NCBI GenBank assembly: GCA_022820825.1
Contig: JAJEEU010000017.1
Span: 17,292-81,291 of the forward strand
DNA: 64,000 nucleotides
Direction of reading: 5' to 3'
Source: Vicinamibacteria bacterium
GTDB lineage: Bacteria; Acidobacteriota; Vicinamibacteria; Vicinamibacterales; UBA8438
Shown here: positions 1-64,000 of the stretch, in pieces
Numbering within the stretch: the first letter of the stretch is position 1
How the letters are laid out: the number at the start of each line of letters is the position of its first letter
Translations under genes and position numbers: made by a program
Notes under the pieces: generated by a model
What the model was told of the DNA's origin: nothing
Seen by the model: the letters and a program-made list of their open reading frames with translations, nothing else
The model's database searches: none

Positions 1-1552
1 TGCCGAGGTGCAGGGCAAGCTGCCGCGCCAGCTCCGTCTTGCCGACGCCCGTGGGCCCCGTGAACAGGAAGGATCCGGCCGGGCGATCGGGCTGTCCCAG
101 ACCGGCGCGCGAGCGCTTGATGGCGGTGACGACCGCTTCTACGGCCCTCTGCTGGCCGAATACAACGCGTTCGAGCGCTTCCTGCAGCGTGCGCAGCCGC
201 TCCTTGTCGGATGCCGACGCCTGCTTCTCCGGGATGCGGGCCATCCGGGCGACGACGCGTTCCAGCGTGCCGGCCGACACCGTGGCGGGCTCGGACTCTT
301 CCGCGGCGGGGCGCTCCAGCGCGAATCCCGCGCCCGCCTCGTCGATCACGTCGAGCGCGCTGTCGGGCAGCCGGGATTCCCGCAGATGGCGGCTCGCCAG
401 CCGCGCGGCGGCCCCGATCGCCTCGTCGCTGTAGCGCACGCCGTGGTGGCTCTCGTAGCGCGAGCGCAGGCCCTCCAGAATGCGGGTCGTCTCCTCGACC
501 GTCGGCTCGTCGACCATTACCTTCTGCAGCCGCCGCGCCAGCGCGCGATCCTTCTCGATCTGCTTGAACTCGTCGAGGGTCGTCGAGCCGATGACGCGCA
601 GCTCGCCGGCGGCCAGCACCGGCTTGATCAATCCGGCCAGATCCATCGTGCCGCCGGTCGTCGCGCCCGCGCCGACCGTGGCGTGCACTTCGTCGATGAA
701 CAGAATGGGCAGCGGATGATCCGCGAGGCTCTCGATGACCGCCTTGAAGCGTTCCTCGAAATCGCCGCGGAAGCGGGTGCCGGCCAGCAGCGCGGCCGTG
801 TCGAGCGCGAACAGCTCGGCGCCCTTCAGACGCGCCGGCGCGTCGTCGGCCGCCAGGAGGATGGCGAGCCCTTCGGCCAGGGCCGTCTTGCCGACGCCGG
901 CGTCGCCGACGAACACCGGGTTGTTCTTGCGCCGCCGGCACAGTATTTCCATCGTCCGGCGCAGCTCGGCGGTGCGCCCGATCAGCGGGTCGAGGCGTCC
1001 CTCCCGCGCCTGCAGGGTGAGGTTGACCGCATACGCGGCCAGCGGGTCGCGCGCCGCGGCCGGCGCATCCTCGCCGCCCGCCGCCGCCCCGCCGTCGGGC
1101 GCTGCTTCCTGGCCCGCGCCCCCCGCCTTCTTCGTGATGCCGTGGGAGATGTAGTTCAGCACGTCGAGCCGCGTGATCCCCTGCGTGTCGAGCAGTTGCG
1201 CGGCGTAGGCCTTCGGCTGCTGGAGGATGGCGGCCAGCACGTCGCCCGAGCGCACCTCGTCGCGGCCGGCGCTCTGCACGTGCAGCACCGCGGTCTGCAG
1301 CACCCGCCGGAACCCGAGCGTCTGGGCCGGCTCGTGCTGGTTGCGCCCGCGCGTCTCGAGCGTGCCCAGGAACTCGTCGAGCGTCCGGCGCAGCACGGGG
1401 AGGTCCGCGCCGCAGCCGGCCAGGATGCGCTCGCCCTCGGGATCGTGCGCGAGGGTGTACAGCAGGTGCTCGAGGGTGAGGTGCGTGTGCCGTCGGGACG
1501 CAGCCTCGCGGTACGCGATATTGAGAATGAGTTCGAGCGATGCGCTGAACAT
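1..1552 (-). CDS. clpA: ATP-dependent Clp protease ATP-binding subunit ClpA (C-terminus runs off window)
   Basis: Minus-strand reading from ATG 1552 gives MFSASLELILNIAYREAASRRHTHLTLEHLLYTL (Clp N-domain). The same frame at the window edge gives PAGSFLFTGPTGVGKTELARQLA (Walker A of the second AAA+ module). Absent from the ORF track because there is no stop inside the window. Lies directly downstream of clpS. Confidence 0.9.
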   Translation of the reverse strand, partial: MFSASLELILNIAYREAASRRHTHLTLEHLLYTLAHDPEGERILAGCGADLPVLRRTLDEFLGTLETRGRNQHEPAQTLGFRRVLQTAVLHVQSAGRDEVRSGDVLAAILQQPKAYAAQLLDTQGITRLDVLNYISHGITKKAGGAGQEAAPDGGAAAGGEDAPAAARDPLAAYAVNLTLQAREGRLDPLIGRTAELRRTMEILCRRRKNNPVFVGDAGVGKTALAEGLAILLAADDAPARLKGAELFALDTAALLAGTRFRGDFEERFKAVIESLADHPLPILFIDEVHATVGAGATTGGTMDLAGLIKPVLAAGELRVIGSTTLDEFKQIEKDRALARRLQKVMVDEPTVEETTRILEGLRSRYESHHGVRYSDEAIGAAARLASRHLRESRLPDSALDVIDEAGAGFALERPAAEESEPATVSAGTLERVVARMARIPEKQASASDKERLRTLQEALERVVFGQQRAVEAVVTAIKRSRAGLGQPDRPAGSFLFTGPTGVGKTELARQLALHLG

Positions 1553-1553
1553 G

Positions 1554-1868
1554 TCACCCTTCTTCGAGCAGGGCCTGCAGCGGAAAACCGTCCCGTTGCG
1601 CGAGCTCGCGCACGCGGGCCGCCTTCGTTTCGGCCACCTCGTACGTATAGACGCCGCACACTGCACGCCCTTGTGTATGAACCTGCATCATCAGCCGAAA
1701 CGCCTCGGCCGGGCCCTTCTGGAACACGTCCTCGAGCACGGCAACCACGAACTCCATCGTCGTGTAGTCGTCGTTCAGCAACACCACCCGGTACAGCTTT
1801 GGCGTGGCGGTCTTGTTCTCTTGCCGCTCGCGGACGTCGCCGCCGGGCTGCATGGGGACTGCCGCCAT
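1554..1868 (-). CDS. clpS: Clp protease adaptor ClpS
   Basis: 104-aa ORF with the core YRVVLLNDDYTTMEFVVAVLEDVF typical of ClpS. Its stop lies 1 nt before the clpA ATG. Confidence 0.95.
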   Translation of the reverse strand: MAAVPMQPGGDVRERQENKTATPKLYRVVLLNDDYTTMEFVVAVLEDVFQKGPAEAFRLMMQVHTQGRAVCGVYTYEVAETKAARVRELAQRDGFPLQALLEEG

Positions 1869-1956
1869 CCACTCCTATCGTAGAACAGACCCGTCTCTCA
1901 CGCCTTGTCGAGCGGTCGGGAGTCCCCGCGCAGGCCGCATAGTAGACTGTGCGGTC

Positions 1957-2883
1957 ATGCACGCGCTCGCCGGGGGGCTTTCGTACTTCGACCTCGAATT
2001 CCTCGGCCGTCCGCGCGTCATCGCCGTCGCCGTCGCGCGCGGCGCGGACGGCGTGGCGCTGATCGATCCCGGCCCGTCGACCTGTCTGGAGCGGTTGCGC
2101 GCCGAGCTGGCGGCGGCGGGCGTCACCGCGGCGGACATCCGGTCCGTGCTGCTGACGCACATCCACCTCGACCATGCCGGGGTGGTCGGGACGCTGGTGC
2201 GGGAGAATCCGGCGATCGAGGTGTACGTGCACGAGCGCGGCGCGCCGCACATGATCGCGCCGGAGCGCCTGCTGTCGAGCGCCGCGCGGCTCTACGGCGC
2301 CGACATGGACCGCTTGTGGGGCGAGTTCCTGCCGGTGCCGGAAGAGAACATCCGCGTCCTGCGCGGCGGCGAGCAAATCACGGCGGGCGGCCGGCGCTTC
2401 GAGGTGGAGTACACGCCGGGCCACGCGTCGCACCACGTCTCGTACTTCGACCGCGCCAGCGGCGTGGCGTTCGTGGGCGACACCGCCGGCGTCCGCACCG
2501 GCCGGGCGCTGTTCGTCATGCCGCCGACGCCGCCGCCGGACATCGACATCGAGGTCTGGATGGAGAGCATCGCACTGATCCGGCGCTGGCGGCCGGCGAC
2601 GCTCTTCGCCACTCACTTCGGCCCGCACGAGGATACGGCGGCGCACCTGGACGCATTCCTGCAGCACCTCGCGGCGCTGGCCGAGCTGGCCCGCGGCCTG
2701 CTGGCGGAGGAGGACGGCGACGCCGAGCGGCTGCGGAAGTTCGTGCACGAGTCGCGCCTCTATCTCCAGCGCCACCTGCCGGTCGAGGAAGTCGATCTGT
2801 ACGACTTCGCGGCGCCGCTGACGCTCGGCTGGCTCGGGCTGCAGCGCTACTGGCGCAAGCGCGGCGCGGGTGCAGGCAGTTGA
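1957..2883 (+). CDS. MBL-fold metallo-hydrolase
   Basis: THIHLDHAG (HxHxDH) metal motif, with later GHASHH and a conserved D. Start placed at the internal Met MHALAGGL because the upstream part of ORF 1804..2883 overlaps clpS antisense. Confidence 0.85.
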   Translation: MHALAGGLSYFDLEFLGRPRVIAVAVARGADGVALIDPGPSTCLERLRAELAAAGVTAADIRSVLLTHIHLDHAGVVGTLVRENPAIEVYVHERGAPHMIAPERLLSSAARLYGADMDRLWGEFLPVPEENIRVLRGGEQITAGGRRFEVEYTPGHASHHVSYFDRASGVAFVGDTAGVRTGRALFVMPPTPPPDIDIEVWMESIALIRRWRPATLFATHFGPHEDTAAHLDAFLQHLAALAELARGLLAEEDGDAERLRKFVHESRLYLQRHLPVEEVDLYDFAAPLTLGWLGLQRYWRKRGAGAGS

Positions 2884-3374
2884 GCGCGCGCAAGACGCTG
2901 TACCTGGCCAACCCGTACGGCTTTTCCGACCAGCAGCAAGCCGGTCCGCTGGCGGAGCTCGTTACCGCGCTCGACGCCGTCGGGGCGGAGGTCTGGGAGC
3001 CGTTCACCCGCAACAACCAGGTCGACAGGGCGGCAGCCGGCTGGGCCTGGCGCATCGCGCAGGCCGACGTGCGCGACGTGCGCGCGGCCGACGGGATCTT
3101 CGCGGTGGTGAACGGCTGCCCGCCGGACGAAGGCGTCATGGTGGAGCTGGGCCTCGCGATCGCCTGGGGCAAGCCGACTTTCCTGTTCCGGGACGATTTC
3201 CGCCGCTGCACCGACAGCGAGGAGTATCCGCTCAACCTGATGCTGTTCGCCGGACTCCCGCAGGCGGGCTGGGAAGCGTACTGGTACGGCTCCGTGAAGG
3301 AGATTGCCGACCCCGACAAGGCGCTCGCGCGCTGGCTGCGCGGCGAGCAACTCCGGGGTCCCTGGATCACCTGA
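2880..3374 (+). CDS. nucleoside 2-deoxyribosyltransferase-like protein
   Basis: C-terminal part of track ORF 1905..3374. KTLYLANPYGF N-terminus and GIFAVVNGCPPDEGVMVELGLAIAWGKPTFLF resemble the NDT/Rcl fold. Putative TTG start overlaps the MBL stop (TTGA). Confidence 0.55.
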   Translation: MSARKTLYLANPYGFSDQQQAGPLAELVTALDAVGAEVWEPFTRNNQVDRAAAGWAWRIAQADVRDVRAADGIFAVVNGCPPDEGVMVELGLAIAWGKPTFLFRDDFRRCTDSEEYPLNLMLFAGLPQAGWEAYWYGSVKEIADPDKALARWLRGEQLRGPWIT

Positions 3375-3388
3375 TCCCGCAGCGCGGA

Positions 3389-4705
3389 TCAGCCGCCGGA
3401 TGTCGGCACTGCATTGCCGGCGATCCAGACCGACTCGACGCTGCGGGTGTTGCGGATGTCGTCGAGCGGGTTGGCGCCCAGCACGACGAAGTCGGCCCAC
3501 CTGCCCGCCGCCAGCGTCCCGACCTCGCCGTCGATCTGCAGGCAGCGCGCGGCGTCGCCGGTGGCGGCCACGATCGTCTGCATCGGCGACAGGCCCGACT
3601 CCACCATCAGGTCGAGCTCGCCGTGCTCGAAGTAGCCCTGGAACCGCGCGGCCGGGCCCGTGTCCGTACCCATGGCGATGCGCACGCCGGCGTCGGCCAG
3701 CGCCTTCAGGTTCGACTTGGCCTGCTCCAGCGCCACCTTGTAGGTCTGCGCGCTGCTGCTGTCGCGGATGCGCTGCTGGTACTCCGGCGCTTCCAGCGCC
3801 TGCACGACGGCCGGGTCCACTTCCCGCAGGAAGAACGGGTCGTCGAACCAGTCGGGCCGCTCCTCGTAAACGAAGGTCGACACCTCGCGCATCAGCGTCG
3901 GGCAGTAGCAGACGTCCTGTTCCATGAGCGTGGCTGCCAGATCGTCGTACACCGGCTGGTCGCGCACGCTGTGGGCGATCAGGTCCGCGCCGGCGGCGAG
4001 CAGCCCCTTGGCGTCGTCCAGGTAGTAGAGGTGCGCGGCGACGCGCAGGCCGCGCGCGTGGGCCTGCTCGATGACCGCCGCGTACACGTCGGGCGGCATC
4101 TTCTGCGTCGCGCCCAGGTTGTCGTCCACGCGGATCTTGACGATGTCGGCGCCCATGTCGGCCACGGCGTTCACCTGCTCGACCGCCTCCTCGACGGATG
4201 CCGGGTTGACCACCGGTCCGGAGAGGTACAGCCGCGCGCGGTCGAGGCCGGCGTCCTGCCGGTCACGGACGGCCACCCCGGCGGGCCCGCCGCCGCCCAG
4301 GCTGAGCACGGTCGTCACGCCGTAGCGGGCGTAGCGCGCCAGTTGATCCTCGACGTGGGCCTCGGTGTAGAAGGCGGGGTCGGCTTCGAGGCCGCGCACG
4401 TTGTTGACGTGGCCGTGCGCGTTGATCAGGCCGGGGATGACGGTGCGGCCGGAGAGGTCGATCTGCTGCGCGTCAGCCGGGACGTCAACCGCGCCGGCTG
4501 CGCCAGCCGCGGCAATCCGGCCGTCGCGGACGACGAGCACGCCGTCTTCGACAACGCCTCCGTCGCCGTCGATCAGCCGGGCGCCGGTGAACGCCAGCAA
4601 ACCGGGAGTCGGCTCGACCGGCTCCGGTGCCGGCGCCGCACACTGCGCCGCCGCGGCGCACAGCGCCGTCACGAGGATCACACGCGTGGTGGTCTTCTCA
4701 TGCAT
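3389..4705 (-). CDS. secreted amidohydrolase family protein
   Basis: 438 aa with an N-terminal signal-like segment (VILVTALCAAAAQCAAP), INAHGHV (HxH) metal motif, and later AHLYY and GTDTG elements of the amidohydrolase TIM barrel. Confidence 0.85.
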   Translation of the reverse strand: MHEKTTTRVILVTALCAAAAQCAAPAPEPVEPTPGLLAFTGARLIDGDGGVVEDGVLVVRDGRIAAAGAAGAVDVPADAQQIDLSGRTVIPGLINAHGHVNNVRGLEADPAFYTEAHVEDQLARYARYGVTTVLSLGGGGPAGVAVRDRQDAGLDRARLYLSGPVVNPASVEEAVEQVNAVADMGADIVKIRVDDNLGATQKMPPDVYAAVIEQAHARGLRVAAHLYYLDDAKGLLAAGADLIAHSVRDQPVYDDLAATLMEQDVCYCPTLMREVSTFVYEERPDWFDDPFFLREVDPAVVQALEAPEYQQRIRDSSSAQTYKVALEQAKSNLKALADAGVRIAMGTDTGPAARFQGYFEHGELDLMVESGLSPMQTIVAATGDAARCLQIDGEVGTLAAGRWADFVVLGANPLDDIRNTRSVESVWIAGNAVPTSGG

Positions 4706-4733
4706 TGTGGATCTCCCGGGCGCGGCCGGGCCG

Positions 4734-7469
4734 TCAGTTCTGGCTGCTGGCGCCGTCGAGCTGCTCGAGCACGTCGCCCAGCAGACGGATCTCGTCGCCG
4801 TATACCGCCCAGTCGCCCTGCCGCTGCGCCTGGATGGCGCGCGAATAGTGCTCCTGCGCCTGGCGCGCCAGCGCCGGAATGGCCGTGGCGGGCAGTTGCG
4901 GCGGCGCGGGCACCGCTACGTCCGCCGCGAGGGCGACCGGCGCGCCGCCGGCATCGGCGACCAGGGTGGTCTCCGGCATGGCGGGCGCATCGACCGGTTC
5001 GCCGAACAGTTGCGCCAGCGCCTCGTCCAGCGTCTCTTCCATCACGATCTGGTTCTGGTAGGCGACGATCACGCGCTTCAACTCCGGGATGCGGCCCCCG
5101 GACGCGCGCAGGTAGAGCGGCCGGATGTACAGCAGCGCTTCCTCGATCGGGATCACCAGCAGCGTGCCCTGGATCACCTCGGACCCCTGCTGGTTCCACA
5201 GCGTGATCTGCGGCGAGATTTCCTGGTCCTGGTTGATGCGGGCGACGATCTGCGACGGCCCGAACACCACTTTCTGCTTCGGGAACTGGAACACGAGCAT
5301 CTTGCCGTAGTTCTCGCCGTCGCTGCGCGCCACCATCCAGGCCGCCAGGTTGTTCTTGCCGCGCGGCGTGAACGGCAGCATCTGGATGAACTCGGCGCGC
5401 TCCTCGCCCGGCAGGCGCATGACCGTGTAGTACGGCTCCATCTGCTCGGCGTCGATCACCGGCACTTCCCACTCGTCTTCGCGGTTGTAGAAGACGGCCG
5501 GATTGGTCATGTGGTAGGTCGAGTACGTCGCGGCCTGCAGCGCGAATATCCCCTCCGGATAGCGGACGTGACTGCGCAGCGAGGGGGGCATCGCGTCGAG
5601 CGGCTGCAGCAGCCCGGGGAACACGTTGCCCAGCGTCGCGGCCAGCGGATCGTCCGGCTGCGCGAGATAGAACGTCGTGGTGCCGTTGTAGGCGTCGATC
5701 ACCACCTTCACCGAGTTGCGGATGTAGTTGATGCTGCCGCCGATCGGCGTCGCGTACGGATATTCGCCCGTCGCCGTGTACGCATCCCGGATCCAGAAAA
5801 GCCGTCCGTCCGCGATTACCAGGTACGGATCCGAGTCGTAGCGCAGGAACGGCGCGATGGTGCCGACGCGGTCGGCGATGTTGCGGTGGAACAGGATGCG
5901 GCTGTCGGCGGTGAGCTGGCCGCTGACCAGGATCTCGTACGAACGGAAACGCAGGCTGAACAGCGCGCGCCGGAGGATGTTGTCCAGCCGGATCCCGCCC
6001 GTTCCCTCGTAGCGCGTCGACACGTTGTCGTCGCCCTGCGGGTAGTGGAACTCGTCGGTCCGCGTGTTCACCAGCACGTATTCGTTGGACAGCTCGCCGT
6101 AGTAGATGCTCGGCTGTTCCACGGACAGGTCGGTGTCGGAGCGCGGCGGCAGATCCCGGATGAACAGCACCGGCAGCCCTTCCTGCGTCACCTGGTTCAC
6201 CGGGCCGAGCGCCACGCCGAACCCGTGCGTGTACTGCAGGTGCTCGTTGACCCACGAGCGGTTGGGCAGGCTGTCGGAGGACAGCTCGCGGCTGGACACC
6301 ATGGTCTGGCGGTACTCGCCGTCCACGACGTAGCGGTCGTTGTCGACCGACGCGAACTGGTAGTAGGTCCGGATCTCCTGGATCTGGCTGAAGGTGTCGA
6401 GCAGCGGCTGGTGGTCCCACAGCCGGACGTTGTTGATGGTCTCCTCGTTGTCGGCGATGTCCTGGAGCGTCAGGGTGGCGTCGCCCGACACCTGGCGCTC
6501 CTCGACCTCATCCAGGTCGAACGCCATGCGTGTGGCGGCGATGTTGCGCGCGATGTAGGGCGCTTCCTTCTGCTGCTCGTCCGGGGTCACGACGAGCTGC
6601 TGGACCGCGGCCGCCACGCCGTTGCCGCCGAGCAGCACGACGAGGTAGCCGGCGACGGCGGCGCCGAGCGGCCAGTTGGAGGAGCTGCGGGCGGAGTACG
6701 CGGCGGCCACCGCGCCGAGGCCGGCCACGAGCATCAGGACCTGCAGCGCCGGCAGCCGCACCGTGACGTCCACGTACGACGCGCCGTGGATGATGCCGGC
6801 CGGCGTCGTCAGCATCCGCGGCATGTCGAGGTACGCGCCGGCGGCCAGCAGCAGGAACACGGCGGCGATCAGCAGCGCCAGGTGCTGCCGCGCCCGGGGA
6901 TCCACGTTCAGCCCCTGCGGCGTGAGCCCCAGCCGTCCGGAAAGCGCGTAGAGCGCGCCGGCGCCGATCAGCGACAGCACCACGACGGCCATCAGGAGAT
7001 AGCGGCCGGCGTCGAGCAGCGGCAGGGTGAAGATGTAGAACGCAGCGTCGCGTCCGAACAGCGGGTCGGCCTCGCCGAACGGCACGGCGTTGAGGAACCG
7101 CAGCACGACCAGCCACTGGGCGGACGCGACGCTGGCGACGAACAGGCCGGCCAGCAGCGCGACTCCGGCCGTGAGCCAGCGCAGATGTTGCGGCTCGATG
7201 ACGAGCGGCGGCACGTCGCCGCTGCCGGGGAACACCACCTGCGAGCGGCTGGCGCCGCCGAGGGCGAGCCGCAGGTTGCCGAGCAGGACGACGAATACGG
7301 CCGCGAAGACCGCGAGGCCCAGCAGCCCGCGCGTCGTGAGGCTCTTGAGAAAGACGGACTGGTAGCCGGTTTCTCCGAACCACAGCCACTCGGTGTAGAG
7401 CTGCGCGAACGATGGCAGCGCCACCAGGAGGAGCAGTGCGATCAAGGCGCCGAGGAACCTGACAGGCAT
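4734..7469 (-). CDS. UPF0182 family polytopic membrane protein
   Basis: 911 aa. N-terminus YTEWLWFGETGYQSVF followed by multiple TM helices and a large soluble C-terminal region, as in the UPF0182 family. Confidence 0.8.
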   Translation of the reverse strand: MPVRFLGALIALLLLVALPSFAQLYTEWLWFGETGYQSVFLKSLTTRGLLGLAVFAAVFVVLLGNLRLALGGASRSQVVFPGSGDVPPLVIEPQHLRWLTAGVALLAGLFVASVASAQWLVVLRFLNAVPFGEADPLFGRDAAFYIFTLPLLDAGRYLLMAVVVLSLIGAGALYALSGRLGLTPQGLNVDPRARQHLALLIAAVFLLLAAGAYLDMPRMLTTPAGIIHGASYVDVTVRLPALQVLMLVAGLGAVAAAYSARSSSNWPLGAAVAGYLVVLLGGNGVAAAVQQLVVTPDEQQKEAPYIARNIAATRMAFDLDEVEERQVSGDATLTLQDIADNEETINNVRLWDHQPLLDTFSQIQEIRTYYQFASVDNDRYVVDGEYRQTMVSSRELSSDSLPNRSWVNEHLQYTHGFGVALGPVNQVTQEGLPVLFIRDLPPRSDTDLSVEQPSIYYGELSNEYVLVNTRTDEFHYPQGDDNVSTRYEGTGGIRLDNILRRALFSLRFRSYEILVSGQLTADSRILFHRNIADRVGTIAPFLRYDSDPYLVIADGRLFWIRDAYTATGEYPYATPIGGSINYIRNSVKVVIDAYNGTTTFYLAQPDDPLAATLGNVFPGLLQPLDAMPPSLRSHVRYPEGIFALQAATYSTYHMTNPAVFYNREDEWEVPVIDAEQMEPYYTVMRLPGEERAEFIQMLPFTPRGKNNLAAWMVARSDGENYGKMLVFQFPKQKVVFGPSQIVARINQDQEISPQITLWNQQGSEVIQGTLLVIPIEEALLYIRPLYLRASGGRIPELKRVIVAYQNQIVMEETLDEALAQLFGEPVDAPAMPETTLVADAGGAPVALAADVAVPAPPQLPATAIPALARQAQEHYSRAIQAQRQGDWAVYGDEIRLLGDVLEQLDGASSQN

Positions 7470-7526
7470 GAGTATCGACTCCCCGGACAGCGTACGTGAG
7501 TCTGTCGGGCTAACGCAACAGAAACG

Positions 7527-8516
7527 CTACCACTCTTCCATCTCGAACTTGATCCCGCTGCGGTTGGCGGTCTCCTCGATGTCGGCCATCGACCAGGGGT
7601 TGCCGCAGGTCATGATGAGCGAGCGGGCGGGGTCGAACCGGTCCTGGAGCCCCTGCACGGACAGGTGCTTCGGCAGCTCCGGCCGCGGCGTGCGCTGCAT
7701 GCCCGCCTCCGCGCGCGCCAGATCGCCCTTGCCCGCCCGGGCGGCGGCCAGCACTTCTTCCTCCTTCATCGGCTGCCCGAAGATGTGCCGCAGGACGTTG
7801 TTGGCGCGGCCCACCCCCATGCCGTCGTCCTCGATGTCGCGCTGGGTCGGCCGGCTGACGGTCGGCACGTAGACGAAGTCGAAGGCGCCCGACTTCTCCA
7901 TGTCGAGCAGCTCCTGGTGGTAGGCCAGCTCTTCATACGTGCGGTTCGTGTGGAGGATCGTGTACTTCGTCTGGTCGCCGCCGCCGTTCTGCGCCTCGTG
8001 GTGGAGCTGCTTGGCCATGGCGATGAACGGGGCCAGCCCGGTGCCCGTCCCGACCATCATCACGCTGTCGAAGCCGGCGGCGCGGTGATCCAGCGTGAAG
8101 TTGCCGGTGATGCGGTCGAAGTAGGTGATCTTGTTGTCCGTCTCGGGGTCCATGTTCATGAACACCGAGCTGAGCCGGCCGTACTCGCCCTTCTTGATCA
8201 CCTCCAGCACGACGTAGAACTCCAGCCAGCCGTGTTCCTCCTGCTCCCACGGCGCCGACGCAATCGAATAGGAGTGGGTCACCGGGCCGATCTTCTGGTT
8301 GCCGTCCTCGTCGAGGGCCGGGCCGTACATCCACGACCCGTCGTCGGCCTTGCCGAGCTTCTTCGTCAGCTTGCAGTCGTCGCGCCGCAGCGCGATGTAC
8401 TGCCCGGCCTTCGAGGGGGGAAACAGACTGCCGTCCTCGGGCATCAGCCTGAAGATCGTCAGGATTGGAGAGAGATCCTGCTTGTACGTTACCGTGCCGA
8501 CTTTCCGTCCTGCCAT
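7527..8516 (-). CDS. ferredoxin-NADP reductase-like FAD/NAD(P)-binding oxidoreductase
   Basis: HSYSIAS (RxYS-type FAD site) and MVGTGTGLAPF (NAD(P) site). Start moved to MAGRKVG (ATG 8516), which is preceded by GAAAGGA. Confidence 0.8.
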   Translation of the reverse strand: MAGRKVGTVTYKQDLSPILTIFRLMPEDGSLFPPSKAGQYIALRRDDCKLTKKLGKADDGSWMYGPALDEDGNQKIGPVTHSYSIASAPWEQEEHGWLEFYVVLEVIKKGEYGRLSSVFMNMDPETDNKITYFDRITGNFTLDHRAAGFDSVMMVGTGTGLAPFIAMAKQLHHEAQNGGGDQTKYTILHTNRTYEELAYHQELLDMEKSGAFDFVYVPTVSRPTQRDIEDDGMGVGRANNVLRHIFGQPMKEEEVLAAARAGKGDLARAEAGMQRTPRPELPKHLSVQGLQDRFDPARSLIMTCGNPWSMADIEETANRSGIKFEMEEW

Positions 8517-8683
8517 CTGGGTCCTTTCACCGGGGAAACTACGTGGCCGCCCGGCCGCGATCACCCGAGCGGATGCAACTGCACAGGATCCCGTATTGCC
8601 CGATCCGCTGTCAACTCGGCGCGCCCACCAGTAGACAAATCGCGTAGTGTGCTATAGAACAGGCAGCGCAGCCCCAGATAACG

Positions 8684-9115
8684 ATGACTCGAAAGTATCA
8701 GCAGCGCGGCTACCAGGAAGACGACCGCGAGCGCGAGCAGGAGCCGCGGAAGGAGCAGAGCCGCGAGCACGGTCCGCGCAGGCGGTACGGCCCGCGCGAG
8801 CCGCGCGCGGTCAACATGCCGAGCTTCCGCGAGGTGTCGAAGTGCTCCCGCTGCGGCCGGCAGATCGACACGCCCGCCGGCATGAACGACATCTGCCCCG
8901 GGTGCGGGAGCGACATCCACGCCTGCGCCCAGTGCTCCTGGTTCGATACGTCCAGCCGCTTCGAATGCGGCCAGCCCATTCCAGCCCGCGTCAGCTCGAA
9001 GCAGAGCCGCAACACCTGCACGTTCTTCGAGGTGCGCGTCACCGTCGAGCGCGATACGCACTCGTCGGTGGGTCCGCGGACCGCCCGCCAGGCGTTCGAC
9101 GACCTGTTCAAGTGA
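8684..9115 (+). CDS. zinc-ribbon protein, function unknown
   Basis: 143 aa with a basic low-complexity N-terminus. Cys pairs CSRCGR...CPGCGS...CAQCSW suggest zinc ribbons. Confidence 0.55.
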   Translation: MTRKYQQRGYQEDDREREQEPRKEQSREHGPRRRYGPREPRAVNMPSFREVSKCSRCGRQIDTPAGMNDICPGCGSDIHACAQCSWFDTSSRFECGQPIPARVSSKQSRNTCTFFEVRVTVERDTHSSVGPRTARQAFDDLFK

Positions 9116-9132
9116 CACGCCGCTAGCCACCC

Positions 9133-9810
9133 GTGATGTCCCTCGGCCCGCGCGACGTCATCGACCGGCTGGCGGCGTTGCCCGACCCGGTGCGCCTGGT
9201 GTTCTTCACGCAGACGTTCGGTTGCGACACCTGCCTGCAGGCCGAGCTGGCGCTCGACGAGATCGCCCGGCTGTCCGAGCGAGTGAGCGTGGAGAAGTAC
9301 AACCTGGTGCTCGACCGGGAGCAGGCGGCGGAGTTCGGCATCGACCGCGCGCCGGCGGTCGCGATCGTCGGCGCCGCGGACCGCGGGCTGCGCTACTTCG
9401 GAACGCCGGCAGGGCACGAGGTGCAGTCGCTGGTCGACGCCATCCTGGTGGCCGGAGGCGGAGCCGGCGAGGGGAGCGGGCTCTCGGCGGCCAGCCTGGC
9501 GGCGGCCGCGGCCGTCGACCGGGCGGTGGAGATCAAGGTGTTCGTGACGGCCTCCTGCGTCTACTGCCCCCAAGCCGCCGGCCTCGCGTACCGCCTGGCG
9601 GCCGCCAGCCCCCACATTTCGGCCACGGTCATCGAGGCGACCGAGTTCCCCGATCTGGCCCGGCGCTATCGGGTCTCCGGCGTGCCGAAGACGGTGGTCG
9701 ACGACCGCGTGGAGCTGCTCGGCATACAGCCGGAAGGCGACTTCGTACGGTCCGTGCTGCAACTCGATGCGCCCGCCGCCCCCGGCTCCGGAGCGGCCGA
9801 TCAATCCTGA
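9133..9810 (+). CDS. two-domain glutaredoxin/thioredoxin-like protein disulfide oxidoreductase
   Basis: 225 aa with two thioredoxin-fold halves carrying CDTC and CVYC (CxxC). VSGVPKTVV is a cis-Pro loop-like element. Confidence 0.75.
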
Positions 9811-9811
9811 C

Positions 9812-12151
9812 ATGAGCACGGTCGAGACGCGCGATCCGGTCTGCGGCATGGTCGTGGAGCCGGAAGGGGCCCGGCACACCTTCGAGCACGAGGGGACCAC
9901 CTTCCTCTTCTGTTGCGGCGGCTGCAAGGCGGCGTTCGAGCGGGACCCCGGCGCGTTCCTCGGCGCGGGCGACGGCGTCGCGCCCGCACCTGCCCATCCG
10001 CACACCGCCGCTCCCGTGATTCCTGACGGGGCGGAGGTCGTCTACGTCTGCCCGATGTGTCCCGATGTGCGCGAGACCGAGCCGGTGCCGTGCCCGCGTT
10101 GCGGCATGGCGCTGGAGCCGCTCGTATTGACGGCCGGGCCGGTGCGGAACCCGGAGCTGGAGGACATGACGCGGCGGTTCCGCATCGCCGCGGTCGCGGG
10201 GCTGCCGGTGTTCCTGCTGGCGATGGGCGAGATGCTCCTCGGCGAGCGCGTGACGCAACTGGTCGGCCGCACGGCGTCCAACTGGTTCCAGCTTGCCTGC
10301 GCCGCGCCGGTGGTGCTCTGGGCGGGACGCCCGTTCTTCGAGCGCGGCTGGGCGTCGGTCGTCAACCGCAGCCCCAACATGTTCACGCTGATCGCTCTCG
10401 GCGTCGGGGCGGCCTTCGCCTACAGCGTGGCGGCCACGGTCGCGCCGGGGCTGTTTCCGGCCGGCTTCCGGATGGAAGCCGGCGTCGAGCCGTACTTCGA
10501 CACCGCGGTCGTCATCATCGTGCTCGTGCTGCTGGGGCAGGTGCTGGAGCTGCGCGCCCGGCACCGCACCGGCGCGGCGCTGCGGGCGCTGCTCGGCCTG
10601 GCGCCGCCCGTCGCGCACCGCATCGCCGGCAGCGGCGAGGAGGACGTGCCGCTGGCCGACGTCGAGGTGGGAGACCTGCTGCGCGTGCTGCCGGGGGAAC
10701 GGATTCCGGTCGACGGGGTTGTGGTCAGCGGCAGCAGCGCCGTCGACGAGTCGATGATCAGCGGCGAGCCGATCCCGGTCGAGAAGGGCGGCGGCGCACC
10801 GCTCGTCGGCGCCACCGTGAACGGCACCGGCAGCCTGATCATGCGCGCCGAGCGGGTCGGGCAGGAGACGCTGCTGGCGCAGATCGTGCGCATGGTGAGC
10901 GAGGCGCAGCGCAGCCGGGCGCCGATTCAGCGCACGGCGGACACGCTGGCGGCGTACTTCGTGCCGGCCGTCGTCGCCGTCGCTGTCGCCGCCTTCGTCG
11001 CCTGGAGCCTGGTGGGCCCGGAGCCGCGCTTCGCGCTGGCGCTGCTGAGCGCCGTGGCCGTGCTGATCATCGCCTGCCCCTGCGCGCTCGGCCTGGCGAC
11101 GCCGATGGCGATCATGGTGGGCACCGGCCGCGGCGCCACCGCGGGTGTGCTGATCCGCAACGCAGAGGCGCTCGAGACGCTGGAGCGGGTCGACACGCTG
11201 ATCGTGGACAAGACCGGCACGCTGACCACGGGCAGTCCGGCGGTGCGTACGGTCATCGCCCTCGGCGACCGGGACGAAGGCGAGGTGGTAGGACTCGCGG
11301 CCGGCCTGGAGCGCGCGAGCGAGCATCCGCTGGCGGCGGCGATCGTGGCCGAGGCGATGCAGCGCGGCCTGGCCATCCCGCCAGCCGACGACTTTCAATC
11401 GGAAACCGGCCGCGGCGTCCGGGGCACGGTCGGCGACCGGCAGATTGCAGTCGGAACGGTCGCGTTCCTGGAACAACTGGGTGTGGCGACCGCACCGGCG
11501 GGCGCGCAGGCGGCGGAGCTGGCGGGGCGCGGCGAGACGGTCGTCCACGTCGCCCTGGACGGCGCCCTGGCCGGCCTCATCGGCATCGCCGACCCGGTCA
11601 AGCCGACGACCCCCGAGGCGATTCGCCGCCTGCGGGCCGACGGCCTGCGCATCCTGATGGTGACGGGCGACGGCCGGCCGACGGCGCTGGCGGTGGCCGC
11701 CGAGATCGGGCTGCCGCCCGAGAACGTGCACGCCGGCGTGCTGCCCGCCGACAAGCGCCGGGTCGTGGCCGAGCAGCAGGCCGCCGGCCGCGTCGTGGCG
11801 ATGGCCGGCGACGGCATCAACGACGCCCCGGCGCTGGCGGAGGCGGCTGTCGGCATCGCCATGGGGACCGGCACGGACGTCGCGATGGAGAGCGCCGGCG
11901 TGACCCTCGTCAAGGGGGACCTGCGGGCCATCGCGCGCTCTCGCCGCCTCAGCCGCGCCACCATGCGCAACATCCGCCAGAACCTGTTCCTGGCGTTCGT
12001 CTACAACGCCGTCGGCGTCCCCGTCGCCGCCGGCGTCCTCTACCCGCTGACAGGACTCCTGATCAGCCCCATCTGGGCCAGCGCCGCAATGACACTAAGC
12101 TCGCTGTCGGTAATCAGCAACGCCCTGCGCCTACGCCGCGCCGATCTCTGA
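9812..12151 (+). CDS. copA: copper-translocating P1B-type ATPase with N-terminal TRASH/YHS domain
   Basis: [39 protein letters not shown] (TRASH/YHS), [12 protein letters not shown] (CPC), DKTGTLT and GDGINDAP. Start at ATG 9812, just after the upstream stop. Confidence 0.9.
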
Positions 12152-12163
12152 GGGTCCACCCTT

Positions 12164-12580
12164 TCAGTCCTGCGGTGGTGGTGGTCCGACGCGCTTGATA
12201 CGCCGTACGTCCACGCGGCGGCGCGGTTCCGGTTCCACCTGGCGGAAGCTGCCGATGAACCAGGACACGACGCCGACGAGCAGCGCGCCCAGGATCGCCG
12301 ACCAGAACGACCGCACGCCGAAGCCGGGCACCAGCCACGCGGCGAAGGCGAACGAGAGGCCGTTGACCACGAAGTAGAACAACCCGAGCGTCAGCACCGT
12401 GAACGGCAGCGTCAGGAGCAGCAGCAGCGGCTTGATGACGGCGTTCACGAAGCCGAGCGCCAGCGCCGCGACGAGCAGCGCCACCAGCGAGCTGATACGC
12501 ACGCCCGGCAGCACCCACGCCGTCACGCCGAGGGCCACGGCGGTGGTGGCCCAGTGCACCAGGAACTGCTTCAGCGGCAC
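12164..12580 (-). CDS. DUF360 / phage holin family IV-like membrane protein
   Basis: C-terminal part of track ORF 12164..13819. Four hydrophobic helices (TAVALGVTAWVLPGV..., LLLLLTLPFTVLTLGLFYFVVNGL...). Putative GTG start at 12580. Confidence 0.6.
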   Translation of the reverse strand: MPLKQFLVHWATTAVALGVTAWVLPGVRISSLVALLVAALALGFVNAVIKPLLLLLTLPFTVLTLGLFYFVVNGLSFAFAAWLVPGFGVRSFWSAILGALLVGVVSWFIGSFRQVEPEPRRRVDVRRIKRVGPPPPQD

Positions 12581-14214
12581 GTTTCTTCTCCAACTGCGGG
12601 CGCTTCGGGAAACAGCACGCCCGGCGCCAGCACGCCGCGCGGGTCGAGCGCCGCCTTCACCGCCCGCATCGCGGCGATGCCCTCGCCGCCGTACAGCTCG
12701 CGCAGCAACGCCTGCTTGACCGGGTTGCGGCCGACGCCGTGCTCCGCCAGCGGGCAGCCGCCCATCCCGATCACGGCGCGCCCGCACGCCATGATCGCTT
12801 CCTGGCCGCGCTCCACGTCGGCGAGGCTGCGCGGAATCACGTTGGGGTGCACGTTCGCATCCGAGATGTGGCCCCAGATCGCGTAGTCGAGGCCGCGCCG
12901 CTCGAAGGCGTTGCGGAACGTCTCCAGGCTGTCTCCGAAATGCTCGTACGGCACGATCATGTCGGCAGCGGTCTTGCGGATGCCGGCGTCCACGTCGCGC
13001 TGCGCCGTCTTCACTCTCCGGTTCACCGCCTCGTGCACCGCCTCGCGGACCGCGCGCAGTTGATCCTGCCGCCGCCGGTCGGCGGGAAGGGCGATCTCGG
13101 CCCGGTCGAGCACGCCCGCCCGATCCAGCATACGGCACAGGCGGACGAGCGGCGTGTCGGGGGCGCCGGGCGCGAGGGCGCCGCCGATCTGGTCGTAAGC
13201 CGCCGCGGAGGTAGGCACGGCGCCCGGCGGCAGCTCCAACTGGACGAGCAGCGCGACCGCCGCGTCCGCGGAAACGTCGACGCCGTGCCGCCGGTCTGCG
13301 CCGTCCTCTCTCACCAGCTCCAGGCTGCGCCGGTCGAGGTGCTCCACGGCCGCGACTTCCATACCGCGCGGGTCGCGCGAGCGCCAGGCGGCCCGGGCTT
13401 CGCGCCGCAGGGCGGCAACGAGCGCGAGCGCCCCGGCGTCGTCCGGCAGCGTCAGCCAGACCAGGCAGATCTCCGGGCGCGGCGACACGACGTCGCAGGT
13501 CACTTCGGTGATGACGCCCAGGGTGCCTTCCGAGCCGATGAACAGGTCGACCGCGTCCATGCCGGGCCGGGCGAAATAGCCGGCCGAGCGCTTCGGCACC
13601 GCGGGCATCCGGTAGCCCGGCAGCGGGATGCGCCGCACGCCGCCGGCGCCGTGCAGCTCGAAATAGCCGTCGGGGTGGGCGCGGTGCTCGCCGCGGTGAA
13701 GCTCCAGCAGGCTGCCGTCGGCCAGCACCACCTTGAGTCCGCGGATCCAGTCGCGCGTGGCGCCGTACTTGAACGTCGCGGCGCCGGCGGCGTTGGTGGC
13801 GGCCGCGCCGCCGATGCACGCGCCCTCGAAGGTCGGAGTCGGCGGGTACCAGGCGTCGCGGCGCGCCAGCGCCTCCTGCAGCTCGGCAATGGGGACGCCC
13901 GCCTGGGCGGTAATGCCGTTGCCGCTGGCCGTGACGATGCGGTTCAGCCGCCGAGTCGTCACCACCACCTCGCCCAGCGGCGTCGCGCCGCCGGTCAACG
14001 ACGACTGCGCGCCGATGGGCAGCACCCGTTGCGACTGGCGCAGCAGTGCGGCAACTTCGGCCTCGGTGGCCGGGTGCGCCACGCCGGCCGCGTGGCCGCC
14101 CGGATGGTGCGCGGCATCCTCGAGGAAGTCGCCGACCGCATCCGGACCGCTGGCCACGGGGACGCCGGCCCCGGTATCGGGAAGCAGCGTGCAGCGGATG
14201 CGGTGCGAGGCCAT
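12571..14214 (-). CDS. FAD-linked oxidase (GlcD/D-lactate dehydrogenase-like)
   Basis: Real part of track ORF 12571..15201, starting at MASHRIR (ATG 14214). PIGAQSSLTGGATP and DLFIGSEGTLGVITEV are FAD_binding_4 motifs. C-terminal GMGGCPLAEHGVGR. Confidence 0.8.
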   Translation of the reverse strand: MASHRIRCTLLPDTGAGVPVASGPDAVGDFLEDAAHHPGGHAAGVAHPATEAEVAALLRQSQRVLPIGAQSSLTGGATPLGEVVVTTRRLNRIVTASGNGITAQAGVPIAELQEALARRDAWYPPTPTFEGACIGGAAATNAAGAATFKYGATRDWIRGLKVVLADGSLLELHRGEHRAHPDGYFELHGAGGVRRIPLPGYRMPAVPKRSAGYFARPGMDAVDLFIGSEGTLGVITEVTCDVVSPRPEICLVWLTLPDDAGALALVAALRREARAAWRSRDPRGMEVAAVEHLDRRSLELVREDGADRRHGVDVSADAAVALLVQLELPPGAVPTSAAAYDQIGGALAPGAPDTPLVRLCRMLDRAGVLDRAEIALPADRRRQDQLRAVREAVHEAVNRRVKTAQRDVDAGIRKTAADMIVPYEHFGDSLETFRNAFERRGLDYAIWGHISDANVHPNVIPRSLADVERGQEAIMACGRAVIGMGGCPLAEHGVGRNPVKQALLRELYGGEGIAAMRAVKAALDPRGVLAPGVLFPEAPAVGEETCR

Positions 14215-14307
14215 GGCGCCACGGTACGCCACGGGCGAAAGTCGCTGCAACTCCCGGCCCGTGGACGCCCGGCAGGCGGCGGTGTACAGTGGGCGCCGGG
14301 GGAATTC

Positions 14308-15360
14308 ATGAGACTCGCCGCACTCCGCTTCGTCGGGCTCGCCGTGATCGCCGCGGCCGCCGGCGCCGGCTGCGTTCCGCCGTCGTCGGCGCAGGCGCAG
14401 GCGGAAGAGGACGTCGTGGCGCACATCGGCGACACCGCGATCACGCTCGGCGACCTCGACGAGACGTGGCACCGCGAGGATCCGCGCGGCCGGATGGAGA
14501 CGCTGCTGGGCGTGTACGACGAGCGGCTGCGCGTCCTCGACATCATCATCGGCGACCGCTTGATCGACTGCGAGGCGGAGGCGCGCGGCCTCAGCCGCGA
14601 GGAGCTGCTGGCCGCGGAGCTCCCGCCGCGCACCGAGGAGGTGACCGAGGCGGAGATCGAGCAGATCTACGAGCGCAACCGGGACCGCCTCGGCGGGCGG
14701 ACACTCGAAGAGATGCGGCCGGAGATCCGCCAACTCCTGGAGCGGCAGGGTCCCGCGCTGGCGCTGCGCACGTACATGGACGAGCTGCGTGAGGTCGCGG
14801 ACGACGTGTCCGTCATGCTCGACCCTCCGCGGCAGCAGATCGAGCTGACGGCCGGCGACCGCTCGAAGGGGCCGGACGACGCGCCGGTCGTGATTGTCGA
14901 GTTCTCCGATTTCGAGTGCCCGTACTGCGGCCGGGCGACCGCCACGCTGGCGGCGCTGATGGACCGCTATCCGGAGCGCATCCGGTTCGTCTACAAGGAC
15001 TTTCCGTTGCCGAACCACCCCAACGCGTTCAAGGCGGCCGAGGCTGGCCACTGCGCGCACGACCAGGACATGTTCTGGGAGTACCACGACCGGCTGTTCG
15101 CCATGCAGGACGCGCTGGACGTGGAGTCGCTGAAGGCCTACGCGGACGATCTGGGCCTCGACGCCGACGCGTTCAGCGCCTGCCTCGACGACGGGCGGCA
15201 CGCGGAGTCGGTCGACCGCGAGATGGCTGCCGGGCGTAGCCTGGGGGCTACGTCCACCCCGACGCTGTTCATCAACGGCCGGCCCGTCCTGGGCGCGTTG
15301 CCGCTGGACGCGTTCGATCGGATAGTCCGCGAGGAGCTGGACGCCGCCGCCCGGCGCTGA
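14308..15360 (+). CDS. DsbA-family thiol:disulfide oxidoreductase with N-terminal lipoprotein-like signal
   Basis: Real part of track ORF 12739..15360, starting at MRLAALRFVGLAVIAAAAGAGC. EFSDFECPYCGR (CPYC) thioredoxin-fold active site and GATSTPTLFING. Confidence 0.85.
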   Translation: MRLAALRFVGLAVIAAAAGAGCVPPSSAQAQAEEDVVAHIGDTAITLGDLDETWHREDPRGRMETLLGVYDERLRVLDIIIGDRLIDCEAEARGLSREELLAAELPPRTEEVTEAEIEQIYERNRDRLGGRTLEEMRPEIRQLLERQGPALALRTYMDELREVADDVSVMLDPPRQQIELTAGDRSKGPDDAPVVIVEFSDFECPYCGRATATLAALMDRYPERIRFVYKDFPLPNHPNAFKAAEAGHCAHDQDMFWEYHDRLFAMQDALDVESLKAYADDLGLDADAFSACLDDGRHAESVDREMAAGRSLGATSTPTLFINGRPVLGALPLDAFDRIVREELDAAARR

Positions 15361-15366
15361 GGGTAA

Positions 15367-15921
15367 CTACTTCCTTACGACGAGGCAGCCGGCCATGATG
15401 TCGTGCAGCCCCTGCTTCTTCTCGGTGAACGCCACCATGACGTAGCCGATGAGCAGGATCATCCCGGACACGATCTTGCCGAAGTGGCGCCCGGTGGCCC
15501 GCCCGAAGGTGAGGCGGTTGCCCTCCATGTCGGTGACCTTGATCTGCACGGCCAGCTTGCCCAGCGTGCCCTGGAACCGCGACGACTCCATCAGGGCGAA
15601 GTAGAGCCAGCCGCCGACCAGGCTGACGAGTTGGCTGACGCCCTGGATCACGGGCAGCAGCGTCTGGATCCCGTCCGGGTCGCCGGGCCGGCCCGCGCCG
15701 GAGAAGACGATGAACACGAAGACCGGGCCGAGTATCAGGCCGCTGCCGACCGCCGTGATGATGAAGTCGACGATCGAGGCGGCGACGCGGTTCCAGAAAC
15801 CGGCGTAGTCGGCGGGCGCCGACGTCCGGCCCGCGGCGATGAGCGCGCCGGTACCGGGTGCGATGGGTTGGCTGCCGGGGTTGCCGCCGCCGGTTTCCGC
15901 GCCGTCCGGGATGTCCGGCAC
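15367..15921 (-). CDS. RDD family membrane protein
   Basis: YAGFWNRVAASIVDFII ... GKIVSGMILLIGYVMVAFTEKKQGLHDIMAG matches the RDD-domain pattern. Confidence 0.8.
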   Translation of the reverse strand: MPDIPDGAETGGGNPGSQPIAPGTGALIAAGRTSAPADYAGFWNRVAASIVDFIITAVGSGLILGPVFVFIVFSGAGRPGDPDGIQTLLPVIQGVSQLVSLVGGWLYFALMESSRFQGTLGKLAVQIKVTDMEGNRLTFGRATGRHFGKIVSGMILLIGYVMVAFTEKKQGLHDIMAGCLVVRK

Positions 15922-15931
15922 CGCCCGGTTC

Positions 15932-16672
15932 CTACTGCGACAGCGCGAGCTCTTCCGCCAGCCAGGCGTCGAACTCGGCCTGCGACTGGATGGTCACCTC
16001 GGCCTTCATCCGGTAGTGGCCGAGGCCGCAGAGCTGCGAGCAGTTGATCTGGTAGTCGCCGGCGCGGGTCGGGATGAACCACATGGGTATCTCCATCCCC
16101 GGGATCACGTCCTGCTTGACCCGCATCTCGGCGATGCCGAGGCTGTGGATGACGTCCTGCGTCGACAGGTAGAGGATGGCCGGCTTGTCGACGGGCAGGT
16201 TCATGCGGTTGATGGAGACGACGTCGTCGGCCGCGGCCGGGTCGCTGCGGTCGAGCCCGACCACGTTGGTCGGCGTGATGTGGCTGATGTCCCGCCGCCC
16301 GAAGCGGCCGTCGGCGCCGGGGTAGTGTGCGTGCCACTCGAACTGCCGCGCGATCATGTGGACGACCGTCGATTCATCCTCCGGCGGGAATTCGTTGACG
16401 CGGTTCGCCCAGGCCGGGATGGCGAAGCCGATCAGCAGCACCGCCTCGATGGCGGCGACGGCAATCTCGAGGTAGCTGGAGGTGTGGCTCGTCACGCCGG
16501 TGTAGTCAGCCCTGGGGTTCGCCGACGCGCGGAAGCGGATCAGCACCCAGACGAAGTAGATCCCCCAGCCGATGAACAGGATGAACATCAGGTAGTGGAT
16601 CAAGATGATCATCTGGTCGATTTCGCCGGCGTGCGCCGATGCCTGCACCGGCAGTCCCAACCAATCACCCAT
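15932..16672 (-). CDS. coxB: cytochrome c oxidase subunit II (CuA)
   Basis: Two N-terminal TM helices plus a cupredoxin domain with DVIHS...CSQLCGLGHYRM (CuA ligands H, C-x3-C-x3-H-x2-M). Confidence 0.9.
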   Translation of the reverse strand: MGDWLGLPVQASAHAGEIDQMIILIHYLMFILFIGWGIYFVWVLIRFRASANPRADYTGVTSHTSSYLEIAVAAIEAVLLIGFAIPAWANRVNEFPPEDESTVVHMIARQFEWHAHYPGADGRFGRRDISHITPTNVVGLDRSDPAAADDVVSINRMNLPVDKPAILYLSTQDVIHSLGIAEMRVKQDVIPGMEIPMWFIPTRAGDYQINCSQLCGLGHYRMKAEVTIQSQAEFDAWLAEELALSQ

Positions 16673-16922
16673 TGAAACGATCTCCCTCCGGCTGGCCCAG
16701 CGCCTGCCGTGAACGCTTGATCAAGTGAAAGATGAATCCGACGAACCCGGTCAGCACGCCGCCCGTGAGGCCGAGCAGCGTGAACACCGCCCAGTTCATG
16801 CCGCGCGCGAGATCGGAATCCGGGTCGCCGCCGAAGCAGATGGGACAGGCGAGCGCCTCGCCTGCAGCGAGCAGCACGCCCGCGAGCCCCAGCAGCACCA
16901 CGCTCGTGATTTTGCCTGTCAT
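16665..16922 (-). CDS. small membrane protein with CPIC motif (oxidase-operon associated)
   Basis: 85 aa with signal/TM, ACPICFGG and a second TM. Overlaps the coxB start by 8 nt. Confidence 0.45.
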   Translation of the reverse strand: MTGKITSVVLLGLAGVLLAAGEALACPICFGGDPDSDLARGMNWAVFTLLGLTGGVLTGFVGFIFHLIKRSRQALGQPEGDRFNG

Positions 16923-16928
16923 GCTGTC

Positions 16929-17141
16929 CTACTCCATGCCCATGCGCCGCGTCTTGCGCACGAACGCCGCCAGGTAGACCGCCAGACCCGCCGCGCCCGC
17001 CGCCGATCCGGCGGCGAAGGCCAGATAGCCGGCCGTGCCGCTCTCGGAGGCGTACATCGCCACGCCCCACAGCGCCACCAGCACCATCAGCGTGATGGAC
17101 GCGCCGATGAACACCAGGTGGATGGCGCGCAGCGAGGTCAT
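16929..17141 (-). CDS. small two-TM membrane protein
   Basis: 70 aa, two hydrophobic helices. Its start overlaps the stop of the subunit IV gene (ATGA). Confidence 0.4.
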   Translation of the reverse strand: MTSLRAIHLVFIGASITLMVLVALWGVAMYASESGTAGYLAFAAGSAAGAAGLAVYLAAFVRKTRRMGME

Positions 17142-17488
17142 CAGTCGTGCGCCTCCGCCGCGGGCGCGTTGGCGTTCGGCATCGTCTTGTGCACGCCGTA
17201 GGTGTCCGTGTGCCCCAGGATGGGGATGATGATCAGGACCAGGAAGAAGAAGACCGTCAGCAGCAGCGCCCAGTAGATGGACTTGCGCTCGCCGATCAGG
17301 TGCATGAAGTAGCTCGCCACCAGCGAGCCCTTCGTGCCCGCGATGATCAGCGCCACCAGGATGGCCATCGGCACCGCGAACTCGATGTACGACACCGCCA
17401 CGGTGACGACGGTCAACACCAGCAGCGCGATGCCGATCTTCCAGTACAGCTTGATGTGATCTCTGACTTCTTCGGGGCTCTCGCTCAT
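17141..17488 (-). CDS. cytochrome c oxidase subunit IV (prokaryotic CoxD type)
   Basis: Real part of track ORF 17141..17659, starting at MSESPEEVRDHIKLYWKIG (ATG 17488). Three TM helices, and positioned after coxC. Confidence 0.75.
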   Translation of the reverse strand: MSESPEEVRDHIKLYWKIGIALLVLTVVTVAVSYIEFAVPMAILVALIIAGTKGSLVASYFMHLIGERKSIYWALLLTVFFFLVLIIIPILGHTDTYGVHKTMPNANAPAAEAHD

Positions 17489-17516
17489 CGTGCGCGTCTC
17501 CTGAATCGGCGTCCGG

Positions 17517-18107
17517 CTACAGCAGGTACAGCACCGGGAACAGGAATATCCATACCAGGTCGACGAAGTGCCAGTACAGGCCGGCCGCCTCGATGCGGTT
17601 GATGAACTGCTGGCGGTTGGCGTGCCACAGCTTCGATCCCGGGCCGAGGAAGTAGCCATTGACGATGACGCCGCCCACGATGTGCAGCGCGTGCAGGCCC
17701 GTCAGCGTGAAGTAGATGGCCAGGTACGTGCTCACCGCCGGCACGTCGCCGTGCGAGAACTTGTCGTAGTACTCGTACGACTTGACGACCAGGAAGAGCA
17801 CCGCCAGGCCGACCGTCATCCCCATGTAGCGCTTGTAGCCGCTGAAATCGTCCAGCTTCAGCGCGGCGTAGCAGAGCACCATCGTGACGCTCGACAGGAT
17901 GAGCACGACGGTGTTGAACGCCCCGATCGGAACGCTGAGGATGTCCGCGCCGAACGGCCACTCGATGGCGTTGATGCGCAGCAGGATGTAGGTGGAGAAC
18001 AGCCCGCCGAACAGCATGACTTCCGACGCCAGGAACAGCCAGATGCCGAGCTTGACGTTGGTCAGCCCGGTATCCGCCCGCTCGTCTACGACATACGGTA
18101 TTTCCAT
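17517..18107 (-). CDS. coxC: cytochrome c oxidase subunit III
   Basis: 196 aa. LFLASEVMLFGGLF, YFTLTGLHALHIVGG and YWHFVDLVWIFLF are classic subunit III motifs. Confidence 0.9.
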   Translation of the reverse strand: MEIPYVVDERADTGLTNVKLGIWLFLASEVMLFGGLFSTYILLRINAIEWPFGADILSVPIGAFNTVVLILSSVTMVLCYAALKLDDFSGYKRYMGMTVGLAVLFLVVKSYEYYDKFSHGDVPAVSTYLAIYFTLTGLHALHIVGGVIVNGYFLGPGSKLWHANRQQFINRIEAAGLYWHFVDLVWIFLFPVLYLL

Positions 18108-18123
18108 TGCTCCTTACCGCCCC

Positions 18124-19926
18124 CTACGCCTTGGCAGGCTCGGCCTGCGATCCGTCAGCTTCGGCCTGCATCACGAAGTCGGCCTCCACGCCCGGCACGT
18201 TGTACTCGTACGGCCCCCGGTGCACGCTCGGCGGCGTCGTGAAGTTGCCGTGCGGCGGCGGTGACGGCGCGGACCATTCGAGCGTCGTCGCATTCCACGG
18301 GTTGGCGCCCACCTCTTCGCCCTTCTTGATGCTCCAGAAGAAGTTGAAGATGAACGGAAGCTGGAACAGCGCCAGCCCCCAGGCGCCCCAGGAGATGACG
18401 GTGTTCCAGACCAGCACGTCCTGGTTCATCGTGTACTCGAGACCGCCGTCCGCCATCCGGCGGTTCATGCCGGACAGCCCCTGGATGAGCATCGGGAAGA
18501 AGACGATGTTGATCGTCACGAACGAGCCCCAGAAGTGGATGCGTCCCAGCAGGTCGTTCATCTTCCGGCCGGTCGCCTTCGGGAACCAGTAGTAGATGCC
18601 GCCGAGCAGCGCCAGCACCGTGCCGGGCGCCACCACGTAGTGGAAGTGCCCGATGACGTAGTAGGTGTCGTGCAGGTGGATGTCGGGCGCCGCCAGCCCG
18701 AGCGGCAGGCCGGTCAGGCCGCCGATGGCGAACATCGGCAGGAACGCCAGCGCGAACAGCATCGGCACCGTGTAGCGGATCGATCCGCCGTACAGCGACA
18801 GCAGGAACGCCGACAGGATGACGACCGACGGGATGGAGATGATCATCGTCGTCGTCTGGAAGAACGAGCTCATCGTGGTGCCCATCCCGGTCATGAACAT
18901 GTGGTGCGCCCAGACGACGAACGACATGAAACCGAGGAAGATGACCGACGCCACAAGCACGCGGTAGCCCCAGATCGGCTTGCGCGTGTTGTTGGCGAGG
19001 ATCTCGCCCACGATGCCCATCGCCGGCAGGATCAGGACGTAGACCTCCGGATGGGCCAGGAACCAGAACAGGTGCTGCCACAGCAGCGGACTGCCGCCGC
19101 CGCTTATCTCGAGCGCCGCGTCGCCGACGACGAGGCCGCTCGGCATGAAGAAGCTGGTGCCGGCCACGCGGTCCATCAGTTGCAGGACGCCGGCCGCCTC
19201 CAGCGGCGGAAACGCGAGCAGCAGGAGGAACGACGTGACGAGCTGCGCCCACACGAAGAACGGCAGGCGGAAGAAGCTCAGGCCGGGCGCCCGCAACTGC
19301 ACGGTGGTGACGATGAAGTTCACCGAACCGAGCAGCGACGACGTGATCAGGAAGATCATCCCGACCAGCCACATCGTCTGGCCCGTCGTCGCGATGACCG
19401 ACAGCGGCGCGTACGACGTCCAGCCGGAGTTGGCCGCGCCGCCCGGGACGACGAAGCTGGCGAGCATCACGACGCCGCCCAGGAAGAACGACCAGTAGCT
19501 CGCCATGTTGAGCTTGGGGAACGCCATGTCGGGCGCGCCGATCTGCAGCGGCAGCACGAAGTTGCCGAAGCCGCCGACCGCCAGCGGCACGACGCCCAGG
19601 AAGACCATGATCGTCCCGTGCATGGCGCCGAGCTGGTTGTAGAACTCCGGCAGCATGATGCCGCCCGGCGCACGCGTGTCGCCCAGCAGGCCGCCGATGA
19701 TCGGGATCGGCTGGAACGGATAGGCGAGCTGCCAGCGCATCACCATCATCAGGCCGAAGCCGAACAGCAGGAACAGCAACCCGGTGACGGCGTACTGGAT
19801 GCCGATGACCTTGTGGTCGACCGAGAAGACGTAGGTTTGCAGGAAGCCCAAATCTTCGTGCGCGTGCGCGTGCTCGTGGCCGTGCTCGGCGTGGGCAGCC
19901 TGTTCCGTCGTTGTCACGTCAGCCAA
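18124..19926 (-). CDS. ctaD: cytochrome c oxidase subunit I
   Basis: 600 aa. GIQY...MVMRWQL, WQHLFWFLAHPEVYVLILP and HHMF heme-copper ligand motifs. Confidence 0.95.
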   Translation of the reverse strand: MADVTTTEQAAHAEHGHEHAHAHEDLGFLQTYVFSVDHKVIGIQYAVTGLLFLLFGFGLMMVMRWQLAYPFQPIPIIGGLLGDTRAPGGIMLPEFYNQLGAMHGTIMVFLGVVPLAVGGFGNFVLPLQIGAPDMAFPKLNMASYWSFFLGGVVMLASFVVPGGAANSGWTSYAPLSVIATTGQTMWLVGMIFLITSSLLGSVNFIVTTVQLRAPGLSFFRLPFFVWAQLVTSFLLLLAFPPLEAAGVLQLMDRVAGTSFFMPSGLVVGDAALEISGGGSPLLWQHLFWFLAHPEVYVLILPAMGIVGEILANNTRKPIWGYRVLVASVIFLGFMSFVVWAHHMFMTGMGTTMSSFFQTTTMIISIPSVVILSAFLLSLYGGSIRYTVPMLFALAFLPMFAIGGLTGLPLGLAAPDIHLHDTYYVIGHFHYVVAPGTVLALLGGIYYWFPKATGRKMNDLLGRIHFWGSFVTINIVFFPMLIQGLSGMNRRMADGGLEYTMNQDVLVWNTVISWGAWGLALFQLPFIFNFFWSIKKGEEVGANPWNATTLEWSAPSPPPHGNFTTPPSVHRGPYEYNVPGVEADFVMQAEADGSQAEPAKA

Positions 19927-20053
19927 CTCGTGACCCCTTTCTCAGGCACAGCAGGATATCTTGTGACCCCCGTAGGCCGCGCCGGTACATACTCCGGGCG
20001 CCGGCCGGGGAGATTCTATCCGGCGGCAGGGCGGCGCGCAACCGCCGCCCGCG

Positions 20054-20770
20054 TCAGGTTGCGGTGGCCTCACCGAGCGCGCGCCGTGCGGTGCGGGTGA
20101 CCAGCGCCGTCACCGCGATGGTGGCCGCCAGGCCGAGGACGACCACGGTGTAATAGACGGGCCCGCGCTCCGGCGCGGCGCCGCCGGCCAGGCGGATGAC
20201 GTCGCCAACGACGACCCCCGAATACGTGTACAGGAGCGAGCCGGGCAGCATGCCGATGGAAGCCGCGACGTAATCGGCGAAGCGGACCTTGGTCAGCCCC
20301 AGCGAGTAGTTCAGCAGGTTGAACGGGAAGACCGGGGACAGCCGCAGCAGCATCACGATCTTGAGCCCTTCGCGGCCGATCGCCCGGTCCACGGCGGCGA
20401 AGCGGGCGTTGCCCTGGATGCGCTGCTCGATCGCCTCGCGCGCGACGTAGCGGGCGAGCAGGAAGGCAAGCGACGCGCCGGTCGTGGCGCCCAGCATCAC
20501 GTACAGCACGCCCGGCCCGAGTCCGAACGTGGCGCCGGCGGCGACCGACAGGACGGCGCCCGGGACGAACGCCACGGTGGCCGCCGCGTAGCCGGCCATG
20601 AAGACGAGCGGCCCGATCGCGCCGAGCCCGTCGACCCACACCACGAACTGGTCGAGCAGGTTGCCGAACTGGCGCCCCAGGGCGATCAGGGCGATCACGG
20701 CGACTATACCGACGAGAATCCGGCCGACAGGCTGGTTGCGCGAGCTCTCTGCGGGCTTGTCCGTTTCCAT
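20054..20770 (-). CDS. TVP38/TMEM64 (DedA-related) membrane protein
   Basis: 238 aa. [18 protein letters not shown] ... [21 protein letters not shown] is typical of this family. Confidence 0.85.
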
Positions 20771-20875
20771 TGCCTTCCTCTATCCACGATAGCATCGCCG
20801 CCGCCGGGCGGGCGTTCGGCGGTTCGGCGGCACCGCAGCGGCCGCGGTGCTATAACGGAGAGAGGACGTTTTGCG

Positions 20876-22270
20876 ATGGCGGTCAGCGTCTTCGACCTCT
20901 TCACGATAGGCATCGGGCCGTCGAGCTCCCACACGGTCGGTCCGATGCGGGCGGCGCGGCAGTTCGCGCTGGCGCTGCAGGAAGCGGGGAGCCTCCGGAG
21001 GACGACCCGCGTCCGGGTCCATCTGTACGGCTCGCTGGCGGCCACCGGGCGCGGTCACGGCAGCCACAACGCGCTCATGCTGGGGCTGGAGGGGGACACC
21101 CCCGAGGAAGCCGACGTCGACCGGCTGCCGGCGCGCACGGCCGCCATCACCGAGGGCGGCCGGCTGAGTTTGTTGGGCCTGCACCCGATCCGGTTCGATC
21201 CGGCGGAGGACCTCGTCTTCGAGCGGCGCGGGCGGTTGCCGGGCCACCCGAACGGAATGCGGTTCGTCGCGCTGGCGGACGGCGACGTCGTCGACGAGCG
21301 CATCTACTACTCCGTGGGCGGCGGTTTCGTGGCGACTGCCGATGCCAAGGGGCGGCCGGTGCTGGCAGAGCGCGACACGCGGCTGCCCCTGGCGTTCACA
21401 AGCGCGCGGGAGCTGCTGGAGTTGTGCGAGCGCCACCGCCTGCCGGTCAGCGGCGTGATGCTGCGCAACGAGCAGGCCTGGCGCCCGGAGGCCGATGTGC
21501 GCGCCGGCCTGCTGGCGATCTGGCGGGCGATGCAGCAGTGCGTCCGGCGCGGCTGCGAGCAGGAGGGGGAGCTGCCCGGGCTGCACGTCGAGCGCCGTGC
21601 CGCGAAGCTGTACCGGCAGCTCTCCGGCCAGCCGGAAGCCTCGCCGCGGGATGCGCTGGCCGCCATGGATTGGGTGAATCTGTACGCCCTGGCCGTGAAC
21701 GAGGAGAACGCCATGGGCGGCCGGGTGGTGACGGCCCCCACCAACGGCGCGGCAGGCATCGTCCCGGCCGTGCTGCACTACTACGCCCGCTTCTGTGATG
21801 TTGCGGACGAGGACGGCGTGGTCCGCTTCCTGCTCACGGCCGGCGCCATCGGCCTGCTGTTCAAGACCAACGCCTCGATCAGCGGCGCCGAGGTCGGCTG
21901 CCAGGGCGAGGTGGGCTCGGCCTGCTCCATGGCCGCCGGTGCGCTGACCGAGGTGCTCGGGGGCACCCCGGAGCAGGTGGAGAACGCGGCGGAGATCGCC
22001 ATGGAGCACAATCTGGGCCTCACCTGCGATCCCGTGGGCGGGCTGGTGCAGGTTCCGTGCATCGAGCGCAACGCGATGGCCGCAGTGGAGGCCATCAACG
22101 CCTCGCGCCTGGCGCTGCGCGGCAGCGGCCGGCACTTCGTCTCCCTCGACAAGGTCATCCGGACGATGCGCGACACCGGCCGCGACATGCAGGAGAAGTA
22201 CAAGGAAACCTCCCGCGGCGGCCTGGCGACGCACGTGATCCAGGTGGCGGTCAACGTCACCGAGTGTTGA
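20876..22270 (+). CDS. sdaA: L-serine ammonia-lyase (iron-sulfur dependent)
   Basis: 464 aa. [28 protein letters not shown]-terminus, with [17 protein letters not shown] and [17 protein letters not shown] cluster-binding regions. Confidence 0.95.
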
Positions 22271-22403
22271 GCCGGCGGCCTGCCGGCGCGCCGCGCCGCA
22301 TTATTGTCGCCCGTCGGCTGACTTCTGACTCCCCGCGTCAAAAGCGATCATATGGCGAAAGCATGTGGTATGCTGCCTGGCGGGGTCGGGGTGTGGAGGA
22401 CCG

Positions 22404-23225
22404 ATGGATTTCGGGGGGCCGTGGACGCAAGAAAAGCTGGAGATCCTGGAGCACTATCTCGACGCCTACACGACAGCGCTGAAGAACAAGTCGTTCAAGT
22501 TGTTGTACATCGACGCGTTTGCGGGGACTGGGCAGATCGAAACGCAAGAAAGAGAAACAGCGGAGTTCCTGGCCGGATCTCCAGTGCGAGCCATCGCGGT
22601 CGGTAACAAGCCGTTCGACGAGTTGATCTTCGTTGAGAAGCAAGCTGCGCGCGCTGCGGAGCTGCAGCGGCTTCGGGACAAGCATCCCCACAGGAACATC
22701 AGGATCGAGAACGCCGAAGCAAACGGCTTCCTGCTCAACCTCCGGAAGGATTGGCAGACATGGCGCGGCGTCCTGTTTCTCGATCCGTTTGCAACTGAGG
22801 TGAGATGGTCGACGATACAGGCCATCGAGAGCTACAAGGCCCTCGACACTTGGATTCTATTCCCCGTTTCCGCAATTGCACGGATGCTACCAACATCGAG
22901 GACGCCCGATGACATATCGCGGCAATGGGCACAGCGCTTGACCGACGTATTCGGAGGCGAGAGTTGGCGCGAGTTGTACCGAGAGAACCCGCAGCGAGGC
23001 TTGTTCGGAGATCCCGGCTCGGTCAGAGAGAAAGGCGTCGACGGACTCGTGCGAATCTACAAGAGCAATCTGCAGGAATTGTTCGGTGATCGCTTCCTGG
23101 GAAATTCGAGGCGCTTGACGAGCTCCACGGGGTCTCCACTCTTCGAATTCATGTTCTGTGCTGGTAATCCTCGGGGAATCAACGTAGCACACCGTATCGC
23201 GAGTCACATCCTGGACCGGATGTAG
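22404..23225 (+). CDS. three-Cys-motif partner protein TcmP-like (methyltransferase-fold-like)
   Basis: Start at [19 protein letters not shown] (ATG 22404, GGAGGA 4 nt upstream). Motifs YIDAFAGTG and VLFLDPF. Sits directly upstream of a DUF5131 gene, which is the defining context of TcmP as I recall TIGR04474. Confidence 0.7.
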
Positions 23226-23227
23226 CC

Positions 23228-23983
23228 ATGTCTACGCATTCGAACATCGAGTGGACTGAGACGACGTGGAACCCCGTTACGGGGTGCTCCAAGATCAGCC
23301 AGGGTTGCACGCATTGCTACGCCGAACGGATGGCGATGCGGCTGCAAGCAATGGGAGTAAGCAGGTACCGGAACGGATTCGACGTCGCGGTGCATGAAGA
23401 AGCACTCACGGAGCCACTGCGGTGGAGGCAACCACGGCTCGTGTTCGTCAATTCGATGTCAGATCTGTTTCATCCGTCTGTGCCTGTGCCGTTCATCGAA
23501 GCGGTGTTCGCAATCATGAACCGGGCTGCCCGCCACACCTTTCAAGTACTGACGAAGCGGCCGGAGCGGGTGCAGCTTCTTGGCGATCGGGTCTCTTGGA
23601 CCCCGAACATCTGGCTTGGTGTAAGCATCGAGTCGGAGCGCTGGCTGAGCCGTCGGGCGCTGCTGGTCGACACGGGTGCCGAGACCAAATTTCTCTCACT
23701 TGAACCGTTGCTCGGTCCACTGCCGGATCTGGAGCTGGCCGGTATCGACTGGGTGATCGCCGGGGGAGAATCAGGGCCAGGGGCAAGACCGATGCAGCCT
23801 GCGTGGGTCAGGGATATCAGGAACGCCTGCGTACGAAACGGCGTACCGTTTTTCTTCAAGCAGTGGGGTGGCGTATTCAAGAAGCGGACGGGCCGCGAAC
23901 TGGATGGGCGGACCTGGAATCAAATGCCGGATGGGGTCGCCCGCTCCTCCGTGCCTCCAACCGGAGATGCCACCATTGTCTGA
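23228..23983 (+). CDS. DUF5131 / phage Gp37-Gp68 family three-Cys protein
   Basis: N-terminus SNIEWTETTWNPVTGCSKISQGCTHCYAERMA (C-x6-C-x2-C), then FVNSMSDLFH and DWVIAGGESGPGARPM, the family hallmarks as I know them. Starts 2 nt after the TcmP stop. Confidence 0.85.
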   Translation: MSTHSNIEWTETTWNPVTGCSKISQGCTHCYAERMAMRLQAMGVSRYRNGFDVAVHEEALTEPLRWRQPRLVFVNSMSDLFHPSVPVPFIEAVFAIMNRAARHTFQVLTKRPERVQLLGDRVSWTPNIWLGVSIESERWLSRRALLVDTGAETKFLSLEPLLGPLPDLELAGIDWVIAGGESGPGARPMQPAWVRDIRNACVRNGVPFFFKQWGGVFKKRTGRELDGRTWNQMPDGVARSSVPPTGDATIV

Positions 23984-24059
23984 CACGGATGACGCGAACT
24001 GGACTCACTATTCGCCGGGCGCCCGGGTTCCGGTATGGGTTATCGTCTGAACACGAACC

Positions 24060-25010
24060 ATGGCGCGACCTCCGTTCGGCGAACCGGATCCGGATCAGCA
24101 GATCCGCGTTGCCGCGTTGGCAGCCATCGAGAAGTTGTCGCGGCGGTGGTCGGGAAGGGTGCCCTGGGATGCGATCACCGCCGGCTTTCGTGTCGCCGGC
24201 CAGACGGTCTTGTTCGCGAATCGCGCGAAGGGAATCTTCAAGCAGAGACAGATGAGTGCCGCTCTCAGCATCAAGACCGGGGTGCCGCGGCCCGGTCGGC
24301 CAACCTGGTATCGCGATCAGGAAATCGATTCGGCAAGCCTCGACGGCGCTACCGGTCTGCTACGCTACGATCTTGCGCGCGGCGGCCTGAGCGATCCGAC
24401 CAACCGCGCCCTTCAGGATGCATGGCGGCGCGGCGCGCCGCTCATCTACTTCATCGGTGTTGCGCCGGCAGTGTACCGTCCGATCTTTCCGGTCAGGATC
24501 GCCGATTTCAGACCGGCTGCGGGCCACGCGATGCTGGCCACCGATGACTTCGAGATCGTCGAGAGCAAATCGGGCAAGGTGGCGCGAGAAGGGATCGAAG
24601 CATCGTATTCCCTGACAACAACCTACAGTCGGAATCACCAGGCGTGGTTCAGCACGCTCACCAAAGCGGCCTACCAGTGGAGGTGCGCGTTCAGCGGCCT
24701 GCCGGTTCGCGCCCTGCTTGTTGGCGCGCACATCGTCCCCGACGCTGACGGGGGGCCGCCGTCGGTGCGGAACGGAATCTGCATGTCCGCGCTCCACCAC
24801 GTCGCCTTCGATTCGCACTTGATTAGCGTAGACCCCGATTTTCGAGTTCACGTGTCGTCGCGGTTGCAGGAAGAGCAAGACGGACAGTTGCTGGCAGGGC
24901 TCAAGGAACTCGACGGAACGAGCCTCAGGCTTCCGACTGATCGTGATGACTGGCCGCGACGCGAATTCCTGGAACGACGTTTCAGCCGGTTCAGGGCGTC
25001 AGATAGATAG
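24060..25010 (+). CDS. HNH endonuclease with N-terminal putative base-reading (SRA/PUA-like) domain; restriction-type
   Basis: C-terminal WRCAFSGLPVRALLVGAHIVP...VRNGICMSALHHVAFDSHLISVDPDF (HNH_2-type). N-terminal GIFKQ...LSIKT...WYRDQ...LRYDLARGG...NRAL...PLIYFIGV pattern recalls COG3440-like restriction nucleases. The N-domain assignment is tentative. Confidence 0.7.
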   Translation: MARPPFGEPDPDQQIRVAALAAIEKLSRRWSGRVPWDAITAGFRVAGQTVLFANRAKGIFKQRQMSAALSIKTGVPRPGRPTWYRDQEIDSASLDGATGLLRYDLARGGLSDPTNRALQDAWRRGAPLIYFIGVAPAVYRPIFPVRIADFRPAAGHAMLATDDFEIVESKSGKVAREGIEASYSLTTTYSRNHQAWFSTLTKAAYQWRCAFSGLPVRALLVGAHIVPDADGGPPSVRNGICMSALHHVAFDSHLISVDPDFRVHVSSRLQEEQDGQLLAGLKELDGTSLRLPTDRDDWPRREFLERRFSRFRASDR

Positions 25011-25191
25011 CGGCCGCAGGCGCGGGGCATGGATGGCCAACGCGCCACATCTGCCTGCAACTGTCGCCGCTATACTGGCTGCGTGACCCGCACCTACGTT
25101 GCCGTCGTCGTCGTCCAGATTGTGGTGCTGGCGGCGCTCTGGCTTCTCTCCCTGCACTTCGCGGCCTGAACGGTCGGCCAAGCCCCGATCG

Positions 25192-26868
25192 ATGCACCTC
25201 ATCGACTGGATCATCGTCACCGCCTATCTGGCCTGGGTGCTCTACGACGGCGTGAAGCGCGCCAGGGCCACCGGCGCCGTCGAGGGCTACTTCCTGGCGT
25301 CGCGGTCGCTGCCCTGGTGGGCGGTCGGCCTGTCGGTGATGGCCACCCAGATGAGCGCCATCACGCTGGTGGGGACGACGGGGCAGGGCTACGACGACGG
25401 CCTCCGCTTCGTGCAGTTCTACTTCGGCCTGCCGCTGGCGATGATCATCCTGTCGCTGACGCTGGTGCCGTTCTTCCACCGCGCGCGCGTCTTCACGGCC
25501 TACGAGTACCTCGAGCGGCGCTTCGACGCCCGCACGCGGGCGCTGGCCAGCCTGCTCTTCTTGATGTCTCGCGGTCTCAGCGCCGGCGTGATCATCGCCG
25601 CCCCCGCCGTCATCCTGTCCATCGTGCTCGGCTGGAGCCTGCCGCTCACCGTCCTGGCGATAGGCATTCCCACGACGGTCTACACCATGCTGGGCGGGGT
25701 GCAGGCGGTCACCTGGGCCGACGTGAAGCAGATGGTCGTGATCATGGTGGGGGTGACGGCCGCGGTGGTCGCGCTCATCCTCGGCCTGCCGGACGACATG
25801 TCGCTGGAGCCGGTGCTGCACGTCGCCGGCGCCACCGGCCGGCTGCAGGCCATCGACTTCACGTTCGACCTGAACGAGACGTACACCTTCTGGTCGGGCC
25901 TGCTGGGCGGATTGTTCCTGATGCTGGGCTACTTCGGCTGCGACCAGAGCCAGGTCCAGCGCTACCTCACGGCGAAGTCGGTGGACGCCGGACGGCAGTC
26001 GCTGCTGATGAGCGCGTTCGCCAAGATCCCGCTGCAGGTGCTCATCCTGATGATGGGCGTGCTGGTCTTCTGCTTCTACCTCTTCTCCGAGCCGCCGATG
26101 CTCTTCAACCAGGCGCACCAGGGGGCGATCGAGGCGAGCGGGCGGTCGGGCGAGTACCGCGCGCTGGAGGACGAGTTCCGGGCTGCGCACGCCGGCCGGC
26201 GCAGCGATGCGGCGGAGGTGGTGGCGGCGCGTGAAGCCGGCGACGCGGGACGCACCGCGGAAGCCACCGCGTCGTTCGTCGAGAGCGACCGCCGGGTGGG
26301 CGAGGTCAGGGCGCGCGCCCGGAGCCTGGTGCGCGACGTGACGGGGGACGCGGCCTACACCGACGTCAACTACGTGTTCCCGACCTTCATCACCACCTAC
26401 CTGCCGGTCGGCCTGGTCGGCCTGCTGATCGCCGCCATCTTCGCGGCCGCCATGTCGAGCATCGCCGCCGAGCTCAACGCCCTCTCGGCCGCCACGGTCA
26501 TCGACTTCTACCGCCGCCGCGTGCGCCCCGGCGCCTCGGACGCCCACTACTTGCGCGTTTCGAAAGGCGCCACCGCCTTCTGGGGCCTGTTCGCGTCGGT
26601 CACCGCGCTGTACGCCGCCAACCTCGGCTCGCTGATCGAGGTGGTCAACCGCTTCGGATCGTTCTTCTACGGCTCGCTGCTCGGCGTGTTCGTCCTCGCG
26701 GTCGGCATGCCCCGGGCGACCGCCGGCGGGGCGTTCTGGGGCCTGATCGGCGGCATGGCGTCAGTGGCCGCCGTGGCGACCTTCACCGACGTCTCGTTCA
26801 TGTGGCACAACCTCGTCGGCGTGGTCGCCGTCTGCGTGATCGGCGGCGCGAGCGCGCTGCGGCGGTAG
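25192..26868 (+). CDS. sodium:solute symporter (SSF) family transporter
   Basis: Start at [15 protein letters not shown] (ATG 25192). About 13 TM helices. [33 protein letters not shown] is typical of SSF. Confidence 0.9.
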
Positions 26869-26894
26869 GACGCGGTGAAGCAGGCGCGACGCTG

Positions 26895-27698
26895 CTACTT
26901 GCCGCGGTAGTGGGAGACCGTGGGCCACGCGCCGCGCAATGATCCGCGGTGGCGTGCGAGCAAGGAGAACGCATCGGACGACGGATCGGGCGTGGCTGGC
27001 TGCTGATCCGCGTCCAGGTACAGGCAGCCGATTTCTGCGGGCGGAAGATCCGCCACCAGCTTTCGAGCTCGCGCGGCAGCCTCCAGCCACCGCTGCTTGA
27101 GGACGCCGAGATCGAGCGGCTCGCGAAGCGCCAGCCGGTCGAGATCACGCTGCGTATAGGCCGCATGCCGCGCCACTTGATCCAGCAGGAATTCCGGGGT
27201 GAAGCCCGGGTCCTTGCCGCACGCCGCCCACGCCAGTGCCCCAAGCGACAGGTACGTTTCTTCGAGGTGGAGCATATCGACGAAGTCGCGGATCTCGCTT
27301 CGGCCTGCCAGGGCCAGAACCTTGTTGACCGCGGCGTCCGCGTCGTGCAGGCGATAGCCGAGCCGGTCGTCTTCCTGAATCGGATAGAACCTGAAAGCGC
27401 TGTCCTGCGCCCACTCGATCTTCAACGACTCCGTGTCCGCCCGCACCACCGCGCGGTGGAAGGTGGGAGTCCGCAGCAGCCACGAGAAGTCAAAGCCGGC
27501 CGCTCCGAGCGTCGCAGCATCCGTTTCCGCGCATTGCGCGACGCTGTCCTCCAGGTCATGAAACAGATCGAGATCGAGCGAGTAGCGCGGAGTCCCCTCC
27601 GCACGGTTGAGCACGGTCGCTCCCGCGACATAGCTGTCGGGGCTGCGGTTGGCGGCGATGAGCCGCAGTACCTCCGCCTGGATTGTGCTCAACGGCAT
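26895..27698 (-). CDS. nucleotidyltransferase AbiEii/AbiGii-family toxin
   Basis: 267 aa. VAGATVLNRAEGTPRYSLDLDLFHD matches the GGxAL...R-x-S-x-DLD(L/F) NTase motif of AbiEii. Confidence 0.75.
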   Translation of the reverse strand: MPLSTIQAEVLRLIAANRSPDSYVAGATVLNRAEGTPRYSLDLDLFHDLEDSVAQCAETDAATLGAAGFDFSWLLRTPTFHRAVVRADTESLKIEWAQDSAFRFYPIQEDDRLGYRLHDADAAVNKVLALAGRSEIRDFVDMLHLEETYLSLGALAWAACGKDPGFTPEFLLDQVARHAAYTQRDLDRLALREPLDLGVLKQRWLEAAARARKLVADLPPAEIGCLYLDADQQPATPDPSSDAFSLLARHRGSLRGAWPTVSHYRGK

Positions 27699-27710
27699 GC
27701 GCGCTGCTCG

Positions 27711-28028
27711 TCAGCCGGGTGTCCTTTCGGTGTCATTGCCGCGCCCGGTATGGCTGGCGGCCGCCAGACGCGCCGCGACAAGGAATCCCCTCCGACCGCC
27801 GTTCCGCCGCAGTCCACGGATGATCTCCGGGATATCGTCGAGCGTGACGGCCATGTCGCGCCGCAGGTACCAGAAGCACTGGGAGTGGAACTCCTGCAAT
27901 GCCCGCCGCGCCTCTCGAATCCGCACCATGTTGCGCGCCTCGGCTGAAGACAACTCGCGGCGGCTTCGAACCCCGCCCTTGCGGCCGATCCGGGAGAAGT
28001 ACGCTCGCACTGCCCGGGGCGCGCCCAT
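27711..28028 (-). CDS. small basic protein, putative cognate antitoxin/regulator of AbiEii
   Basis: 105 aa, ending 12 nt upstream of the AbiEii ATG. Basic N-terminus (RIGRKGGVRSRRELS) and FWYLRRDMAVTLDDIPEIIRGLRRNG C-terminal segment. Much shorter than a canonical AbiEi. Confidence 0.4.
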   Translation of the reverse strand: MGAPRAVRAYFSRIGRKGGVRSRRELSSAEARNMVRIREARRALQEFHSQCFWYLRRDMAVTLDDIPEIIRGLRRNGGRRGFLVAARLAAASHTGRGNDTERTPG

Positions 28029-28070
28029 CGCGTCATCCTATCATAAGCGGCTTACGCTCTTGACGACATC

Positions 28071-29507
28071 CTACCGCGCTCGCGCCGGCTCCAGCTTGCG
28101 GACCCAGCCGTCGCTCTTCGTCAGCAGGTAGAGCTCCCCGGCGGAGTCGATGCCCAGGCGTGCGTCCGCCCGGTCGCCGGGACCGTACGTGTTGGGGAAG
28201 CCGACCGCCTCGGCGAGGTCGCGCTCCTGGCCGTCGAGCACCAGCCGGAGCTCCCGGATCTCGGCGAGTTGGCCGGGCACGAGCGTGTCCGCGTCGATGT
28301 AGAACACGCGGCCGCGCGGGAAATCGGTGAAGACGTACTTGCCCTGCAGCTCTGGAATGGCCCGGCCCCGATAGACGAACCCGCCGCTGATAGCGTTGCC
28401 CTCGTCGTGGTCGTATTGCGCCACCGGATACACGAAGGGCTGCTCGTCCTGCGCCGGCGGCGGATACACCTGTCCCCGGCGACCGCCCTCGACCGCGAAA
28501 CCCGTGGCGAACGTGCCCTCCCGCAGCCGCCAGCCGTAGTTGGCGCCGGGCACCCCCAGATTGATCTCCTCGACCATGCCCTGGCCGATTTCACCCATGA
28601 ACATCCTGCCGTCCGTGTCCCAGGAGAACTGCTGCGCGTGCCGCAGGCCGTAGGCCCAGATCTCGGGAGCGACACCCGCATCGCCCACGAACGGGTTGTC
28701 CGCCGGAATGCCGTACCCCCTGCCGCCGTCGCCGCCCAGCGGGTCGATGCGGATGATCGCGCCGTGGGGCTCACTGAGGATTTGGCCGTAGTCGAGCGGA
28801 TCGTTGGCCGCCCCGCCGTCCCCGAGGCTGGCGTACAGGAGCCCGTATTCCGGCGATCCCTCCGCGGCCGTCGGATTGAACGCGATGACGCCGATGTTGT
28901 GGTTGGGGGCGAACTCGCCGATCCGGAACACCTCGCGCGACGTGCCCGTGAAGACGTTGGCCCGCGGATCGTCGGCCGTCCACTCCCGGATAACGCTCTC
29001 GTGGCTGCCCGCGTCGTCGTCCAGATAGTCGGCGCGCCCGCTGTCCGAGCGGGCGCTGTAGGCCGTATAGAGCTTCCCGAATCCCGGCGCGCCGGCCGAG
29101 GCGAACTGCGGGTGGAACGCGGCCGCCACCAGGCCGGCCTCGTTGACGAACATCGAGTCGTCGAAGCCGACGTCGCGGGTGCGGACGTCCAGGTACTCGA
29201 CCGGCTCCATCCCGTTCTCGTCGGTGATGTACAGCACGCCGCGCGTGTCATTGAGGACGAGGCGCCCCGAGCCGTCCCCGAGCGGCGTCAGGTACTGGAT
29301 GCGGGCATGCGACTCGGTCGTGATGACGTTCACCACCGAATCTTCCGTTCGCGGAGCGCGCACGAACGGTGTCGCTGCCACGACCAGGTCGCCCTTGAGG
29401 ATCGGTTCCGGAATGGGATCGGCGAGGGGCTCCACCTGTGCCGCGACCGGGAAGGCCGCGGCGGCGAAGATCGCGGCGGTCATACCGACCGCTAGAGTCA
29501 GGCGCAT
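28071..29507 (-). CDS. PQQ-dependent sugar (glucose/sorbosone) dehydrogenase-like beta-propeller, secreted
   Basis: Start at MRLTLAVGMTAAIFAAAAFPVAAQ (signal peptide). HNIGVIAFNP, GDGGAANDP, EIWAYGLRHAQQFSWD and NYGWRLREG match soluble GSDH-type motifs. Confidence 0.8.
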   Translation of the reverse strand: MRLTLAVGMTAAIFAAAAFPVAAQVEPLADPIPEPILKGDLVVAATPFVRAPRTEDSVVNVITTESHARIQYLTPLGDGSGRLVLNDTRGVLYITDENGMEPVEYLDVRTRDVGFDDSMFVNEAGLVAAAFHPQFASAGAPGFGKLYTAYSARSDSGRADYLDDDAGSHESVIREWTADDPRANVFTGTSREVFRIGEFAPNHNIGVIAFNPTAAEGSPEYGLLYASLGDGGAANDPLDYGQILSEPHGAIIRIDPLGGDGGRGYGIPADNPFVGDAGVAPEIWAYGLRHAQQFSWDTDGRMFMGEIGQGMVEEINLGVPGANYGWRLREGTFATGFAVEGGRRGQVYPPPAQDEQPFVYPVAQYDHDEGNAISGGFVYRGRAIPELQGKYVFTDFPRGRVFYIDADTLVPGQLAEIRELRLVLDGQERDLAEAVGFPNTYGPGDRADARLGIDSAGELYLLTKSDGWVRKLEPARAR

Positions 29508-29591
29508 AGTCCTTGCTCGCTTGGCTGCATCAGACAGTAGCAAGTCTCACCGAACGGTGCAGGCACATCACGCACGGTCGGTCCGGCGAAG

Positions 29592-32500
29592 TCACGTCAA
29601 GCCGAATCGGGACGCGACGTACTTCCGGGCGTCATCGTCGCCGAGCCGCACCGTGCCCGGGCCTGTCCGGACGTAGAGATCGCCGGTCGCGGCCTTTTCC
29701 ATGCCCTTCCAGCGCAGGTACACCGGCTCGGGGCTCCGCTGGCAGCTCACCAGGCAGACGGTCTTGCCGTCGACAATCTGCGTCTTGGGATCGATGCAGG
29801 TGCCGGCCGGGTCGCCGAGGCCGTTGCGCACCGCCTGGGCCAGGTGCCGCATGAACTTGTCATCGGACTCCAGACGGTCGTGCTCGATGCCGAGCACCTT
29901 GCGGTCGTCGGCCACGCCAATCAGGAGGTCGCCGCCCTCGGTGTTGAGGAACGCGGCAATGGTCTTCAGCGCGGCGTGGGTCACGTGCCTGTCGTCCTTG
30001 CGATCTTCCTTGAGGTTCCAGCGCACGCTCGACTTGAACTCCAACGTCTTCGACTCCTGGAGCTTGAGCAGTTCCTCGGCGCGCCGGTGCCGCCGGATGT
30101 AGTCGTCGAACAGGTAGTTCTTGAGCGCCCGGCCGAAGTCGGGATCGTCGGTGATGCGCTTGTAGAGGTCGAAGTTGGTCTCGACGATCTCCTGGATCTT
30201 GTCCTCGACCTTGGGGTCGAAGGTCAGCCGCACGTTCTCGCGGGTGTTCACCCTGGCGCTGGCGTCGAGGCCGGCATCCCCGTCAAGGGCCGAGCGGATG
30301 TACTCGAGCGTGACACGGTGCTCGGGGCCGAGGTCCAGGCCGAAGCGCTCGTTCAGCGCCTCGATGATCCGCGAGAGCGTCTCCAGCTCTTCCTCGCCGC
30401 CGCCGCGCGGTTTGCTCCCGGCGGGATCGAGCGGCTGGCCCTGCCGCTCCAGCGTGATCCGACCGCGGCTCGTCCGCTGGATGCGGAACGACTCCATGTC
30501 GATGTTCTGCTGGACCTCGCGCGGCAGCTTCTCGCGGTCGACCGGCAGCAGGCGCCGCAGGTGCCGGGCAAAGACGTGCAGCTTTTCCAGGTCGGGGTCG
30601 GCGAACGTCAGGACTTGGGAGAGGAACGCGTACAGGCGCACGTAGTCGCCGAGCTGGCCGCGGAAGTCGCGCCCCTCGTCGGGGTCGAGCTCCACGAAGC
30701 GCTGGCGCGCCGGCTCCAGCGCCGCGTAGAGCTTGTCCTGGGTCGCCTTGGGATCGAAATACAGCCGCGCCACGGTTCCGACATCGGCCGCGGTGAACAC
30801 GTCGAAGTCGAGCAGCCTGCCCTGCACCTCGTAGAGCAGGTTGGGGTCGGTTTCCTCCGAGAGCAGCGTGGTCTCGTAGTACGGCTCGAAGGCCTTCTTG
30901 ATCTCGTCGGCTTCGTTGGCGAAGTCGAGCACCATCGTGCCCTCCTTGCCGGGGTGGGTGCGGTTCAGGCGCGACAGCGTCTGGACGGCGTTCACGCCGC
31001 CGAGCTTCTTGTCCACGTACATCGTGTGGAGCAGCGGCTGGTCGAAGCCGGTCTGGAACTTGTTGGCGACAACCAGGAAGCGGTACTCGGGCTTCTCGAA
31101 CTCGGCGGCCGTCTGCCGCTCGCCTATGACGCGCTCCTGCCCGGCCGAGTTCATGCCCGACTCGGTGTGGCTCTCGCCGCCGTCCTTGACCGTTCCGGAG
31201 AAGGCGACAAGCGCCTTCCACGGATGGCCTTTCCCCGCAAGGTAGCTGTCCAGGACCATCTTGGTGCGCACCGCGTGCAGGCGCGAGCGGGTCACGATCA
31301 TCGCCTTGGCCCGCCCGCCGATAGCGCCCGCGGCCTGCGCCGCGAAGTGCTCCACGCAGATGGCGACCTTCTCGCGGACGGCATGCGGGTGCAGCTCGAC
31401 GAACGACTTGAGCAGGTACTCGGCCTTGCCCTTGTCGTAGTGCGGGTCGTCCTCGATCGTCTTGAGCAGCCGCCAGTAGGCCTTGTAGGTGGCGTAGCTT
31501 CCGAGCACGTCCAGGATGAAGCCCTCCTCGATGGCCTGACGCATGCTGTAGCGGTGAAACGGCTCGAACTTCCCGTCCGGCCGCTTCGTGCCGAACAACT
31601 CCAGCGTCTTGGGCTTCGGGGTGGCCGTGAAGGCAAACGTGGAGAGGTTCGGCAGGCGCCCGCGGCTGCGGATCTCTTCATGGATCCGCTCCTCGATCTC
31701 CTCTTCTGGAGTCTCGGTGCCCGCTTCCTCCTGCTCGGCTTCTTCCAGGCTCTCGGCCTTGAGCACCGCCTTGAGGCTCTTCGTGCTCTCGCCGGACTGC
31801 GACGAGTGCGCCTCGTCCACGATCACCGCGAAGCGCTGGCCGGGAAGCTGTCCGATCTGCTCCGCGATGACGGGGAACTTCTGCAGCGTCGTGACGATGA
31901 TCGTCCGTCCCGTCTCCAGCGCCTCCCGGAGCTGGCGCGAGGTCTGGTCGATGTTCTCCACGACGCCGAGGGTCTGCTCGAACTGCCGGATGGTGCGCTG
32001 GAGCTGGCGGTCGAGCACGCGCCGGTCCGTCACCACCACGACCGAGTCGAAGACACGCCGGTCCTCGCTGTCGTGCAGCACCGAGAGCTGGTGGGCGAGC
32101 CAGGCGATGGTGAAGCTCTTGCCGCTGCCGGCCGAGTGCTGGATCAGATAGCGCTCGCCGGGCCCGTGGTTGCGGGCGTGGCCGACGAGCCGGCGCACGC
32201 AGTCGAGTTGCTGGTAACGCGGAAAGATCAGGAAGCGCGCGCCGGTCTTGCGCCCGCGGTCGTCTTCAGCCTCCACCTCGTGAATGAACTGGCGGACGAG
32301 GTCGAGGACGCTGTCGCGGGCCCAGACGCGTTCCCACAGATAGTCGGTTGCAAAGCCCGGTCGCGTGGGCGGGACCGGCGGGTTCCCCGCCCCGCCGAAG
32401 CGACCCTGGTTGAACGGCAGGAAGCGGGTCTTGGGCCCGGCGAGCAAACTCGTCACGAACACCAGCTCCGGGTCCACGGCGAAGTGGGCGAGGCAGCGCC

Positions 32501-33125
32501 CGTAGGCGAACAGCGGCTCGCGCGGGTCGCGGTCGTTCTTGTACTGCCGGATCGCGTCCTCCACGTCCTGCCCGTTGAGCGGGTTCTTCAACTCCGCCGT
32601 GAAGATGGGTATGCCGTTCAGGAACAACGCAAGGTCCAGGCTCTGCTCGTCCTTCTCGCTGAAGCGGAGCTGCCGCACGACTGCGAAGAGGTTGGCCGCG
32701 TGCAGGCGCTGCAGCTCCTCGTTGAGCCCGCTTGCCGGCCGGAAGTACGCCAGCCGGAACTTACAGCCCGAGTCCTTGACGCCGCTGCGCAGCACGTCCA
32801 GCGCCCCCCGCCGGGCGATCTCGCGCGACAGCCGGCCGAGGAAGCGTGGCTTCACGTCGGCGCCGTGGTGCTGCGTCAGCTTCTCCCAAACCTTCGGCTG
32901 CGTGGCTAGGAGGAAGTCGACGACGTCGGTCGGGATCAGACACAGCCCGCGGTCGTAGTCCTCGGGCCGTCGCCTGTGGTAGCCGCCGGGCAGAGGGTCG
33001 TCGCCGAACTCCGGCGCCGACTCCCGCACGGCCGCCGCGTCGCCCGGGCACGCATCCGGCCCGTAGCGCAACAGCGCGCACTCGATGGCCTCCTCGAACG
33101 CGCGCTCGGAGATGTCGGCAGTCAT
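29592..33125 (-). CDS. hsdR: type I restriction enzyme R subunit fused to a C-terminal AlbA_2/Schlafen-like domain
   Basis: Real part of track ORF 29592..33659, starting at MTADISERAFEEAIE (ATG 33125; 1177 aa). Nuclease motif DLALFLNGIPIFTAELK. Helicase motifs HSAGSGKS, VIVDEAHSSQ, FAFTATP and LVVANKFQTGFDQP. Extra about 160-aa tail ESKTLEFKSS...ALKTIAAFLNTEGGDLLIGVADD...GIEHD. Confidence 0.9.
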   Translation of the reverse strand: MTADISERAFEEAIECALLRYGPDACPGDAAAVRESAPEFGDDPLPGGYHRRRPEDYDRGLCLIPTDVVDFLLATQPKVWEKLTQHHGADVKPRFLGRLSREIARRGALDVLRSGVKDSGCKFRLAYFRPASGLNEELQRLHAANLFAVVRQLRFSEKDEQSLDLALFLNGIPIFTAELKNPLNGQDVEDAIRQYKNDRDPREPLFAYGRCLAHFAVDPELVFVTSLLAGPKTRFLPFNQGRFGGAGNPPVPPTRPGFATDYLWERVWARDSVLDLVRQFIHEVEAEDDRGRKTGARFLIFPRYQQLDCVRRLVGHARNHGPGERYLIQHSAGSGKSFTIAWLAHQLSVLHDSEDRRVFDSVVVVTDRRVLDRQLQRTIRQFEQTLGVVENIDQTSRQLREALETGRTIIVTTLQKFPVIAEQIGQLPGQRFAVIVDEAHSSQSGESTKSLKAVLKAESLEEAEQEEAGTETPEEEIEERIHEEIRSRGRLPNLSTFAFTATPKPKTLELFGTKRPDGKFEPFHRYSMRQAIEEGFILDVLGSYATYKAYWRLLKTIEDDPHYDKGKAEYLLKSFVELHPHAVREKVAICVEHFAAQAAGAIGGRAKAMIVTRSRLHAVRTKMVLDSYLAGKGHPWKALVAFSGTVKDGGESHTESGMNSAGQERVIGERQTAAEFEKPEYRFLVVANKFQTGFDQPLLHTMYVDKKLGGVNAVQTLSRLNRTHPGKEGTMVLDFANEADEIKKAFEPYYETTLLSEETDPNLLYEVQGRLLDFDVFTAADVGTVARLYFDPKATQDKLYAALEPARQRFVELDPDEGRDFRGQLGDYVRLYAFLSQVLTFADPDLEKLHVFARHLRRLLPVDREKLPREVQQNIDMESFRIQRTSRGRITLERQGQPLDPAGSKPRGGGEEELETLSRIIEALNERFGLDLGPEHRVTLEYIRSALDGDAGLDASARVNTRENVRLTFDPKVEDKIQEIVETNFDLYKRITDDPDFGRALKNYLFDDYIRRHRRAEELLKLQESKTLEFKSSVRWNLKEDRKDDRHVTHAALKTIAAFLNTEGGDLLIGVADDRKVLGIEHDRLESDDKFMRHLAQAVRNGLGDPAGTCIDPKTQIVDGKTVCLVSCQRSPEPVYLRWKGMEKAATGDLYVRTGPGTVRLGDDDARKYVASRFGLT

Positions 33126-33157
33126 GGGACGGGGAGGTGGTCGTGTCCGCCGACTGT

Positions 33158-33568
33158 TCAGCGCGGTTCCAGGACGGAGAGACCGAGGTCCCGGAAGTCC
33201 GAAGTGTTCAGCGTCGCCAGGGAATAGCCGCGGCTCCGGGCCGTGCCGGCGATCTGGGAATCGGCCAGGCTCATCGGCGCGCCCGCGCGCCGCCGCTTGG
33301 CGCGAAGCCTCGCGCTCTCGGCGGCGGCCTGCGCGTCGAACGGGACGACGCGCTCCGAGAACCCGTCGACGATCTTCAAGAACGCCTGGCCCAGGCGCGC
33401 CCGTTTCCGTCCGGGCGGAAGTATCTCTATTCCGAAGAGAATCTCGTCGACGGTGACGGCGGAGAGATACAGGACCGAAGGAGGGTGTCCGTCCAACCAG
33501 CGCATCACACGCCCGTCCGGTTCGACGCGCATGGCTTCCGACAGCACGTTGGTATCCAGCAGGATCAT
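33158..33568 (-). CDS. vapC: PIN-domain toxin VapC (FitB-like)
   Basis: 136 aa. MILLDTNVLSE...SAVTVDEILFG...LADSQIAGTA...LATLNTSDF (PIN acidic residues). 4-nt overlap with the upstream antitoxin gene. Confidence 0.9.
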   Translation of the reverse strand: MILLDTNVLSEAMRVEPDGRVMRWLDGHPPSVLYLSAVTVDEILFGIEILPPGRKRARLGQAFLKIVDGFSERVVPFDAQAAAESARLRAKRRRAGAPMSLADSQIAGTARSRGYSLATLNTSDFRDLGLSVLEPR

Positions 33569-33822
33569 TCGGGATCGTCCTGGCCGTATGCGCCTGACGC
33601 GAAGTCGATCGGATCGTCGACCTCGGGCGCCGGCAGGTCGAAATCGACCGCATCGTCACCGATGATGCGGCGGATCATCGCGCCGGCCGGCTCCACGTTG
33701 ACGACGGCGCCCGCCAGGATGCGACGCACGGTCTCTTCCACGGACAGGCCGTCGCGTTGCGCCCGGATCTTCAGCCGCCGAATGACCTCGTCATCCAGGC
33801 GGCGTACACTCAAGCTCGCCAT
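33565..33822 (-). CDS. vapB: FitA/Arc-type ribbon-helix-helix antitoxin VapB
   Basis: Start at MASLSVRRLDDEVIRRLKIRAQRDGLSVEETVRRIL (ATG 33822, GAGGAG upstream). Acidic toxin-binding tail. Confidence 0.8.
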   Translation of the reverse strand: MASLSVRRLDDEVIRRLKIRAQRDGLSVEETVRRILAGAVVNVEPAGAMIRRIIGDDAVDFDLPAPEVDDPIDFASGAYGQDDPE

Positions 33823-33973
33823 GGGCCGCTCCTCTGGTTTCCTCAGGAATGCTAGCACACGCCACCGAAGTGCTTGCAATCAAAGACGTCCGCAACGCTC
33901 AAGCGCGTCGTCTCCTCACCAGACTTCGACGTCGAGGCCTGGAACGCGCGGCTGAAGGTGTCGAGGAGCCGGA

Positions 33974-34195
33974 TTATCGATGCGGCTCGATGTCCTCGGG
34001 CGGCGGATCGTCGGGTTCGACCAGGTCGCCGGCGTCCTGGTGCAGGAGGTCGACGAAGCTCCGCGGCCAGTCGGTCGCGACGGCGTCCCGTACCAGCCCG
34101 CCGATCCACACCGACAGACTGCGGTTCCGGCCGCGCGCCTCCTTGCGCGCAGCATCAATCAGGTCGCCCGGCAGATAGATGGTCACCGGAGGCAT
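33974..34195 (-). CDS. orphan ribbon-helix-helix (CopG/antitoxin-like) protein
   Basis: MPPVTIYLPGDLIDAARKEARGRNRSLSVWIGGLVRDAV is RHH-like, followed by an acidic tail. No adjacent toxin of its own. Start uncertain (34195 or 34216). Confidence 0.5.
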   Translation of the reverse strand: MPPVTIYLPGDLIDAARKEARGRNRSLSVWIGGLVRDAVATDWPRSFVDLLHQDAGDLVEPDDPPPEDIEPHR

Positions 34196-34264
34196 ATTGC
34201 ACACATATGCTGCCACATGTATCGGTCGTGATTGCGTTGGTGACCGTGAAGTCCGGCTCGAAGC

Positions 34265-35605
34265 TCATCCCAGCACCGCCTCCCGCACGTCGATCTTGCC
34301 GGTGACCGCCGCGGAGATCAGGGCGGTGCGGAATTCCTTGAGGTGGTCGATGGCTTCGCGCACCTTCGCGATGAGGGCGTCGATCTTGCCCGTCTCGCGG
34401 TCGAGGAACGCCGCGATTGCGCTTTGTTCGGGGACTGGGGGCCAAGACACCACAACCGGATGAACGAGGTTGCGGTTGACTGTTGGGTTAGCGGAGCCGG
34501 TGTCAAAGCTCGCGAGGTCCATGCTCATGAGCTTGAAGTACACGTATCGCGGGTGATTTCCACAGAAATCTTTCACATACAGCGTTGTATCGTGCGGCCA
34601 GAAATCGACTGTGATGTAGTGAACCGCACCAGCAGTCCCCTTTCTCCCAACGACAACCCCAGGAGCCGCGGTGAGTGCCACGTCGTGAAAAGAAGATATC
34701 CCGCCCGACGAAACTACAGGAACTTCCCCCTCTTGTTGCTCGTCCTTCGTGATATCGACTCCACGTTGCAGGGTGATTTCTCTCCCGATACGAACGATTC
34801 TCCAATCCTGCGGCACAGCCCCGGGCCAATCGATGCCGGAGGGCTTGAGCTTGGGGTGCGGGGCCAGACCGGCCAGACGTGCGGCGTCGGGCGGGAGGCC
34901 CCGGGAGACGGCGCGGCTGATAAGCGCGGTGCGCTTCTCCCGAAGCAGCTCGATCAGCCGCTCCTTCCTCGCCACCAGCGCATCGATCTGCGCCGTCTCG
35001 CGGTCGAGGAAGTCGGCGATGGCATGTTGTTCGTCCGATGGAGCCATCGACATACGAATTGCCCCGAGGATGGAGCCGCTCAGATTCCCGAGTCCGGTTG
35101 TGGTTGAGGAGAGAAAAACAAGCTGTTGACGGGCAACTGGGGAGTTCATGAAGTACCAGAAGAACTGCGGCGCGTGTTTAGCCGAGACTCTCAGACGCTG
35201 CATGAAGTTGGAGAAGCAACAGTTCAGGTCTGCGATTACCTCGTCGACAATCGAAGTCTTGCCGATATGATGGGAACTTCCGCTCGACTTCGTCACGAGC
35301 AGATCTCCTGCGCCGAGGCGGGCGCAGGTCGCGTCGCGAGCATCGAGTCGCCTCCGGGCTGGCTCGTCAATCCGCCAGCCACCCTCCACCGTTTGCTCGG
35401 TGGACCGCAGGACGATGGTACCGTCGTCATCGAAGTCCTGTCCCCAAACGCCGCTGTCGTTGCGGACCAAACCCGCCTTGATCGGCTTAACCTCCCAGTG
35501 CGCCGGGATCTGACCTAGCCACTCGACGCCGGAGTCCATGTACTCTGGGTACGGCCGGAAGCGCTGCGGTCGCACGTCGCCGGTCCGATCGATCAACTCA
35601 GTCAC
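34265..35605 (-). CDS. hsdS: type I R-M specificity subunit HsdS
   Basis: 446 aa, GTG start with GGAGG 8 nt upstream. Two TRD halves, each followed by the conserved helix (EQHAIADFLDRETAQIDALVARKERLIELLREKRTALIS and EQSAIAAFLDRETGKIDALIAKVREAIDHLKEFRTALIS). Confidence 0.9.
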   Translation of the reverse strand: MTELIDRTGDVRPQRFRPYPEYMDSGVEWLGQIPAHWEVKPIKAGLVRNDSGVWGQDFDDDGTIVLRSTEQTVEGGWRIDEPARRRLDARDATCARLGAGDLLVTKSSGSSHHIGKTSIVDEVIADLNCCFSNFMQRLRVSAKHAPQFFWYFMNSPVARQQLVFLSSTTTGLGNLSGSILGAIRMSMAPSDEQHAIADFLDRETAQIDALVARKERLIELLREKRTALISRAVSRGLPPDAARLAGLAPHPKLKPSGIDWPGAVPQDWRIVRIGREITLQRGVDITKDEQQEGEVPVVSSGGISSFHDVALTAAPGVVVGRKGTAGAVHYITVDFWPHDTTLYVKDFCGNHPRYVYFKLMSMDLASFDTGSANPTVNRNLVHPVVVSWPPVPEQSAIAAFLDRETGKIDALIAKVREAIDHLKEFRTALISAAVTGKIDVREAVLG

Positions 35606-35888
35606 CGTCTGCGCCTCCCGTCGGAGCTTGAACCCCTGGTCGCCAAAGCCCGCCCGCGGGCCACACCTGTGTGAACGGGCTCCTCTCGATCAGGTTGTCG
35701 CAGACCGGTCCCAGGAAGCGCCGCAACTCGTCGCCGGCTGTCGTTAGCCGGGCCGGATCGCCGGATTCCGGCTCTGTCGGAGAGTGGGTACCCGCCAGTG
35801 TTGCGAGGGCAGCCTGAGCGAAGCCCCATTTACCGCCAGATAGATGTCGCCAACCGCCGTTAGTGAAGTCCCCGGCATGCTCCGGCAT
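35598..35888 (-). CDS. hypothetical 96-aa protein (weak call)
   Basis: Internal Met of track ORF 35598..36029 (MPEHAGDFTNGGWRHLSGGKWGFAQAAL...). Its stop overlaps the hsdS start by 8 nt. No recognisable domain. It fills an otherwise 323-nt gap. Confidence 0.25.
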   Translation of the reverse strand: MPEHAGDFTNGGWRHLSGGKWGFAQAALATLAGTHSPTEPESGDPARLTTAGDELRRFLGPVCDNLIERSPFTQVWPAGGLWRPGVQAPTGGADGD

Positions 35889-35928
35889 GTGAACGCAGCG
35901 ATTCTGACTCGCGGCGGCTCTGGAAGTG

Positions 35929-38265
35929 TCACTCGGGCCAGTGCTTCTGGCGGTAGTCGAGTAATGCCTGCCCTGAGAGTTCCTCGGTCGCGTTGTTGAG
36001 GCGTACAAAGAAGACCTCGCGCGGATCACCCTTTCTCGTTGCGAATACCGGCTCGACGACGGGACGAATATCTATCCGGGCGATCGTCTTGCCGTCAACC
36101 TTGCAGAAGTGCACGGAAAGATCCGTGGCGGCGACCGTGCCTAGGGCTTTCTTGACAACGGCCGTTAACCAGAGCTCCCAGCCGTCACGGTTGCCTCCCT
36201 TCACGAGTGGGTAGTCCTCCTCGATGCCGACTGGTTGGCCATCATCGCCGGCACCAATCAATAGCGTGCCGCCGTGGGTGTTCATGAAGGCCGCGATAGT
36301 CTTGATTACCGACCATGCGATCTCCGGATCCCGTGCCCGCGTATGCCGGTTGCGACTTGCCGTCGATTTGAATTCGACCACGGCGGATTCGCCGTCGTCG
36401 AGTAGTGAGCGTACGCTCTGTTCGATGTCCACATCCTGCGCGGCAAACGGACTCTCGTCACGCTCGGGTCGCCGGTTCACGGGCTTGCCCATGGCGCGTT
36501 CGGCATGTCGGAGCAGGCTCTCGAACCGCTGGTTGAAGAACTGCTCGAAGTTATCCCGGCGTAGTGCCGAGGGATCGATGTCGTGGGAGCGCAGGAAACC
36601 GTCGAGTACGTGTGGTTCGATACCATCGCCCGACTCGATCCGTGGGAGATAGATACTGGGCGCGTTGCCGCCGATGCGGCGGTTCGTGTGCGCGTCAAGT
36701 GCAGTCTTGTTCACAATGCAGTCGGCGATCTTCCAATCGATTCTGCGTTCGGGATCGTCGCACCAGTGCCGCGGAAAAATGTGATGGATGTCGATGGCAT
36801 CCTCCATGTACGCGTGGATGTCGATCGGCTGGCCAGTCTTGAAGTCGCGGGCGCCCTGCTTCATCTGGAGCGCGTACAACCCCTTGTAGGCGGCGCTGTT
36901 GCGCGTGCGCAGCGTGAGCAGCCGTTCGGCCTGGAACTGTGCCGCCTGCACCGTACGCGGCGCTACGTTGTCGGCACGATCCTCGATCCAAGCAATGCAA
37001 TCCTCCAGATCGTTGGCGAACCGCGTTTCCGCCGCGCCGCCGTACATCTCGCCGAGGACGCCGCACCAGAACCACTGCCCGAGCCGCTGGCGCGACGCGT
37101 ACGATTCCGCCAGATCTTCCATCCATCCGAAGATGGCCCCGAGAGGCACCAACTGGGTCGCGTACGGCAGCTCCCGGTAGCGGAAGATATGGTGGTTGTG
37201 CAGGAACGGTACCGCGCGCAACAGGCCGCGCTCGGCGACGTCCGCCCATTCCTTGTAGTCGTCGAGCTGTAGTCGCAGCACCTCGCGGCGCTTGCACGAA
37301 ACAGCGGGCGCCTTGTCGTCCTGTGGATGTACCCGCAGGTGTGATCGGCGCCGGTCATAGGTGGCGAGTAGCGTAACGATTTGCAGGAACGCAGTTGCGT
37401 CTACTCCGGCCAGAAGCTCATGTTGTGCGAGTCGCTCGTGCCGCTCGTCCCAGTCCTTGCGCAACTCGAAGTCGCCAGCCGCGTACGTCGCGGTCAAGAG
37501 TTCGAAGACCGTCAGCGTGACGCCGCCCGTGTTGACCTTCTCGAACACTTGGCAGACGGCCTCCTTGGGCGTCGACTTCGCCAAATCGATCGTCGGCACC
37601 TGGTACTGTTCAAACGGAACAATGATTGCGTCCTCAAATTGTTCCCACTTGGTCCAACGATCAGACTGGTTTCCCTGTCCCGAGCGCAGGTATGCTCTCT
37701 CCCAGGCCCTTCTATCGCTGGAGTCGAGAATGATGTCCAGCGGAAACATCTCTGCCGCGATTTCTCGGTCGCGGCTGCTCACGTCCAGGTCGATCACGCG
37801 GCCGAAGTCGCTTCGCACGATGCGATCTGCGGGGACGCCGACGATACCCATTTCTTCGCGGTCTATAGACGGATCTATGCAAGCGCGGATACTGGCGTAG
37901 TAGTGACGGTGCAACTCGTTGCCGCGGCGGTCCCGCGTGCAAACTGGGTCGCGGGACTTCAGGGCCTGAAAGAGCGACGTCAATCGCTGCTGTCCGTCGA
38001 GCAGGAGAAGGTCGGGCTCCGGTGCGGCTGCCAACCTCACGCCTTCCAGTAGGCGAGCCTTAAAGTTGACGTCGGGGTTGCCGGCAACGAGCGTCATGAC
38101 CGCGCCGATCGGATACGAAAGCGAAATCGATGCCAGCAGACTGCGGATGTGGTCGTCGTCCCACACCCAGCCGCGCTGGAAATCTGGTAGTTGTAACTCG
38201 CCGCGCGCGGCTTGATCGAGTAGTTGCGCCAGTGGCAATTCGTCGCTGCTGAATTTCTTCTCCAC
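35929..38265 (-). CDS. GmrSD-like type IV restriction enzyme (DUF262 + DUF1524-type His-Me nuclease) fused to a C-terminal AlbA_2/Schlafen-like domain
   Basis: 778 aa, GTG start with GAGGAG upstream. LQLPDFQRGWVWDDDHI and LLLLDGQQRLTSL (DUF262/ParB-like). IDIHHIFPRHWC...NKTALDAHTNRRIGGNAPS (DUF1524-like). Tail GESAVVEFKST...VIKTIAAFMNTHGGTLLIGAGDD...GIEED. Confidence 0.85.
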   Translation of the reverse strand: MEKKFSSDELPLAQLLDQAARGELQLPDFQRGWVWDDDHIRSLLASISLSYPIGAVMTLVAGNPDVNFKARLLEGVRLAAAPEPDLLLLDGQQRLTSLFQALKSRDPVCTRDRRGNELHRHYYASIRACIDPSIDREEMGIVGVPADRIVRSDFGRVIDLDVSSRDREIAAEMFPLDIILDSSDRRAWERAYLRSGQGNQSDRWTKWEQFEDAIIVPFEQYQVPTIDLAKSTPKEAVCQVFEKVNTGGVTLTVFELLTATYAAGDFELRKDWDERHERLAQHELLAGVDATAFLQIVTLLATYDRRRSHLRVHPQDDKAPAVSCKRREVLRLQLDDYKEWADVAERGLLRAVPFLHNHHIFRYRELPYATQLVPLGAIFGWMEDLAESYASRQRLGQWFWCGVLGEMYGGAAETRFANDLEDCIAWIEDRADNVAPRTVQAAQFQAERLLTLRTRNSAAYKGLYALQMKQGARDFKTGQPIDIHAYMEDAIDIHHIFPRHWCDDPERRIDWKIADCIVNKTALDAHTNRRIGGNAPSIYLPRIESGDGIEPHVLDGFLRSHDIDPSALRRDNFEQFFNQRFESLLRHAERAMGKPVNRRPERDESPFAAQDVDIEQSVRSLLDDGESAVVEFKSTASRNRHTRARDPEIAWSVIKTIAAFMNTHGGTLLIGAGDDGQPVGIEEDYPLVKGGNRDGWELWLTAVVKKALGTVAATDLSVHFCKVDGKTIARIDIRPVVEPVFATRKGDPREVFFVRLNNATEELSGQALLDYRQKHWPE

Positions 38266-38494
38266 TTACTCTCCTCAATCGACGAACCTCACCGGACCGC
38301 CACGAGATCCGGCAAATTCACGCATGATCGGACGTCCGCGTCGACGCGCGACGGTTGGAAGTCTATGCGCCGGAACATGCCGTCGCAAGCAACGCGAAGG
38401 TTGTCCGGTTGGTTGTCGTCTCGGCCCGACGGGCTTCAAGGTTAGGTGGTTCTCGCTTTCGGATACGCCGATTCGGAGTGAAGCACTGCGTCAG

Positions 38495-38752
38495 TCAGCG
38501 ATCTTCCGCACCACGGCGCAGAACTCGCACGCGCAGCAGGTGCCACTGCAATAACGCTCGCGTGTCACGCCGTCCGTCCGCGATCACAAGAAAGTAGACG
38601 CCGTCTCCCATGACGCGGTAGGTGATCCGGTACGGCTTGAAGAATGCCTCCCGGTACTCCGGAATGCCGAGCTCCAGCAATTCTCTCGGGTGGCTGCCGC
38701 GTTCGGAGAACGCGGACAACGCGTGGACGGCTTGCTCGATCCGCTCCAGCAC
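38495..38752 (-). CDS. ParE/RelE-family toxin, apparently N-terminally truncated
   Basis: ERGSHPRELLELGIPEYREAFFKPYRITYRVMGDGVYFLVIADGRRD is a ParE-like core. The only start is GTG 38752. The frame continues upstream as RHHDLEATIDYPSAKAQH to an in-frame TGA at 38807-38809, which is also the antitoxin stop. Confidence 0.65.
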   Translation of the reverse strand: MLERIEQAVHALSAFSERGSHPRELLELGIPEYREAFFKPYRITYRVMGDGVYFLVIADGRRDTRALLQWHLLRVRVLRRGAEDR

Positions 38753-38806
38753 GTGCTGCGCCTTGGCGGAGGGGTAGTCGATGGTCGCTTCGAGGTCGTG
38801 GTGGCG

Positions 38807-39007
38807 TCATCGGTCAACTAGGCCGCGAAGGGCGTTCAGTCGGCCCTGTCGCCGGTCTCGAAGCTGCGCCACGACCTCGACGGCGGGCCGCACCTGGCCG
38901 GCTTCGATCTGACGCTTGCCCAGCGCCAACATCTTGAGCAGAGCCGCGCTCTCCTGCATCCGCTCGAAGCCTTCGGTGCCGGGCTGTGCGGGGCTGTGGC
39001 GCGCCAT
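38807..39007 (-). CDS. short ParD-like antitoxin
   Basis: 66 aa. AALLKMLALGKRQIEAGQVRPAVEVVAQLRDR resembles the C-terminal half of ParE-cognate antitoxins. Its ATG overlaps the hsdM stop (TGATG). Confidence 0.55.
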   Translation of the reverse strand: MARHSPAQPGTEGFERMQESAALLKMLALGKRQIEAGQVRPAVEVVAQLRDRRQGRLNALRGLVDR

Positions 39008-41118
39008 CAGCCCGACATCTCCTGCAGCATGTCCACTATCTCCTTCTCGACTCGCTGGATGTCGGCCTCGATCTCCTCCAGCGGGCGGGGCGGGCGGTAT
39101 TCGTAGAAGTGGCGGTTGAAGTTGATTTCGTAGCCGACGAGTCCGACCTCTCCGTCTTGCGGATCCCGGCGGTTCGTATCGATCCAGGCGTCGGGTACGT
39201 GGGGCTTGACCTCGCGCTCGAAGAATGACTCGACGGCGTCGCTGAGGGGCATGTTCTCCGTGTCTCGCAGCTCGGGGTCGGGTTCGGGGCGGCCATCCCG
39301 GTCGCGGCAGATCTCCGCTTTTGGGTTGCGTTCGGCCAGCGCGGAGAGAATGGCCTTCCGGATGGGCGCGGCAAGTTTGAGATCCGTCTCTCGAGCCGCG
39401 TCCGACAGTTTGGCCTCGAATAGAGCTCGGTCGAGGAAGAGGTCGTCCGGCAGGCTCCGCAGCAGGGCTCGGAGCGCTGCCTGTTGCTTGCGCCCGGCCT
39501 CTTCGTCCCTGGCCTTGGTAGCGCCCTTCTTGCGCGACACGGCCAGGTTGGCGAAGGCGCGCTGGTCGTCGAGCCGTGCGATCCGCTCGGGACTGGCCTG
39601 GAAGTCGAGCCTGAGAGGGCGTTCGACGGTGATCTTGCGGAAGCCGAAGTGCGTGGTCGGGTAGACGCGGCTGACGACGGCCTCGTGCTCTTCGCCGTCT
39701 TGGTCGACCGTGCGCGTCGCGCCGTCCTGGAAGTCAGCGAGTAGTCGTAGAACCTCCTGCTTCCGGCCGAAAGGGACCTCGCGACGCTTGGCGCCCAGGC
39801 TCTTGCGCAGCAGGGTCCAGAATGAACTGGCATTGATGAGTTGAACCTTGCCGCGGCGCTGGGGCCGCTTGCGGTTCGTGAGCACCCAGACGTAGGTGGC
39901 GATGCCGGTGTTGTAGAAGAGCTGCTCGGGCAGGGCGATCAGCGCCTCGAGCAGGTCGTTCTCGAGGATCCAGCGGCGGATCTCGCTCTCGCCGCTCCCG
40001 GCGTCGCCGGTGAAAAGGGGCGAGCCGTTCATGATGATGGCGACCCGCGAGCCGCCCTGGGTGGATTCCTTGACGTGCGCGAGCATGTGCTGCAGGAACA
40101 GGAGTTGGCCGTCACTGATGCGCGGCAGGCCCGGCCCGAAGCGCCCGGCAGCGCCCCGGTCGTGCTCGTCGCGCACCGCGTCCTGGTCACGCTTCCAGTC
40201 CTTGCCGTAAGGCGGATTGGCGATCATGTAGTCGAAGGAGCCGGCGGCGTGCCGGTCGTTCGAGAGCGTGCTCCCGAAGACGACGTTCTCCGCGTCGCGG
40301 CCGTCCTGCGACTTCATGAAGAGGTCCGACTTGCAGATGGCGAACGTCTCCGGGTTCACCTCCTGGCCGAACAGGTGGATGTCGGCGTCGGGGTTCACCG
40401 GGTCGCCGAGGTGTTTGCTGTCGCGTATCTCCCCGACCGTGATGTGCTCCTTGGCGATGGTGAGCATGCCTCCAGAGCCGCAGCACGGGTCGTAGACGCT
40501 CAGGACAACCCCTTTCGTCTGCAGGCGCTGTTCATCGCCGGCCAGCAGTAGGTCGAACATCAGGTGCACGACGTCGCGGGGGGTGAAGTGCTCGCCGGGG
40601 TTCTCGTTCAGCGCCTCGTTGAACTTCCGGATGAGCTCCTCAAAGATCGTGCCCATCACGGCGTTGTCGACCGCGTCCGGGTGCAGGTTCACCTGCGGAT
40701 CGCCGAATCGCTGCACGACCTGGAACAGGAGCCCGGCCTCGTCGAGCTTCGAGATGGTGTTGTCGAAGTCGAACTTCTCCAGCACCTCCCGCATGTTGGG
40801 GCTGAACCCGGCGATGTAGTTGCGCAGGTTCTGTGCGATGTGTGGCGCGTCGGCGAGCAACTTCTCGAAGTCGTAGCGCGACGTGTTGTAGAAGGCGAAT
40901 CCGGAAGCGCGCTGGAGCAAACCGTCGAGGTTATCGAGCTTGCCCTTGTACCTCGCCTGGACCTCCATCACCTTCGGCTTGGTGGGGGCCAGCACGCAGT
41001 CAAGCCGGCGCAGCACCGTGAGTGGCAGGATCACGTCTTGGTACTTGCTGCGCTTGAACGTGTCGCGGATCAGGTCCGCCACGCCCCAGATGAAGTTGAC
41101 GATCTGGCTGTGATTCAT
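39007..41118 (-). CDS. hsdM: type I R-M N6-adenine DNA methyltransferase HsdM
   Basis: 703 aa. IVNFIWGVADLIRDTFKRSKYQDVILPLTVLRRLD N-domain, VYDPCCGSGGML (motif I) and DYMIANPPYGKDW (motif IV). Confidence 0.95.
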   Translation of the reverse strand: MNHSQIVNFIWGVADLIRDTFKRSKYQDVILPLTVLRRLDCVLAPTKPKVMEVQARYKGKLDNLDGLLQRASGFAFYNTSRYDFEKLLADAPHIAQNLRNYIAGFSPNMREVLEKFDFDNTISKLDEAGLLFQVVQRFGDPQVNLHPDAVDNAVMGTIFEELIRKFNEALNENPGEHFTPRDVVHLMFDLLLAGDEQRLQTKGVVLSVYDPCCGSGGMLTIAKEHITVGEIRDSKHLGDPVNPDADIHLFGQEVNPETFAICKSDLFMKSQDGRDAENVVFGSTLSNDRHAAGSFDYMIANPPYGKDWKRDQDAVRDEHDRGAAGRFGPGLPRISDGQLLFLQHMLAHVKESTQGGSRVAIIMNGSPLFTGDAGSGESEIRRWILENDLLEALIALPEQLFYNTGIATYVWVLTNRKRPQRRGKVQLINASSFWTLLRKSLGAKRREVPFGRKQEVLRLLADFQDGATRTVDQDGEEHEAVVSRVYPTTHFGFRKITVERPLRLDFQASPERIARLDDQRAFANLAVSRKKGATKARDEEAGRKQQAALRALLRSLPDDLFLDRALFEAKLSDAARETDLKLAAPIRKAILSALAERNPKAEICRDRDGRPEPDPELRDTENMPLSDAVESFFEREVKPHVPDAWIDTNRRDPQDGEVGLVGYEINFNRHFYEYRPPRPLEEIEADIQRVEKEIVDMLQEMSG

Positions 41119-41502
41119 GTCGGGTCCGGTACGAACCTAACACCCTATCCGTCTTTGCCCAGCCAGTCCAACCACAGCGAACCGCTGCAGAACACCGCGA
41201 ATGGCGCCGACGAACGCACGAACTCCACCGGTGGACGCACGACGACGGAGCCTGGATGCCGTCTGGACGCAAGGACAGCAAGGCCCAGCGGGCCATGTAC
41301 GCGCGGCCTCAACGTCAACGCGTTGGCCGTGGTGAAGCCATGCTGTTCAGCCGCCACTGACTACGCCGCACGGCTGGCGTTGGCTAGGTGACTGTGTCCG
41401 CCAACGGCAAAGTACCCATTCACATCGCTTCACCAAGTCGATGCGGATCTCAAGTCATGTATTATTGACGGCATGCTTTTTTTACTGGGCATGGAGGTTT
41501 AG

Positions 41503-42795
41503 TTGTCAGCACATACAGAATTTCACTCTACGACCTTGAGCGATGCGGACATCTTGGTCGCCGTCAAGAAAATAGCCTCTGAATTGGAGCAGGTTCCAGA
41601 GCAATGCCGCGTCGACGTAGAAATCATGGAGCGATACACCGGGAATCCGGAGGGGCTCTCACTGTCTCAGATCACGAGTCAACCATTCGCGCGACATGCG
41701 GAGGAGCACGGCGGCGCATCATGGAAGCGCGTCTTGATTGAGTTCCAACCTTTGACGCTGCGCCTGAACGTGCAACGCGACCGAGAACGAGGTGATGACG
41801 CAATCCACGTATCGTTTCGGGAGGATCCTTCGGATCCCGTTGATGTGGTCCGTTCACTCAACGCCATTCAACAGCATTTTATTCCGTTGAACCGAGCGGA
41901 AGCAATAGAGCGTGCGCTTGGGCCGGAAATGGCTGAGTTCTATCGCCTGCGCGAAGATGGCCTGTCGCGCCTGGAAGCATTGACGCGAAGGCTCGTAGGC
42001 GAGACGCACGAGTACCGATTGCGACTCGATACGGAGGTGGCCGAACACAAGCAGGCGTTGAGTGTGTCATTTGACGAAAAGAATGAGGAGTTGGAAAAGA
42101 CACATGAAGAGCGAGCCGCCGCCTTGGAAGCACGCGAACGAGAGTTGGATGAGCGACGCCGTGAACTTGACGACCGTAGCGCGCGGCATGCTCGGCGGGA
42201 GCAAAGTAGAGCCCTGCAACAGAAGATCTCGGATCGCTCGGAGAAATTCACACTAACGCCCGAAACACAGCGTAAGCGGCGGCCAATACACCTGATATTC
42301 GCGGGTCTTCTTCTTGTTTCAGCAGGGTTGGTCGCTCGTTCATTGTTTATTCCGGTAGCGGCAACTGAAGGTGTGGCGTCGTGGTTGGAGCTAGTACGGT
42401 TGCCGCTGGGCGTGTTGGGATTCGCCCTTACTGCTGTGTTCTATATTCGATGGAACGATCAGTGGTTTCGGCAGCATGCGGACCAGGAGTTCCGGCTTCA
42501 ACAACTCGCCCTCGATGTTGATCGAGCTGGTTACGCCACAGAGATGTTGCTGGAGTGGCAGGAGGACAAAAGTGGCGAGATGCCCGCGGTTATGGTTGAT
42601 CGCCTCACGACCGGTCTGTTCACGGATCAGACGAAGATGGCGAGCGTGCGACATCCGTCGGAGGATGTCGCAGCGGCGTTACTGAAGGCGTCGTCAAGTG
42701 TACGGGTGGACATACCTGATATCGGAGAGGTTACGTTGACCGGGCGGAATATTCGCAAGCTAGACCGGAACTTGGCGAAAAAGCGCGAGCCGTAA
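41503..42795 (+). CDS. orphan coiled-coil / two-TM membrane protein, unknown function
   Basis: 430 aa, TTG start with GGAGG 5 nt upstream. Soluble N-domain (aa 1-135), charged coiled coil (about aa 140-245: EKNEELEKTHEERAAALEARERELDERRRELDDRSARHARRE), TM helices at about aa 262-285 and 293-316, and a 110-aa C-terminal tail. AT-richer than its surroundings. Confidence 0.7.
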   Translation: MSAHTEFHSTTLSDADILVAVKKIASELEQVPEQCRVDVEIMERYTGNPEGLSLSQITSQPFARHAEEHGGASWKRVLIEFQPLTLRLNVQRDRERGDDAIHVSFREDPSDPVDVVRSLNAIQQHFIPLNRAEAIERALGPEMAEFYRLREDGLSRLEALTRRLVGETHEYRLRLDTEVAEHKQALSVSFDEKNEELEKTHEERAAALEARERELDERRRELDDRSARHARREQSRALQQKISDRSEKFTLTPETQRKRRPIHLIFAGLLLVSAGLVARSLFIPVAATEGVASWLELVRLPLGVLGFALTAVFYIRWNDQWFRQHADQEFRLQQLALDVDRAGYATEMLLEWQEDKSGEMPAVMVDRLTTGLFTDQTKMASVRHPSEDVAAALLKASSSVRVDIPDIGEVTLTGRNIRKLDRNLAKKREP

Positions 42796-42901
42796 TGGCC
42801 GTGCGTTATAGAGGGGCTTACGGAGCGGCTGAAAGTGCAGCGTGTGACCGTGCGAGCGCGGGCAACTTGGCGTTTCCGTCCGGCGCCACGGTTGGTGACT
42901 C

Positions 42902-43288
42902 ATGAGGAAACGTCAGATCAAGGCGCTGTCGGTCAGGCAGCCCTGGGCGAACCTGATCGCATCGCGAAAGAAGACCATCGAGGTACGCGAGTGGCGCACA
43001 AAACACAGGGGGCCACTGCTGATCTGCGCATCGAAACGGCCGCCGGTGCCGCCTTGCGGGTGCATGGTCGCACTCGCAGACCTGGTCGAGTGTCGGCTAC
43101 TTGTTCCGGCGGACGAGCGCGCAGCGCAGATGAAGCGCGACCCCAAGGGGCCACCGCAAGTGGCGTGGGTGCTGAAGAACATCAGGCGCGTGCCCAACCA
43201 TCCGGTCACGGGTAGGCCCGGGCTCTTCGACTGTGACCTGCCGCCGGACGTCAGGAAGTTGCTCGACGGCCGGAGCCGGAAGAAATAG
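42902..43288 (+). CDS. ASCH (PUA-like) domain protein
   Basis: 128 aa. IKALSVRQPWANLIASRKKTIEVREWRTKHRGPLLICAS is the ASCH N-terminal signature. Confidence 0.8.
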   Translation: MRKRQIKALSVRQPWANLIASRKKTIEVREWRTKHRGPLLICASKRPPVPPCGCMVALADLVECRLLVPADERAAQMKRDPKGPPQVAWVLKNIRRVPNHPVTGRPGLFDCDLPPDVRKLLDGRSRKK

Positions 43289-43332
43289 AGCGCACGGCGG
43301 CACTCCCTTTCAACCGGTCCATCCCCGCCTGC

Positions 43333-43824
43333 TCAGCCGCCCGGCTCGTCGGCCTGCTGGCCGGCGTGGAACTCCGAGTAGACGTACACCGGGATCTTGA
43401 GGGCGCCGAGGCGGTCCTCGACCACGGGACGCACGTCGGCCCACTTCAGGCCGCCCACGCCGGTGGCGAGCCGGGGCAGGGCGAGCGAGCTAAAGCCCTC
43501 TTGTTCGACGATGCGCACGAGGGCGCGCAAGCTGTCGCGGACGTGCTTGAGCGTGGCGCGCCCCGGGCGGGCGCCGTGGCCGTAGCCGCCTTCCTGGGTG
43601 ATGAGGTTGATCACCCGCACGCCGCCCGGGCCGCCCCACATCCAGGCTTCGCCCGGCTTGGGGTGCGCCTGGTTGCACCAGTGGTGGTAGTCCTTGTGCA
43701 TCGCCGGGTACTTCTCGTGCAGCGAGCGCGCCAGCCCCTGGTTCATGGGATCCTTGGGCGCGACGCCGTGCGCCACGGCCTGCGCGCCGCTGAGGAGGAT
43801 GTCTCCCGATACGTAGTGGATCAC
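43333..43824 (-). CDS. stand-alone macro domain protein (TARG1/DarG-like)
   Basis: Real part of track ORF 43333..44190. GTG start 43824 with GGAAGGAG upstream. YVSGDILLSGAQAVAHGV...INLITQ...SSLALPRLATGVGGLKW matches the macrodomain ADP-ribose pocket pattern. Confidence 0.8.
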   Translation of the reverse strand: MIHYVSGDILLSGAQAVAHGVAPKDPMNQGLARSLHEKYPAMHKDYHHWCNQAHPKPGEAWMWGGPGGVRVINLITQEGGYGHGARPGRATLKHVRDSLRALVRIVEQEGFSSLALPRLATGVGGLKWADVRPVVEDRLGALKIPVYVYSEFHAGQQADEPGG

Positions 43825-43847
43825 GAGTCTGGCTCCTTCCGTGCGGG

Positions 43848-44366
43848 TCAGTCGGCCCGGCGGCTGGGACGGGGGTCGGGATTCGCGTGGCGCTGCTTGA
43901 TGCGCCAGCCGTCCGGCGTCCTGACGTAGATGTCCTCGTAGAAGCCGGTGTCGCGGATCGAGAGCTCCTCGGCAGTCGGGTCGAAGCCCATCCAGTAAAC
44001 CTTGCCGGTGGCGCGGTCCGGGCCGTCGGGCGTGATGATCCAGGAGCTGTTCCAGTGGCGGTAGTGGTATTCCCGGCCCTCGCGGCCGGCGAAGCTCCGG
44101 CGCCGCCATTCGACCATCTCCGCGCGGCCGTTGTACTCCTGGTCCGCGCCGATGCGGAAGATCGCGTCCTCGGTGAAGGCATTGAGCCACCGGTCGGCGT
44201 CGCCGAAGTCGGTGCCCTGGTTGTACTGCGAGTAGAGCTGATGGATCTCTGCCAGGTCGCCGCCGGTCAGCTCGCCGGAGCCCTGGCCGCTCTGGGCGTT
44301 CACCCAGCCGAAGGTGGCGAACCCGCCGATGAGGACGCCGGTAAGCACTAGTTGCAGTCCGCGCAT
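43848..44366 (-). CDS. secreted SnoaL-like / NTF2-fold protein
   Basis: Start at MRGLQLVLTGVLIGGFATFGWVNA (ATG 44366, GGGAGGAAG upstream). DLAEIHQLYSQYNQG...FTEDAIFRI...GKVYW resembles SnoaL_4/DUF4440. Confidence 0.65.
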   Translation of the reverse strand: MRGLQLVLTGVLIGGFATFGWVNAQSGQGSGELTGGDLAEIHQLYSQYNQGTDFGDADRWLNAFTEDAIFRIGADQEYNGRAEMVEWRRRSFAGREGREYHYRHWNSSWIITPDGPDRATGKVYWMGFDPTAEELSIRDTGFYEDIYVRTPDGWRIKQRHANPDPRPSRRAD

Positions 44367-44474
44367 GGTTCTTCCTCCCGTGGTTGATCGGTGCGGCGCG
44401 TGATGTGCGTTCGAACGAATCCGTAGCGTAGCACTTCCCCCGGTTGCGTCAAGGAGCGCCCGGCGTCCCCCTGC

Positions 44475-44528
44475 TTGCGTGTCCGGCGCGCGATTCGGTA
44501 GGATGAGATACCCGACCAATCCGGTCGG
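44475..44528 (+). promoter_or_regulatory. possible suf operon promoter plus inverted repeat
   Basis: TTGCGT (44475-44480), 18-nt spacer, TAGGAT (44499-44504). CCGACC-N5-GGTCGG inverted repeat at 44512-44528, 35 nt upstream of sufB. Read by eye only. Confidence 0.25.
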
Positions 44529-44563
44529 AAATAGACAGCGCGCTACGACCGGGAGCAGTCGTC

Positions 44564-46006
<1,443 letters not shown>

Positions 46007-46012
46007 ATATCG

Positions 46013-46774
<762 letters not shown>

Positions 46775-46778
46775 CGCC

Positions 46779-48164
46779 ATGCCGGTGACCGACGTCGCCC
46801 CGCTCGACGCCCTGACCGACGCCTGCGAGGCCGTGCGGCGCACGGCGCCGTCTCCGGGCGGGATTGCCGACCTGCGCCGCCGCGCGTTCGAGCGCTTCGC
46901 GGCGCTCGGCATCCCGACCACGCGGCTGGAGCGCTGGCGGTTCACGAACATTGCGCCGATTGCAAATACGGCATTCACGCTTGCCGCGCCGGCCGACCGG
47001 GCCGCGGCCAGGGTGGACGCCGCGCCCCACGCCCTGACCGGCGCCGGCGCCCGGCTGACGTTCATCAACGGCCGCTACGTCGCGGGGGCGTCGGACCTCG
47101 CCGGCCTGCCGGACGGCGTCGCGGTGGGCAGCCTGGCCGCCGCGCTGGAGTCCGAGGCCGCGCCGGCGCGGCCGGCCGTCGACACGCACCTCGCGGCGGA
47201 AGCCGCCATCGACGGCGAAGCGTTCACGGCGCTCAACACGGCGCTGCTGCAGGACGGCGCGGTCGTGCACGTGCCCGCGAACACGGTGGTGGAGCAGCCG
47301 ATCCAGTTGCTGTTCGTGACGACGCCGCCGGACGGCGGCGCGCCGGTCATGACTCACCCGCGGGTGCTGATCGTGGCCGGCGAGAACGCCCAGGTGCGGC
47401 TGGTCGAGAGCTACGGCGGCGGCGGCGAGTCGCCCTACCTGACCAACGCCGTCACGGAAGTGGTGGCCGGGCCGGCGGCTGTGGTGGACCACTACAAGGT
47501 GGTGCGCGAGAGCCTCGCCGGGTACCACATCGCGGCCATGCACCTGCGGCTGGCCCGCGCGGCGTCGTTCTCGTCGCACGCGGTGACGCTCGGCGGGGCC
47601 ATCGTGCGCAACGACGCCGACGCGACGCTCGACGGCGAAGGCGTCGACTGCACGCTCAACGGCCTGTACCTGGCGAACGGACGCCGCCTCATCGACAACC
47701 ACACGACGATCCGCCACGCCAGCCCGCACTGCTCCAGCCACGAGCTGTACAAGGGCATCCTGGACGACGAGGCGCGCGCCGTGTTCAACGGCAAGATCGT
47801 GGTCGCCATCGACGCGCAGAAGACCGACGCCAAGCAGACCAACAAGGCGCTGCTGCTGTCCGAGGACGCGCAGATCAACACCAAGCCGGAGCTGGAGATA
47901 TTCGCCGACGACGTCAAGTGCACGCACGGCGCCACGGTCGGCCAGCTCGACGAGGACGCGCTGTTCTACCTGCGTGCGCGGGGGCTGGCGGAAGGGCAGG
48001 CCCGCAGCGTGCTGATCCACGCCTTTGCCAGCGACCTCCTGAACCGTATCGCGGTCGACTCGATCCGCGCGCAGCTCGACGACCTGCTGTTGCGGCAGCT
48101 CCCCGGCGCGGGCGGCGGATCCTTCGAGGTGGGTGGGGATGGCCTTGATGAGCAGTCCGGCTGA
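46779..48164 (+). CDS. sufD: Fe-S cluster assembly protein SufD
   Basis: 461 aa with the C-terminal beta-helix motif KPELEIFADDVKCTHGATVGQLDEDALFYLRARGL. Confidence 0.9.
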   Translation: MPVTDVAPLDALTDACEAVRRTAPSPGGIADLRRRAFERFAALGIPTTRLERWRFTNIAPIANTAFTLAAPADRAAARVDAAPHALTGAGARLTFINGRYVAGASDLAGLPDGVAVGSLAAALESEAAPARPAVDTHLAAEAAIDGEAFTALNTALLQDGAVVHVPANTVVEQPIQLLFVTTPPDGGAPVMTHPRVLIVAGENAQVRLVESYGGGGESPYLTNAVTEVVAGPAAVVDHYKVVRESLAGYHIAAMHLRLARAASFSSHAVTLGGAIVRNDADATLDGEGVDCTLNGLYLANGRRLIDNHTTIRHASPHCSSHELYKGILDDEARAVFNGKIVVAIDAQKTDAKQTNKALLLSEDAQINTKPELEIFADDVKCTHGATVGQLDEDALFYLRARGLAEGQARSVLIHAFASDLLNRIAVDSIRAQLDDLLLRQLPGAGGGSFEVGGDGLDEQSG

Positions 48165-49398
48165 GGCCGCGGCCCCGGCCCTCGACGTCGAGCGCATACG
48201 GGAAGACTTCCCGATCCTGAAGCGCCTGGTGCGCGAGCACCGGCTCGTCTACCTCGACAGCGCCGCCACGACGCAGAAGCCGCGCGCGGTGCTCGACGCC
48301 CTCGCCCGCTATTACGCGCAGGGCAACGCCAACATACACCGCGGCGTGTACGTGCTCAGCGAGGAGGCGACCGCGGCCTATGACGCGGCCCGCGTGAAGG
48401 TGCAGCGCTTCCTCAACGCCGCCGCCAGCCGCGAGATCGTCTTCACGCGCAACACCACCGAGAGCATCAACCTGGTGGCGCAGAGCTTCGGCCGGCGCAA
48501 CATCGGGCCGGGCGACGAGATCGTCATCACGCACATGGAGCACCACTCCAACATCGTGCCGTGGCAACTGCTGTGCGAGCAGGTGGGCGCGCGGCTGCGC
48601 GTGGCGCCGATCGACGACAGCGGCACGCTGCAACTCGACGCGCTGGAGGGGCTGCTGGGGCCGCGGACGCGGCTCGTCTCGGTGGTGCACCTGTCGAACT
48701 CGCTGGGGACGATCAACCCGGTGGAGGACATCGTGGCAATGGCCCGCGCGCGGGACATCCCGGTGCTCATCGACGGCTCGCAGGCGGTCTACCACATGCC
48801 CGTCGACGTGCAGGCCCTGGGCTGCGACTTCTACGTCTGCACCGGCCACAAGCTGTACGGGCCGACCGGCATCGGCGTGCTGTACGGCCGCGAGGCGCTG
48901 CTGGAGCAGATGCCGCCGTACCAGGGCGGCGGCGACATGATCCGCTCGGTGACCTTCGAGAAGACCACCTACGCGGACCTGCCGCACAAGTTCGAAGCCG
49001 GCACGCCGCACATCTCGGGCGCCGTGGGCCTGGGCGCCGCGGTCGACTACATCCAGGGCATCGGGTTCGACGCCCTCGTGCCGCACGAGGCGGATCTTCT
49101 GGAGTACGGCACGGCGGCGCTCGCCGAGGTGAAGGGGCTGCGGATCATCGGCACGGCAGCCCGCAAGGCGAGCATCCTGGCGTTCGTGATGAAGGGAGCC
49201 CATCCGCACGACGTCGGCACCATCGTCGACACCGAGGGGGTCGCCATCCGCACGGGGCACCACTGCACCCAGCCGGTCATGGACCGCTACGGCGTGCCGG
49301 CGACCGCGCGCGCCTCGGTCGCCATGTACAACACGCGCGAGGAAATCGACGCGCTGGTGCGCGCGCTGCACCGCGTGCGGGAGATGTTTCCGGTATGA
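48133..49398 (+). CDS. sufS: cysteine desulfurase SufS
   Basis: IREDFPIL, YLDSAATTQKP, TGHKLYGPTGIG (PLP Lys) and RTGHHCTQP (active-site Cys loop). The start could also be ATG 48139 or 48148. Confidence 0.9.
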   Translation: MGMALMSSPAEAAAPALDVERIREDFPILKRLVREHRLVYLDSAATTQKPRAVLDALARYYAQGNANIHRGVYVLSEEATAAYDAARVKVQRFLNAAASREIVFTRNTTESINLVAQSFGRRNIGPGDEIVITHMEHHSNIVPWQLLCEQVGARLRVAPIDDSGTLQLDALEGLLGPRTRLVSVVHLSNSLGTINPVEDIVAMARARDIPVLIDGSQAVYHMPVDVQALGCDFYVCTGHKLYGPTGIGVLYGREALLEQMPPYQGGGDMIRSVTFEKTTYADLPHKFEAGTPHISGAVGLGAAVDYIQGIGFDALVPHEADLLEYGTAALAEVKGLRIIGTAARKASILAFVMKGAHPHDVGTIVDTEGVAIRTGHHCTQPVMDRYGVPATARASVAMYNTREEIDALVRALHRVREMFPV

Positions 49399-49844
49399 GC
49401 GACCTGCGCGAGCTGTACCAGGAGGTCATCCTCGACCACAACAAGCATCCCCGCAACTTCGGCGAGATCGAGGGCGCAGACCGCCACGCCGACGGCTACA
49501 ACCCGCTGTGCGGCGACCGCCTCGCCGTCTATCTCAACCTGGACGGCGAGCGCATCACCGACGTGGCGTTTCTCGGCTCGGGCTGTGCGATCTCCAAGGC
49601 GTCGGCCTCGCTGATGACCGACGCCATCAAGGGCAGGACGGTGGCCGAGGCGCGCGCGCTGTTCGGCCGGTTCCATGCGATGATCACGGACGACGCGGAC
49701 GCGCCGCCGCCGGAGGGAGTCGGCAAGCTGGCGGTGCTGGCCGGCGTGCGCGACTACCCCACGCGCGTGAAGTGCGCCAGCCTCGCCTGGCACACGCTGC
49801 GCGCCGCGTGCGACGATCTCCACGAACCCGTCACCACCGAGTGA
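49395..49844 (+). CDS. sufU: Fe-S cluster assembly sulfur-transfer protein SufU
   Basis: From track ORF 48561..49844. MSDLRELYQEVILDHNKHPRNFG, NPLCGD, GSGCAIS and KCASLAW (Cys ligands). The ATG overlaps the sufS stop. Confidence 0.9.
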   Translation: MSDLRELYQEVILDHNKHPRNFGEIEGADRHADGYNPLCGDRLAVYLNLDGERITDVAFLGSGCAISKASASLMTDAIKGRTVAEARALFGRFHAMITDDADAPPPEGVGKLAVLAGVRDYPTRVKCASLAWHTLRAACDDLHEPVTTE

Positions 49845-49856
49845 CGCGAGGGAAGC

Positions 49857-50342
49857 ATGGGCATCCTGAACCTGAACGACGCGCCGCCGCCGGAGAAGCC
49901 GGCCGAGTCCACCCGCCCGCCCGAGCCGGCCGGTGCGGCAACCGGATCCTCGTTCGACACGAGCGCGCTGACAGCGCCCCCGCCGGTCCAGGCCGCGGCC
50001 GCCGAGAAGCCGGTGCAGGCCGACCCGCTCAAGACGCTGGAGCTGACGCCGAAGATCGTCGAGCAGCTCTCGACCGTCTATGACCCCGAGATCCCGGTCA
50101 ACATCTACGAACTCGGCCTGATCTACGACATCGCCGTGGACGGCGACGGTCTGGCGGTCATCCAGATGACGCTCACCGCGCCCGGCTGTCCCGCCGCAGT
50201 CACCCTGCCCGCCGAGGTGCAGGGCAAGGTCAAGTCCATCGAAGGCGTAAAGGACGCGCGCGTCGACATCGTCTGGGAGCCCCCCTGGGACAAGGACCGC
50301 ATGTCGGAAGCCGCCAAGCTCCAGCTCGGCATCTTCGACTGA
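49857..50342 (+). CDS. sufT: SUF-associated DUF59/MIP18 protein (SufT-like)
   Basis: Low-complexity N-terminus, then VYDPEIPVNIYELGLIY...MTLTAPGCPAA (DUF59 motif). Confidence 0.8.
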   Translation: MGILNLNDAPPPEKPAESTRPPEPAGAATGSSFDTSALTAPPPVQAAAAEKPVQADPLKTLELTPKIVEQLSTVYDPEIPVNIYELGLIYDIAVDGDGLAVIQMTLTAPGCPAAVTLPAEVQGKVKSIEGVKDARVDIVWEPPWDKDRMSEAAKLQLGIFD

Positions 50343-50424
50343 CATTGATCCACCCGGCGGATTGAGATCCTGCGCCGCCAGCCGCCGCTCCGAGCAGTCT
50401 TCGGCAGACGGAACGGGGAACCGC

Positions 50425-52806
50425 ATGGCGCAGAACCGCATCGTGAACGCGATCGAGAAGCTGCTGCAATCGATCGACCGGCCAGGTGACTTCTGCGCCC
50501 ATGGCAGGCTGCTGGCGCCCATGCCGCGGCTGGAGGTGGAGGGCGCCGGCACGCTGTCGTTCCCGGTTCCGGAGACGCAGATCAAGGACCTGATTGCGGT
50601 CGCGGAACGCGCGCCGTACGGCAGGGGATCGAGAACGCTGCTCGACACGTCGGTGCGCGACTGCTGGCAGATCGACGCCCGGCGAATGCAGCTGAGCGGC
50701 GCCGCGTGGCGGGATACGTTCCCCAGGGTGCTGGCCGCCGCGGCGGACGGTCTAGGTTGCCCCGCCGACCGGCTCGACGCGCAGCTCTACAAGCTGCTGG
50801 TCTACGAGCCGGGCGGTTTCTTTGCGCCGCACCGCGATACCGAGAAGGCCGACGGCATGGTCGCCACGCTGTCGATCTCGCTCCCGGCCTCCGGCGCCGG
50901 GGGGCAACTCGTCGTGCGCCACCACGGACGCGAGCGCATCTTCGACATGACCGCCGGCGAACCGTCCGAGTTGGCGTTCGCCGCTTTCTACGCCGACTGC
51001 GAGCACGAGGTCAGGCCGGTAACCGAAGGGCACAAGCTGTCGCTCGTGTTCAATCTGTGTCTCCGCGCCGACGACACGGATACACCCCGCACGGCCCCCG
51101 ACGATACCCAGCCGGTCGAACGACTGGCGCAGCGGCTGGCCGACTGGGAGCATGCGGCCGATGCGCCCGGGAAGCTCGCCTGGGTGCTGGAGCACGACTA
51201 CAGCGAGGCGGGTCTGTCCTTCGCCGCGCTGAAGAACCGGGACGCCGCGCTGGCGCGCATTCTCGCGGCGGCGGCCGAGCGGGCCGGGTGCGCGCTGCAA
51301 GCGGCCATCCTGCACCTCGAGGAATGGGGCGCTGTCGACTACTCGGCTGTCGGCGGAGGCTGGGGGTGGGACGAGCCCGACGACGACGACCTGGAGATGG
51401 GGGAGGTGGAAGACTACGACCAGTGGCTGGACGGTTGGGTGAGCCCAGACGGGAACCATCTGCCGTTCGGCAGGATACACCTGCCGCCCGCGGAGCTCCT
51501 GCCGCGCGGCGTGCTCGACGATGCGGAGCCGGACGAACAGCACGTTGAAGAGGCGACCGGCAACGCGGGCGCGACCATCGAACGCTCGTACCGCCGGGCG
51601 GCGCTCGTGTTGTGGCCGCGGTCGCGGACGATCGAGGTCGCGGCCTGCGGCGGCATCGACGGGGCGGTGGCCTGGGTGGCCGGAGAACTTGACGGGCGCG
51701 CCGGCGGTGCCGGCGAGCACATTCGGAAGCTCACGGCCGAGCTGATCGATATCTGGCCGCCCGCCGGCCGGCATTTCGGCGACCACGTCGACCACGACGC
51801 GCGCGGCCGCACCCGGATGCTGCGCCTCTTGCGCGAAACAGCGGACGAAACGGGTGCGCTGCGCTTCCTGCGGGAGGTGATCCCGGCCCGCTTCGACGGG
51901 AGCGAGAACGAGGCGCTCGCCGCCATACTGCACGTCGTGGGGCCGCCTGCCGCAAAGGATTTCCTGCTCGACATGGTTCGGATGCATCTCCGGCGCCGGC
52001 CGGCGGCCATGCTCGATCTCCTATGGCGCCTCGACGGGCTGCATCCGGCGACCGTGGCATCGGCCTGGCGCGGGACGCTGCGGGATGTCGTGCGCGCAAC
52101 CCTGCAGGAGCTGCCCGCCGCACTGCCGGCCGAGCCCGAACCGGAAGACGACGCCGTCGTCCCGCGCTCCCCGCGGCCGGTGCGGTTCAGCGAGGCTGCG
52201 GTCTTCCACCTGTTCGCTCTCGCCGGGCGCCGGGGGCTGGCGGACGCCGCGGCCGAGGCCGCCGGCGCCGTGGCCGCCGAGCCGCGCATCGTCACCCCGC
52301 ACCGCGCTTTGCCGGCGGCGCTCGTGAAGCTGTGCGCCGAGGAGGGCGCGGCAGGCAGTGCGGCTTATGGGCTGCTGTGGCGGCACGCAGCCGGAGCACT
52401 TCTGGCGCGCAGCGCCGAACCGCCTGCCGCGCCGGGCGACTGGATCATCGCGGCCGATATCGGCTGCCGCTGCGAGCATTGCGAGAAACTCCGTGCTTTC
52501 TGCCTTGACCCAGTTGCCCGCACGGCGCGCTTTCCGTTGCGCAAGGACCTGCGCGCCCACCTGCACCAGATCATCGACCGCCGGCGGCTCGACATCGATC
52601 ACGTTACCGAGCGCCGCGGCCGGCCGTTCACGCTCGTGTGCACCAAGAACCGCGCAAGCCACCAGCGGCGGCTGGCGGAATACGCGGAAGACATCTCGTG
52701 CATGCGCGGCTTGGTCGAGGCGGCGCCGGGTGGAGAGCGGGCCGCGCGCTGCGCAGCGGATCTCGATCGCCTGCACGCGGCGGTAGCCTCAGCCGGGCGC
52801 GGGTGA
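50425..52806 (+). CDS. large 2OG-Fe(II) oxygenase domain protein with about 550-aa helical C-terminal extension and terminal Cys cluster
   Basis: Start at MAQNRIVNAIEKLL (ATG 50425). LYKLLVYEPGGFFAPHRDTEK...ADCEHEVRPV (HxD...H facial triad). C-terminus CRCEHCEKLRAFC. Confidence 0.7.
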   Translation: MAQNRIVNAIEKLLQSIDRPGDFCAHGRLLAPMPRLEVEGAGTLSFPVPETQIKDLIAVAERAPYGRGSRTLLDTSVRDCWQIDARRMQLSGAAWRDTFPRVLAAAADGLGCPADRLDAQLYKLLVYEPGGFFAPHRDTEKADGMVATLSISLPASGAGGQLVVRHHGRERIFDMTAGEPSELAFAAFYADCEHEVRPVTEGHKLSLVFNLCLRADDTDTPRTAPDDTQPVERLAQRLADWEHAADAPGKLAWVLEHDYSEAGLSFAALKNRDAALARILAAAAERAGCALQAAILHLEEWGAVDYSAVGGGWGWDEPDDDDLEMGEVEDYDQWLDGWVSPDGNHLPFGRIHLPPAELLPRGVLDDAEPDEQHVEEATGNAGATIERSYRRAALVLWPRSRTIEVAACGGIDGAVAWVAGELDGRAGGAGEHIRKLTAELIDIWPPAGRHFGDHVDHDARGRTRMLRLLRETADETGALRFLREVIPARFDGSENEALAAILHVVGPPAAKDFLLDMVRMHLRRRPAAMLDLLWRLDGLHPATVASAWRGTLRDVVRATLQELPAALPAEPEPEDDAVVPRSPRPVRFSEAAVFHLFALAGRRGLADAAAEAAGAVAAEPRIVTPHRALPAALVKLCAEEGAAGSAAYGLLWRHAAGALLARSAEPPAAPGDWIIAADIGCRCEHCEKLRAFCLDPVARTARFPLRKDLRAHLHQIIDRRRLDIDHVTERRGRPFTLVCTKNRASHQRRLAEYAEDISCMRGLVEAAPGGERAARCAADLDRLHAAVASAGRG

Positions 52807-52958
52807 GCCGCCAGCCGATCCTCCCGGCGCTGCAGCTCTACCGGCCACTCGTCGCCCCATGTGCGTGTCGGGCGCAACATACCCCAGGAGCCTTCTCGGC
52901 ATTGAGAGCGGGCGCATCCGGCCAGGAGAACTTCGGGAAGCTGGGGATATGACCAGTA

Positions 52959-53016
52959 TTGACAGATTCGCTGGCCAGAACAACAATCTAGACAGAATGG
53001 CTGGACATCTTGACAG
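52959..53016 (+). promoter_or_regulatory. putative phd-vapC promoter with three T(T/A)GACAG repeats
   Basis: TTGACA (52959-52964), 17-nt spacer, AACAAT (52982-52987). T(T/A)GACAG occurs at 52959, 52989 and 53010. The antitoxin ATG at 52997 lies only 10 nt past the -10, so the mRNA is possibly leaderless. Confidence 0.4.
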
Positions 53017-53275
53017 TCGCGGAGCCACGTGGTCTCTGCAGGATGCCAAGAATCGTTTCAGCGCGGTCGTCGACGCGGCGCTGGCGGGGCGGCCGCAACG
53101 CGTGACCCGGCGCGGCAAGCCGGCGGTTGTAGTGCTGCGTGTGGATGACTACGAGCACCTGCGCCGCCTTCAACGCGCCAATGCGCCGACCTTCGGTGAC
53201 CTGCTGCTTGCGATTCCGCAGGATGGCGGCGAGTTCGAACGTGCCCGATTGCCGCCTCGTCCCGTGGATTTCTGA
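52997..53275 (+). CDS. Phd/YefM-type antitoxin
   Basis: MAGHLDSRGATWSLQDAKNRFSAVVDAALAGRPQRVTRRGKPAVVVLRVDDYEHL matches the Phd-family N-domain. Its stop overlaps the vapC ATG (TGATG). Confidence 0.8.
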   Translation: MAGHLDSRGATWSLQDAKNRFSAVVDAALAGRPQRVTRRGKPAVVVLRVDDYEHLRRLQRANAPTFGDLLLAIPQDGGEFERARLPPRPVDF

Positions 53276-53685
53276 TGTTCCTGATCGATACCGACGTGTT
53301 GTCGGCCCTCCGCAAACCGGAGCGCAGCCCCGCTATCGTCAGCTGGATCCGGCAGCAGCGATCGACCGACCTGCACGTGAGTGTGGTGACCGTAGGAGAA
53401 ATCGAACGGGGCATCGCCAGGCAACGAAGCCGCGACCCTGCGTTCGCGGACGTGCTCGCAGCGTGGCTGGATGCGCTGGTCGGCTTGTACAGCGAACGCA
53501 TCCTTCCGGTCGACCTGGCCGTGGCCCGGCGGTGGGGCCGTCTCTCCGGCGCCGTCGGTCATGAAGGCGCCGACCTGTTGATTGCCGCCACGGCGATCGA
53601 AAACGGCTTGACGGTGGTGACTCGGAACGTCCGGCATTTCGAGCCGGTGGGAGTCCCGGTGCTCGACCCGACGACGACAGGGTGA
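53275..53685 (+). CDS. vapC: PIN-domain toxin VapC
   Basis: 136 aa. MFLIDTDVLSALRK...SVVTVGEIERG...ADLLIAATAIENGLTVVTRNVRHF. Confidence 0.9.
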   Translation: MFLIDTDVLSALRKPERSPAIVSWIRQQRSTDLHVSVVTVGEIERGIARQRSRDPAFADVLAAWLDALVGLYSERILPVDLAVARRWGRLSGAVGHEGADLLIAATAIENGLTVVTRNVRHFEPVGVPVLDPTTTG

Positions 53686-53704
53686 CGAAACCTCCGGCGG
53701 CTGC

Positions 53705-54460
53705 TCAGAGCGGCTCGACGGTCACGTCGCTGATGACGACGGTCGAGAGCAGGCGCATGCTGGAGGCGACGTACTCCGGCGTGAGCGTGTCCACCGGCAC
53801 CTTGCCGCCGTCTACCGCGTAGTTCTCCTGGTCGGAGAAGAGCACGCCGCCGACGCGCTGGAACGACGTGGCCTTGCGGAAGCGAAGGCCGTTGTCGAAG
53901 TCGTAGCCGAACTGCTCGACGCGGCCGGTGTCGGGGTCGAACCAGAACGTGTAGGCGTCGTCGGCGTCGTTGCTGCTGCCGGGCGTGAAGGTGACCTTGA
54001 TCCGCCGCAGCTCGCGGCCGTCCCAGGTCTCGAGGCCGCGGTCCTCGAAGTGCACGTCGCCGCCCTTGAGCGTGTAGGGCAGCAGCGGGAAGAACACGCG
54101 GGCGTCGACGAAAGCCCGGGCGCGTCGCTCGGCCTCGGCGTCGAGCGGGAGCTCCTCGCCGCCGCGCCACTCGGCCACGCCGTCGTTGGTGAGTTGCACC
54201 CTGCGCTCCGGACGGTCATCACGGCCGGGATTGATGACCACGTGGTCGTACTCGCCGCCGTCGCGCGTCGCCTCGATCCGGAAGCTGCCCGACAGCGACG
54301 TGATGGTCATCGCGATCGTCGAGCTCTCGTACAGATCGCCGCCGTGGAACTCGATGGACTGCGCCACGATGTCGGGTAGATCGGCCTCCGGCGTCCCGGA
54401 GCCGCACGCGGCGGCGGTCAGGCCGAGCAGGATGGCGGGCGCGAATCGTCGCAGGCGCAT
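53705..54460 (-). CDS. lipoprotein, unknown function
   Basis: Real part of track ORF 53705..55012. MRLRRFAPAILLGLTAAACGSG (lipobox LTAAAC). Beta-rich composition. Confidence 0.65.
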   Translation of the reverse strand: MRLRRFAPAILLGLTAAACGSGTPEADLPDIVAQSIEFHGGDLYESSTIAMTITSLSGSFRIEATRDGGEYDHVVINPGRDDRPERRVQLTNDGVAEWRGGEELPLDAEAERRARAFVDARVFFPLLPYTLKGGDVHFEDRGLETWDGRELRRIKVTFTPGSSNDADDAYTFWFDPDTGRVEQFGYDFDNGLRFRKATSFQRVGGVLFSDQENYAVDGGKVPVDTLTPEYVASSMRLLSTVVISDVTVEPL

Positions 54461-54545
54461 GGTGCTCTCCTCTGCAGGTTCCTCGATGCAGTCTAGCAGG
54501 CTGCCGGCAGCGTCCGGGTTGCCGCGCGGCCTATCATGAAACGCG

Positions 54546-55292
54546 GTGGATGGCGCCATGCGACCCATTGCGCGGACGCTGACACTCGCTGTCATCATCG
54601 TCCCGACCCTGTGGCTTGCCGGGGTTGGTTCGGCAGCAGCCCAGCCGGCCGTCACCGCGTCCGACGTCGAGCGCCTCGACGACCGGCTGTTCGAGGCGGG
54701 CACCGCGATTGCGCGGCTGCGGACCGGCGACGCGGTGCTCCGCAGGGAGCTGCTGTCGGAAGTGGAGGACGTTCGCGCGGCCGTGCGCGGGCTCGACGAC
54801 CGGCTGCGCGCGGGCGAACCGGTCGCATGGGACGCGTATACCGCATTGCGCCGGCGGATTACCGAGGTCAAGCGCCGCGCGCGGAGCCACGTGACGGTCA
54901 CGGGGTCGGGGGGTGGGCCCACGGCGCGCGCGCCGTACCCTTCGGCGGCACAGCCTCCGCCGCCGGAAATCCCCGCCGGCCTCGAGCTGGAGGCGCGGCT
55001 GCTGTCCTCCATCGATCCTGAAACCGCCCGCCGCGGCGATCCGGTCGAGGCGGCGACGGTGGCGGCATACTCCGCGGGCGGCGAGGAGGTCGTACCCGCG
55101 GGGTCGCTGCTGCGTGGGACGGTTCACGTCCGGCGGCCGGAGAGCGGCCGTGCTGCCGCCGCGCCGCGCGTCACGGTCACGTTCGAGGACGTGCTGGTGG
55201 CGTTCACCACGCACCCGATAGACGCGGCGCTGACCGCACCGGTCGGCGGCCCGCTGCGGGTCGGCGCGCTCGTCCGCCTGCGCTTCGACTGA
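54546..55292 (+). CDS. secreted hypothetical protein
   Basis: 248 aa. Signal-like LTLAVIIVPTLWLAGVGSAAAQ, with a helical N-half and a beta-rich C-half. No recognised domain. Confidence 0.45.
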   Translation: MDGAMRPIARTLTLAVIIVPTLWLAGVGSAAAQPAVTASDVERLDDRLFEAGTAIARLRTGDAVLRRELLSEVEDVRAAVRGLDDRLRAGEPVAWDAYTALRRRITEVKRRARSHVTVTGSGGGPTARAPYPSAAQPPPPEIPAGLELEARLLSSIDPETARRGDPVEAATVAAYSAGGEEVVPAGSLLRGTVHVRRPESGRAAAAPRVTVTFEDVLVAFTTHPIDAALTAPVGGPLRVGALVRLRFD

Positions 55293-55310
55293 GCGCCGCG
55301 GCCAGGGCGC

Positions 55311-57632
55311 TCACGCCTGCTCGATGAGCTGACGCACGTAGGCGGCGCTGATCGGCGTCCGCCGCGGCTGCACGCCGATGGCGTCGAACACGGCCGCGGC
55401 GATGGCCGGAGCCGGAACCGTGTTGGCCGCCTCGCCGCCGCCGCCGAACCCGGCGTCGTCGCGCGAGGTCTGCACGAGCCGGATCTCGGGCATGTCGGCC
55501 ATGGTCGGGATGGGGTAGCGGCGCCAGTTGTCGCTCGTCACCTTCCCGCGGTCGAAGACGACCTCTTCCTTCAGCGCCTCGCCGAGCCCCATCATGATGC
55601 CGCCCTCCATGTTCCGCCGGAGGTGCCGCGGGTTGATGATCTTGCCCGGGTCGACGCCCAGGGTGAACCGCGTTACGCGGACCTGGCCGCTGCCCGGCGT
55701 CACCTCCACCTCGGCGATGCCGACCCAGCAGGCGCCGAAGCGCATGACCGTCGCGATGCCGCGCCCGGAGACCGGCGCCGAGCCGGTGCGCCGCGCGTGC
55801 GGGCCGGGCGAGGGACGCGGGCTCCATTCCGCCGCGGCCGCGGTCTTCTGCAGCAGGTCGGCCAGGCGCGGGAACGGCTCGTGGTCCATCCGGTACTGGA
55901 TGGGATCGGCGCCCGCGGCCGCGGCCGCCTCGTTCACCAGCGACTCCAGCGCGAAGACGTTCTGGCGGTGCCCGGGGGTGCGCATGATGTTGCCGCGCAA
56001 CCCGACGCCCGACGGCGCGTCCTGCCCGAGGCTCTGCATCGAGTACGCCCGGTGCAGTTGGTGCGGAATGGCGTACGGCGGATCGCCGCCGACGCCGCCC
56101 GGGCTGGGCTGGAAGCCGAACGACGCGGGGAAGACGAACGCCAGCGGCTGAATGGTCGGCATGCCGGCCAGCAGGGCGCCGAGCATGCGCGCGTCGTTCT
56201 GGTGGGGCGCATACCAGTCCGTCTGGATCGCGACCAGCTTGCCCTGCGCGTCGAGCCCGGCCTTCAGGTCGGCGACCCAGCCCGGTGAAGCGCCCGACCA
56301 CGCCAGGTCCTCCCGCAGGGTCCACTGCACGCGGACGGGCTTGCCGAGCAGTTGCGACAGGATGACCGCGTCCGCCTCCGCGCCGTCCCCGCCCAGCGAG
56401 GCGCGGCCGTACTGGCCCGCGCCTTCGTGCCAGCGCACGATGACCTTGTCGGTCGTCGTCTCCAGCATCATGGCGATGTGCGCCCGCAGCGCCTGCGTGT
56501 TCGCCGAATGCGTATGGACGGTAACCGTGCCGTCGGAGCCCACGTCCGCGACGGCGACGTAGGGACCGATCGGCGCATGCTTGACGTACTGCTGCGAGTA
56601 GGTCACCTCCAGCGTTCGCGCCGCGCCCGCCAGCGCCGCGCCGACCGCGTCGGCGTCGCCGGCCGCCATCGGCTCGGTGTTCGTCCGGTAGGCTGCGGTC
56701 ACGTCGTCGCTGCCCGGCAGTCCCTCCCAGCTCGACCAGCGGGTCTCCGCCTGCACGGCGCGCGCCGCCTTGACCGCCTCCCACTCGTCGGGCGAGACGA
56801 CGGCGACCAGGTTGTTCTTCGTGACGATCTGCGCGTTCGGGAATCGCGACCGGTCAAGCTCCGGAACCGAGACGAGCGTGGAGCCGAGCGTCGCCGGGCG
56901 CACCATGCGCGCGTGCAGCATGTCCGGCAGCCGCACGTCGCCGATCCAGACCGTCCTGCCGGTCACCTGGTCCGGGATGCCCGGCATCGGAAAGTCGCGG
57001 CCGATCACCTTGTAGTCGCGGACCGGCTTCAGGGCGGGGTCGCCGCTCACGTTGAGGCCGAACGCGTTGTCGATGTTGGTGCCGTCGGCGCTGACGCTGG
57101 CGAGATCGCCGGTTATCGGAATCGTGAGCTCGAGCTGCTGTCCGGCAACCAGCTCCACGTAGCTCACCCGGCCGCCGCCGCCCGACACCACGCCGTCGGT
57201 CACCGCCAGCGCCGACTCGGGCGCGCCGAGGCGTTCGGCCGCGAGGCCGAGGAGCGCCCCCCGCGTATAGGCCGCCACCTTGCGCAGGTTCTCCGCGCCG
57301 GTCAGGAAGTCGGCCGACCAGCCGCCGTCGGGCGTCTCGTCGGTATGCCCCATCACGAGCTGGATCGACTCGGGCCGCACGTCGAGCTCTTCAGCGACCA
57401 TCTGCGCGTAGTACGCGCTCATGCCCACGCCCATCTCGGCGCGGCCGGTGCGGACCACGACCGTGCCGTCGGCCCGGATCTCCAGCCACGATGCGAGCAC
57501 CGTGGGGTCGAGCGAGTTCCCGGCCGCCGCTGCCGCCGCGCCGCGCACGGCCCACGCCGGCAGGCTGAGCGTGACGATCAGCGCGCCGCCGGTCTTGACG
57601 AACGTTCGCCGGGTCAGGGTAGGACTATCCAT
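55311..57632 (-). CDS. molybdopterin-binding subunit of aldehyde oxidase/xanthine dehydrogenase family (IorB-like), Tat-exported
   Basis: 773 aa. Tat signal TRRTFVKTGGALIV. Two Ald_Xan_dh_C2-like halves. GFGGGGEAANTVPAPAIAAAVFDAIG C-terminal motif. Confidence 0.85.
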   Translation of the reverse strand: MDSPTLTRRTFVKTGGALIVTLSLPAWAVRGAAAAAAGNSLDPTVLASWLEIRADGTVVVRTGRAEMGVGMSAYYAQMVAEELDVRPESIQLVMGHTDETPDGGWSADFLTGAENLRKVAAYTRGALLGLAAERLGAPESALAVTDGVVSGGGGRVSYVELVAGQQLELTIPITGDLASVSADGTNIDNAFGLNVSGDPALKPVRDYKVIGRDFPMPGIPDQVTGRTVWIGDVRLPDMLHARMVRPATLGSTLVSVPELDRSRFPNAQIVTKNNLVAVVSPDEWEAVKAARAVQAETRWSSWEGLPGSDDVTAAYRTNTEPMAAGDADAVGAALAGAARTLEVTYSQQYVKHAPIGPYVAVADVGSDGTVTVHTHSANTQALRAHIAMMLETTTDKVIVRWHEGAGQYGRASLGGDGAEADAVILSQLLGKPVRVQWTLREDLAWSGASPGWVADLKAGLDAQGKLVAIQTDWYAPHQNDARMLGALLAGMPTIQPLAFVFPASFGFQPSPGGVGGDPPYAIPHQLHRAYSMQSLGQDAPSGVGLRGNIMRTPGHRQNVFALESLVNEAAAAAGADPIQYRMDHEPFPRLADLLQKTAAAAEWSPRPSPGPHARRTGSAPVSGRGIATVMRFGACWVGIAEVEVTPGSGQVRVTRFTLGVDPGKIINPRHLRRNMEGGIMMGLGEALKEEVVFDRGKVTSDNWRRYPIPTMADMPEIRLVQTSRDDAGFGGGGEAANTVPAPAIAAAVFDAIGVQPRRTPISAAYVRQLIEQA

Positions 57633-57645
57633 GACAGGCGCCCCT

Positions 57646-58167
57646 TCAATCCGCCATGGCGCGCGCGGCGCGCTGCACGGCCTCGATGATCGCCGGGTAC
57701 ATCCCGCAGCGGCACAGGTGCGGCGACGGCGGCGTGTTGCTGAACGCCTCGCGGATGTCGGCCTCGGTGGGCGTTGGATTGCGCTCGAGCAGGTCGGCCG
57801 CCGCGATCATCATGCCGCTCTGGCAGTAGCCGCATTGCGGCACCTGCACGTCGATCCACGCCTGCTGGATCGGATGGAGCGTCGCCGCCGCCTCCGTCGC
57901 ATCCAGGCCGCGCTGCTCGGCCCAGACGGCGGCCAGCCCCTCGATGGTGACGATGGAGCGGCCGGCCACGTTGGCCGCACGCGTGACGCAGGAGCGGATC
58001 TCCTCGCCGTCCGCAAGCACCGCGCACGCCCCGCACTGCGCCATCTCGCAGCCCAGCTTCGGCCCGCTCAGCCCTAGCTGGTTGCGCAGGACGTAGAGCA
58101 GCGGCGCGTCCGCGGCAGCCTCCACGGTCCGCGTGGCGCCGTTCACTGTCAAGGTGATGCTGGCCAT
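57646..58167 (-). CDS. (2Fe-2S)-binding small subunit (IorA-like)
   Basis: 173 aa. GCEMAQCGACAV and QCGYCQSGMM double [2Fe-2S] motifs. Confidence 0.9.
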   Translation of the reverse strand: MASITLTVNGATRTVEAAADAPLLYVLRNQLGLSGPKLGCEMAQCGACAVLADGEEIRSCVTRAANVAGRSIVTIEGLAAVWAEQRGLDATEAAATLHPIQQAWIDVQVPQCGYCQSGMMIAAADLLERNPTPTEADIREAFSNTPPSPHLCRCGMYPAIIEAVQRAARAMAD

Positions 58168-58185
58168 TGTTCCTCTCCCCGCGGT

Positions 58186-60033
58186 TCACTCTACCCCGAA
58201 GGCGAGCAGCACGTTCCCCGGCCGGCTGACGCCGTTGCCGAAATAGCCGGAGTTCACGTACACCATGCCGTCCACGACGGCGGGCCCCGCGGCGCTCATC
58301 GAGCCGCCGCTGGCCGGCACGCCGTTCACCGTCTCGAACGCACGGTTCGAATCGTATTCCCAGATGACGCTGCCGTCGCGGGTGTCGTAGGCGCGCAACG
58401 CGCCGTCGTTGGATCCCGAGAAGACGACACCCGGAATCACGGTGATGGCTGCGAGCTGCGCCGCGTTGCAGCCGGGACCCGGGTCGCAGACGGGCTCGGC
58501 CGGCGGGGCGAACCAGACCCGCTCACCCGTGTCGAGGCGCACCGCGTGCAGGCCGCCCGGCGGCGGTGGATCGGGCAGCTCGAAGCCGGGGTAGGGCGCA
58601 TCGGAGACAGGGAAGTACGCCCGCTCGCCGTCGGTGGCCGACCCCCACTGCATACCGCCGTTCAGGCCGCCCGCGCCGGCGCGGTACTGCCAGACGACCT
58701 CGCCCTCGTTGTCGGGGTCGAGCGCCCAGCCGACACCCGATTTCTGCCCGATTACGATCAGGTCGCGGCCGTCGGGCCGCGTTGCGAGAATCGGCGAGTT
58801 GCCGAAATCGTAGTCGGGGCCCGCTTCTTCCGGACACACGGGGGGCGCGGCCCCCTGCAGGCACGTGGAGCCGAAGATGTCCGCCGGCAGGAGCTGCCGT
58901 GTCCACTTGAAGGCGCCGTCGCGCAGGTCGAGGGCGATGACCGCGTCGCCCGTTTCCCGCTCCGGGCCGGTGTACTGGTTGCCGGTCGCCGCGTAGAGCA
59001 CCCCGCGCGCGGCGTCGATCGTCGGCGCGTTCCAGATTGCCGCCCCGGACGGACCCCACCCCCGGGCGCCGCCCGGCGTCTGCCCGATGGGAGTCGGCTC
59101 GTCCAGCGTGTACGTCTTCCAGATCACGCCGCCGGTAGCGGCGTCGAGGGCGACGATGCTGCCGCGGAACCGGCAGCACTCGTACCCGGGAATCAGCCCG
59201 GACGCTTCCTCCAGCGACGACACCGGGACGTACAGCCGGCCCTCGAACAACGTGGGCGCGCCCGTGATGCGCGCCACGGGGTGCTCGTCGACGCGCCGGC
59301 TCCACAGCAAATCGCCCGTGTCGGCGTCGACCGCGTACACCGTCCCGGCAAGGTCTCCGAAATACACGGCATGGCTGTCCCCATGCGGCGCCACGCTGAT
59401 CGCGCTGCGCACGGCCGAGCGGGCGGTGAATATCCAGTGCGTGCAGCCGGTCGCGGCGTCGAGGGCGTAGACCTGGCTGTTGTGGCTCCCGGCGAACAGG
59501 CGCCCGCCGGCGACCACCGGCTGCGACCAGGCGTGGGTCGCCGCCGGAAAACCGAACGCCCACCGCAGTGTCAGTCGCGGCACGTCGGCCGCGTTCAGCC
59601 CGGCCTGGTCCGCCGGCTGGAAGCGCGTGTTGCGCGCCGAGACGCCCCAGCCGTTCCAGCGCGGCGCCGCGGACGGATCCGGCATCGGCGGCGATGCGGC
59701 GCACAGATCCCAGGTGGCCAGGCCGTCTTCCGCGGGCGCGCGGCCCGTGAGGAACCCCGCCACCGCCAGCCGCTCCTCGACGCTCAGCGCGGCGCCCTGT
59801 TCCTGCATCGTGCCCGAGGTCAGCGCACGCACAACGGCCTCCGGCGAGGTCAGCGCCAGCGTCTCGCGGCTCGGGGCGCGCGAATCGGACGTCCCGCTGT
59901 GGCACGCCGTGCACTGGCGCTCCCAAACCGCTTCGGCCTGGCTGTCCTGGGCTGCGGCCGGCGCGGCGCCGAGGAGCACGGTCGCCGCGGCCATCATCCG
60001 CCGGATCGCTTGTCGGGTACGGAGGTCACGCAT
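58186..60033 (-). CDS. PQQ-repeat beta-propeller dehydrogenase with N-terminal cytochrome c domain (PVA-dehydrogenase-like)
   Basis: Start at MRDLRTRQAIRRMMAAATVLL (ATG 60033). CTACHSG heme site. Repeated propeller motifs (VYALDAATGCTHW, VYAVDADTGDLLWS, LRAYDTRDGSVIWE). Confidence 0.8.
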   Translation of the reverse strand: MRDLRTRQAIRRMMAAATVLLGAAPAAAQDSQAEAVWERQCTACHSGTSDSRAPSRETLALTSPEAVVRALTSGTMQEQGAALSVEERLAVAGFLTGRAPAEDGLATWDLCAASPPMPDPSAAPRWNGWGVSARNTRFQPADQAGLNAADVPRLTLRWAFGFPAATHAWSQPVVAGGRLFAGSHNSQVYALDAATGCTHWIFTARSAVRSAISVAPHGDSHAVYFGDLAGTVYAVDADTGDLLWSRRVDEHPVARITGAPTLFEGRLYVPVSSLEEASGLIPGYECCRFRGSIVALDAATGGVIWKTYTLDEPTPIGQTPGGARGWGPSGAAIWNAPTIDAARGVLYAATGNQYTGPERETGDAVIALDLRDGAFKWTRQLLPADIFGSTCLQGAAPPVCPEEAGPDYDFGNSPILATRPDGRDLIVIGQKSGVGWALDPDNEGEVVWQYRAGAGGLNGGMQWGSATDGERAYFPVSDAPYPGFELPDPPPPGGLHAVRLDTGERVWFAPPAEPVCDPGPGCNAAQLAAITVIPGVVFSGSNDGALRAYDTRDGSVIWEYDSNRAFETVNGVPASGGSMSAAGPAVVDGMVYVNSGYFGNGVSRPGNVLLAFGVE

Positions 60034-60114
60034 CGCCGCGATGCTAGTGGCAGCGGCGCGGAGGCGCAAGTGGCCACGGCGGCGGACTGCTACGATCACG
60101 GCTCCGCGGTCGAC

Positions 60115-60971
60115 ATGTCTCAGCTAGAGCACATCGATGTCATCGAAGGCGTCTCTGGGAAGCCGCCGACACGCTGCGTTCCAACTCGAAATACGCAAGC
60201 AACCAGTACTTCCTGCCGGTCATGGGCCTGGTCTTCCTGCGCCACGCCTACAGCCGCTACATGGCGGTCAAGGACGACATCACGGCCAGTCTGCCGAAGC
60301 GTGGCGGCAAGACCCGCGCGCTCACAAAGGAGGACTACTCCCAGCGGAGCGCCATCTTCCTGCGACCCGAGGCGCGGTTCGACCACCTTGTGGCCTTGCC
60401 CGACGGTGAGGATCGCGCCGGCGCGATCCTCGGGGCCATGGAATCCATCAAGGCCGACTACGAGAGTCTCGGCGTGGACGAGATCGACGCCGACAAGGTC
60501 AAGACGGACCCCCGCCTGCCGTTCGGCCTGCCCGGCGCCAACAAGAGACGGAAGGTCGGCAACGGCAACTACGTCTGGATCAGCTATTTCTACAGCTACC
60601 TCAACGAGACGGGCCGCGCCGGCTTCGTCATGTCGTCCCAGGCGTCCAGCGCCGGCGGCGGCGAGGCGGCGGTACGGCGCAGGCTGCTGGAGACGGGCGA
60701 CGTGGACGTGATGATCGACGCGCGCGGCATCTACCGCAAGGTCACGCGCAAGATTTGCGACTTCAGCCCCGAGCAGCAGCAGAACCTGCTGGCCGTCGTG
60801 CGCCTCTACCGCGGCGAGACGGCGCGGTTTCTCGAAATCGCGTTCGAGCATCTGCGGCGCGCAGTCGAGGAGGGGCGGCTGGTGCATCGAGTGGGAGGGC
60901 GACGACGGCGAGACCGTCCGGCCGTCCTCGCGGCGAAGATCCGCAAGAACTTCGAGAAGCTGGGTATATGA
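60115..60971 (+). pseudogene. hsdM: decayed type I R-M methyltransferase (hsdM remnant)
   Basis: MSQLEHIDVIEG, then a frameshift to LWEAADTLRSNSKYASNQYFLPVMGLVFLRHAYSRY (HsdM_N). The ORF runs ...ADYESLGV|DEIDADKVKTDPRLPFGLP...NGNYVWISYFYSYLNETGRAGFVMSS...GDVDVMI|DARGIYRKVTRKICDFSPEQ. This skips the AdoMet-binding/NPPF block and a second segment that intact homologues carry, as I recall them. Confidence 0.75.
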
Positions 60972-61966
60972 CGACGCGTCCGCCGTACACGATCACGCCG
61001 GAAATGCTGTCCCGCGTCGAGCAGATCGGCGAAGCGCTCGGCCGCGCCGAGGCGGCCGGCGTCGCACAGGATCTGCGGCTGCGGCGCATCAACCGCATCC
61101 GCACAATCCAGGGTTCACTGGCCATCGAGGGCAACGTCCTCACCGAGGACCAGATCTCGACGATTCTCGATGGCAAGCCGGTCATCGCCCCGCTACGGGA
61201 CGTGCAGGAAGCCCGCAACGCCATCGAGGCGTACGAACAGTTCGAACAATGGGACCCGGCCAGCGAGGCCGATCTGCTTCGCGCCCACGCGGTTCTGACG
61301 GCAGCCTTGCTGGACGCGCCCGGCCGCTATCGCCGGGGCGGTGTGGCCGTGATGGGGCAGGGACGAGTGCACCACGTCGGTCCGCCGGCTGAGCGCGTGC
61401 CGCAACTCATGACCCGCCTGTTGGCCTGGCTCGGCAGCACCGACGAGCATCCCCTGGTCGCAAGCTCGGTCTTCCACTACGAGTTCGAGTTCATCCACCC
61501 CTTCGATGACGGCAACGGCCGCCTCGGCCGCCTCTGGCAGACGCTGATCCTGACCCGCTGGAAGCCGTTGTTCGCCCACATCCCCGTCGAGAGCCTTGTC
61601 CGGGCCCGGCAACGCGAGTACTACGAAGACATCAGGCAGAGCTCGGCGGATGGTGAGAGCACGCCGTTCGTCGCGTTCATGCTGCACGCGATTCTCGCTG
61701 CGCTCCGTTCCCCCGCGGTGACCGACCAGGTGACCGACCAGGTGACCGACCAGGTGGCAAGGCTGCTAGCCGCACTCCAGGACGGCCCCAAGTCCGCCGC
61801 CGAGCTCATGGCGCAACTGGGCCTGTCGCACCGCCCCACGTTCCGCAACAACTACATCCGCCCGGCCATCTCCGCCGGACTGGTCGAGATGACCCGCCCC
61901 GAGTCGCCGTCGGCGAGGAGCCAGAAGTACCGACTCACGGTACGGGGGCAAGAGATACGGCGATAG
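60968..61966 (+). CDS. fic: Fic/DOC family protein (apparently intact)
   Basis: 332 aa. FEFIHPFDDGNGRLGRL (HPFx[D/E]GNGR), a C-terminal winged-helix-like segment, and an ATG overlapping the upstream stop (ATGA). Confidence 0.9.
   Translation: MTTRPPYTITPEMLSRVEQIGEALGRAEAAGVAQDLRLRRINRIRTIQGSLAIEGNVLTEDQISTILDGKPVIAPLRDVQEARNAIEAYEQFEQWDPASEADLLRAHAVLTAALLDAPGRYRRGGVAVMGQGRVHHVGPPAERVPQLMTRLLAWLGSTDEHPLVASSVFHYEFEFIHPFDDGNGRLGRLWQTLILTRWKPLFAHIPVESLVRARQREYYEDIRQSSADGESTPFVAFMLHAILAALRSPAVTDQVTDQVTDQVARLLAALQDGPKSAAELMAQLGLSHRPTFRNNYIRPAISAGLVEMTRPESPSARSQKYRLTVRGQEIRR
61718..61753 (+). repeat. perfect 12-nt tandem repeat x3 (GTGACCGACCAG) inside fic
   Basis: Three exact copies at 61718, 61730 and 61742 encode VTDQ-VTDQ-VTDQ between the Fic core and the C-terminal domain. 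Confidence 0.95.
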
Positions 61967-61977
61967 ATCACGCGGCA

Positions 61978-62540
61978 ATGACAAGCTCAGGGGTGACACT
62001 TGACGATGTCTGTGAGTTCATCGTCGCTTGCCTCCACGCCACGGCGCCGACGGAGCATACTGGCTACCCTCTCATTCGAACACCGAACGTCGGACGAGGT
62101 CGAGAAGTTCCGCCGCTGGGACTTGGACATCATCCCGCACCGGCGGCTCATCACGGAGGGCATGGACCTGCCCGCCGCGATGCGCGGCAAGCCGCTCAAG
62201 GCCCACTCCCTGATGCAGGCCATCGCCCGCGCCAACCGGGTCAACGAGGGAAAGAACAACGGCCTGATCGTGGACTACTGCGGCGTTCTGAGGCACCTGC
62301 GCAAGGCGCTGGCGACGTTTGCCGGCACGCAGGGCGAGGACGGCGGCAACGAAGGAAGCGACGCGGGATGCCGTCCACGTCGCCATCCGCGACTTTCTCT
62401 GGAGCGACGAGACCGGCCTGCCCGACGGCACCTATTCCGAAGACGACGTGACGGCCAGGTCCGACGCCGTGTTCGAGCACGTTTTCCGCGCATACCCGAC
62501 ACTGCCGTCGCCGTACTACGGCGACACTGCAGCAGCCTGA
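61978..62540 (+). pseudogene. remnants of hsdS (N-terminal about 40 codons) and hsdR (C-terminal fragments, frameshifted)
   Basis: VTLDDVCEFIVACLHATAPTEHTGYPLIRTPNVGRG is like an HsdS TRD start. KPLKAHSLMQAIARANRVNEGKNNGLIVDYCGVLRHLRKALATFAG is HsdR helicase motif VI and the region downstream of it. A second frame gives AVHVAIRDFLWSDETGLPDGTYSEDDV...VFEHVFRAYPTLPSPYY (HsdR C-terminus). Confidence 0.65.
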
Positions 62541-62604
62541 AGGCCAAGTAGCCGCAGCACGCCGCGGGTGCCGTGGAGATCGAGGATCACGCTCCGCACG
62601 GGCT

Positions 62605-63273
62605 TCAAGTATCCAGCAGGCCGAACGCGCGCACCGGAAAGGACCCCATGCCGCGGACCTTAACCGGGACGGCGAAGAAGCGGAAGCCGTCGTCGGGCAG
62701 CCCGTCGAGTCCGCGCAGATGCTCCACCACGGGGATGCCGGCGCCCAGCAGCACGGAATGCGCCGGACGGGCGCCGTCCGCGGTGTCGTCGATGTTGAGC
62801 GAGTCGATGCCGGCCAGCACGGCGCCTCGCTCCCGCAGCAGCTCCGCCGCCGCGCGCGTCAGGTACGGATGTCCCTCGAAATAGGCGGGCGTGCGCCAGT
62901 GGCGATCCCACCCCGTCTGCACGAGCACGGCCCTTCCCGACACGTCGCGCCGCTCGAACAGCTCCGGTCCCAGCGCCCGCCGTCCGCCCGCCGCACGGCA
63001 CACGATGGCCGGCAGGTTCGCGAGCGACGCCAGCTCCAGGTCGGCCAGATCGCCCCCTTGTGCGTAGCGGTGGAACGGGGCGTCGACATAAGTGCCGGTA
63101 TTGGCGACCAGCTCGATGCGGCCGATCTGGAACGTGGTGCCGGGGTCGTAGCCGGCTGCCGAGTCGGCGCGCGAGAGGTGATCGGCGATGACCGGCGCGG
63201 GCAAGCCCGGGTAGGTCGTCATGCCGTGCTCGACGGTGTGCGACAGGTCCACGAGGCGCATGGTGTGCGGCAC
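62605..63273 (-). CDS. cyclase family protein (arylformamidase-like)
   Basis: 222 aa. DLSHTVEHGMTTYPG...GTYVDAPFH...VLVQTGW...LAGIDSLNID matches the putative-cyclase/kynurenine formamidase pattern. Confidence 0.8.
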   Translation of the reverse strand: MPHTMRLVDLSHTVEHGMTTYPGLPAPVIADHLSRADSAAGYDPGTTFQIGRIELVANTGTYVDAPFHRYAQGGDLADLELASLANLPAIVCRAAGGRRALGPELFERRDVSGRAVLVQTGWDRHWRTPAYFEGHPYLTRAAAELLRERGAVLAGIDSLNIDDTADGARPAHSVLLGAGIPVVEHLRGLDGLPDDGFRFFAVPVKVRGMGSFPVRAFGLLDT

Positions 63274-63310
63274 AGGGTATCAGGGCGGCGCGTCGGGCAT
63301 AATCGATCGC

Positions 63311-64000
63311 ATGCCTGAACGCGTGCGGGTGTTCGCGCCGGCGACCGCGTCCAACCTCGGTCCGGGGTTCGACGTGCTGGGGTTGGCGCTGGAGCGGCCG
63401 GGGGACCTGGTCGAGGCCGAGATCCGGGACGAGCCGGGCGTGGAGATCACCGAGGTTACCGGCGCCGACTCGCTCGGCACGGACCCGAACGAGAACGTGG
63501 TCGGCATCGCCGCCCGGGCGGCGCTGGAGCACCTTGGGGTCGCGGACCGCGGCGTGCGCCTGGCCCTGCACAAGCAGATGCCGCTCGGCAGCGGGCTGGG
63601 CAGCTCGGCGGCCAGCAGCGTGGCGGGCGCGGCGGCGGTCGGCGCGCTGTTCGGCGACACGCTGCCGAAGGAGGCGTTGGTCGGCTGCGCCCTGCGCGGC
63701 GAGGCGGCGGCGTCCGGCGCGCCGCACGCCGACAACGTCGCGCCGTGCGTGCTCGGCGGCATCGTGCTGATCCGCGGCAACGACCCCCTCGACCTGATCC
63801 GGTTGCCGGTTCCCGACGCGTTGCGCATCGTGCTCGTCCATCCGCACGTCGAGGTGCTGACGGCCGAGGCGCGGCGGCTAGTCGCGCAGCACCGCTTCGC
63901 GATCGGCCAGGCGGTCGCCAACCTCGGCAACATCGCGGCCCTGGTGCACGCGCTCCATACCGGCGACCTGGAGCTGTTCGGCCGCAGCATCAGCGATGCG
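63311..64000 (+). CDS. thrB: homoserine kinase (C-terminus off window)
   Basis: ATG 63311 gives MPERVRVFAPATASNLGPGFDVLGLAL...MPLGSGLGSSAASSVAG (GHMP kinase motif). Open to the window end, so absent from the ORF track. Confidence 0.9.
   Translation, partial: MPERVRVFAPATASNLGPGFDVLGLALERPGDLVEAEIRDEPGVEITEVTGADSLGTDPNENVVGIAARAALEHLGVADRGVRLALHKQMPLGSGLGSSAASSVAGAAAVGALFGDTLPKEALVGCALRGEAAASGAPHADNVAPCVLGGIVLIRGNDPLDLIRLPVPDALRIVLVHPHVEVLTAEARRLVAQHRFAIGQAVANLGNIAALVHALHTGDLELFGRSISDA

Follow-up and report, generated by a model that had tools for sequence, protein, structure and literature searches.

In the window, that is, the whole stretch of 64,000 nucleotides analysed here, a type I R-M operon encodes two proteins, the restriction subunit HsdR and a DUF262 (GmrSD_N) protein, each of which ends in a C-terminal domain assigned by sequence to the Schlafen/AlbA_2 family. 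The fusions have separate origins and were brought together by gene insertion, and their tails are evolutionarily uncoupled, so the locus represents a variation on a defence design reported only recently rather than a shared control layer. By analogy with characterised relatives, we favour, with reasonable though not high confidence, a parallel use of one promiscuous effector domain, by which each enzyme would couple DNA sensing to an RNA-directed backup.

The operon runs in the order hsdM, cargo genes, hsdS, cargo genes and hsdR. Both minus-strand ORFs from which the original prediction had quoted tail peptides were present as described. Gene calls on the identical metagenome scaffold L082 were used for comparison, and the features are as follows:

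39007..41118, minus strand: hsdM, type I methyltransferase subunit, 703 aa (Pfam N6_Mtase, E 8e-55; HsdM_N, E 1.9e-25)
38807..39007, minus strand: 66-aa ORF directly after hsdM, called as a gene on L082
38495..38752, minus strand: ParE-family toxin inside the operon, 85 aa (Pfam ParE_toxin, E 1.5e-07), also called on L082
35929..38265, minus strand: DUF262 (GmrSD_N) protein with C-terminal Schlafen domain, 778 aa
35977..36390, minus strand: Schlafen/AlbA_2 domain of the DUF262 protein, residues 626–763 (PF04326, E 1.9e-13)
35604..35756, minus strand: remnant of an AbiEii toxin gene (last 51 codons) just upstream of hsdS, located by tblastn
34265..35605, minus strand: hsdS, specificity subunit, 446 aa (two stretches matching Pfam Methylase_S, E 1e-15)
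33974..34216, minus strand: 80-aa ORF between hsdS and the FitA/PIN pair, where L082 has a 73-aa gene call
33565..33879, minus strand: FitA-like ribbon-helix-helix antitoxin (Pfam FitA-like_RHH, E 8.1e-13), an 85-aa gene on L082
33158..33568, minus strand: PIN-domain (VapC-like) toxin, 136 aa (Pfam PIN, E 1.8e-13), the same on L082
29592..33125, minus strand: hsdR, type I restriction subunit with C-terminal Schlafen domain, 1177 aa
29646..30056, minus strand: Schlafen/AlbA_2 domain of HsdR, residues ~1024–1160 of 1177 (PF04326, E 1.5e-18)

HsdM is 75–92% identical in related operons, and HsdS mostly 32–42%, as expected for variable target-recognition domains. Among the small cargo genes, the ParE_toxin match scored 32.3 bits (the cut-off being 23), and the 66-aa ORF preceding it, which had no Pfam match, is by its position a candidate antitoxin for it. 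The 80-aa ORF gave a single, sub-threshold match to DUF6364 (E 0.018). Scans of the window found neither tRNA genes nor Rfam matches, and across the operon region no terminator-like sites were detected on the minus strand.

HsdR was identified through Pfam matches to HSDR_N, SWI2_SNF2, ResIII, DEAD, T1R_D3-like and SLFN_AlbA_2, a match to PADLOC REase_I (E 4e-35), and the D...ELK, GSGKS and DEAH motifs visible in its translation. It thus combines an HSDR_N nuclease with SF2 motor domains, and its gene shares a same-strand cluster with hsdM and hsdS, as befits a type I restriction subunit. The match to TIGR00348 (NCBIfam hsdR) spanned residues 144–751 with 208.4 bits, below the cut-off of 284.55, and is taken to mean that this HsdR lineage is divergent, not that it falls outside the family. 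The mechanically delimited ORF (33659..29592, 1355 aa) includes an Arg-rich N-terminal extension that is spurious and overlaps the PIN gene; the true start is MTADISERAF at 33125, with which the gene call on L082 concurs.

Judged from sequence and its predicted fold, the extreme C-terminus of HsdR is a single-lobe Schlafen domain of ~160 aa, gained as a clean add-on. This tail (ESKTLEFKSS...KTIAAFLNTEGGDLLIGVADD...GIEHD) matched PF04326 (SLFN_AlbA_2) with 67.9 bits and an E value of 1.5e-18 over residues 1202–1338 of the 1355-aa ORF, above the gathering score of 25.3 bits. Its AlphaFold2 (AF2) model was confident (pLDDT 96.8, pTM 0.92), and in a Foldseek search against the PDB the top 28 matches were all AlbA_2, SLFN or SAMD9 structures (3lmm, SLFN5/11/12/13/14 and SAMD9), as had been anticipated. 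Tail-less HsdRs with 62–64% identity terminate at the position matching residue ~1012–1016 of the HsdR encoded in the window, which is exactly where the tail starts.

The N-terminal part of the DUF262 protein matched GmrSD_N (PF03235) over residues 12–261 (E 6.4e-30; 105.2 bits, cut-off 33.2), and its DGQQR motif was invariant among 28 homologues. The family profile matched BrxU (7p9k, E 6e-4) and SspE in this N-terminal part; two further collinear segments with BrxU were weak, and the BrxU C-terminus likewise aligned weakly with the protein. The earlier description as a DUF262/DUF1524 enzyme holds for its first half only: GmrSD_C (DUF1524, PF07510) was not detected at E ≤ 0.01 in the whole protein or at E ≤ 1 in its C-terminal half, for which HNH_4 (E 0.17) was the sole Pfam match in this search. 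The canonical GmrSD_N + GmrSD_C cargo gene of locus L067 likewise gave no BLASTP match to the protein. A conserved motif was nonetheless apparent, with D492-x-H494-x-x-F-P498 and N519 invariant and N528 present in 22 of the 28 homologues; H494 sits one position off EHxxP, the His-Me nuclease motif of GmrSD_C.

The tail of the DUF262 protein (ESAVVEFKST...KTIAAFMNTHGGTLLIGAGDD...GIEED) also scored above the gathering score of PF04326 (51.4 bits, E 1.9e-13), and its profile aligned with SLFN8/13, SLFN14, SLFN11 and CbCash, in keeping with the Schlafen/AlbA_2 identity proposed for both tails. A full-length AF2 model, computed from a shallow alignment (28 homologues with 72–88% identity), had a mean pLDDT of 40 and was not used. 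Tail-less relatives, the existence of which had been expected for both enzymes, are 44–52% identical to the DUF262 protein and terminate near residue 600. The DUF262–Schlafen architecture itself was found in at least 120 database clusters (72–100% identity).

The two tails are homologous, as predicted, with 38% BLASTP identity over 127 aa (E 3e-20), which is far beyond chance. This level of protein identity, together with the many differences in the DNA alignment, excludes a recent intra-locus duplication, in agreement with the earlier assessment. Both tails contain Ex4(E/D)xK and a third carboxylate ~40–45 residues downstream, aligned with residues of pig SLFN11. The putative RNase site comprises E1024, E1029, K1031 and D1073 in the HsdR tail, and E626, E631, K633 and D674 in the DUF262 tail, the latter invariant in the 28 homologues. 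In the profile alignment, HsdR ESktlEFK corresponds to ESQSIEFK of pig SLFN11, and the conserved Asp is the second D of GVDD; by residue count, these four positions match E204/E209/K211/D248 as named in PMC10359600, where the E/E/K/D residues of the pig enzyme are needed for RNase activity. ESKTLEFK is unbroken in 77 of 81 related HsdR tails, and among 86 diverse relatives E-x4-E-x-K and the Asp downstream of it hardly vary.

Once activated, prokaryotic Schlafen domains cleave tRNA, and their Ex4DxK residues are required for defence (PMC13056530). Papers from 2025–26 describe them as fused to varied sensors and often R-M-linked (PMC13056530, PMC13462974, bioRxiv 10.64898/2026.05.29.728809), with more than half of the defence-associated homologues linked to R-M or other nucleases (PMC13462974, bioRxiv 10.64898/2026.05.29.728809). 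Examples are Cash, a cA4-activated tRNase (PMC13462974), a Schlafen–Argonaute fusion that cuts tRNA (bioRxiv 10.64898/2026.05.29.728809), and EcoSlfn7, a DUF262–Schlafen protein that defends E. coli and lowers T7 plating ~540-fold (PMC13056530; Taboada et al., Nat Microbiol 2026). By analogy, each tail in the window probably cuts tRNA.

Possession of all three carboxylates is no guarantee of RNase activity: human SLFN5 has the intact triad and reportedly lacks the activity (PMC10359600). The tails might thus be nucleic-acid-binding or DNA-directed helpers, which would hold ssDNA or structured DNA, or nick at stalled complexes, without RNase activity or translational shutdown. Two of the fold matches, hSAMD9 DBD with DNA (7ksp) and SLFN5-N, described as DNA-binding (7cux), are consistent with such a role, as is the fact that both host proteins act on DNA. 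We nevertheless consider it unlikely, as, in the literature consulted, every prokaryotic Schlafen examined by experiment cleaves tRNA and RorSlfn5 caused no DNA damage (both PMC13056530, PMC13462974), while K1031 and K633 match the lysine reported to be invariant in RNase-active SLFNs (PMC10359600). Moreover, relatives without a tail exist for both enzymes, so the tail is dispensable for the core DNA function.

HsdR–Schlafen is a widespread and highly conserved family in which the core–tail fusion is real and constrained. It accounted for 383 matches in GTDB species-representative genomes, and core and tail were contiguous in the 80 loci examined, a few truncated copies excepted. Across these loci, the tail is 81–93% identical and the core 79–91%, so that the tail is conserved like the motor core; even in a relative with only 47% identity, which has an extra Peptidase_S24 domain, core and tail are still collinear. 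This conservation bears on whether the tails could be inert evolutionary leftovers, with a resemblance devoid of functional consequence. Tail-less relatives of both enzymes are common, and tail-less HsdRs (62–64% identity) are closer to the window enzyme than the tailed 47% relative, which implies that the tail is gained or lost readily. Set against the conservation of the HsdR tail, the near-invariance of the active-site residues, and the retention of the tail in DUF262–Schlafen homologues over 55–100% identity, the leftover interpretation is hardly credible. HsdR–Schlafen is widespread in Acidobacteriota and was also found in several other phyla. It was absent from the plasmid collection, where the matches were confined to Schlafen fusions of other kinds and to DUF262 relatives without a tail.

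The slots between hsd genes collect small defence and toxin–antitoxin modules, as in many type I operons. Among the 80 loci, the hsdM–hsdS slot contains AbiEi/AbiEii in 35–38 and Fic/DOC in 11, and in a few loci it holds kinase, PIN or tail-less GmrSD genes. A DUF262–Schlafen gene occupies it in only one of the 80 related HsdR–Schlafen operons. Both fusions were found together in four operons (window/L082, L006, L084 and L167). All in-operon DUF262–Schlafen copies belong to one clade (identity of at least 82%), as would be expected had the gene been acquired once, and genes below that identity (55–80%) were never found in an hsd operon. Stand-alone copies occur in L086, L168, L169, L170 and ~15 metagenome loci, and nucleotide homology to them spans the coding sequence only, end to end. 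The occurrence of four operons with both fusions exceeds random placement, and some benefit may derive from the combination.

The insertion left a trace in the form of the AbiEii remnant, which was recovered by tblastn with residues 269–319 (of 321) of the AbiEii protein of L084 (69% identity, E 5e-17). At the nucleotide level, the stretch shares 74–84% identity with the region immediately preceding hsdS in ~40 related operons, and AbiEii was confirmed as the upstream gene in L084 and L167. The remnant upstream of hsdS indicates that the DUF262–Schlafen gene replaced earlier cargo. Sequence comparison further shows that the two tails do not form sister lineages: the HsdR tail is most closely related to ~420-aa proteins and to fusions with RNase HII, TPR, PLD and S1 rather than to DUF262 tails. 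Gene conversion between the tails was considered and rejected, as in-operon DUF262 tails (36–38% identical to the HsdR tail) are no closer to it than most stand-alone copies (31–36%).

These observations also weigh on the original prediction that the tail, being shared, marks an input common to the two enzymes or couples them physically. According to this proposal, the tails would be a shared regulatory or sensor module that binds the same ligand, whether a nucleic-acid feature, a phage protein or a small molecule, or binds mutually, so that the type I and the type IV-like enzymes are co-controlled, in its strongest form as a heterodimeric pincer resembling the N- and C-lobes of eukaryotic Schlafens. 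The homology of the tails and the presence of both fusions in the four operons speak for it; eukaryotic Schlafen N-terminal domains are pseudo-dimers and a single-lobe Schlafen needs a partner lobe, which makes hetero-pairing physically conceivable (PMC10359600). In addition, AlbA_2 was first annotated as DNA-binding, and the SAMD9 domain among the fold matches (7ksp) binds DNA. The proposal is nonetheless improbable and unsupported: the domain acts as an effector in the literature, the pairing is rare and secondary, with AbiE or Fic in most of the other operons, and the tails are neither sister clades nor more alike within operons than outside them, so that no convergence is seen. Furthermore, the catalytic residues are kept, which a pure sensor would not need. 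That the two tails should pair as a heterodimeric RNA clamp, with tRNA cut only when both enzymes are engaged, as a two-input gate between two restriction systems, is more improbable still.

The parallel use of one effector domain could be envisaged as follows. A BrxU/GmrSD-like DUF262 module, which had independently gained its Schlafen tail, was inserted as a self-contained single gene into the hsdM–hsdS slot and displaced the AbiEi/AbiEii pair in the lineage of the window. Each tail would be a metal-dependent RNase, likeliest a tRNase, which is inactive as a single lobe. The trigger would be engagement of foreign DNA by the DNA-directed part, through translocation on unmethylated DNA within the R2M2S1 complex in the case of HsdR and through nucleotide and DNA binding in that of the DUF262 module, or else blockage of that part by a phage anti-restriction protein. 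Tails would then be brought together or released, and paired tails would constitute an active RNA-binding clamp, which would cut tRNA and stop translation as a growth-arresting, RNA-directed backup to DNA restriction. The trigger and the activation by pairing are inferred only by analogy with Cash filaments, RorSlfn5 oligomers and the eukaryotic pseudo-dimers.

With respect to known systems, the 778-aa protein resembles pSlfn/EcoSlfn7 in combining DUF262 with a C-terminal Schlafen domain and Ex4(E/D)xK, a likeness of architecture. The pSlfn logic is also shared, in that a variable sensor is joined to a Schlafen domain as RNase effector and the gene is often found among defence genes, but the DUF262–Schlafen gene of the window lies inside a type I R-M operon, unlike the stand-alone EcoSlfn7-type gene. 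Its position between hsd genes is the same as that of RloF, a DUF262 gene long known within type I loci (PMC4619093, PMC12707154). In common with GmrSD, BrxU and SspE, the protein has an N-terminal DUF262 domain with DGQQR and, as mentioned, aligns with N-terminal BrxU; unlike them, it has no Pfam-detectable DUF1524 and carries the Schlafen tail.

Schlafen modules on R-M subunits have been reported as fusions to HsdS in Poribacteria (bioRxiv 10.64898/2026.05.29.728809) and to methyltransferases, along with R-M-linked clusters (PMC13462974). The window adds the motor-nuclease subunit HsdR as a host, in contrast to HsdS or a methyltransferase, and its tail consists of one bare lobe that lacks the GHKL/ATPase partner found in the 'Schlatpase' module. 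The N-terminal nuclease domains of eukaryotic SLFN11, 12, 13 and 14 and the tRNase domain of SAMD9 share the fold of the HsdR tail model and the same E, E, K and D. However, eukaryotic Schlafens are two-lobe pseudo-dimers in one chain, whereas the bacterial tails are single lobes of ~140–160 aa that presumably pair.

A functional analogy, without homology to the tails, is provided by PrrC, which the type Ic enzyme EcoprrI keeps latent and which a T4 inhibitor of EcoprrI activates (PMC1484252, PMC12707154). In both cases the hsd operon encodes a tRNA-directed nuclease, here putative, in physical association with a type I R-M enzyme, and we propose as a shared logic that engagement or inhibition of DNA restriction sets off a backup at the RNA level. 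Whereas PrrC is a protein in its own right, with an ABC-ATPase N-domain and a distinct nuclease fold, the Schlafen fold of the window is covalently joined to HsdR; the PrrC/RloC domains (ABC-ATPase N-domain and PrrC-type C-terminal nuclease) were absent from all operon proteins. That an anti-restriction factor may activate the HsdR encoded in the window is a hypothesis.

The Schlafen effector role, the R-M linkage and the DUF262 fusion are already published, so the gain is incremental. The reservation that such fusions might be common and already characterised applies to DUF262–Schlafen, through EcoSlfn7, and not to HsdR–Schlafen. Full-text search located no paper that names the latter, and it goes unmentioned in the main text of PMC13056530, a study that tabulates 55 architectures. 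If the HsdR tail were an active tRNase, the family would be one of type I restriction enzymes that contain their own effector of translation arrest, and the PrrC–EcoprrI principle would be compressed into one polypeptide. It would also offer a tractable system for what activates R-M-linked Schlafen nucleases, the question of the 2026 Schlafen papers, for which DNA translocation, cleavage products and anti-restriction proteins are candidates. More generally, the locus presents type I operons as landing pads for swapped defence modules, with the AbiEii remnant marking the swap.

Finally, matches of 200–320 aa that appeared to contain AlbA_2 only were rejected as stand-alone proteins, being mostly fragments or internal-start calls of HsdR–Schlafen. 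Locus P0006 was found to be an HsdR stump interrupted by an insertion sequence.

Both large proteins of the type I operon, HsdR and the 778-aa DUF262 protein, carry a C-terminal domain that was matched by the Pfam SLFN_AlbA_2 profile at 67.9 and 51.4 bits (cut-off 25.3), and the two tails were aligned with each other over 127 aa at 38% identity (E 3e-20). The original prediction that both enzymes end in a homologous AlbA_2/Schlafen domain (PF04326) with shared motifs was thus confirmed, and this identity also upholds its claim that the tails do not stem from a recent duplication. A profile search of the PDB with the HsdR tail retrieved Schlafen N-terminal domains, with ESQSIEFK of pig SLFN11 aligned to ESktlEFK of the tail, and the second aspartate of GVDD to the conserved aspartate of GVaDD. 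By residue count, the putative catalytic residues of the HsdR tail (E1024, E1029, K1031 and D1073) correspond to E204, E209, K211 and D248 of SLFN11, in which E204A, E209A and K211A remove RNase activity and D248A has a smaller effect (PMC10359600). The fold of the HsdR tail was predicted from an 86-sequence alignment with a pLDDT of 96.8 and a pTM of 0.92, and the top 28 PDB matches of the model were all AlbA_2, Schlafen or SAMD9 tRNase/DNA-binding domains, so that the assignment of this tail also holds at the level of predicted structure. The catalytic positions are almost invariant across this diverse alignment, 77 of 81 HsdR tails keep ESKTLEFK unaltered, and the equivalent residues of the DUF262 protein (E626, E631, K633 and D674) are invariant among 28 DUF262-Schlafen proteins.

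Five or six cargo genes, including the DUF262 gene, are interleaved with hsdM, hsdS and hsdR, as follows (window positions):

41118..39007, minus, hsdM
39007..38807, minus, 66-aa ORF, a candidate partner of ParE in a small toxin-antitoxin pair after hsdM
38752..38495, minus, ParE toxin
38265..35929, minus, DUF262 protein, 778 aa
35756..35604, minus, AbiEii remnant, 51 aa, 69% identical (E 5e-17) to the intact AbiEii of L084, a database locus used for comparison
35605..34265, minus, hsdS
34216..33974, minus, 80-aa ORF with no assigned function
33879..33565, minus, FitA-like RHH antitoxin, pairing with the PIN toxin
33568..33158, minus, PIN toxin, before hsdR
33125..29592, minus, hsdR, 1177 aa

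Two small toxin-antitoxin pairs, at 38495-39007 and 33158-33879 on the minus strand, lie within the hsd operon. The longest hsdR ORF begins at 33659, and its first 178 codons are arginine-rich and overlap the PIN gene (33126-33659, minus). This extension is a high-G+C artefact, and the protein actually begins with MTADISERAF at 33125, in agreement with the gene call on L082, a metagenome scaffold whose operon is identical.

The HsdR-Schlafen fusion gave 383 matches in species-representative genomes, of which the best 80 belong mostly to Acidobacteriota (Vicinamibacterales), with a few from Chloroflexota, Gammaproteobacteria and Longimicrobiales; the window itself is thus probably of Vicinamibacterales origin. 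Across these best 80 loci, the HsdR core match ends where the tail match starts, except in a few truncated copies, and tail and core are equally conserved (81-93% versus 79-91% identity). Tail-less HsdRs (62-64% identity) terminate at the equivalent of window residue ~1012-1016, which makes the tail a clean ~160-aa addition at the C-terminus. In databases, more than 950 sequences from several phyla are close to the tail (70-90% identity), most of them fragments that retain the conserved HsdR C-terminal helices, and the 1329-aa database protein P0291 is 47% identical to the window HsdR over its full length, with core and tail collinear. This is an old fusion, whose tail was gained or lost more than once. 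At its C-terminus, beyond the Schlafen domain, P0291 bears an additional Peptidase_S24 (LexA-like) domain, giving a three-part architecture that hints at control by self-cleavage. Outside its own family, the HsdR tail is nearest (45-50% identity) to P0286, P0289, P0295 and ~100 other proteins of ~390-450 aa, which combine a C-terminal Schlafen domain with a ~270-aa N-terminal part without Pfam match, and to fusions with RNase HII, TPR, PLD-like and triple-S1 domains; DUF262 tails were absent from its best 150 matches. Some HsdR-Schlafen genes are 5'-truncated by insertion sequences or rearrangements (L001 10001-10846; also L007, L027, L038 and L069), and their tails survive as short "AlbA_2-only" ORFs, which make stand-alone AlbA_2 proteins seem more numerous in databases than they are.

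The DUF262 protein contains DGQQR and a conserved histidine-containing motif, and gave no match to Pfam GmrSD_C. Its own profile was aligned with BrxU at the N-terminus (E 6e-4), with two further collinear segments aligned weakly, and, compared with the EHxxP motif of GmrSD_C, the invariant histidine is displaced by one position. The protein should be called DUF262/BrxU-like rather than a verified GmrSD; of the earlier designation as a DUF262/DUF1524 enzyme, only the first half is verified. DUF262-Schlafen proteins form a large family, in which at least 120 clusters, with identities of 72-100%, have this architecture. Copies at least 82% identical lie in HsdR-Schlafen operons (window/L082, L006, L084 and L167), and those at 75-80% are stand-alone, with, in one case each, MmeI-type genes, a PglZ cluster, housekeeping genes or a nearby type IIG enzyme as neighbours. 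Some 15 metagenome copies (55-76% identity) have no hsd genes within the sequenced context. Tail-less homologues of the DUF262 core (44-52% identity) are likewise found in hsdM-DUF262-hsdS-hsdR operons together with tail-less HsdRs, and the link of the family to type I operons is therefore independent of the tails. DUF262 genes in such operons were previously known as RloF (PMC4619093).

The final 153 nt before hsdS (35756..35604, minus) encode the last 51 residues of an AbiEii toxin, which shows that an AbiE module formerly sat in the slot now occupied by the DUF262-Schlafen gene. This stretch is conserved directly upstream of hsdS in ~40 related operons, and in L084 and L167, where the AbiEii gene is intact, it forms the 3' end of that gene. 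At the nucleotide level, the DUF262-Schlafen gene is homologous to its stand-alone copies from start codon to stop codon and no further. In the simplest history, an ancestral hsdM-AbiEi-AbiEii-hsdS-hsdR(Schlafen) operon would have gained the DUF262-Schlafen gene, and AbiE would later have been lost in the window lineage, leaving the remnant, while L084 and L167 would have kept it beside the new gene. In these two loci (L084 9317-14167 and L167 9192-14099), AbiEi-like ORFs flank the DUF262-Schlafen gene: the upstream side gave a weak AbiEi_4 match, and the downstream side has an intact AbiEi/AbiEii pair. This arrangement suggests that the gene was inserted beside or into a duplicated AbiEi.

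The shared tail had been proposed to give HsdR and the DUF262 enzyme a common input or to couple them. Such an arrangement is physically possible, but the pairing of the two tails is restricted to one clade, and the model is accordingly weakly supported on comparative grounds. Among the best 80 of 383 loci, a DUF262-Schlafen gene lies between hsdM and hsdR only in L006, and the space is instead occupied by AbiEi/AbiEii (35-38 loci) or Fic/DOC (11 loci); the co-occurrence counts cover the 80 best among 383 and among 546 confirmed matches, together with eight look-ups. A few loci carry a protein kinase, a PIN gene or a tail-less GmrSD_N+GmrSD_C gene there, and the hsdM-to-hsdR spacing varies from 1.3 to >6.4 kb among related loci. 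With 36-38% identity to the HsdR tail, in-operon DUF262 tails do not resemble it more closely than most stand-alone ones do (31-36%). Co-occurrence of both fusions is most simply explained by cargo insertion rather than by a shared control layer.

Work from 2025-26 has established prokaryotic Schlafen domains as tRNA-cleaving effectors fused to varied sensors (PMC13056530, PMC13462974, bioRxiv 10.64898/2026.05.29.728809). DUF262-Schlafen is an already known architecture: it accounts for 1.8% within a set of 55 prokaryotic Schlafen architectures, and its member EcoSlfn7 protected E. coli against phages, T7 among them (PMC13056530). Among defence-associated Schlafens, over half show a link to R-M or other nucleases, with some methyltransferase fusions (PMC13462974), and HsdS has been found fused with a Schlafen-ATPase module (bioRxiv 10.64898/2026.05.29.728809). 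A literature search covering the main text of articles found no description of the HsdR-Schlafen fusion, which seems to be a widespread variant of the Schlafen-effector theme that has so far gone undescribed. The original prediction recognised a real domain correctly, its interpretation having been largely overtaken by this literature; of its two fusions, the DUF262 one was already known.

HsdR retains D...ELK, GSGKS and DEAH, both DNA-directed enzymes are intact, and each tail has a complete catalytic set. We infer that the tails are RNases, probably tRNases, acting as a second, RNA-directed effector. They would probably become active upon pairing or higher-order assembly, since they are single-lobe and the eukaryotic domains are two-lobe pseudo-dimers; precedents are the Cash filaments (PMC13462974) and the RorSlfn5 oligomers (PMC13056530). 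A plausible trigger would be R2M2S1 complexes translocating or colliding on unmethylated DNA. Another, by analogy with PrrC, which is activated when an anti-restriction protein inhibits EcoprrI (PMC1484252, PMC12707154), could be inhibition by such a protein.

As to the surroundings, G+C is 0.61-0.65 at 34000-46000 versus ~0.69-0.74 across most of the remaining window, and this region comprises the cargo-rich operon half as well as genes upstream of hsdM, one of them a Macro-domain ORF (43333-44190). No tRNA genes were found within the window. Beyond the GSDH gene and ~2 kb past the hsdR 3' end, an ORF (26895-27698, minus) gave a partial AbiEii match (E 1.2e-06); given its overlap with a plus-strand ORF, it is a possible rather than a certain gene. 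In L082 and L084, as in the window, hsdR is followed by the GSDH gene, suggesting that the chromosomal site is conserved.

What the first reader, a model, noticed from the sequence alone, without database searches (positions are those of the whole stretch)
41503..42795. Orphan 430-aa coiled-coil / two-TM protein divergent from hsdM: candidate single-gene membrane effector
Seen in sequence:
- A clean ORF (TTG start, GGAGG 5 nt upstream) lies in the most AT-rich stretch of the window (30/60 G+C at 41521-41580).
- It is transcribed divergently from hsdM across a 384-bp spacer.
- Architecture by eye: a soluble N-domain (aa 1-135); a long charged heptad-like region (aa 140-245: EKNEELEKTHEERAAALEARERELDERRRELDDRSARH); two hydrophobic helices (aa 262-285 IHLIFAGLLLVSAGLVARSLFIPV and aa 293-316 SWLELVRLPLGVLGFALTAVFYIR); and an amphipathic 110-aa tail.
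- I recognise no family.

Inference: its position at the edge of an R-M/TA island, its foreign composition and its sensor-coiled-coil-2TM layout fit an abortive-infection-type membrane-disrupting effector. The 2-TM plus helical tail is reminiscent of SLATT-like effectors, but that is a guess. The downstream ASCH gene (106-nt gap, same strand) could be a partner.
Basis: partly seen in the sequence, partly recalled or inferred. Interest (0 to 1): 0.7.

Follow-up and report, generated by a model that had tools for sequence, protein, structure and literature searches.

The report
Unnamed membrane-hairpin protein of defence islands
This gene is not an orphan but belongs to a large, unnamed, horizontally mobile family of membrane-anchored proteins that often lie beside restriction-modification, BREX and Abi genes or inside mobile elements, which makes it a credible but untested candidate for a new single-gene anti-phage effector.

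Summary

**Family.** It is not an orphan. An exhaustive search finds 983 clusters (50% identity) with E <= 1e-10, nearly all about 425 aa. The architecture is fixed:
- a fast-evolving N-terminal alpha/beta domain;
- a 108-residue charged helix;
- a TM hairpin;
- a very conserved cytoplasmic C-module.

No Pfam, NCBIfam, PADLOC, PHROG, PDB or viral-structure match is significant. Weak hits (LeoBC, ZorA, LmuB) fall only in the charged helix.

**Genomic context.** Of 17 independent contexts:
- 6 put it within three genes of R-M, BREX or Abi systems;
- 9 put it among transposases, recombinases, plasmids or toxin-antitoxin genes;
- 2 are housekeeping.

No partner gene recurs. ASCH accompanies it only in one syntenic relative. 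No copy was found in phage collections.

**Other features.**
- A TTG start behind a strong GGAGG site is conserved across phyla.
- Its GC3 (0.60) is far below its neighbours' (0.73-0.97).

**Verdict.**
- Defence-island and mobile-element association: supported.
- SLATT kinship: not supported.
- ASCH partnership: not supported.
- Abortive-infection pore mechanism: plausible inference only.
- Novelty: a new, uncharacterised family of a known general kind.

The parts
41493..41497 (+). Shine-Dalgarno GGAGG, 5 nt upstream of the TTG start. GGAG and TTG are the only invariant upstream and start positions across 12 loci from different genomes.
41503..42795 (+). CDS of the 430-aa protein (TTG start, stop included). 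Member of an unnamed family of about 425-aa proteins.
41503..41907 (+). N-terminal cytoplasmic alpha/beta domain (aa 1-135). It is the least conserved part and evolves fastest (omega 0.27-0.52). Its length is constant (median 131 aa) and it forms a single homology group across the family. Proposed specificity or sensor domain (inference).
41923..42246 (+). Long continuous charged helix (aa 141-248, about 160 A if straight, 48% charged). The conserved LGPE-AEFY-R-RE-L-RLE motif lies at its start. All weak PADLOC hits (LeoBC, ZorA, LmuB, LeoA) map here and reflect composition only.
42166..42279 (+). Conserved basic pre-TM1 segment (aa 222-259: LDDRsaRHARR ... F-LT--T--KR). R231, R232, T255 and R259 are invariant in 107 diverse members.
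42286..42357 (+). TM1 (aa 262-285), strongly hydrophobic across the family (19-residue mean hydropathy up to 2.1).
42379..42450 (+). TM2 (aa 293-316), only moderately hydrophobic (up to 1.67), with near-invariant R299/P301/G303 in the close subfamily. It follows a short variable outside loop (aa 286-292), which is about 50 aa longer in a Photobacterium homologue.
42451..42570 (+). Juxtamembrane helix continuing from TM2 (aa 317-356), the most conserved part of the family: (FYIR)WNDqWFrqHAdEEFRL--L-LD-DRA-W--EM-LEW. W317, W321, E329, R341 and E347 are invariant. H325, D338, D340, E351 and W352 are conserved in at least 94% of members.
42571..42792 (+). C-terminal cytoplasmic subdomain (aa 357-430): short helices, an HP-ED motif (H384, P385), a beta hairpin (aa 401-411) and a terminal helix. 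In the trimmed model the 10-residue blocks run at pLDDT 94-95 for aa 356-375 and 58-77 from aa 376 on.

Best explanation
**What it is (shown).** The gene encodes one member of a widespread, uncurated protein family that moves between genomes by horizontal transfer. The architecture is fixed:
- a cytoplasmic, fast-diverging N-terminal alpha/beta domain;
- a helix of about 108 residues, very rich in charged residues;
- a two-helix membrane hairpin with a minimal outside loop;
- a highly conserved cytoplasmic module made of the segments that flank the hairpin plus a small C-terminal subdomain.

The gene travels alone, essentially as the ORF with its own strong SD and a weak TTG start. It lands preferentially in defence islands and mobile elements. 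In this window it sits at the edge of a type I R-M / GmrSD / ParDE island next to the suf operon.

**How it most likely works (inferred, not shown).** It is a self-contained, single-protein anti-phage or anti-MGE effector held at low copy by the TTG start.
1. The N-domain, the part that diversifies, recognises an intracellular cue of infection.
2. The signal passes along the rigid helix, probably in a dimer or higher oligomer.
3. The conserved juxtamembrane bundle responds. The basic pre-TM1 helix may pack against the acidic post-TM2 helix.
4. That change rearranges or oligomerises the marginally hydrophobic hairpin.
5. The inner membrane becomes leaky or depolarised, which stops phage replication (abortive infection or dormancy).
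For: **Family and architecture**
- 148 close homologues at 50-87% identity.
- 1237, 983 and 394 clusters at E <= 1e-3, 1e-10 and 1e-30, nearly all 400-470 aa.
- The N-domain has a constant length, and 237 of 239 copies fall in one BLAST component.
- TM segments and flanking charges are conserved family-wide.
- The trimmed C-module model is confident: pLDDT 85, pTM 0.63.
- Purifying selection acts everywhere, with the N-domain evolving 2-4 times faster.

**Mobility**
- 60-72% identity between Acidobacteriota, Latescibacterota, Gammaproteobacteria and Rhodospirillales MAGs.
- Gene GC is below flank GC in all 16 loci examined. GC3 is 0.60 against 0.73-0.97 for neighbours.
- Truncated copies occur, one (L006) between repeated transposase-like ORFs.

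**Context**
- Adjacent to hsdM in the window and in L014.
- Directly after BREX brxL.
- Directly after a type ISP R-M gene.
- Between a XamI R-M system and an MTase/IIG-like gene.
- On a Tn7-like element beside a GIY-YIG nuclease, a restriction endonuclease and an AAA+UvrD pair.
- On a plasmid with Fic, Abi and AIPR genes.
- Nine further contexts are rich in IS elements, recombinases, plasmid genes or toxin-antitoxin genes.
- 6 of 17 contexts with a canonical defence system within three genes has a binomial P of 1e-4 to 5e-3 if the background rate is 5-10%. That background is my own rough estimate.

**Stand-alone gene, tight expression**
- No recurrent neighbour was found.
- A TTG start behind GGAGG is kept in 12 of 15 close loci and in one distant locus. 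This fits tight, low expression of a potentially toxic protein.
- No copies were found in phage collections. This fits a host-side role, not a phage-borne one.
Against: - There is no functional data of any kind.
- There is no homology to any validated defence protein. PADLOC hits are coiled-coil noise.
- Two of 17 contexts are housekeeping. In one lineage (L004/L008/L010) the gene looks vertically inherited among ordinary genes.
The background rate was not measured.
- Many contexts show mobile-element or toxin-antitoxin genes but no defence genes, which fits any accessory cargo function equally well.
- The oligomeric state, pore formation and sensor role of the N-domain are pure inference.
- The monomer models cannot show a channel.
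- The invariant His/Asp/Glu/Arg residues of the C-module could instead mark an enzymatic or binding site.
Confidence: 0.45

Rival explanations
1. It is generic mobile-element cargo with a conflict function other than phage defence. Possibilities include exclusion of incoming plasmids, ICEs or phage DNA at the inner membrane, inter-MGE competition, or a regulator or anchor for neighbouring R-M or BREX machinery.
For: - Nine of 17 contexts show only IS elements, recombinases, plasmid genes or toxin-antitoxin genes, with no canonical defence genes.
- The gene sits on a conjugative plasmid and inside a Tn7-like element.
- It repeatedly lies at the very edge of R-M or BREX operons.
Against: - It never sits inside conjugation or transfer operons, where entry-exclusion genes normally lie (all context calls).
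- The type of adjacent R-M or BREX system and the gene's orientation relative to it both vary, so a dedicated accessory role for one system is unlikely.
- It is absent from phage and prophage collections, where superinfection-exclusion genes are typical.
Confidence: 0.2
2. It is an accessory membrane-structural or stress protein, not a conflict gene. It could be a scaffold or membrane-remodelling or repair factor, in the manner of PspA/Vipp1, BAR-like or dynamin-stalk proteins, that merely accumulates in variable regions.
For: - The best, non-significant fold neighbours of the C-module are helical membrane-shaping or membrane-associated proteins: Vipp1, BAR domains, eisosome Pil1/Lsp1, ExbB.
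- Two housekeeping contexts exist, and the gene looks vertically inherited in one lineage.
- The charged helix resembles apolipoprotein-like and dynamin-stalk composition.
Against: - None of those matches is significant (best E 0.6).
- The distribution is patchy, with high identity across phyla.
- Its composition is foreign, and IS, R-M or BREX neighbours are frequent, which argues against a core physiological role.
- The conserved weak start codon suggests that its level must be kept low.
Confidence: 0.15
3. It is the effector half of a two-gene system with the downstream ASCH gene.
For: ASCH lies 106 nt downstream on the same strand in the window. It occupies the same place in the 87%-identical orthologous locus L014.
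Against: - L014 is simply syntenic (hsdM - gene - ASCH - suf), so it counts as one observation.
- In none of the other 16 independent contexts is an ASCH gene adjacent.
- All-against-all comparison of flanking ORFs found no shared downstream gene.
Confidence: 0.04
4. It is a SLATT-like or CBASS/Pycsar-type 2-TM effector, opened by a nucleotide second messenger made elsewhere.
For: It has two TM helices followed by cytoplasmic helices. A viral SLATT-domain protein appears in the BFVD list.
Against: - That match has E 0.31, TM-score 0.19 and rmsd 24 A.
- No SLATT family appeared for the query at E <= 1, nor among the 25 families listed for 107 members.
- A PADLOC '2TM effector' model hit 1 of 107 members, at E 1.6e-3.
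- No cyclase, SMODS or TIR gene was seen in any neighbourhood.
- The family has its own N-terminal domain, which would make a separate sensor unnecessary.
Confidence: 0.04

Closest known systems
Single-protein or effector-type membrane Abi modules (RexB, CBASS/Pycsar 2TM-4TM effectors such as Cap15, retron-associated 2TM proteins, SLATT)
   Same: - A small inner-membrane anchor with the bulk of the protein in the cytoplasm.
- Residence in defence islands.
- The expected outcome is membrane permeabilisation. Both the comparison and the proposed mechanism are inferred from my knowledge of these systems.
   Different: - No sequence or fold similarity was detectable.
- No partner sensor or cyclase gene was found.
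- It carries its own N-terminal domain and a 108-residue helix.
- The conserved core is the cytoplasmic juxtamembrane bundle, not the TM helices or a beta-barrel.
CorA-type funnel channels, including CorA effectors of type III CRISPR systems
   Same: The order of parts is the same: a cytoplasmic alpha/beta N-domain, a very long stalk helix running into TM1, a short outside loop, then TM2. The comparison rests on my knowledge of CorA structures.
   Different: - No CorA family appeared in the Pfam results.
- The outside loop is variable and lacks a conserved GMN-like motif.
- There are 110 conserved residues after TM2, whereas CorA ends almost at TM2.
Coiled-coil-bearing defence proteins (ZorA tail, LeoA/LeoBC dynamin-like stalks, LmuB/JetC SMC arms)
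   Same: Weak HMM hits to these PADLOC models occur in 8-33 of 107 members. All of them possess long charged helices.
   Different: - The hits are confined to aa 127-267 of the consensus sequence, with one member hit reaching aa 298. That is the charged helix, and the E-values are 1e-4 or worse.
- No MotA-like, GTPase or ATPase domain is present.
- The resemblance is compositional, not homology.
Pfam DUF2207_C (predicted membrane protein, C-terminal domain)
   Same: 21 of 107 members give sub-threshold hits covering the end of the helix plus the TM hairpin.
   Different: - The best score is 23.6 bits against a gathering threshold of 33.
- The hit does not extend into the family-defining post-TM2 module.
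- DUF2207 proteins have a large extracytoplasmic N-domain (my knowledge).

Membership tests
SLATT (SMODS and SLOG-associating 2TM effector) | Significant match to a SLATT profile (Pfam SLATT_1-6 and related) | tested here: not met
   No SLATT family appeared for the query at E <= 1, nor among the 25 families listed for 107 members at E <= 0.01.
SLATT (SMODS and SLOG-associating 2TM effector) | Genomic linkage to a nucleotide-signal generator or sensor (SMODS, SLOG, TIR, cyclase) | tested here: not met
   None was seen in 17 independent neighbourhoods.
SLATT (SMODS and SLOG-associating 2TM effector) | Two TM helices followed by a cytoplasmic helical extension | tested here: met
   This topology is too simple to be diagnostic. 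The fold match to a viral SLATT protein has E 0.31 and rmsd 24 A.
Known or candidate defence proteins in PADLOC-DB v2 | Significant HMM match outside low-complexity or coiled-coil regions | tested here: not met
   The query has no hit below E 0.06. Member and consensus hits map to the charged helix only. PDC-S06 is called an AAA ATPase, and its gene in S. thermophilus spans about 2.2 kb.
CorA metal-ion transporter / CRISPR-associated CorA | CorA profile match and a conserved GMN-type motif in the loop between TM1 and TM2 | tested here: not met
   No CorA family appeared in the Pfam results. The loop at aa 286-292 is the least conserved block of the protein (information 0.8 bits).
Bacterial dynamin-like (LeoA/LeoBC, Eleos) | Dynamin GTPase domain | tested here: not met
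   LeoBC, LeoA and LeoC hits cover aa 136-267 of the consensus sequence and up to aa 306 in members, that is, the helix and in places the start of the hairpin. No dynamin or GTPase family appeared in the Pfam results.
Zorya ZorA | MotA/ExbB-like multi-TM domain | tested here: not met
   The hits align with ZorA profile positions 274-582, which I take to be its coiled-coil tail. Only two TM segments are present.
Type II toxin-antitoxin toxin | Conserved adjacent cognate antitoxin gene | tested here: not met
   No recurrent neighbouring ORF was found. The ParDE pair in the window is a separate, complete module at 38495-39007.
Phage or prophage superinfection-exclusion proteins | Encoded in phage or prophage genomes | tested here: not met
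   No relative was found in IMG/VR contigs or in 50,697 phage records, using the query or the family consensus.
The unnamed family itself (about 425 aa; N-domain, charged helix, TM hairpin, WND-WF...HA-EEFRL...LD-DRA-W--EM-LEW module) | Full-length collinear homology including the invariant residues R231, R232, T255, R259, W317, W321, E329, R341, E347, F373 | tested here: met
   Alignments A1 and A2. hhalign probability is 99.9% even to the most divergent plasmid member.

The most novel reading that the evidence does not exclude
The family is a previously unrecognised, phylum-spanning, single-gene anti-phage immunity protein with a new fold. A fast-evolving cytoplasmic N-domain would sense infection, and a 16-nm helix would couple it to a novel juxtamembrane bundle and hairpin that opens the inner membrane. 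That would make it a self-contained sensor-transducer-pore, unrelated to SLATT, CorA, gasdermin or any known effector.
Probability: 0.35. Interest if true: 0.65.

Novelty: new variant of a known kind. Interest (0 to 1): 0.5.

Why it matters
- **Scope.** If the inference holds, several hundred to about a thousand sequence clusters would receive a function. They come mostly from uncultured Acidobacteriota, Latescibacterota, Proteobacteria and marine bacteria, and are annotated today only as 'hypothetical protein'.
- **A compact new effector.** It would add a one-gene module to the catalogue of membrane-targeting immune effectors. The confident model of its conserved core has no structural neighbour in the PDB.
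- **Direct experiments.** The fixed architecture, with a diversifying N-domain and an almost invariant membrane-proximal module, suggests domain swaps, point mutants of ten invariant residues and phage escaper screens.
- **An annotation fix.** The conserved TTG start is a practical warning. Gene callers truncated several family members (388 aa and 380 aa instead of about 430 aa), which may be one reason the family has escaped curation.
- **If it is not a defence gene.** It would still be a useful marker of variable, horizontally acquired regions.

Tried and rejected
1. **Curated libraries.** Pfam, NCBIfam, PADLOC and PHROGs on the query gave only coiled-coil noise. Pfam, PADLOC and NCBIfam on 107 diverse members gave nothing above threshold.
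2. **LeoBC, ZorA, LmuB and DUF2207_C leads.** I mapped the matched regions using the family consensus and 9 members. All lie in the charged helix or helix plus hairpin, and all are sub-threshold. Rejected as compositional.
3. **PDC-S06 lead.** The literature calls it an AAA ATPase, and its S. thermophilus gene spans about 2.2 kb. Rejected.
4. **8xMP lead.** Three of 107 members hit it weakly. I found no literature on it and could not evaluate it.
5. **Structure.**
   - Full-length AF2 model against PDB: best E 0.02, TM < 0.2.
   - Trimmed C-module model (pLDDT 85) against PDB: best E 0.6.
   - Full model against BFVD: best E 9.5e-3, TM < 0.2.
   - PDB sequence-profile searches with A1, A3 and the N-domain found nothing.
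6. **Partner gene.** All-against-all comparison of flanking ORFs across 21 loci found only recombinases and transposases recurring. ASCH was rejected as a partner.
7. **Modular sensor swapping.** Rejected. The N-domain is one homologous domain of constant length.
8. **Regulatory RNA or shared promoter.**
   - Rfam found nothing.
   - No sigma-70-like promoter was found, and terminator-like sites are not above the shuffled expectation.
   - Upstream conservation across loci stops about 35 nt before the start.
   - No tRNA gene lies in the window, so there is no tRNA integration site.
9. **Phage or plasmid origin.**
   - No hit in IMG/VR or the INPHARED phage records.
   - Three of 72,556 plasmids carry distant members.
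   - The JGI metagenome contig scan added two short loci.
10. **Literature.** Searches by accession and by keywords did not find a named system. The two recent discovery papers examined could not be linked to this family without sequences.
Full report
**1. The observation**

The ORF listing and the raw sequence confirm a 430-codon ORF at 41503-42795 on the plus strand. It starts with TTG, and GGAGG lies at 41493-41497, five bases upstream. Its neighbours are:
- hsdM at 39007-41118 on the minus strand, so the divergent spacer is 384 bp;
- an ASCH-domain gene at 42902-43288 on the same strand (Pfam E 1.1e-8).

The lowest-GC 1.3-kb stretch of the whole 64-kb window is 41.3-42.8 kb, at 0.554-0.560 against 0.681 overall. 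Third-position GC is 0.603 for this gene. It is 0.885 for hsdM, 0.814 for ASCH, 0.754 for GmrSD and 0.965/0.949 for sufB/sufC. The gene is therefore compositionally foreign even within its island.

**2. The surrounding island**

The minus-strand genes upstream form one long array:
- HsdR fused to a Schlafen/AlbA_2 domain (29592-33659);
- HsdS (34265-35605);
- a GmrSD-type enzyme also fused to AlbA_2 (35929-38265);
- a ParE toxin (38495-38752) with a small upstream ORF (38807-39007);
- HsdM.

Downstream of the gene lie ASCH and a stand-alone macrodomain (43333-43830). The macrodomain matches the PADLOC DarG model at 2.7e-24 over the macro part only. The sufBCD operon follows from 44564.

**3. 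Not an orphan**

- The word-indexed search returned 148 proteins at 50-87% identity, almost all 420-430 aa and full length.
- The exhaustive HMMER search of 1.84 billion cluster representatives returned 1237 clusters with E <= 1e-3, 983 with E <= 1e-10 and 394 with E <= 1e-30. The listed ones are nearly all 400-470 aa.
- None carries a precomputed Pfam domain. The only source names are 'hypothetical protein'.
- Hosts named in records include Acidobacteriota (Vicinamibacteria, Terriglobia, Bryobacterales), Latescibacterota, Gammaproteobacteria and Rhodospirillales MAGs.
- Distant members occur on plasmids of Pseudomonas coronafaciens, Pseudoalteromonas shioyasakiensis and Photobacterium.
- Identities of 60-72% across phyla, together with a gene GC below the flanks in all 16 loci examined, indicate repeated horizontal transfer.
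- Only 8 loci of the close subfamily were found among 185,579 species genomes, so the distribution is patchy.

**4. Anatomy**

I made two alignments: A1 (45 close members) and A2 (107 members at 24-62% identity to the query). They show a fixed architecture.

| Region | Residues | Main findings |
|---|---|---|
| N-domain | 1-135 | Least conserved (about 1.1-1.7 bits per column). AF2 predicts a beta-alpha-beta, three-strand, helix unit at pLDDT 85-92. Median length 131 aa (IQR 127-134). 237 of 239 copies fall in one BLAST component. |
| Charged helix | 141-248 | One helix at pLDDT about 95, 48% charged, about 160 A if straight. Hydrophobic periodicity peaks at 3.6-3.67 rather than 3.5. L208, L215 and L222 are nearly invariant in A1. 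|
| Pre-TM1 segment | about 222-259 | Strongly conserved basic segment (LDDR-S-HARR ... F-LT--T--KR) |
| TM1 | 262-285 | Family mean hydropathy peaks at 2.1 |
| Outside loop | 286-292 | Short and variable |
| TM2 | 293-316 | Family mean hydropathy peaks at 1.67, with conserved Arg/Pro/Gly |
| Juxtamembrane helix | 317-356 | The most conserved stretch, 2.6-3.6 bits per column |
| C-terminal subdomain | 357-430 | Short helices, HP-ED motif, beta hairpin, terminal helix |

Further points:
- Because the N-domain has one length and one homology group, it is a single diverging domain, not a set of swapped modules.
- Residues invariant in all 107 sequences are R231, R232, T255, R259, W317, W321, E329, R341, E347 and F373.
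- Positive charge on both cytoplasmic flanks implies an N-in/C-in hairpin, with essentially nothing exposed outside.
- In the full-length model the C-terminal part was poor. A dedicated prediction of aa 216-430 with a 49-sequence trimmed alignment gave pLDDT 85.2 and pTM 0.63, with blocks at 90-97 through the hairpin and juxtamembrane helices.
- Nei-Gojobori estimates for five orthologue pairs give omega of 0.27-0.52 for the N-domain, 0.08-0.15 for the helix and 0.07-0.21 for the TM+C module. All parts are constrained, and the N-domain evolves two to four times faster.

**5. Comparison with everything known**

*Profile libraries*
- For the query, Pfam, NCBIfam, PADLOC and PHROGs give only marginal coiled-coil hits.
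- Scanning all 107 members individually gave these hits:

| Library | Family | Members hit (of 107) | Best E-value |
|---|---|---|---|
| Pfam | DUF2207_C | 21 | 1.3e-4 (below threshold) |
| PADLOC | LeoBC | 33 | 1e-6 |
| PADLOC | LeoA | 12 | 8.7e-6 |
| PADLOC | ZorA models | up to 12 | 1.1e-5 |
| PADLOC | LmuB | 8 | 1.5e-5 |
| NCBIfam | TrlF_fam_ATP (the most frequent of five weak families) | 5 | 1.2e-4 |

- Mapping with the family consensus and nine members shows where these hits fall. For the consensus sequence the PADLOC hits lie in aa 109-267, which is the end of the N-domain plus the charged helix; in two individual members they run on to aa 298-306. DUF2207_C covers the helix plus hairpin, at 23.6 bits against a threshold of 33.
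- They are compositional. None touches the family-defining module after TM2.
- PDC-S06, which a few members hit, is an unrelated AAA ATPase.

*Structure*
- Foldseek found nothing significant for the full model against the PDB (best E 0.02, TM < 0.2, driven by the N-domain).
- The confident C-module model against the PDB gave a best E of 0.6, with generic long helical hairpins: Tc toxins, chemoreceptors, BAR domains, Vipp1, ExbB.
- The full model against BFVD gave a best E of 9.5e-3. A SLATT protein appears only at E 0.31 and rmsd 24 A.
- PDB sequence-profile searches were negative.
- AFDB was not available.

**6. Genomic neighbourhoods**

I collected 26 loci and collapsed syntenic ones, which leaves 17 independent contexts.

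*A canonical defence system within three genes (6 contexts)*

| Context | Neighbours |
|---|---|
| Window and L014 | Type I R-M. The surrounding island differs between the two: GmrSD and ParDE here, AbiEi/AbiEii, AAA_13 and PDDEXK_4 there |
| L015 | 283 nt after brxL of a BREX system |
| L024 | 98 nt after a 1124-aa type ISP R-M gene, with Mrr 9 kb away |
| L026 | XamI R-M upstream and an MTase/type IIG-like 933-aa gene directly downstream |
| L018 | Tn7-like cargo: GIY-YIG nuclease, restriction endonuclease, AAA ATPase + UvrD helicase |
| L019 | Plasmid with Fic, Abi-family, AIPR and DUF6035 genes |

*Hallmarks of mobile elements, toxin-antitoxin modules or variable regions only (9 contexts)*
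- L016: IS elements and DUF6602.
- L009: serine recombinases and HNH.
- L011: T5orf172, transposase, PIN.
- L017: conjugative plasmid, RelE/ParE.
- L020: integrative element with recombinases, DUF5906 and ParE.
- L021: HipA and FRG, with an ion-channel gene 17 nt upstream.
- L025: LexA-like gene, M78 peptidase and DUF4411.
- L003 and L005: transposases.
- Sources.

*Housekeeping (2 contexts)*
- The syntenic trio L004/L008/L010.
- L023, downstream of rpsO-pnp.

*Interpretation*
- An all-against-all comparison of flanking ORFs found no recurrent neighbour except recombinases and transposases.
- ASCH accompanies the gene only in the window and L014.
- With an assumed background of 5-10% for a canonical defence system that close, 6 of 17 has a binomial tail of 1e-4 to 5e-3. 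The background is my rough estimate from published defence-system densities, not measured here.
The enrichment is suggestive, not a formal score.
- No family member was detected in IMG/VR or in 50,697 phage records.

**7. A conserved weak start**

- In 12 of 15 close loci where the start can be read, the gene begins with TTG, five bases after GGAG(G/A)T. These are the window, L003, L004, L009, L010, L011, L014, L015, L016, L023, L024 and L026.
- Two loci (L002, L005) use ATG and one (L025) is ambiguous.
- One 39%-identical member (L021) also uses TTG. Four more distant members use ATG or GTG.
- Gene callers missed the TTG in L014 and L026 and reported 388- and 380-aa products.
- Upstream similarity across loci ends about 35 nt before the start. 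The transferred unit is essentially the ORF with its ribosome-binding site.
- These loci share ancestry, so the counts are not independent. Even so, TTG is retained at 60-70% protein identity, where synonymous sites are largely saturated (dS about 1 or more in most region comparisons). That suggests selection for a strong SD with a weak start. Such a design fits tightly limited synthesis of a potentially harmful protein (inference).

**8. Mechanism**

*Shown*
- The protein is a membrane-anchored, cytoplasm-facing protein of fixed architecture.
- It stands alone.
- It is horizontally mobile.
- It is enriched next to defence systems and in mobile DNA.
- It has a diversifying N-domain and a nearly invariant membrane-proximal module.

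*Inferred*
- It is a single-protein immune effector. The N-domain detects an intracellular sign of infection, and the helix (probably in an oligomer) transmits the change.
- The basic pre-TM1 helix and the acidic post-TM2 helix form a latch. Releasing the latch lets the marginally hydrophobic hairpin reorganise into a leak or pore, which aborts infection.
- I give this 0.45.

*Rivals*

| Rival | Confidence |
|---|---|
| Another conflict or cargo function at the membrane (exclusion, inter-MGE competition, accessory to R-M/BREX) | 0.2 |
| A non-conflict membrane scaffold or stress protein | 0.15 |
| A two-gene system with ASCH | 0.04 |
| A SLATT-like, nucleotide-gated effector | 0.04 |

The invariant His/Asp/Glu/Arg set in the C-module leaves open an enzymatic or ligand-binding role that I could not test.

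**9. Novelty and verdict**

The family is absent from Pfam (2025 copy), NCBIfam 20, PADLOC-DB 2, PHROGs 4 and the PDB. I found no paper naming it. The general idea of a membrane effector in a defence island is well known, so I rate it a new variant of a known kind.

|---|---|
| Sequence observation | Confirmed |
| Defence-island and membrane-effector reading | Partly supported by neighbourhood evidence |
| SLATT kinship | Not supported |
| ASCH partnership | Not supported |
| 'Orphan' | Wrong at the family level |

Interest is 0.5. The case rests on a solid, testable candidate family with an unmatched conserved core and a striking conserved TTG start. It also rests on guilt by association alone, in a field where many such candidates exist.

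Noticed in passing
window 29592-33659 (-) and 35929-38265 (-): Two different restriction-type proteins in one island both carry a C-terminal Schlafen/AlbA_2 domain. One is HsdR (HSDR_N, ResIII/SWI2_SNF2, T1R_D3, then AlbA_2 at aa 1202-1338). The other is a GmrSD-type enzyme (GmrSD_N, then AlbA_2 at aa 626-763). The GmrSD gene and a ParDE pair are inserted between hsdS and hsdM of the type I operon.
   Followed up: partly
window 43333-43830 (-): A stand-alone macrodomain protein matches the PADLOC DarG model (E 2.7e-24), but only over the macro part (profile positions 2-148 of 329), and no DarT-like neighbour was noted. In the syntenic locus L014 this slot holds a DUF1232 gene instead, so the position is variable.
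   Followed up: partly
window 42902-43288 (+): The ASCH-domain gene downstream matches phage family phrog_3193 (E 5.4e-28), over positions 84-212 of a 269-position profile. Related domains therefore occur in larger phage proteins.
   Followed up: no
window 22365-25010 (+): A second lower-GC patch (0.59-0.63) holds an unannotated 286-aa ORF, a DUF5131 protein (E 3e-98; I recall this family as phage Gp37/Gp68-like) and an HNH_2 endonuclease. This may be a separate small foreign insertion.
   Followed up: no
window 26895-27698 (-) and 28071-29543 (-): A weak, partial AbiEii-like match (E 1.2e-6, about 36 residues) lies next to a glucose/sorbosone dehydrogenase gene. In L014 the GSDH gene is flanked by a complete AbiEi / AAA_13 / AbiEii set. 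The window may therefore hold a remnant of that module.
   Followed up: no
L014:9878, L026:9878 (true starts); proteins P0002, P0076 and other 380-390-aa entries: Gene callers missed the conserved TTG start and annotated products about 40 aa too short. Several 'short' family members in public collections are probably artefacts of this kind.
   Followed up: yes
L026:18740-19474 (-) and L021:1359-2066 (+): Small ion-channel-type genes (Ion_trans/Ion_trans_2) occur near two family members. One is fused to a Schlafen/AlbA_2 domain (L026). The other ends 17 nt upstream of the family gene on the same strand (L021, and the near-identical L022).
   Followed up: no
L016:9498-9875 (+) and L017:1-117 (-): DUF6602 genes appear near the family gene in two unrelated contexts. 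One lies immediately upstream in an IS-rich chromosomal region. The other lies about 9 kb away on a Pseudomonas conjugative plasmid.
   Followed up: no
L006:10001-10381 and L007:328-735: Only the last ~130 codons of the family gene are present. In L006 the fragment lies between repeated ORFs that cluster with an rve-type integrase gene of L016. These look like decayed copies.
   Followed up: partly
L010:13696-17952 (-): In the otherwise housekeeping context of L010, a 1418-aa protein without Pfam domains matches the PADLOC model HEAT-ARM_XIII (E 2.4e-100, nine stretches). This may only reflect HEAT repeats.
   Followed up: no
L019:8020-9423 (+): The Photobacterium plasmid member has about 50 extra residues between TM1 and TM2. 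The outside loop of the family is therefore not always minimal.
   Followed up: partly
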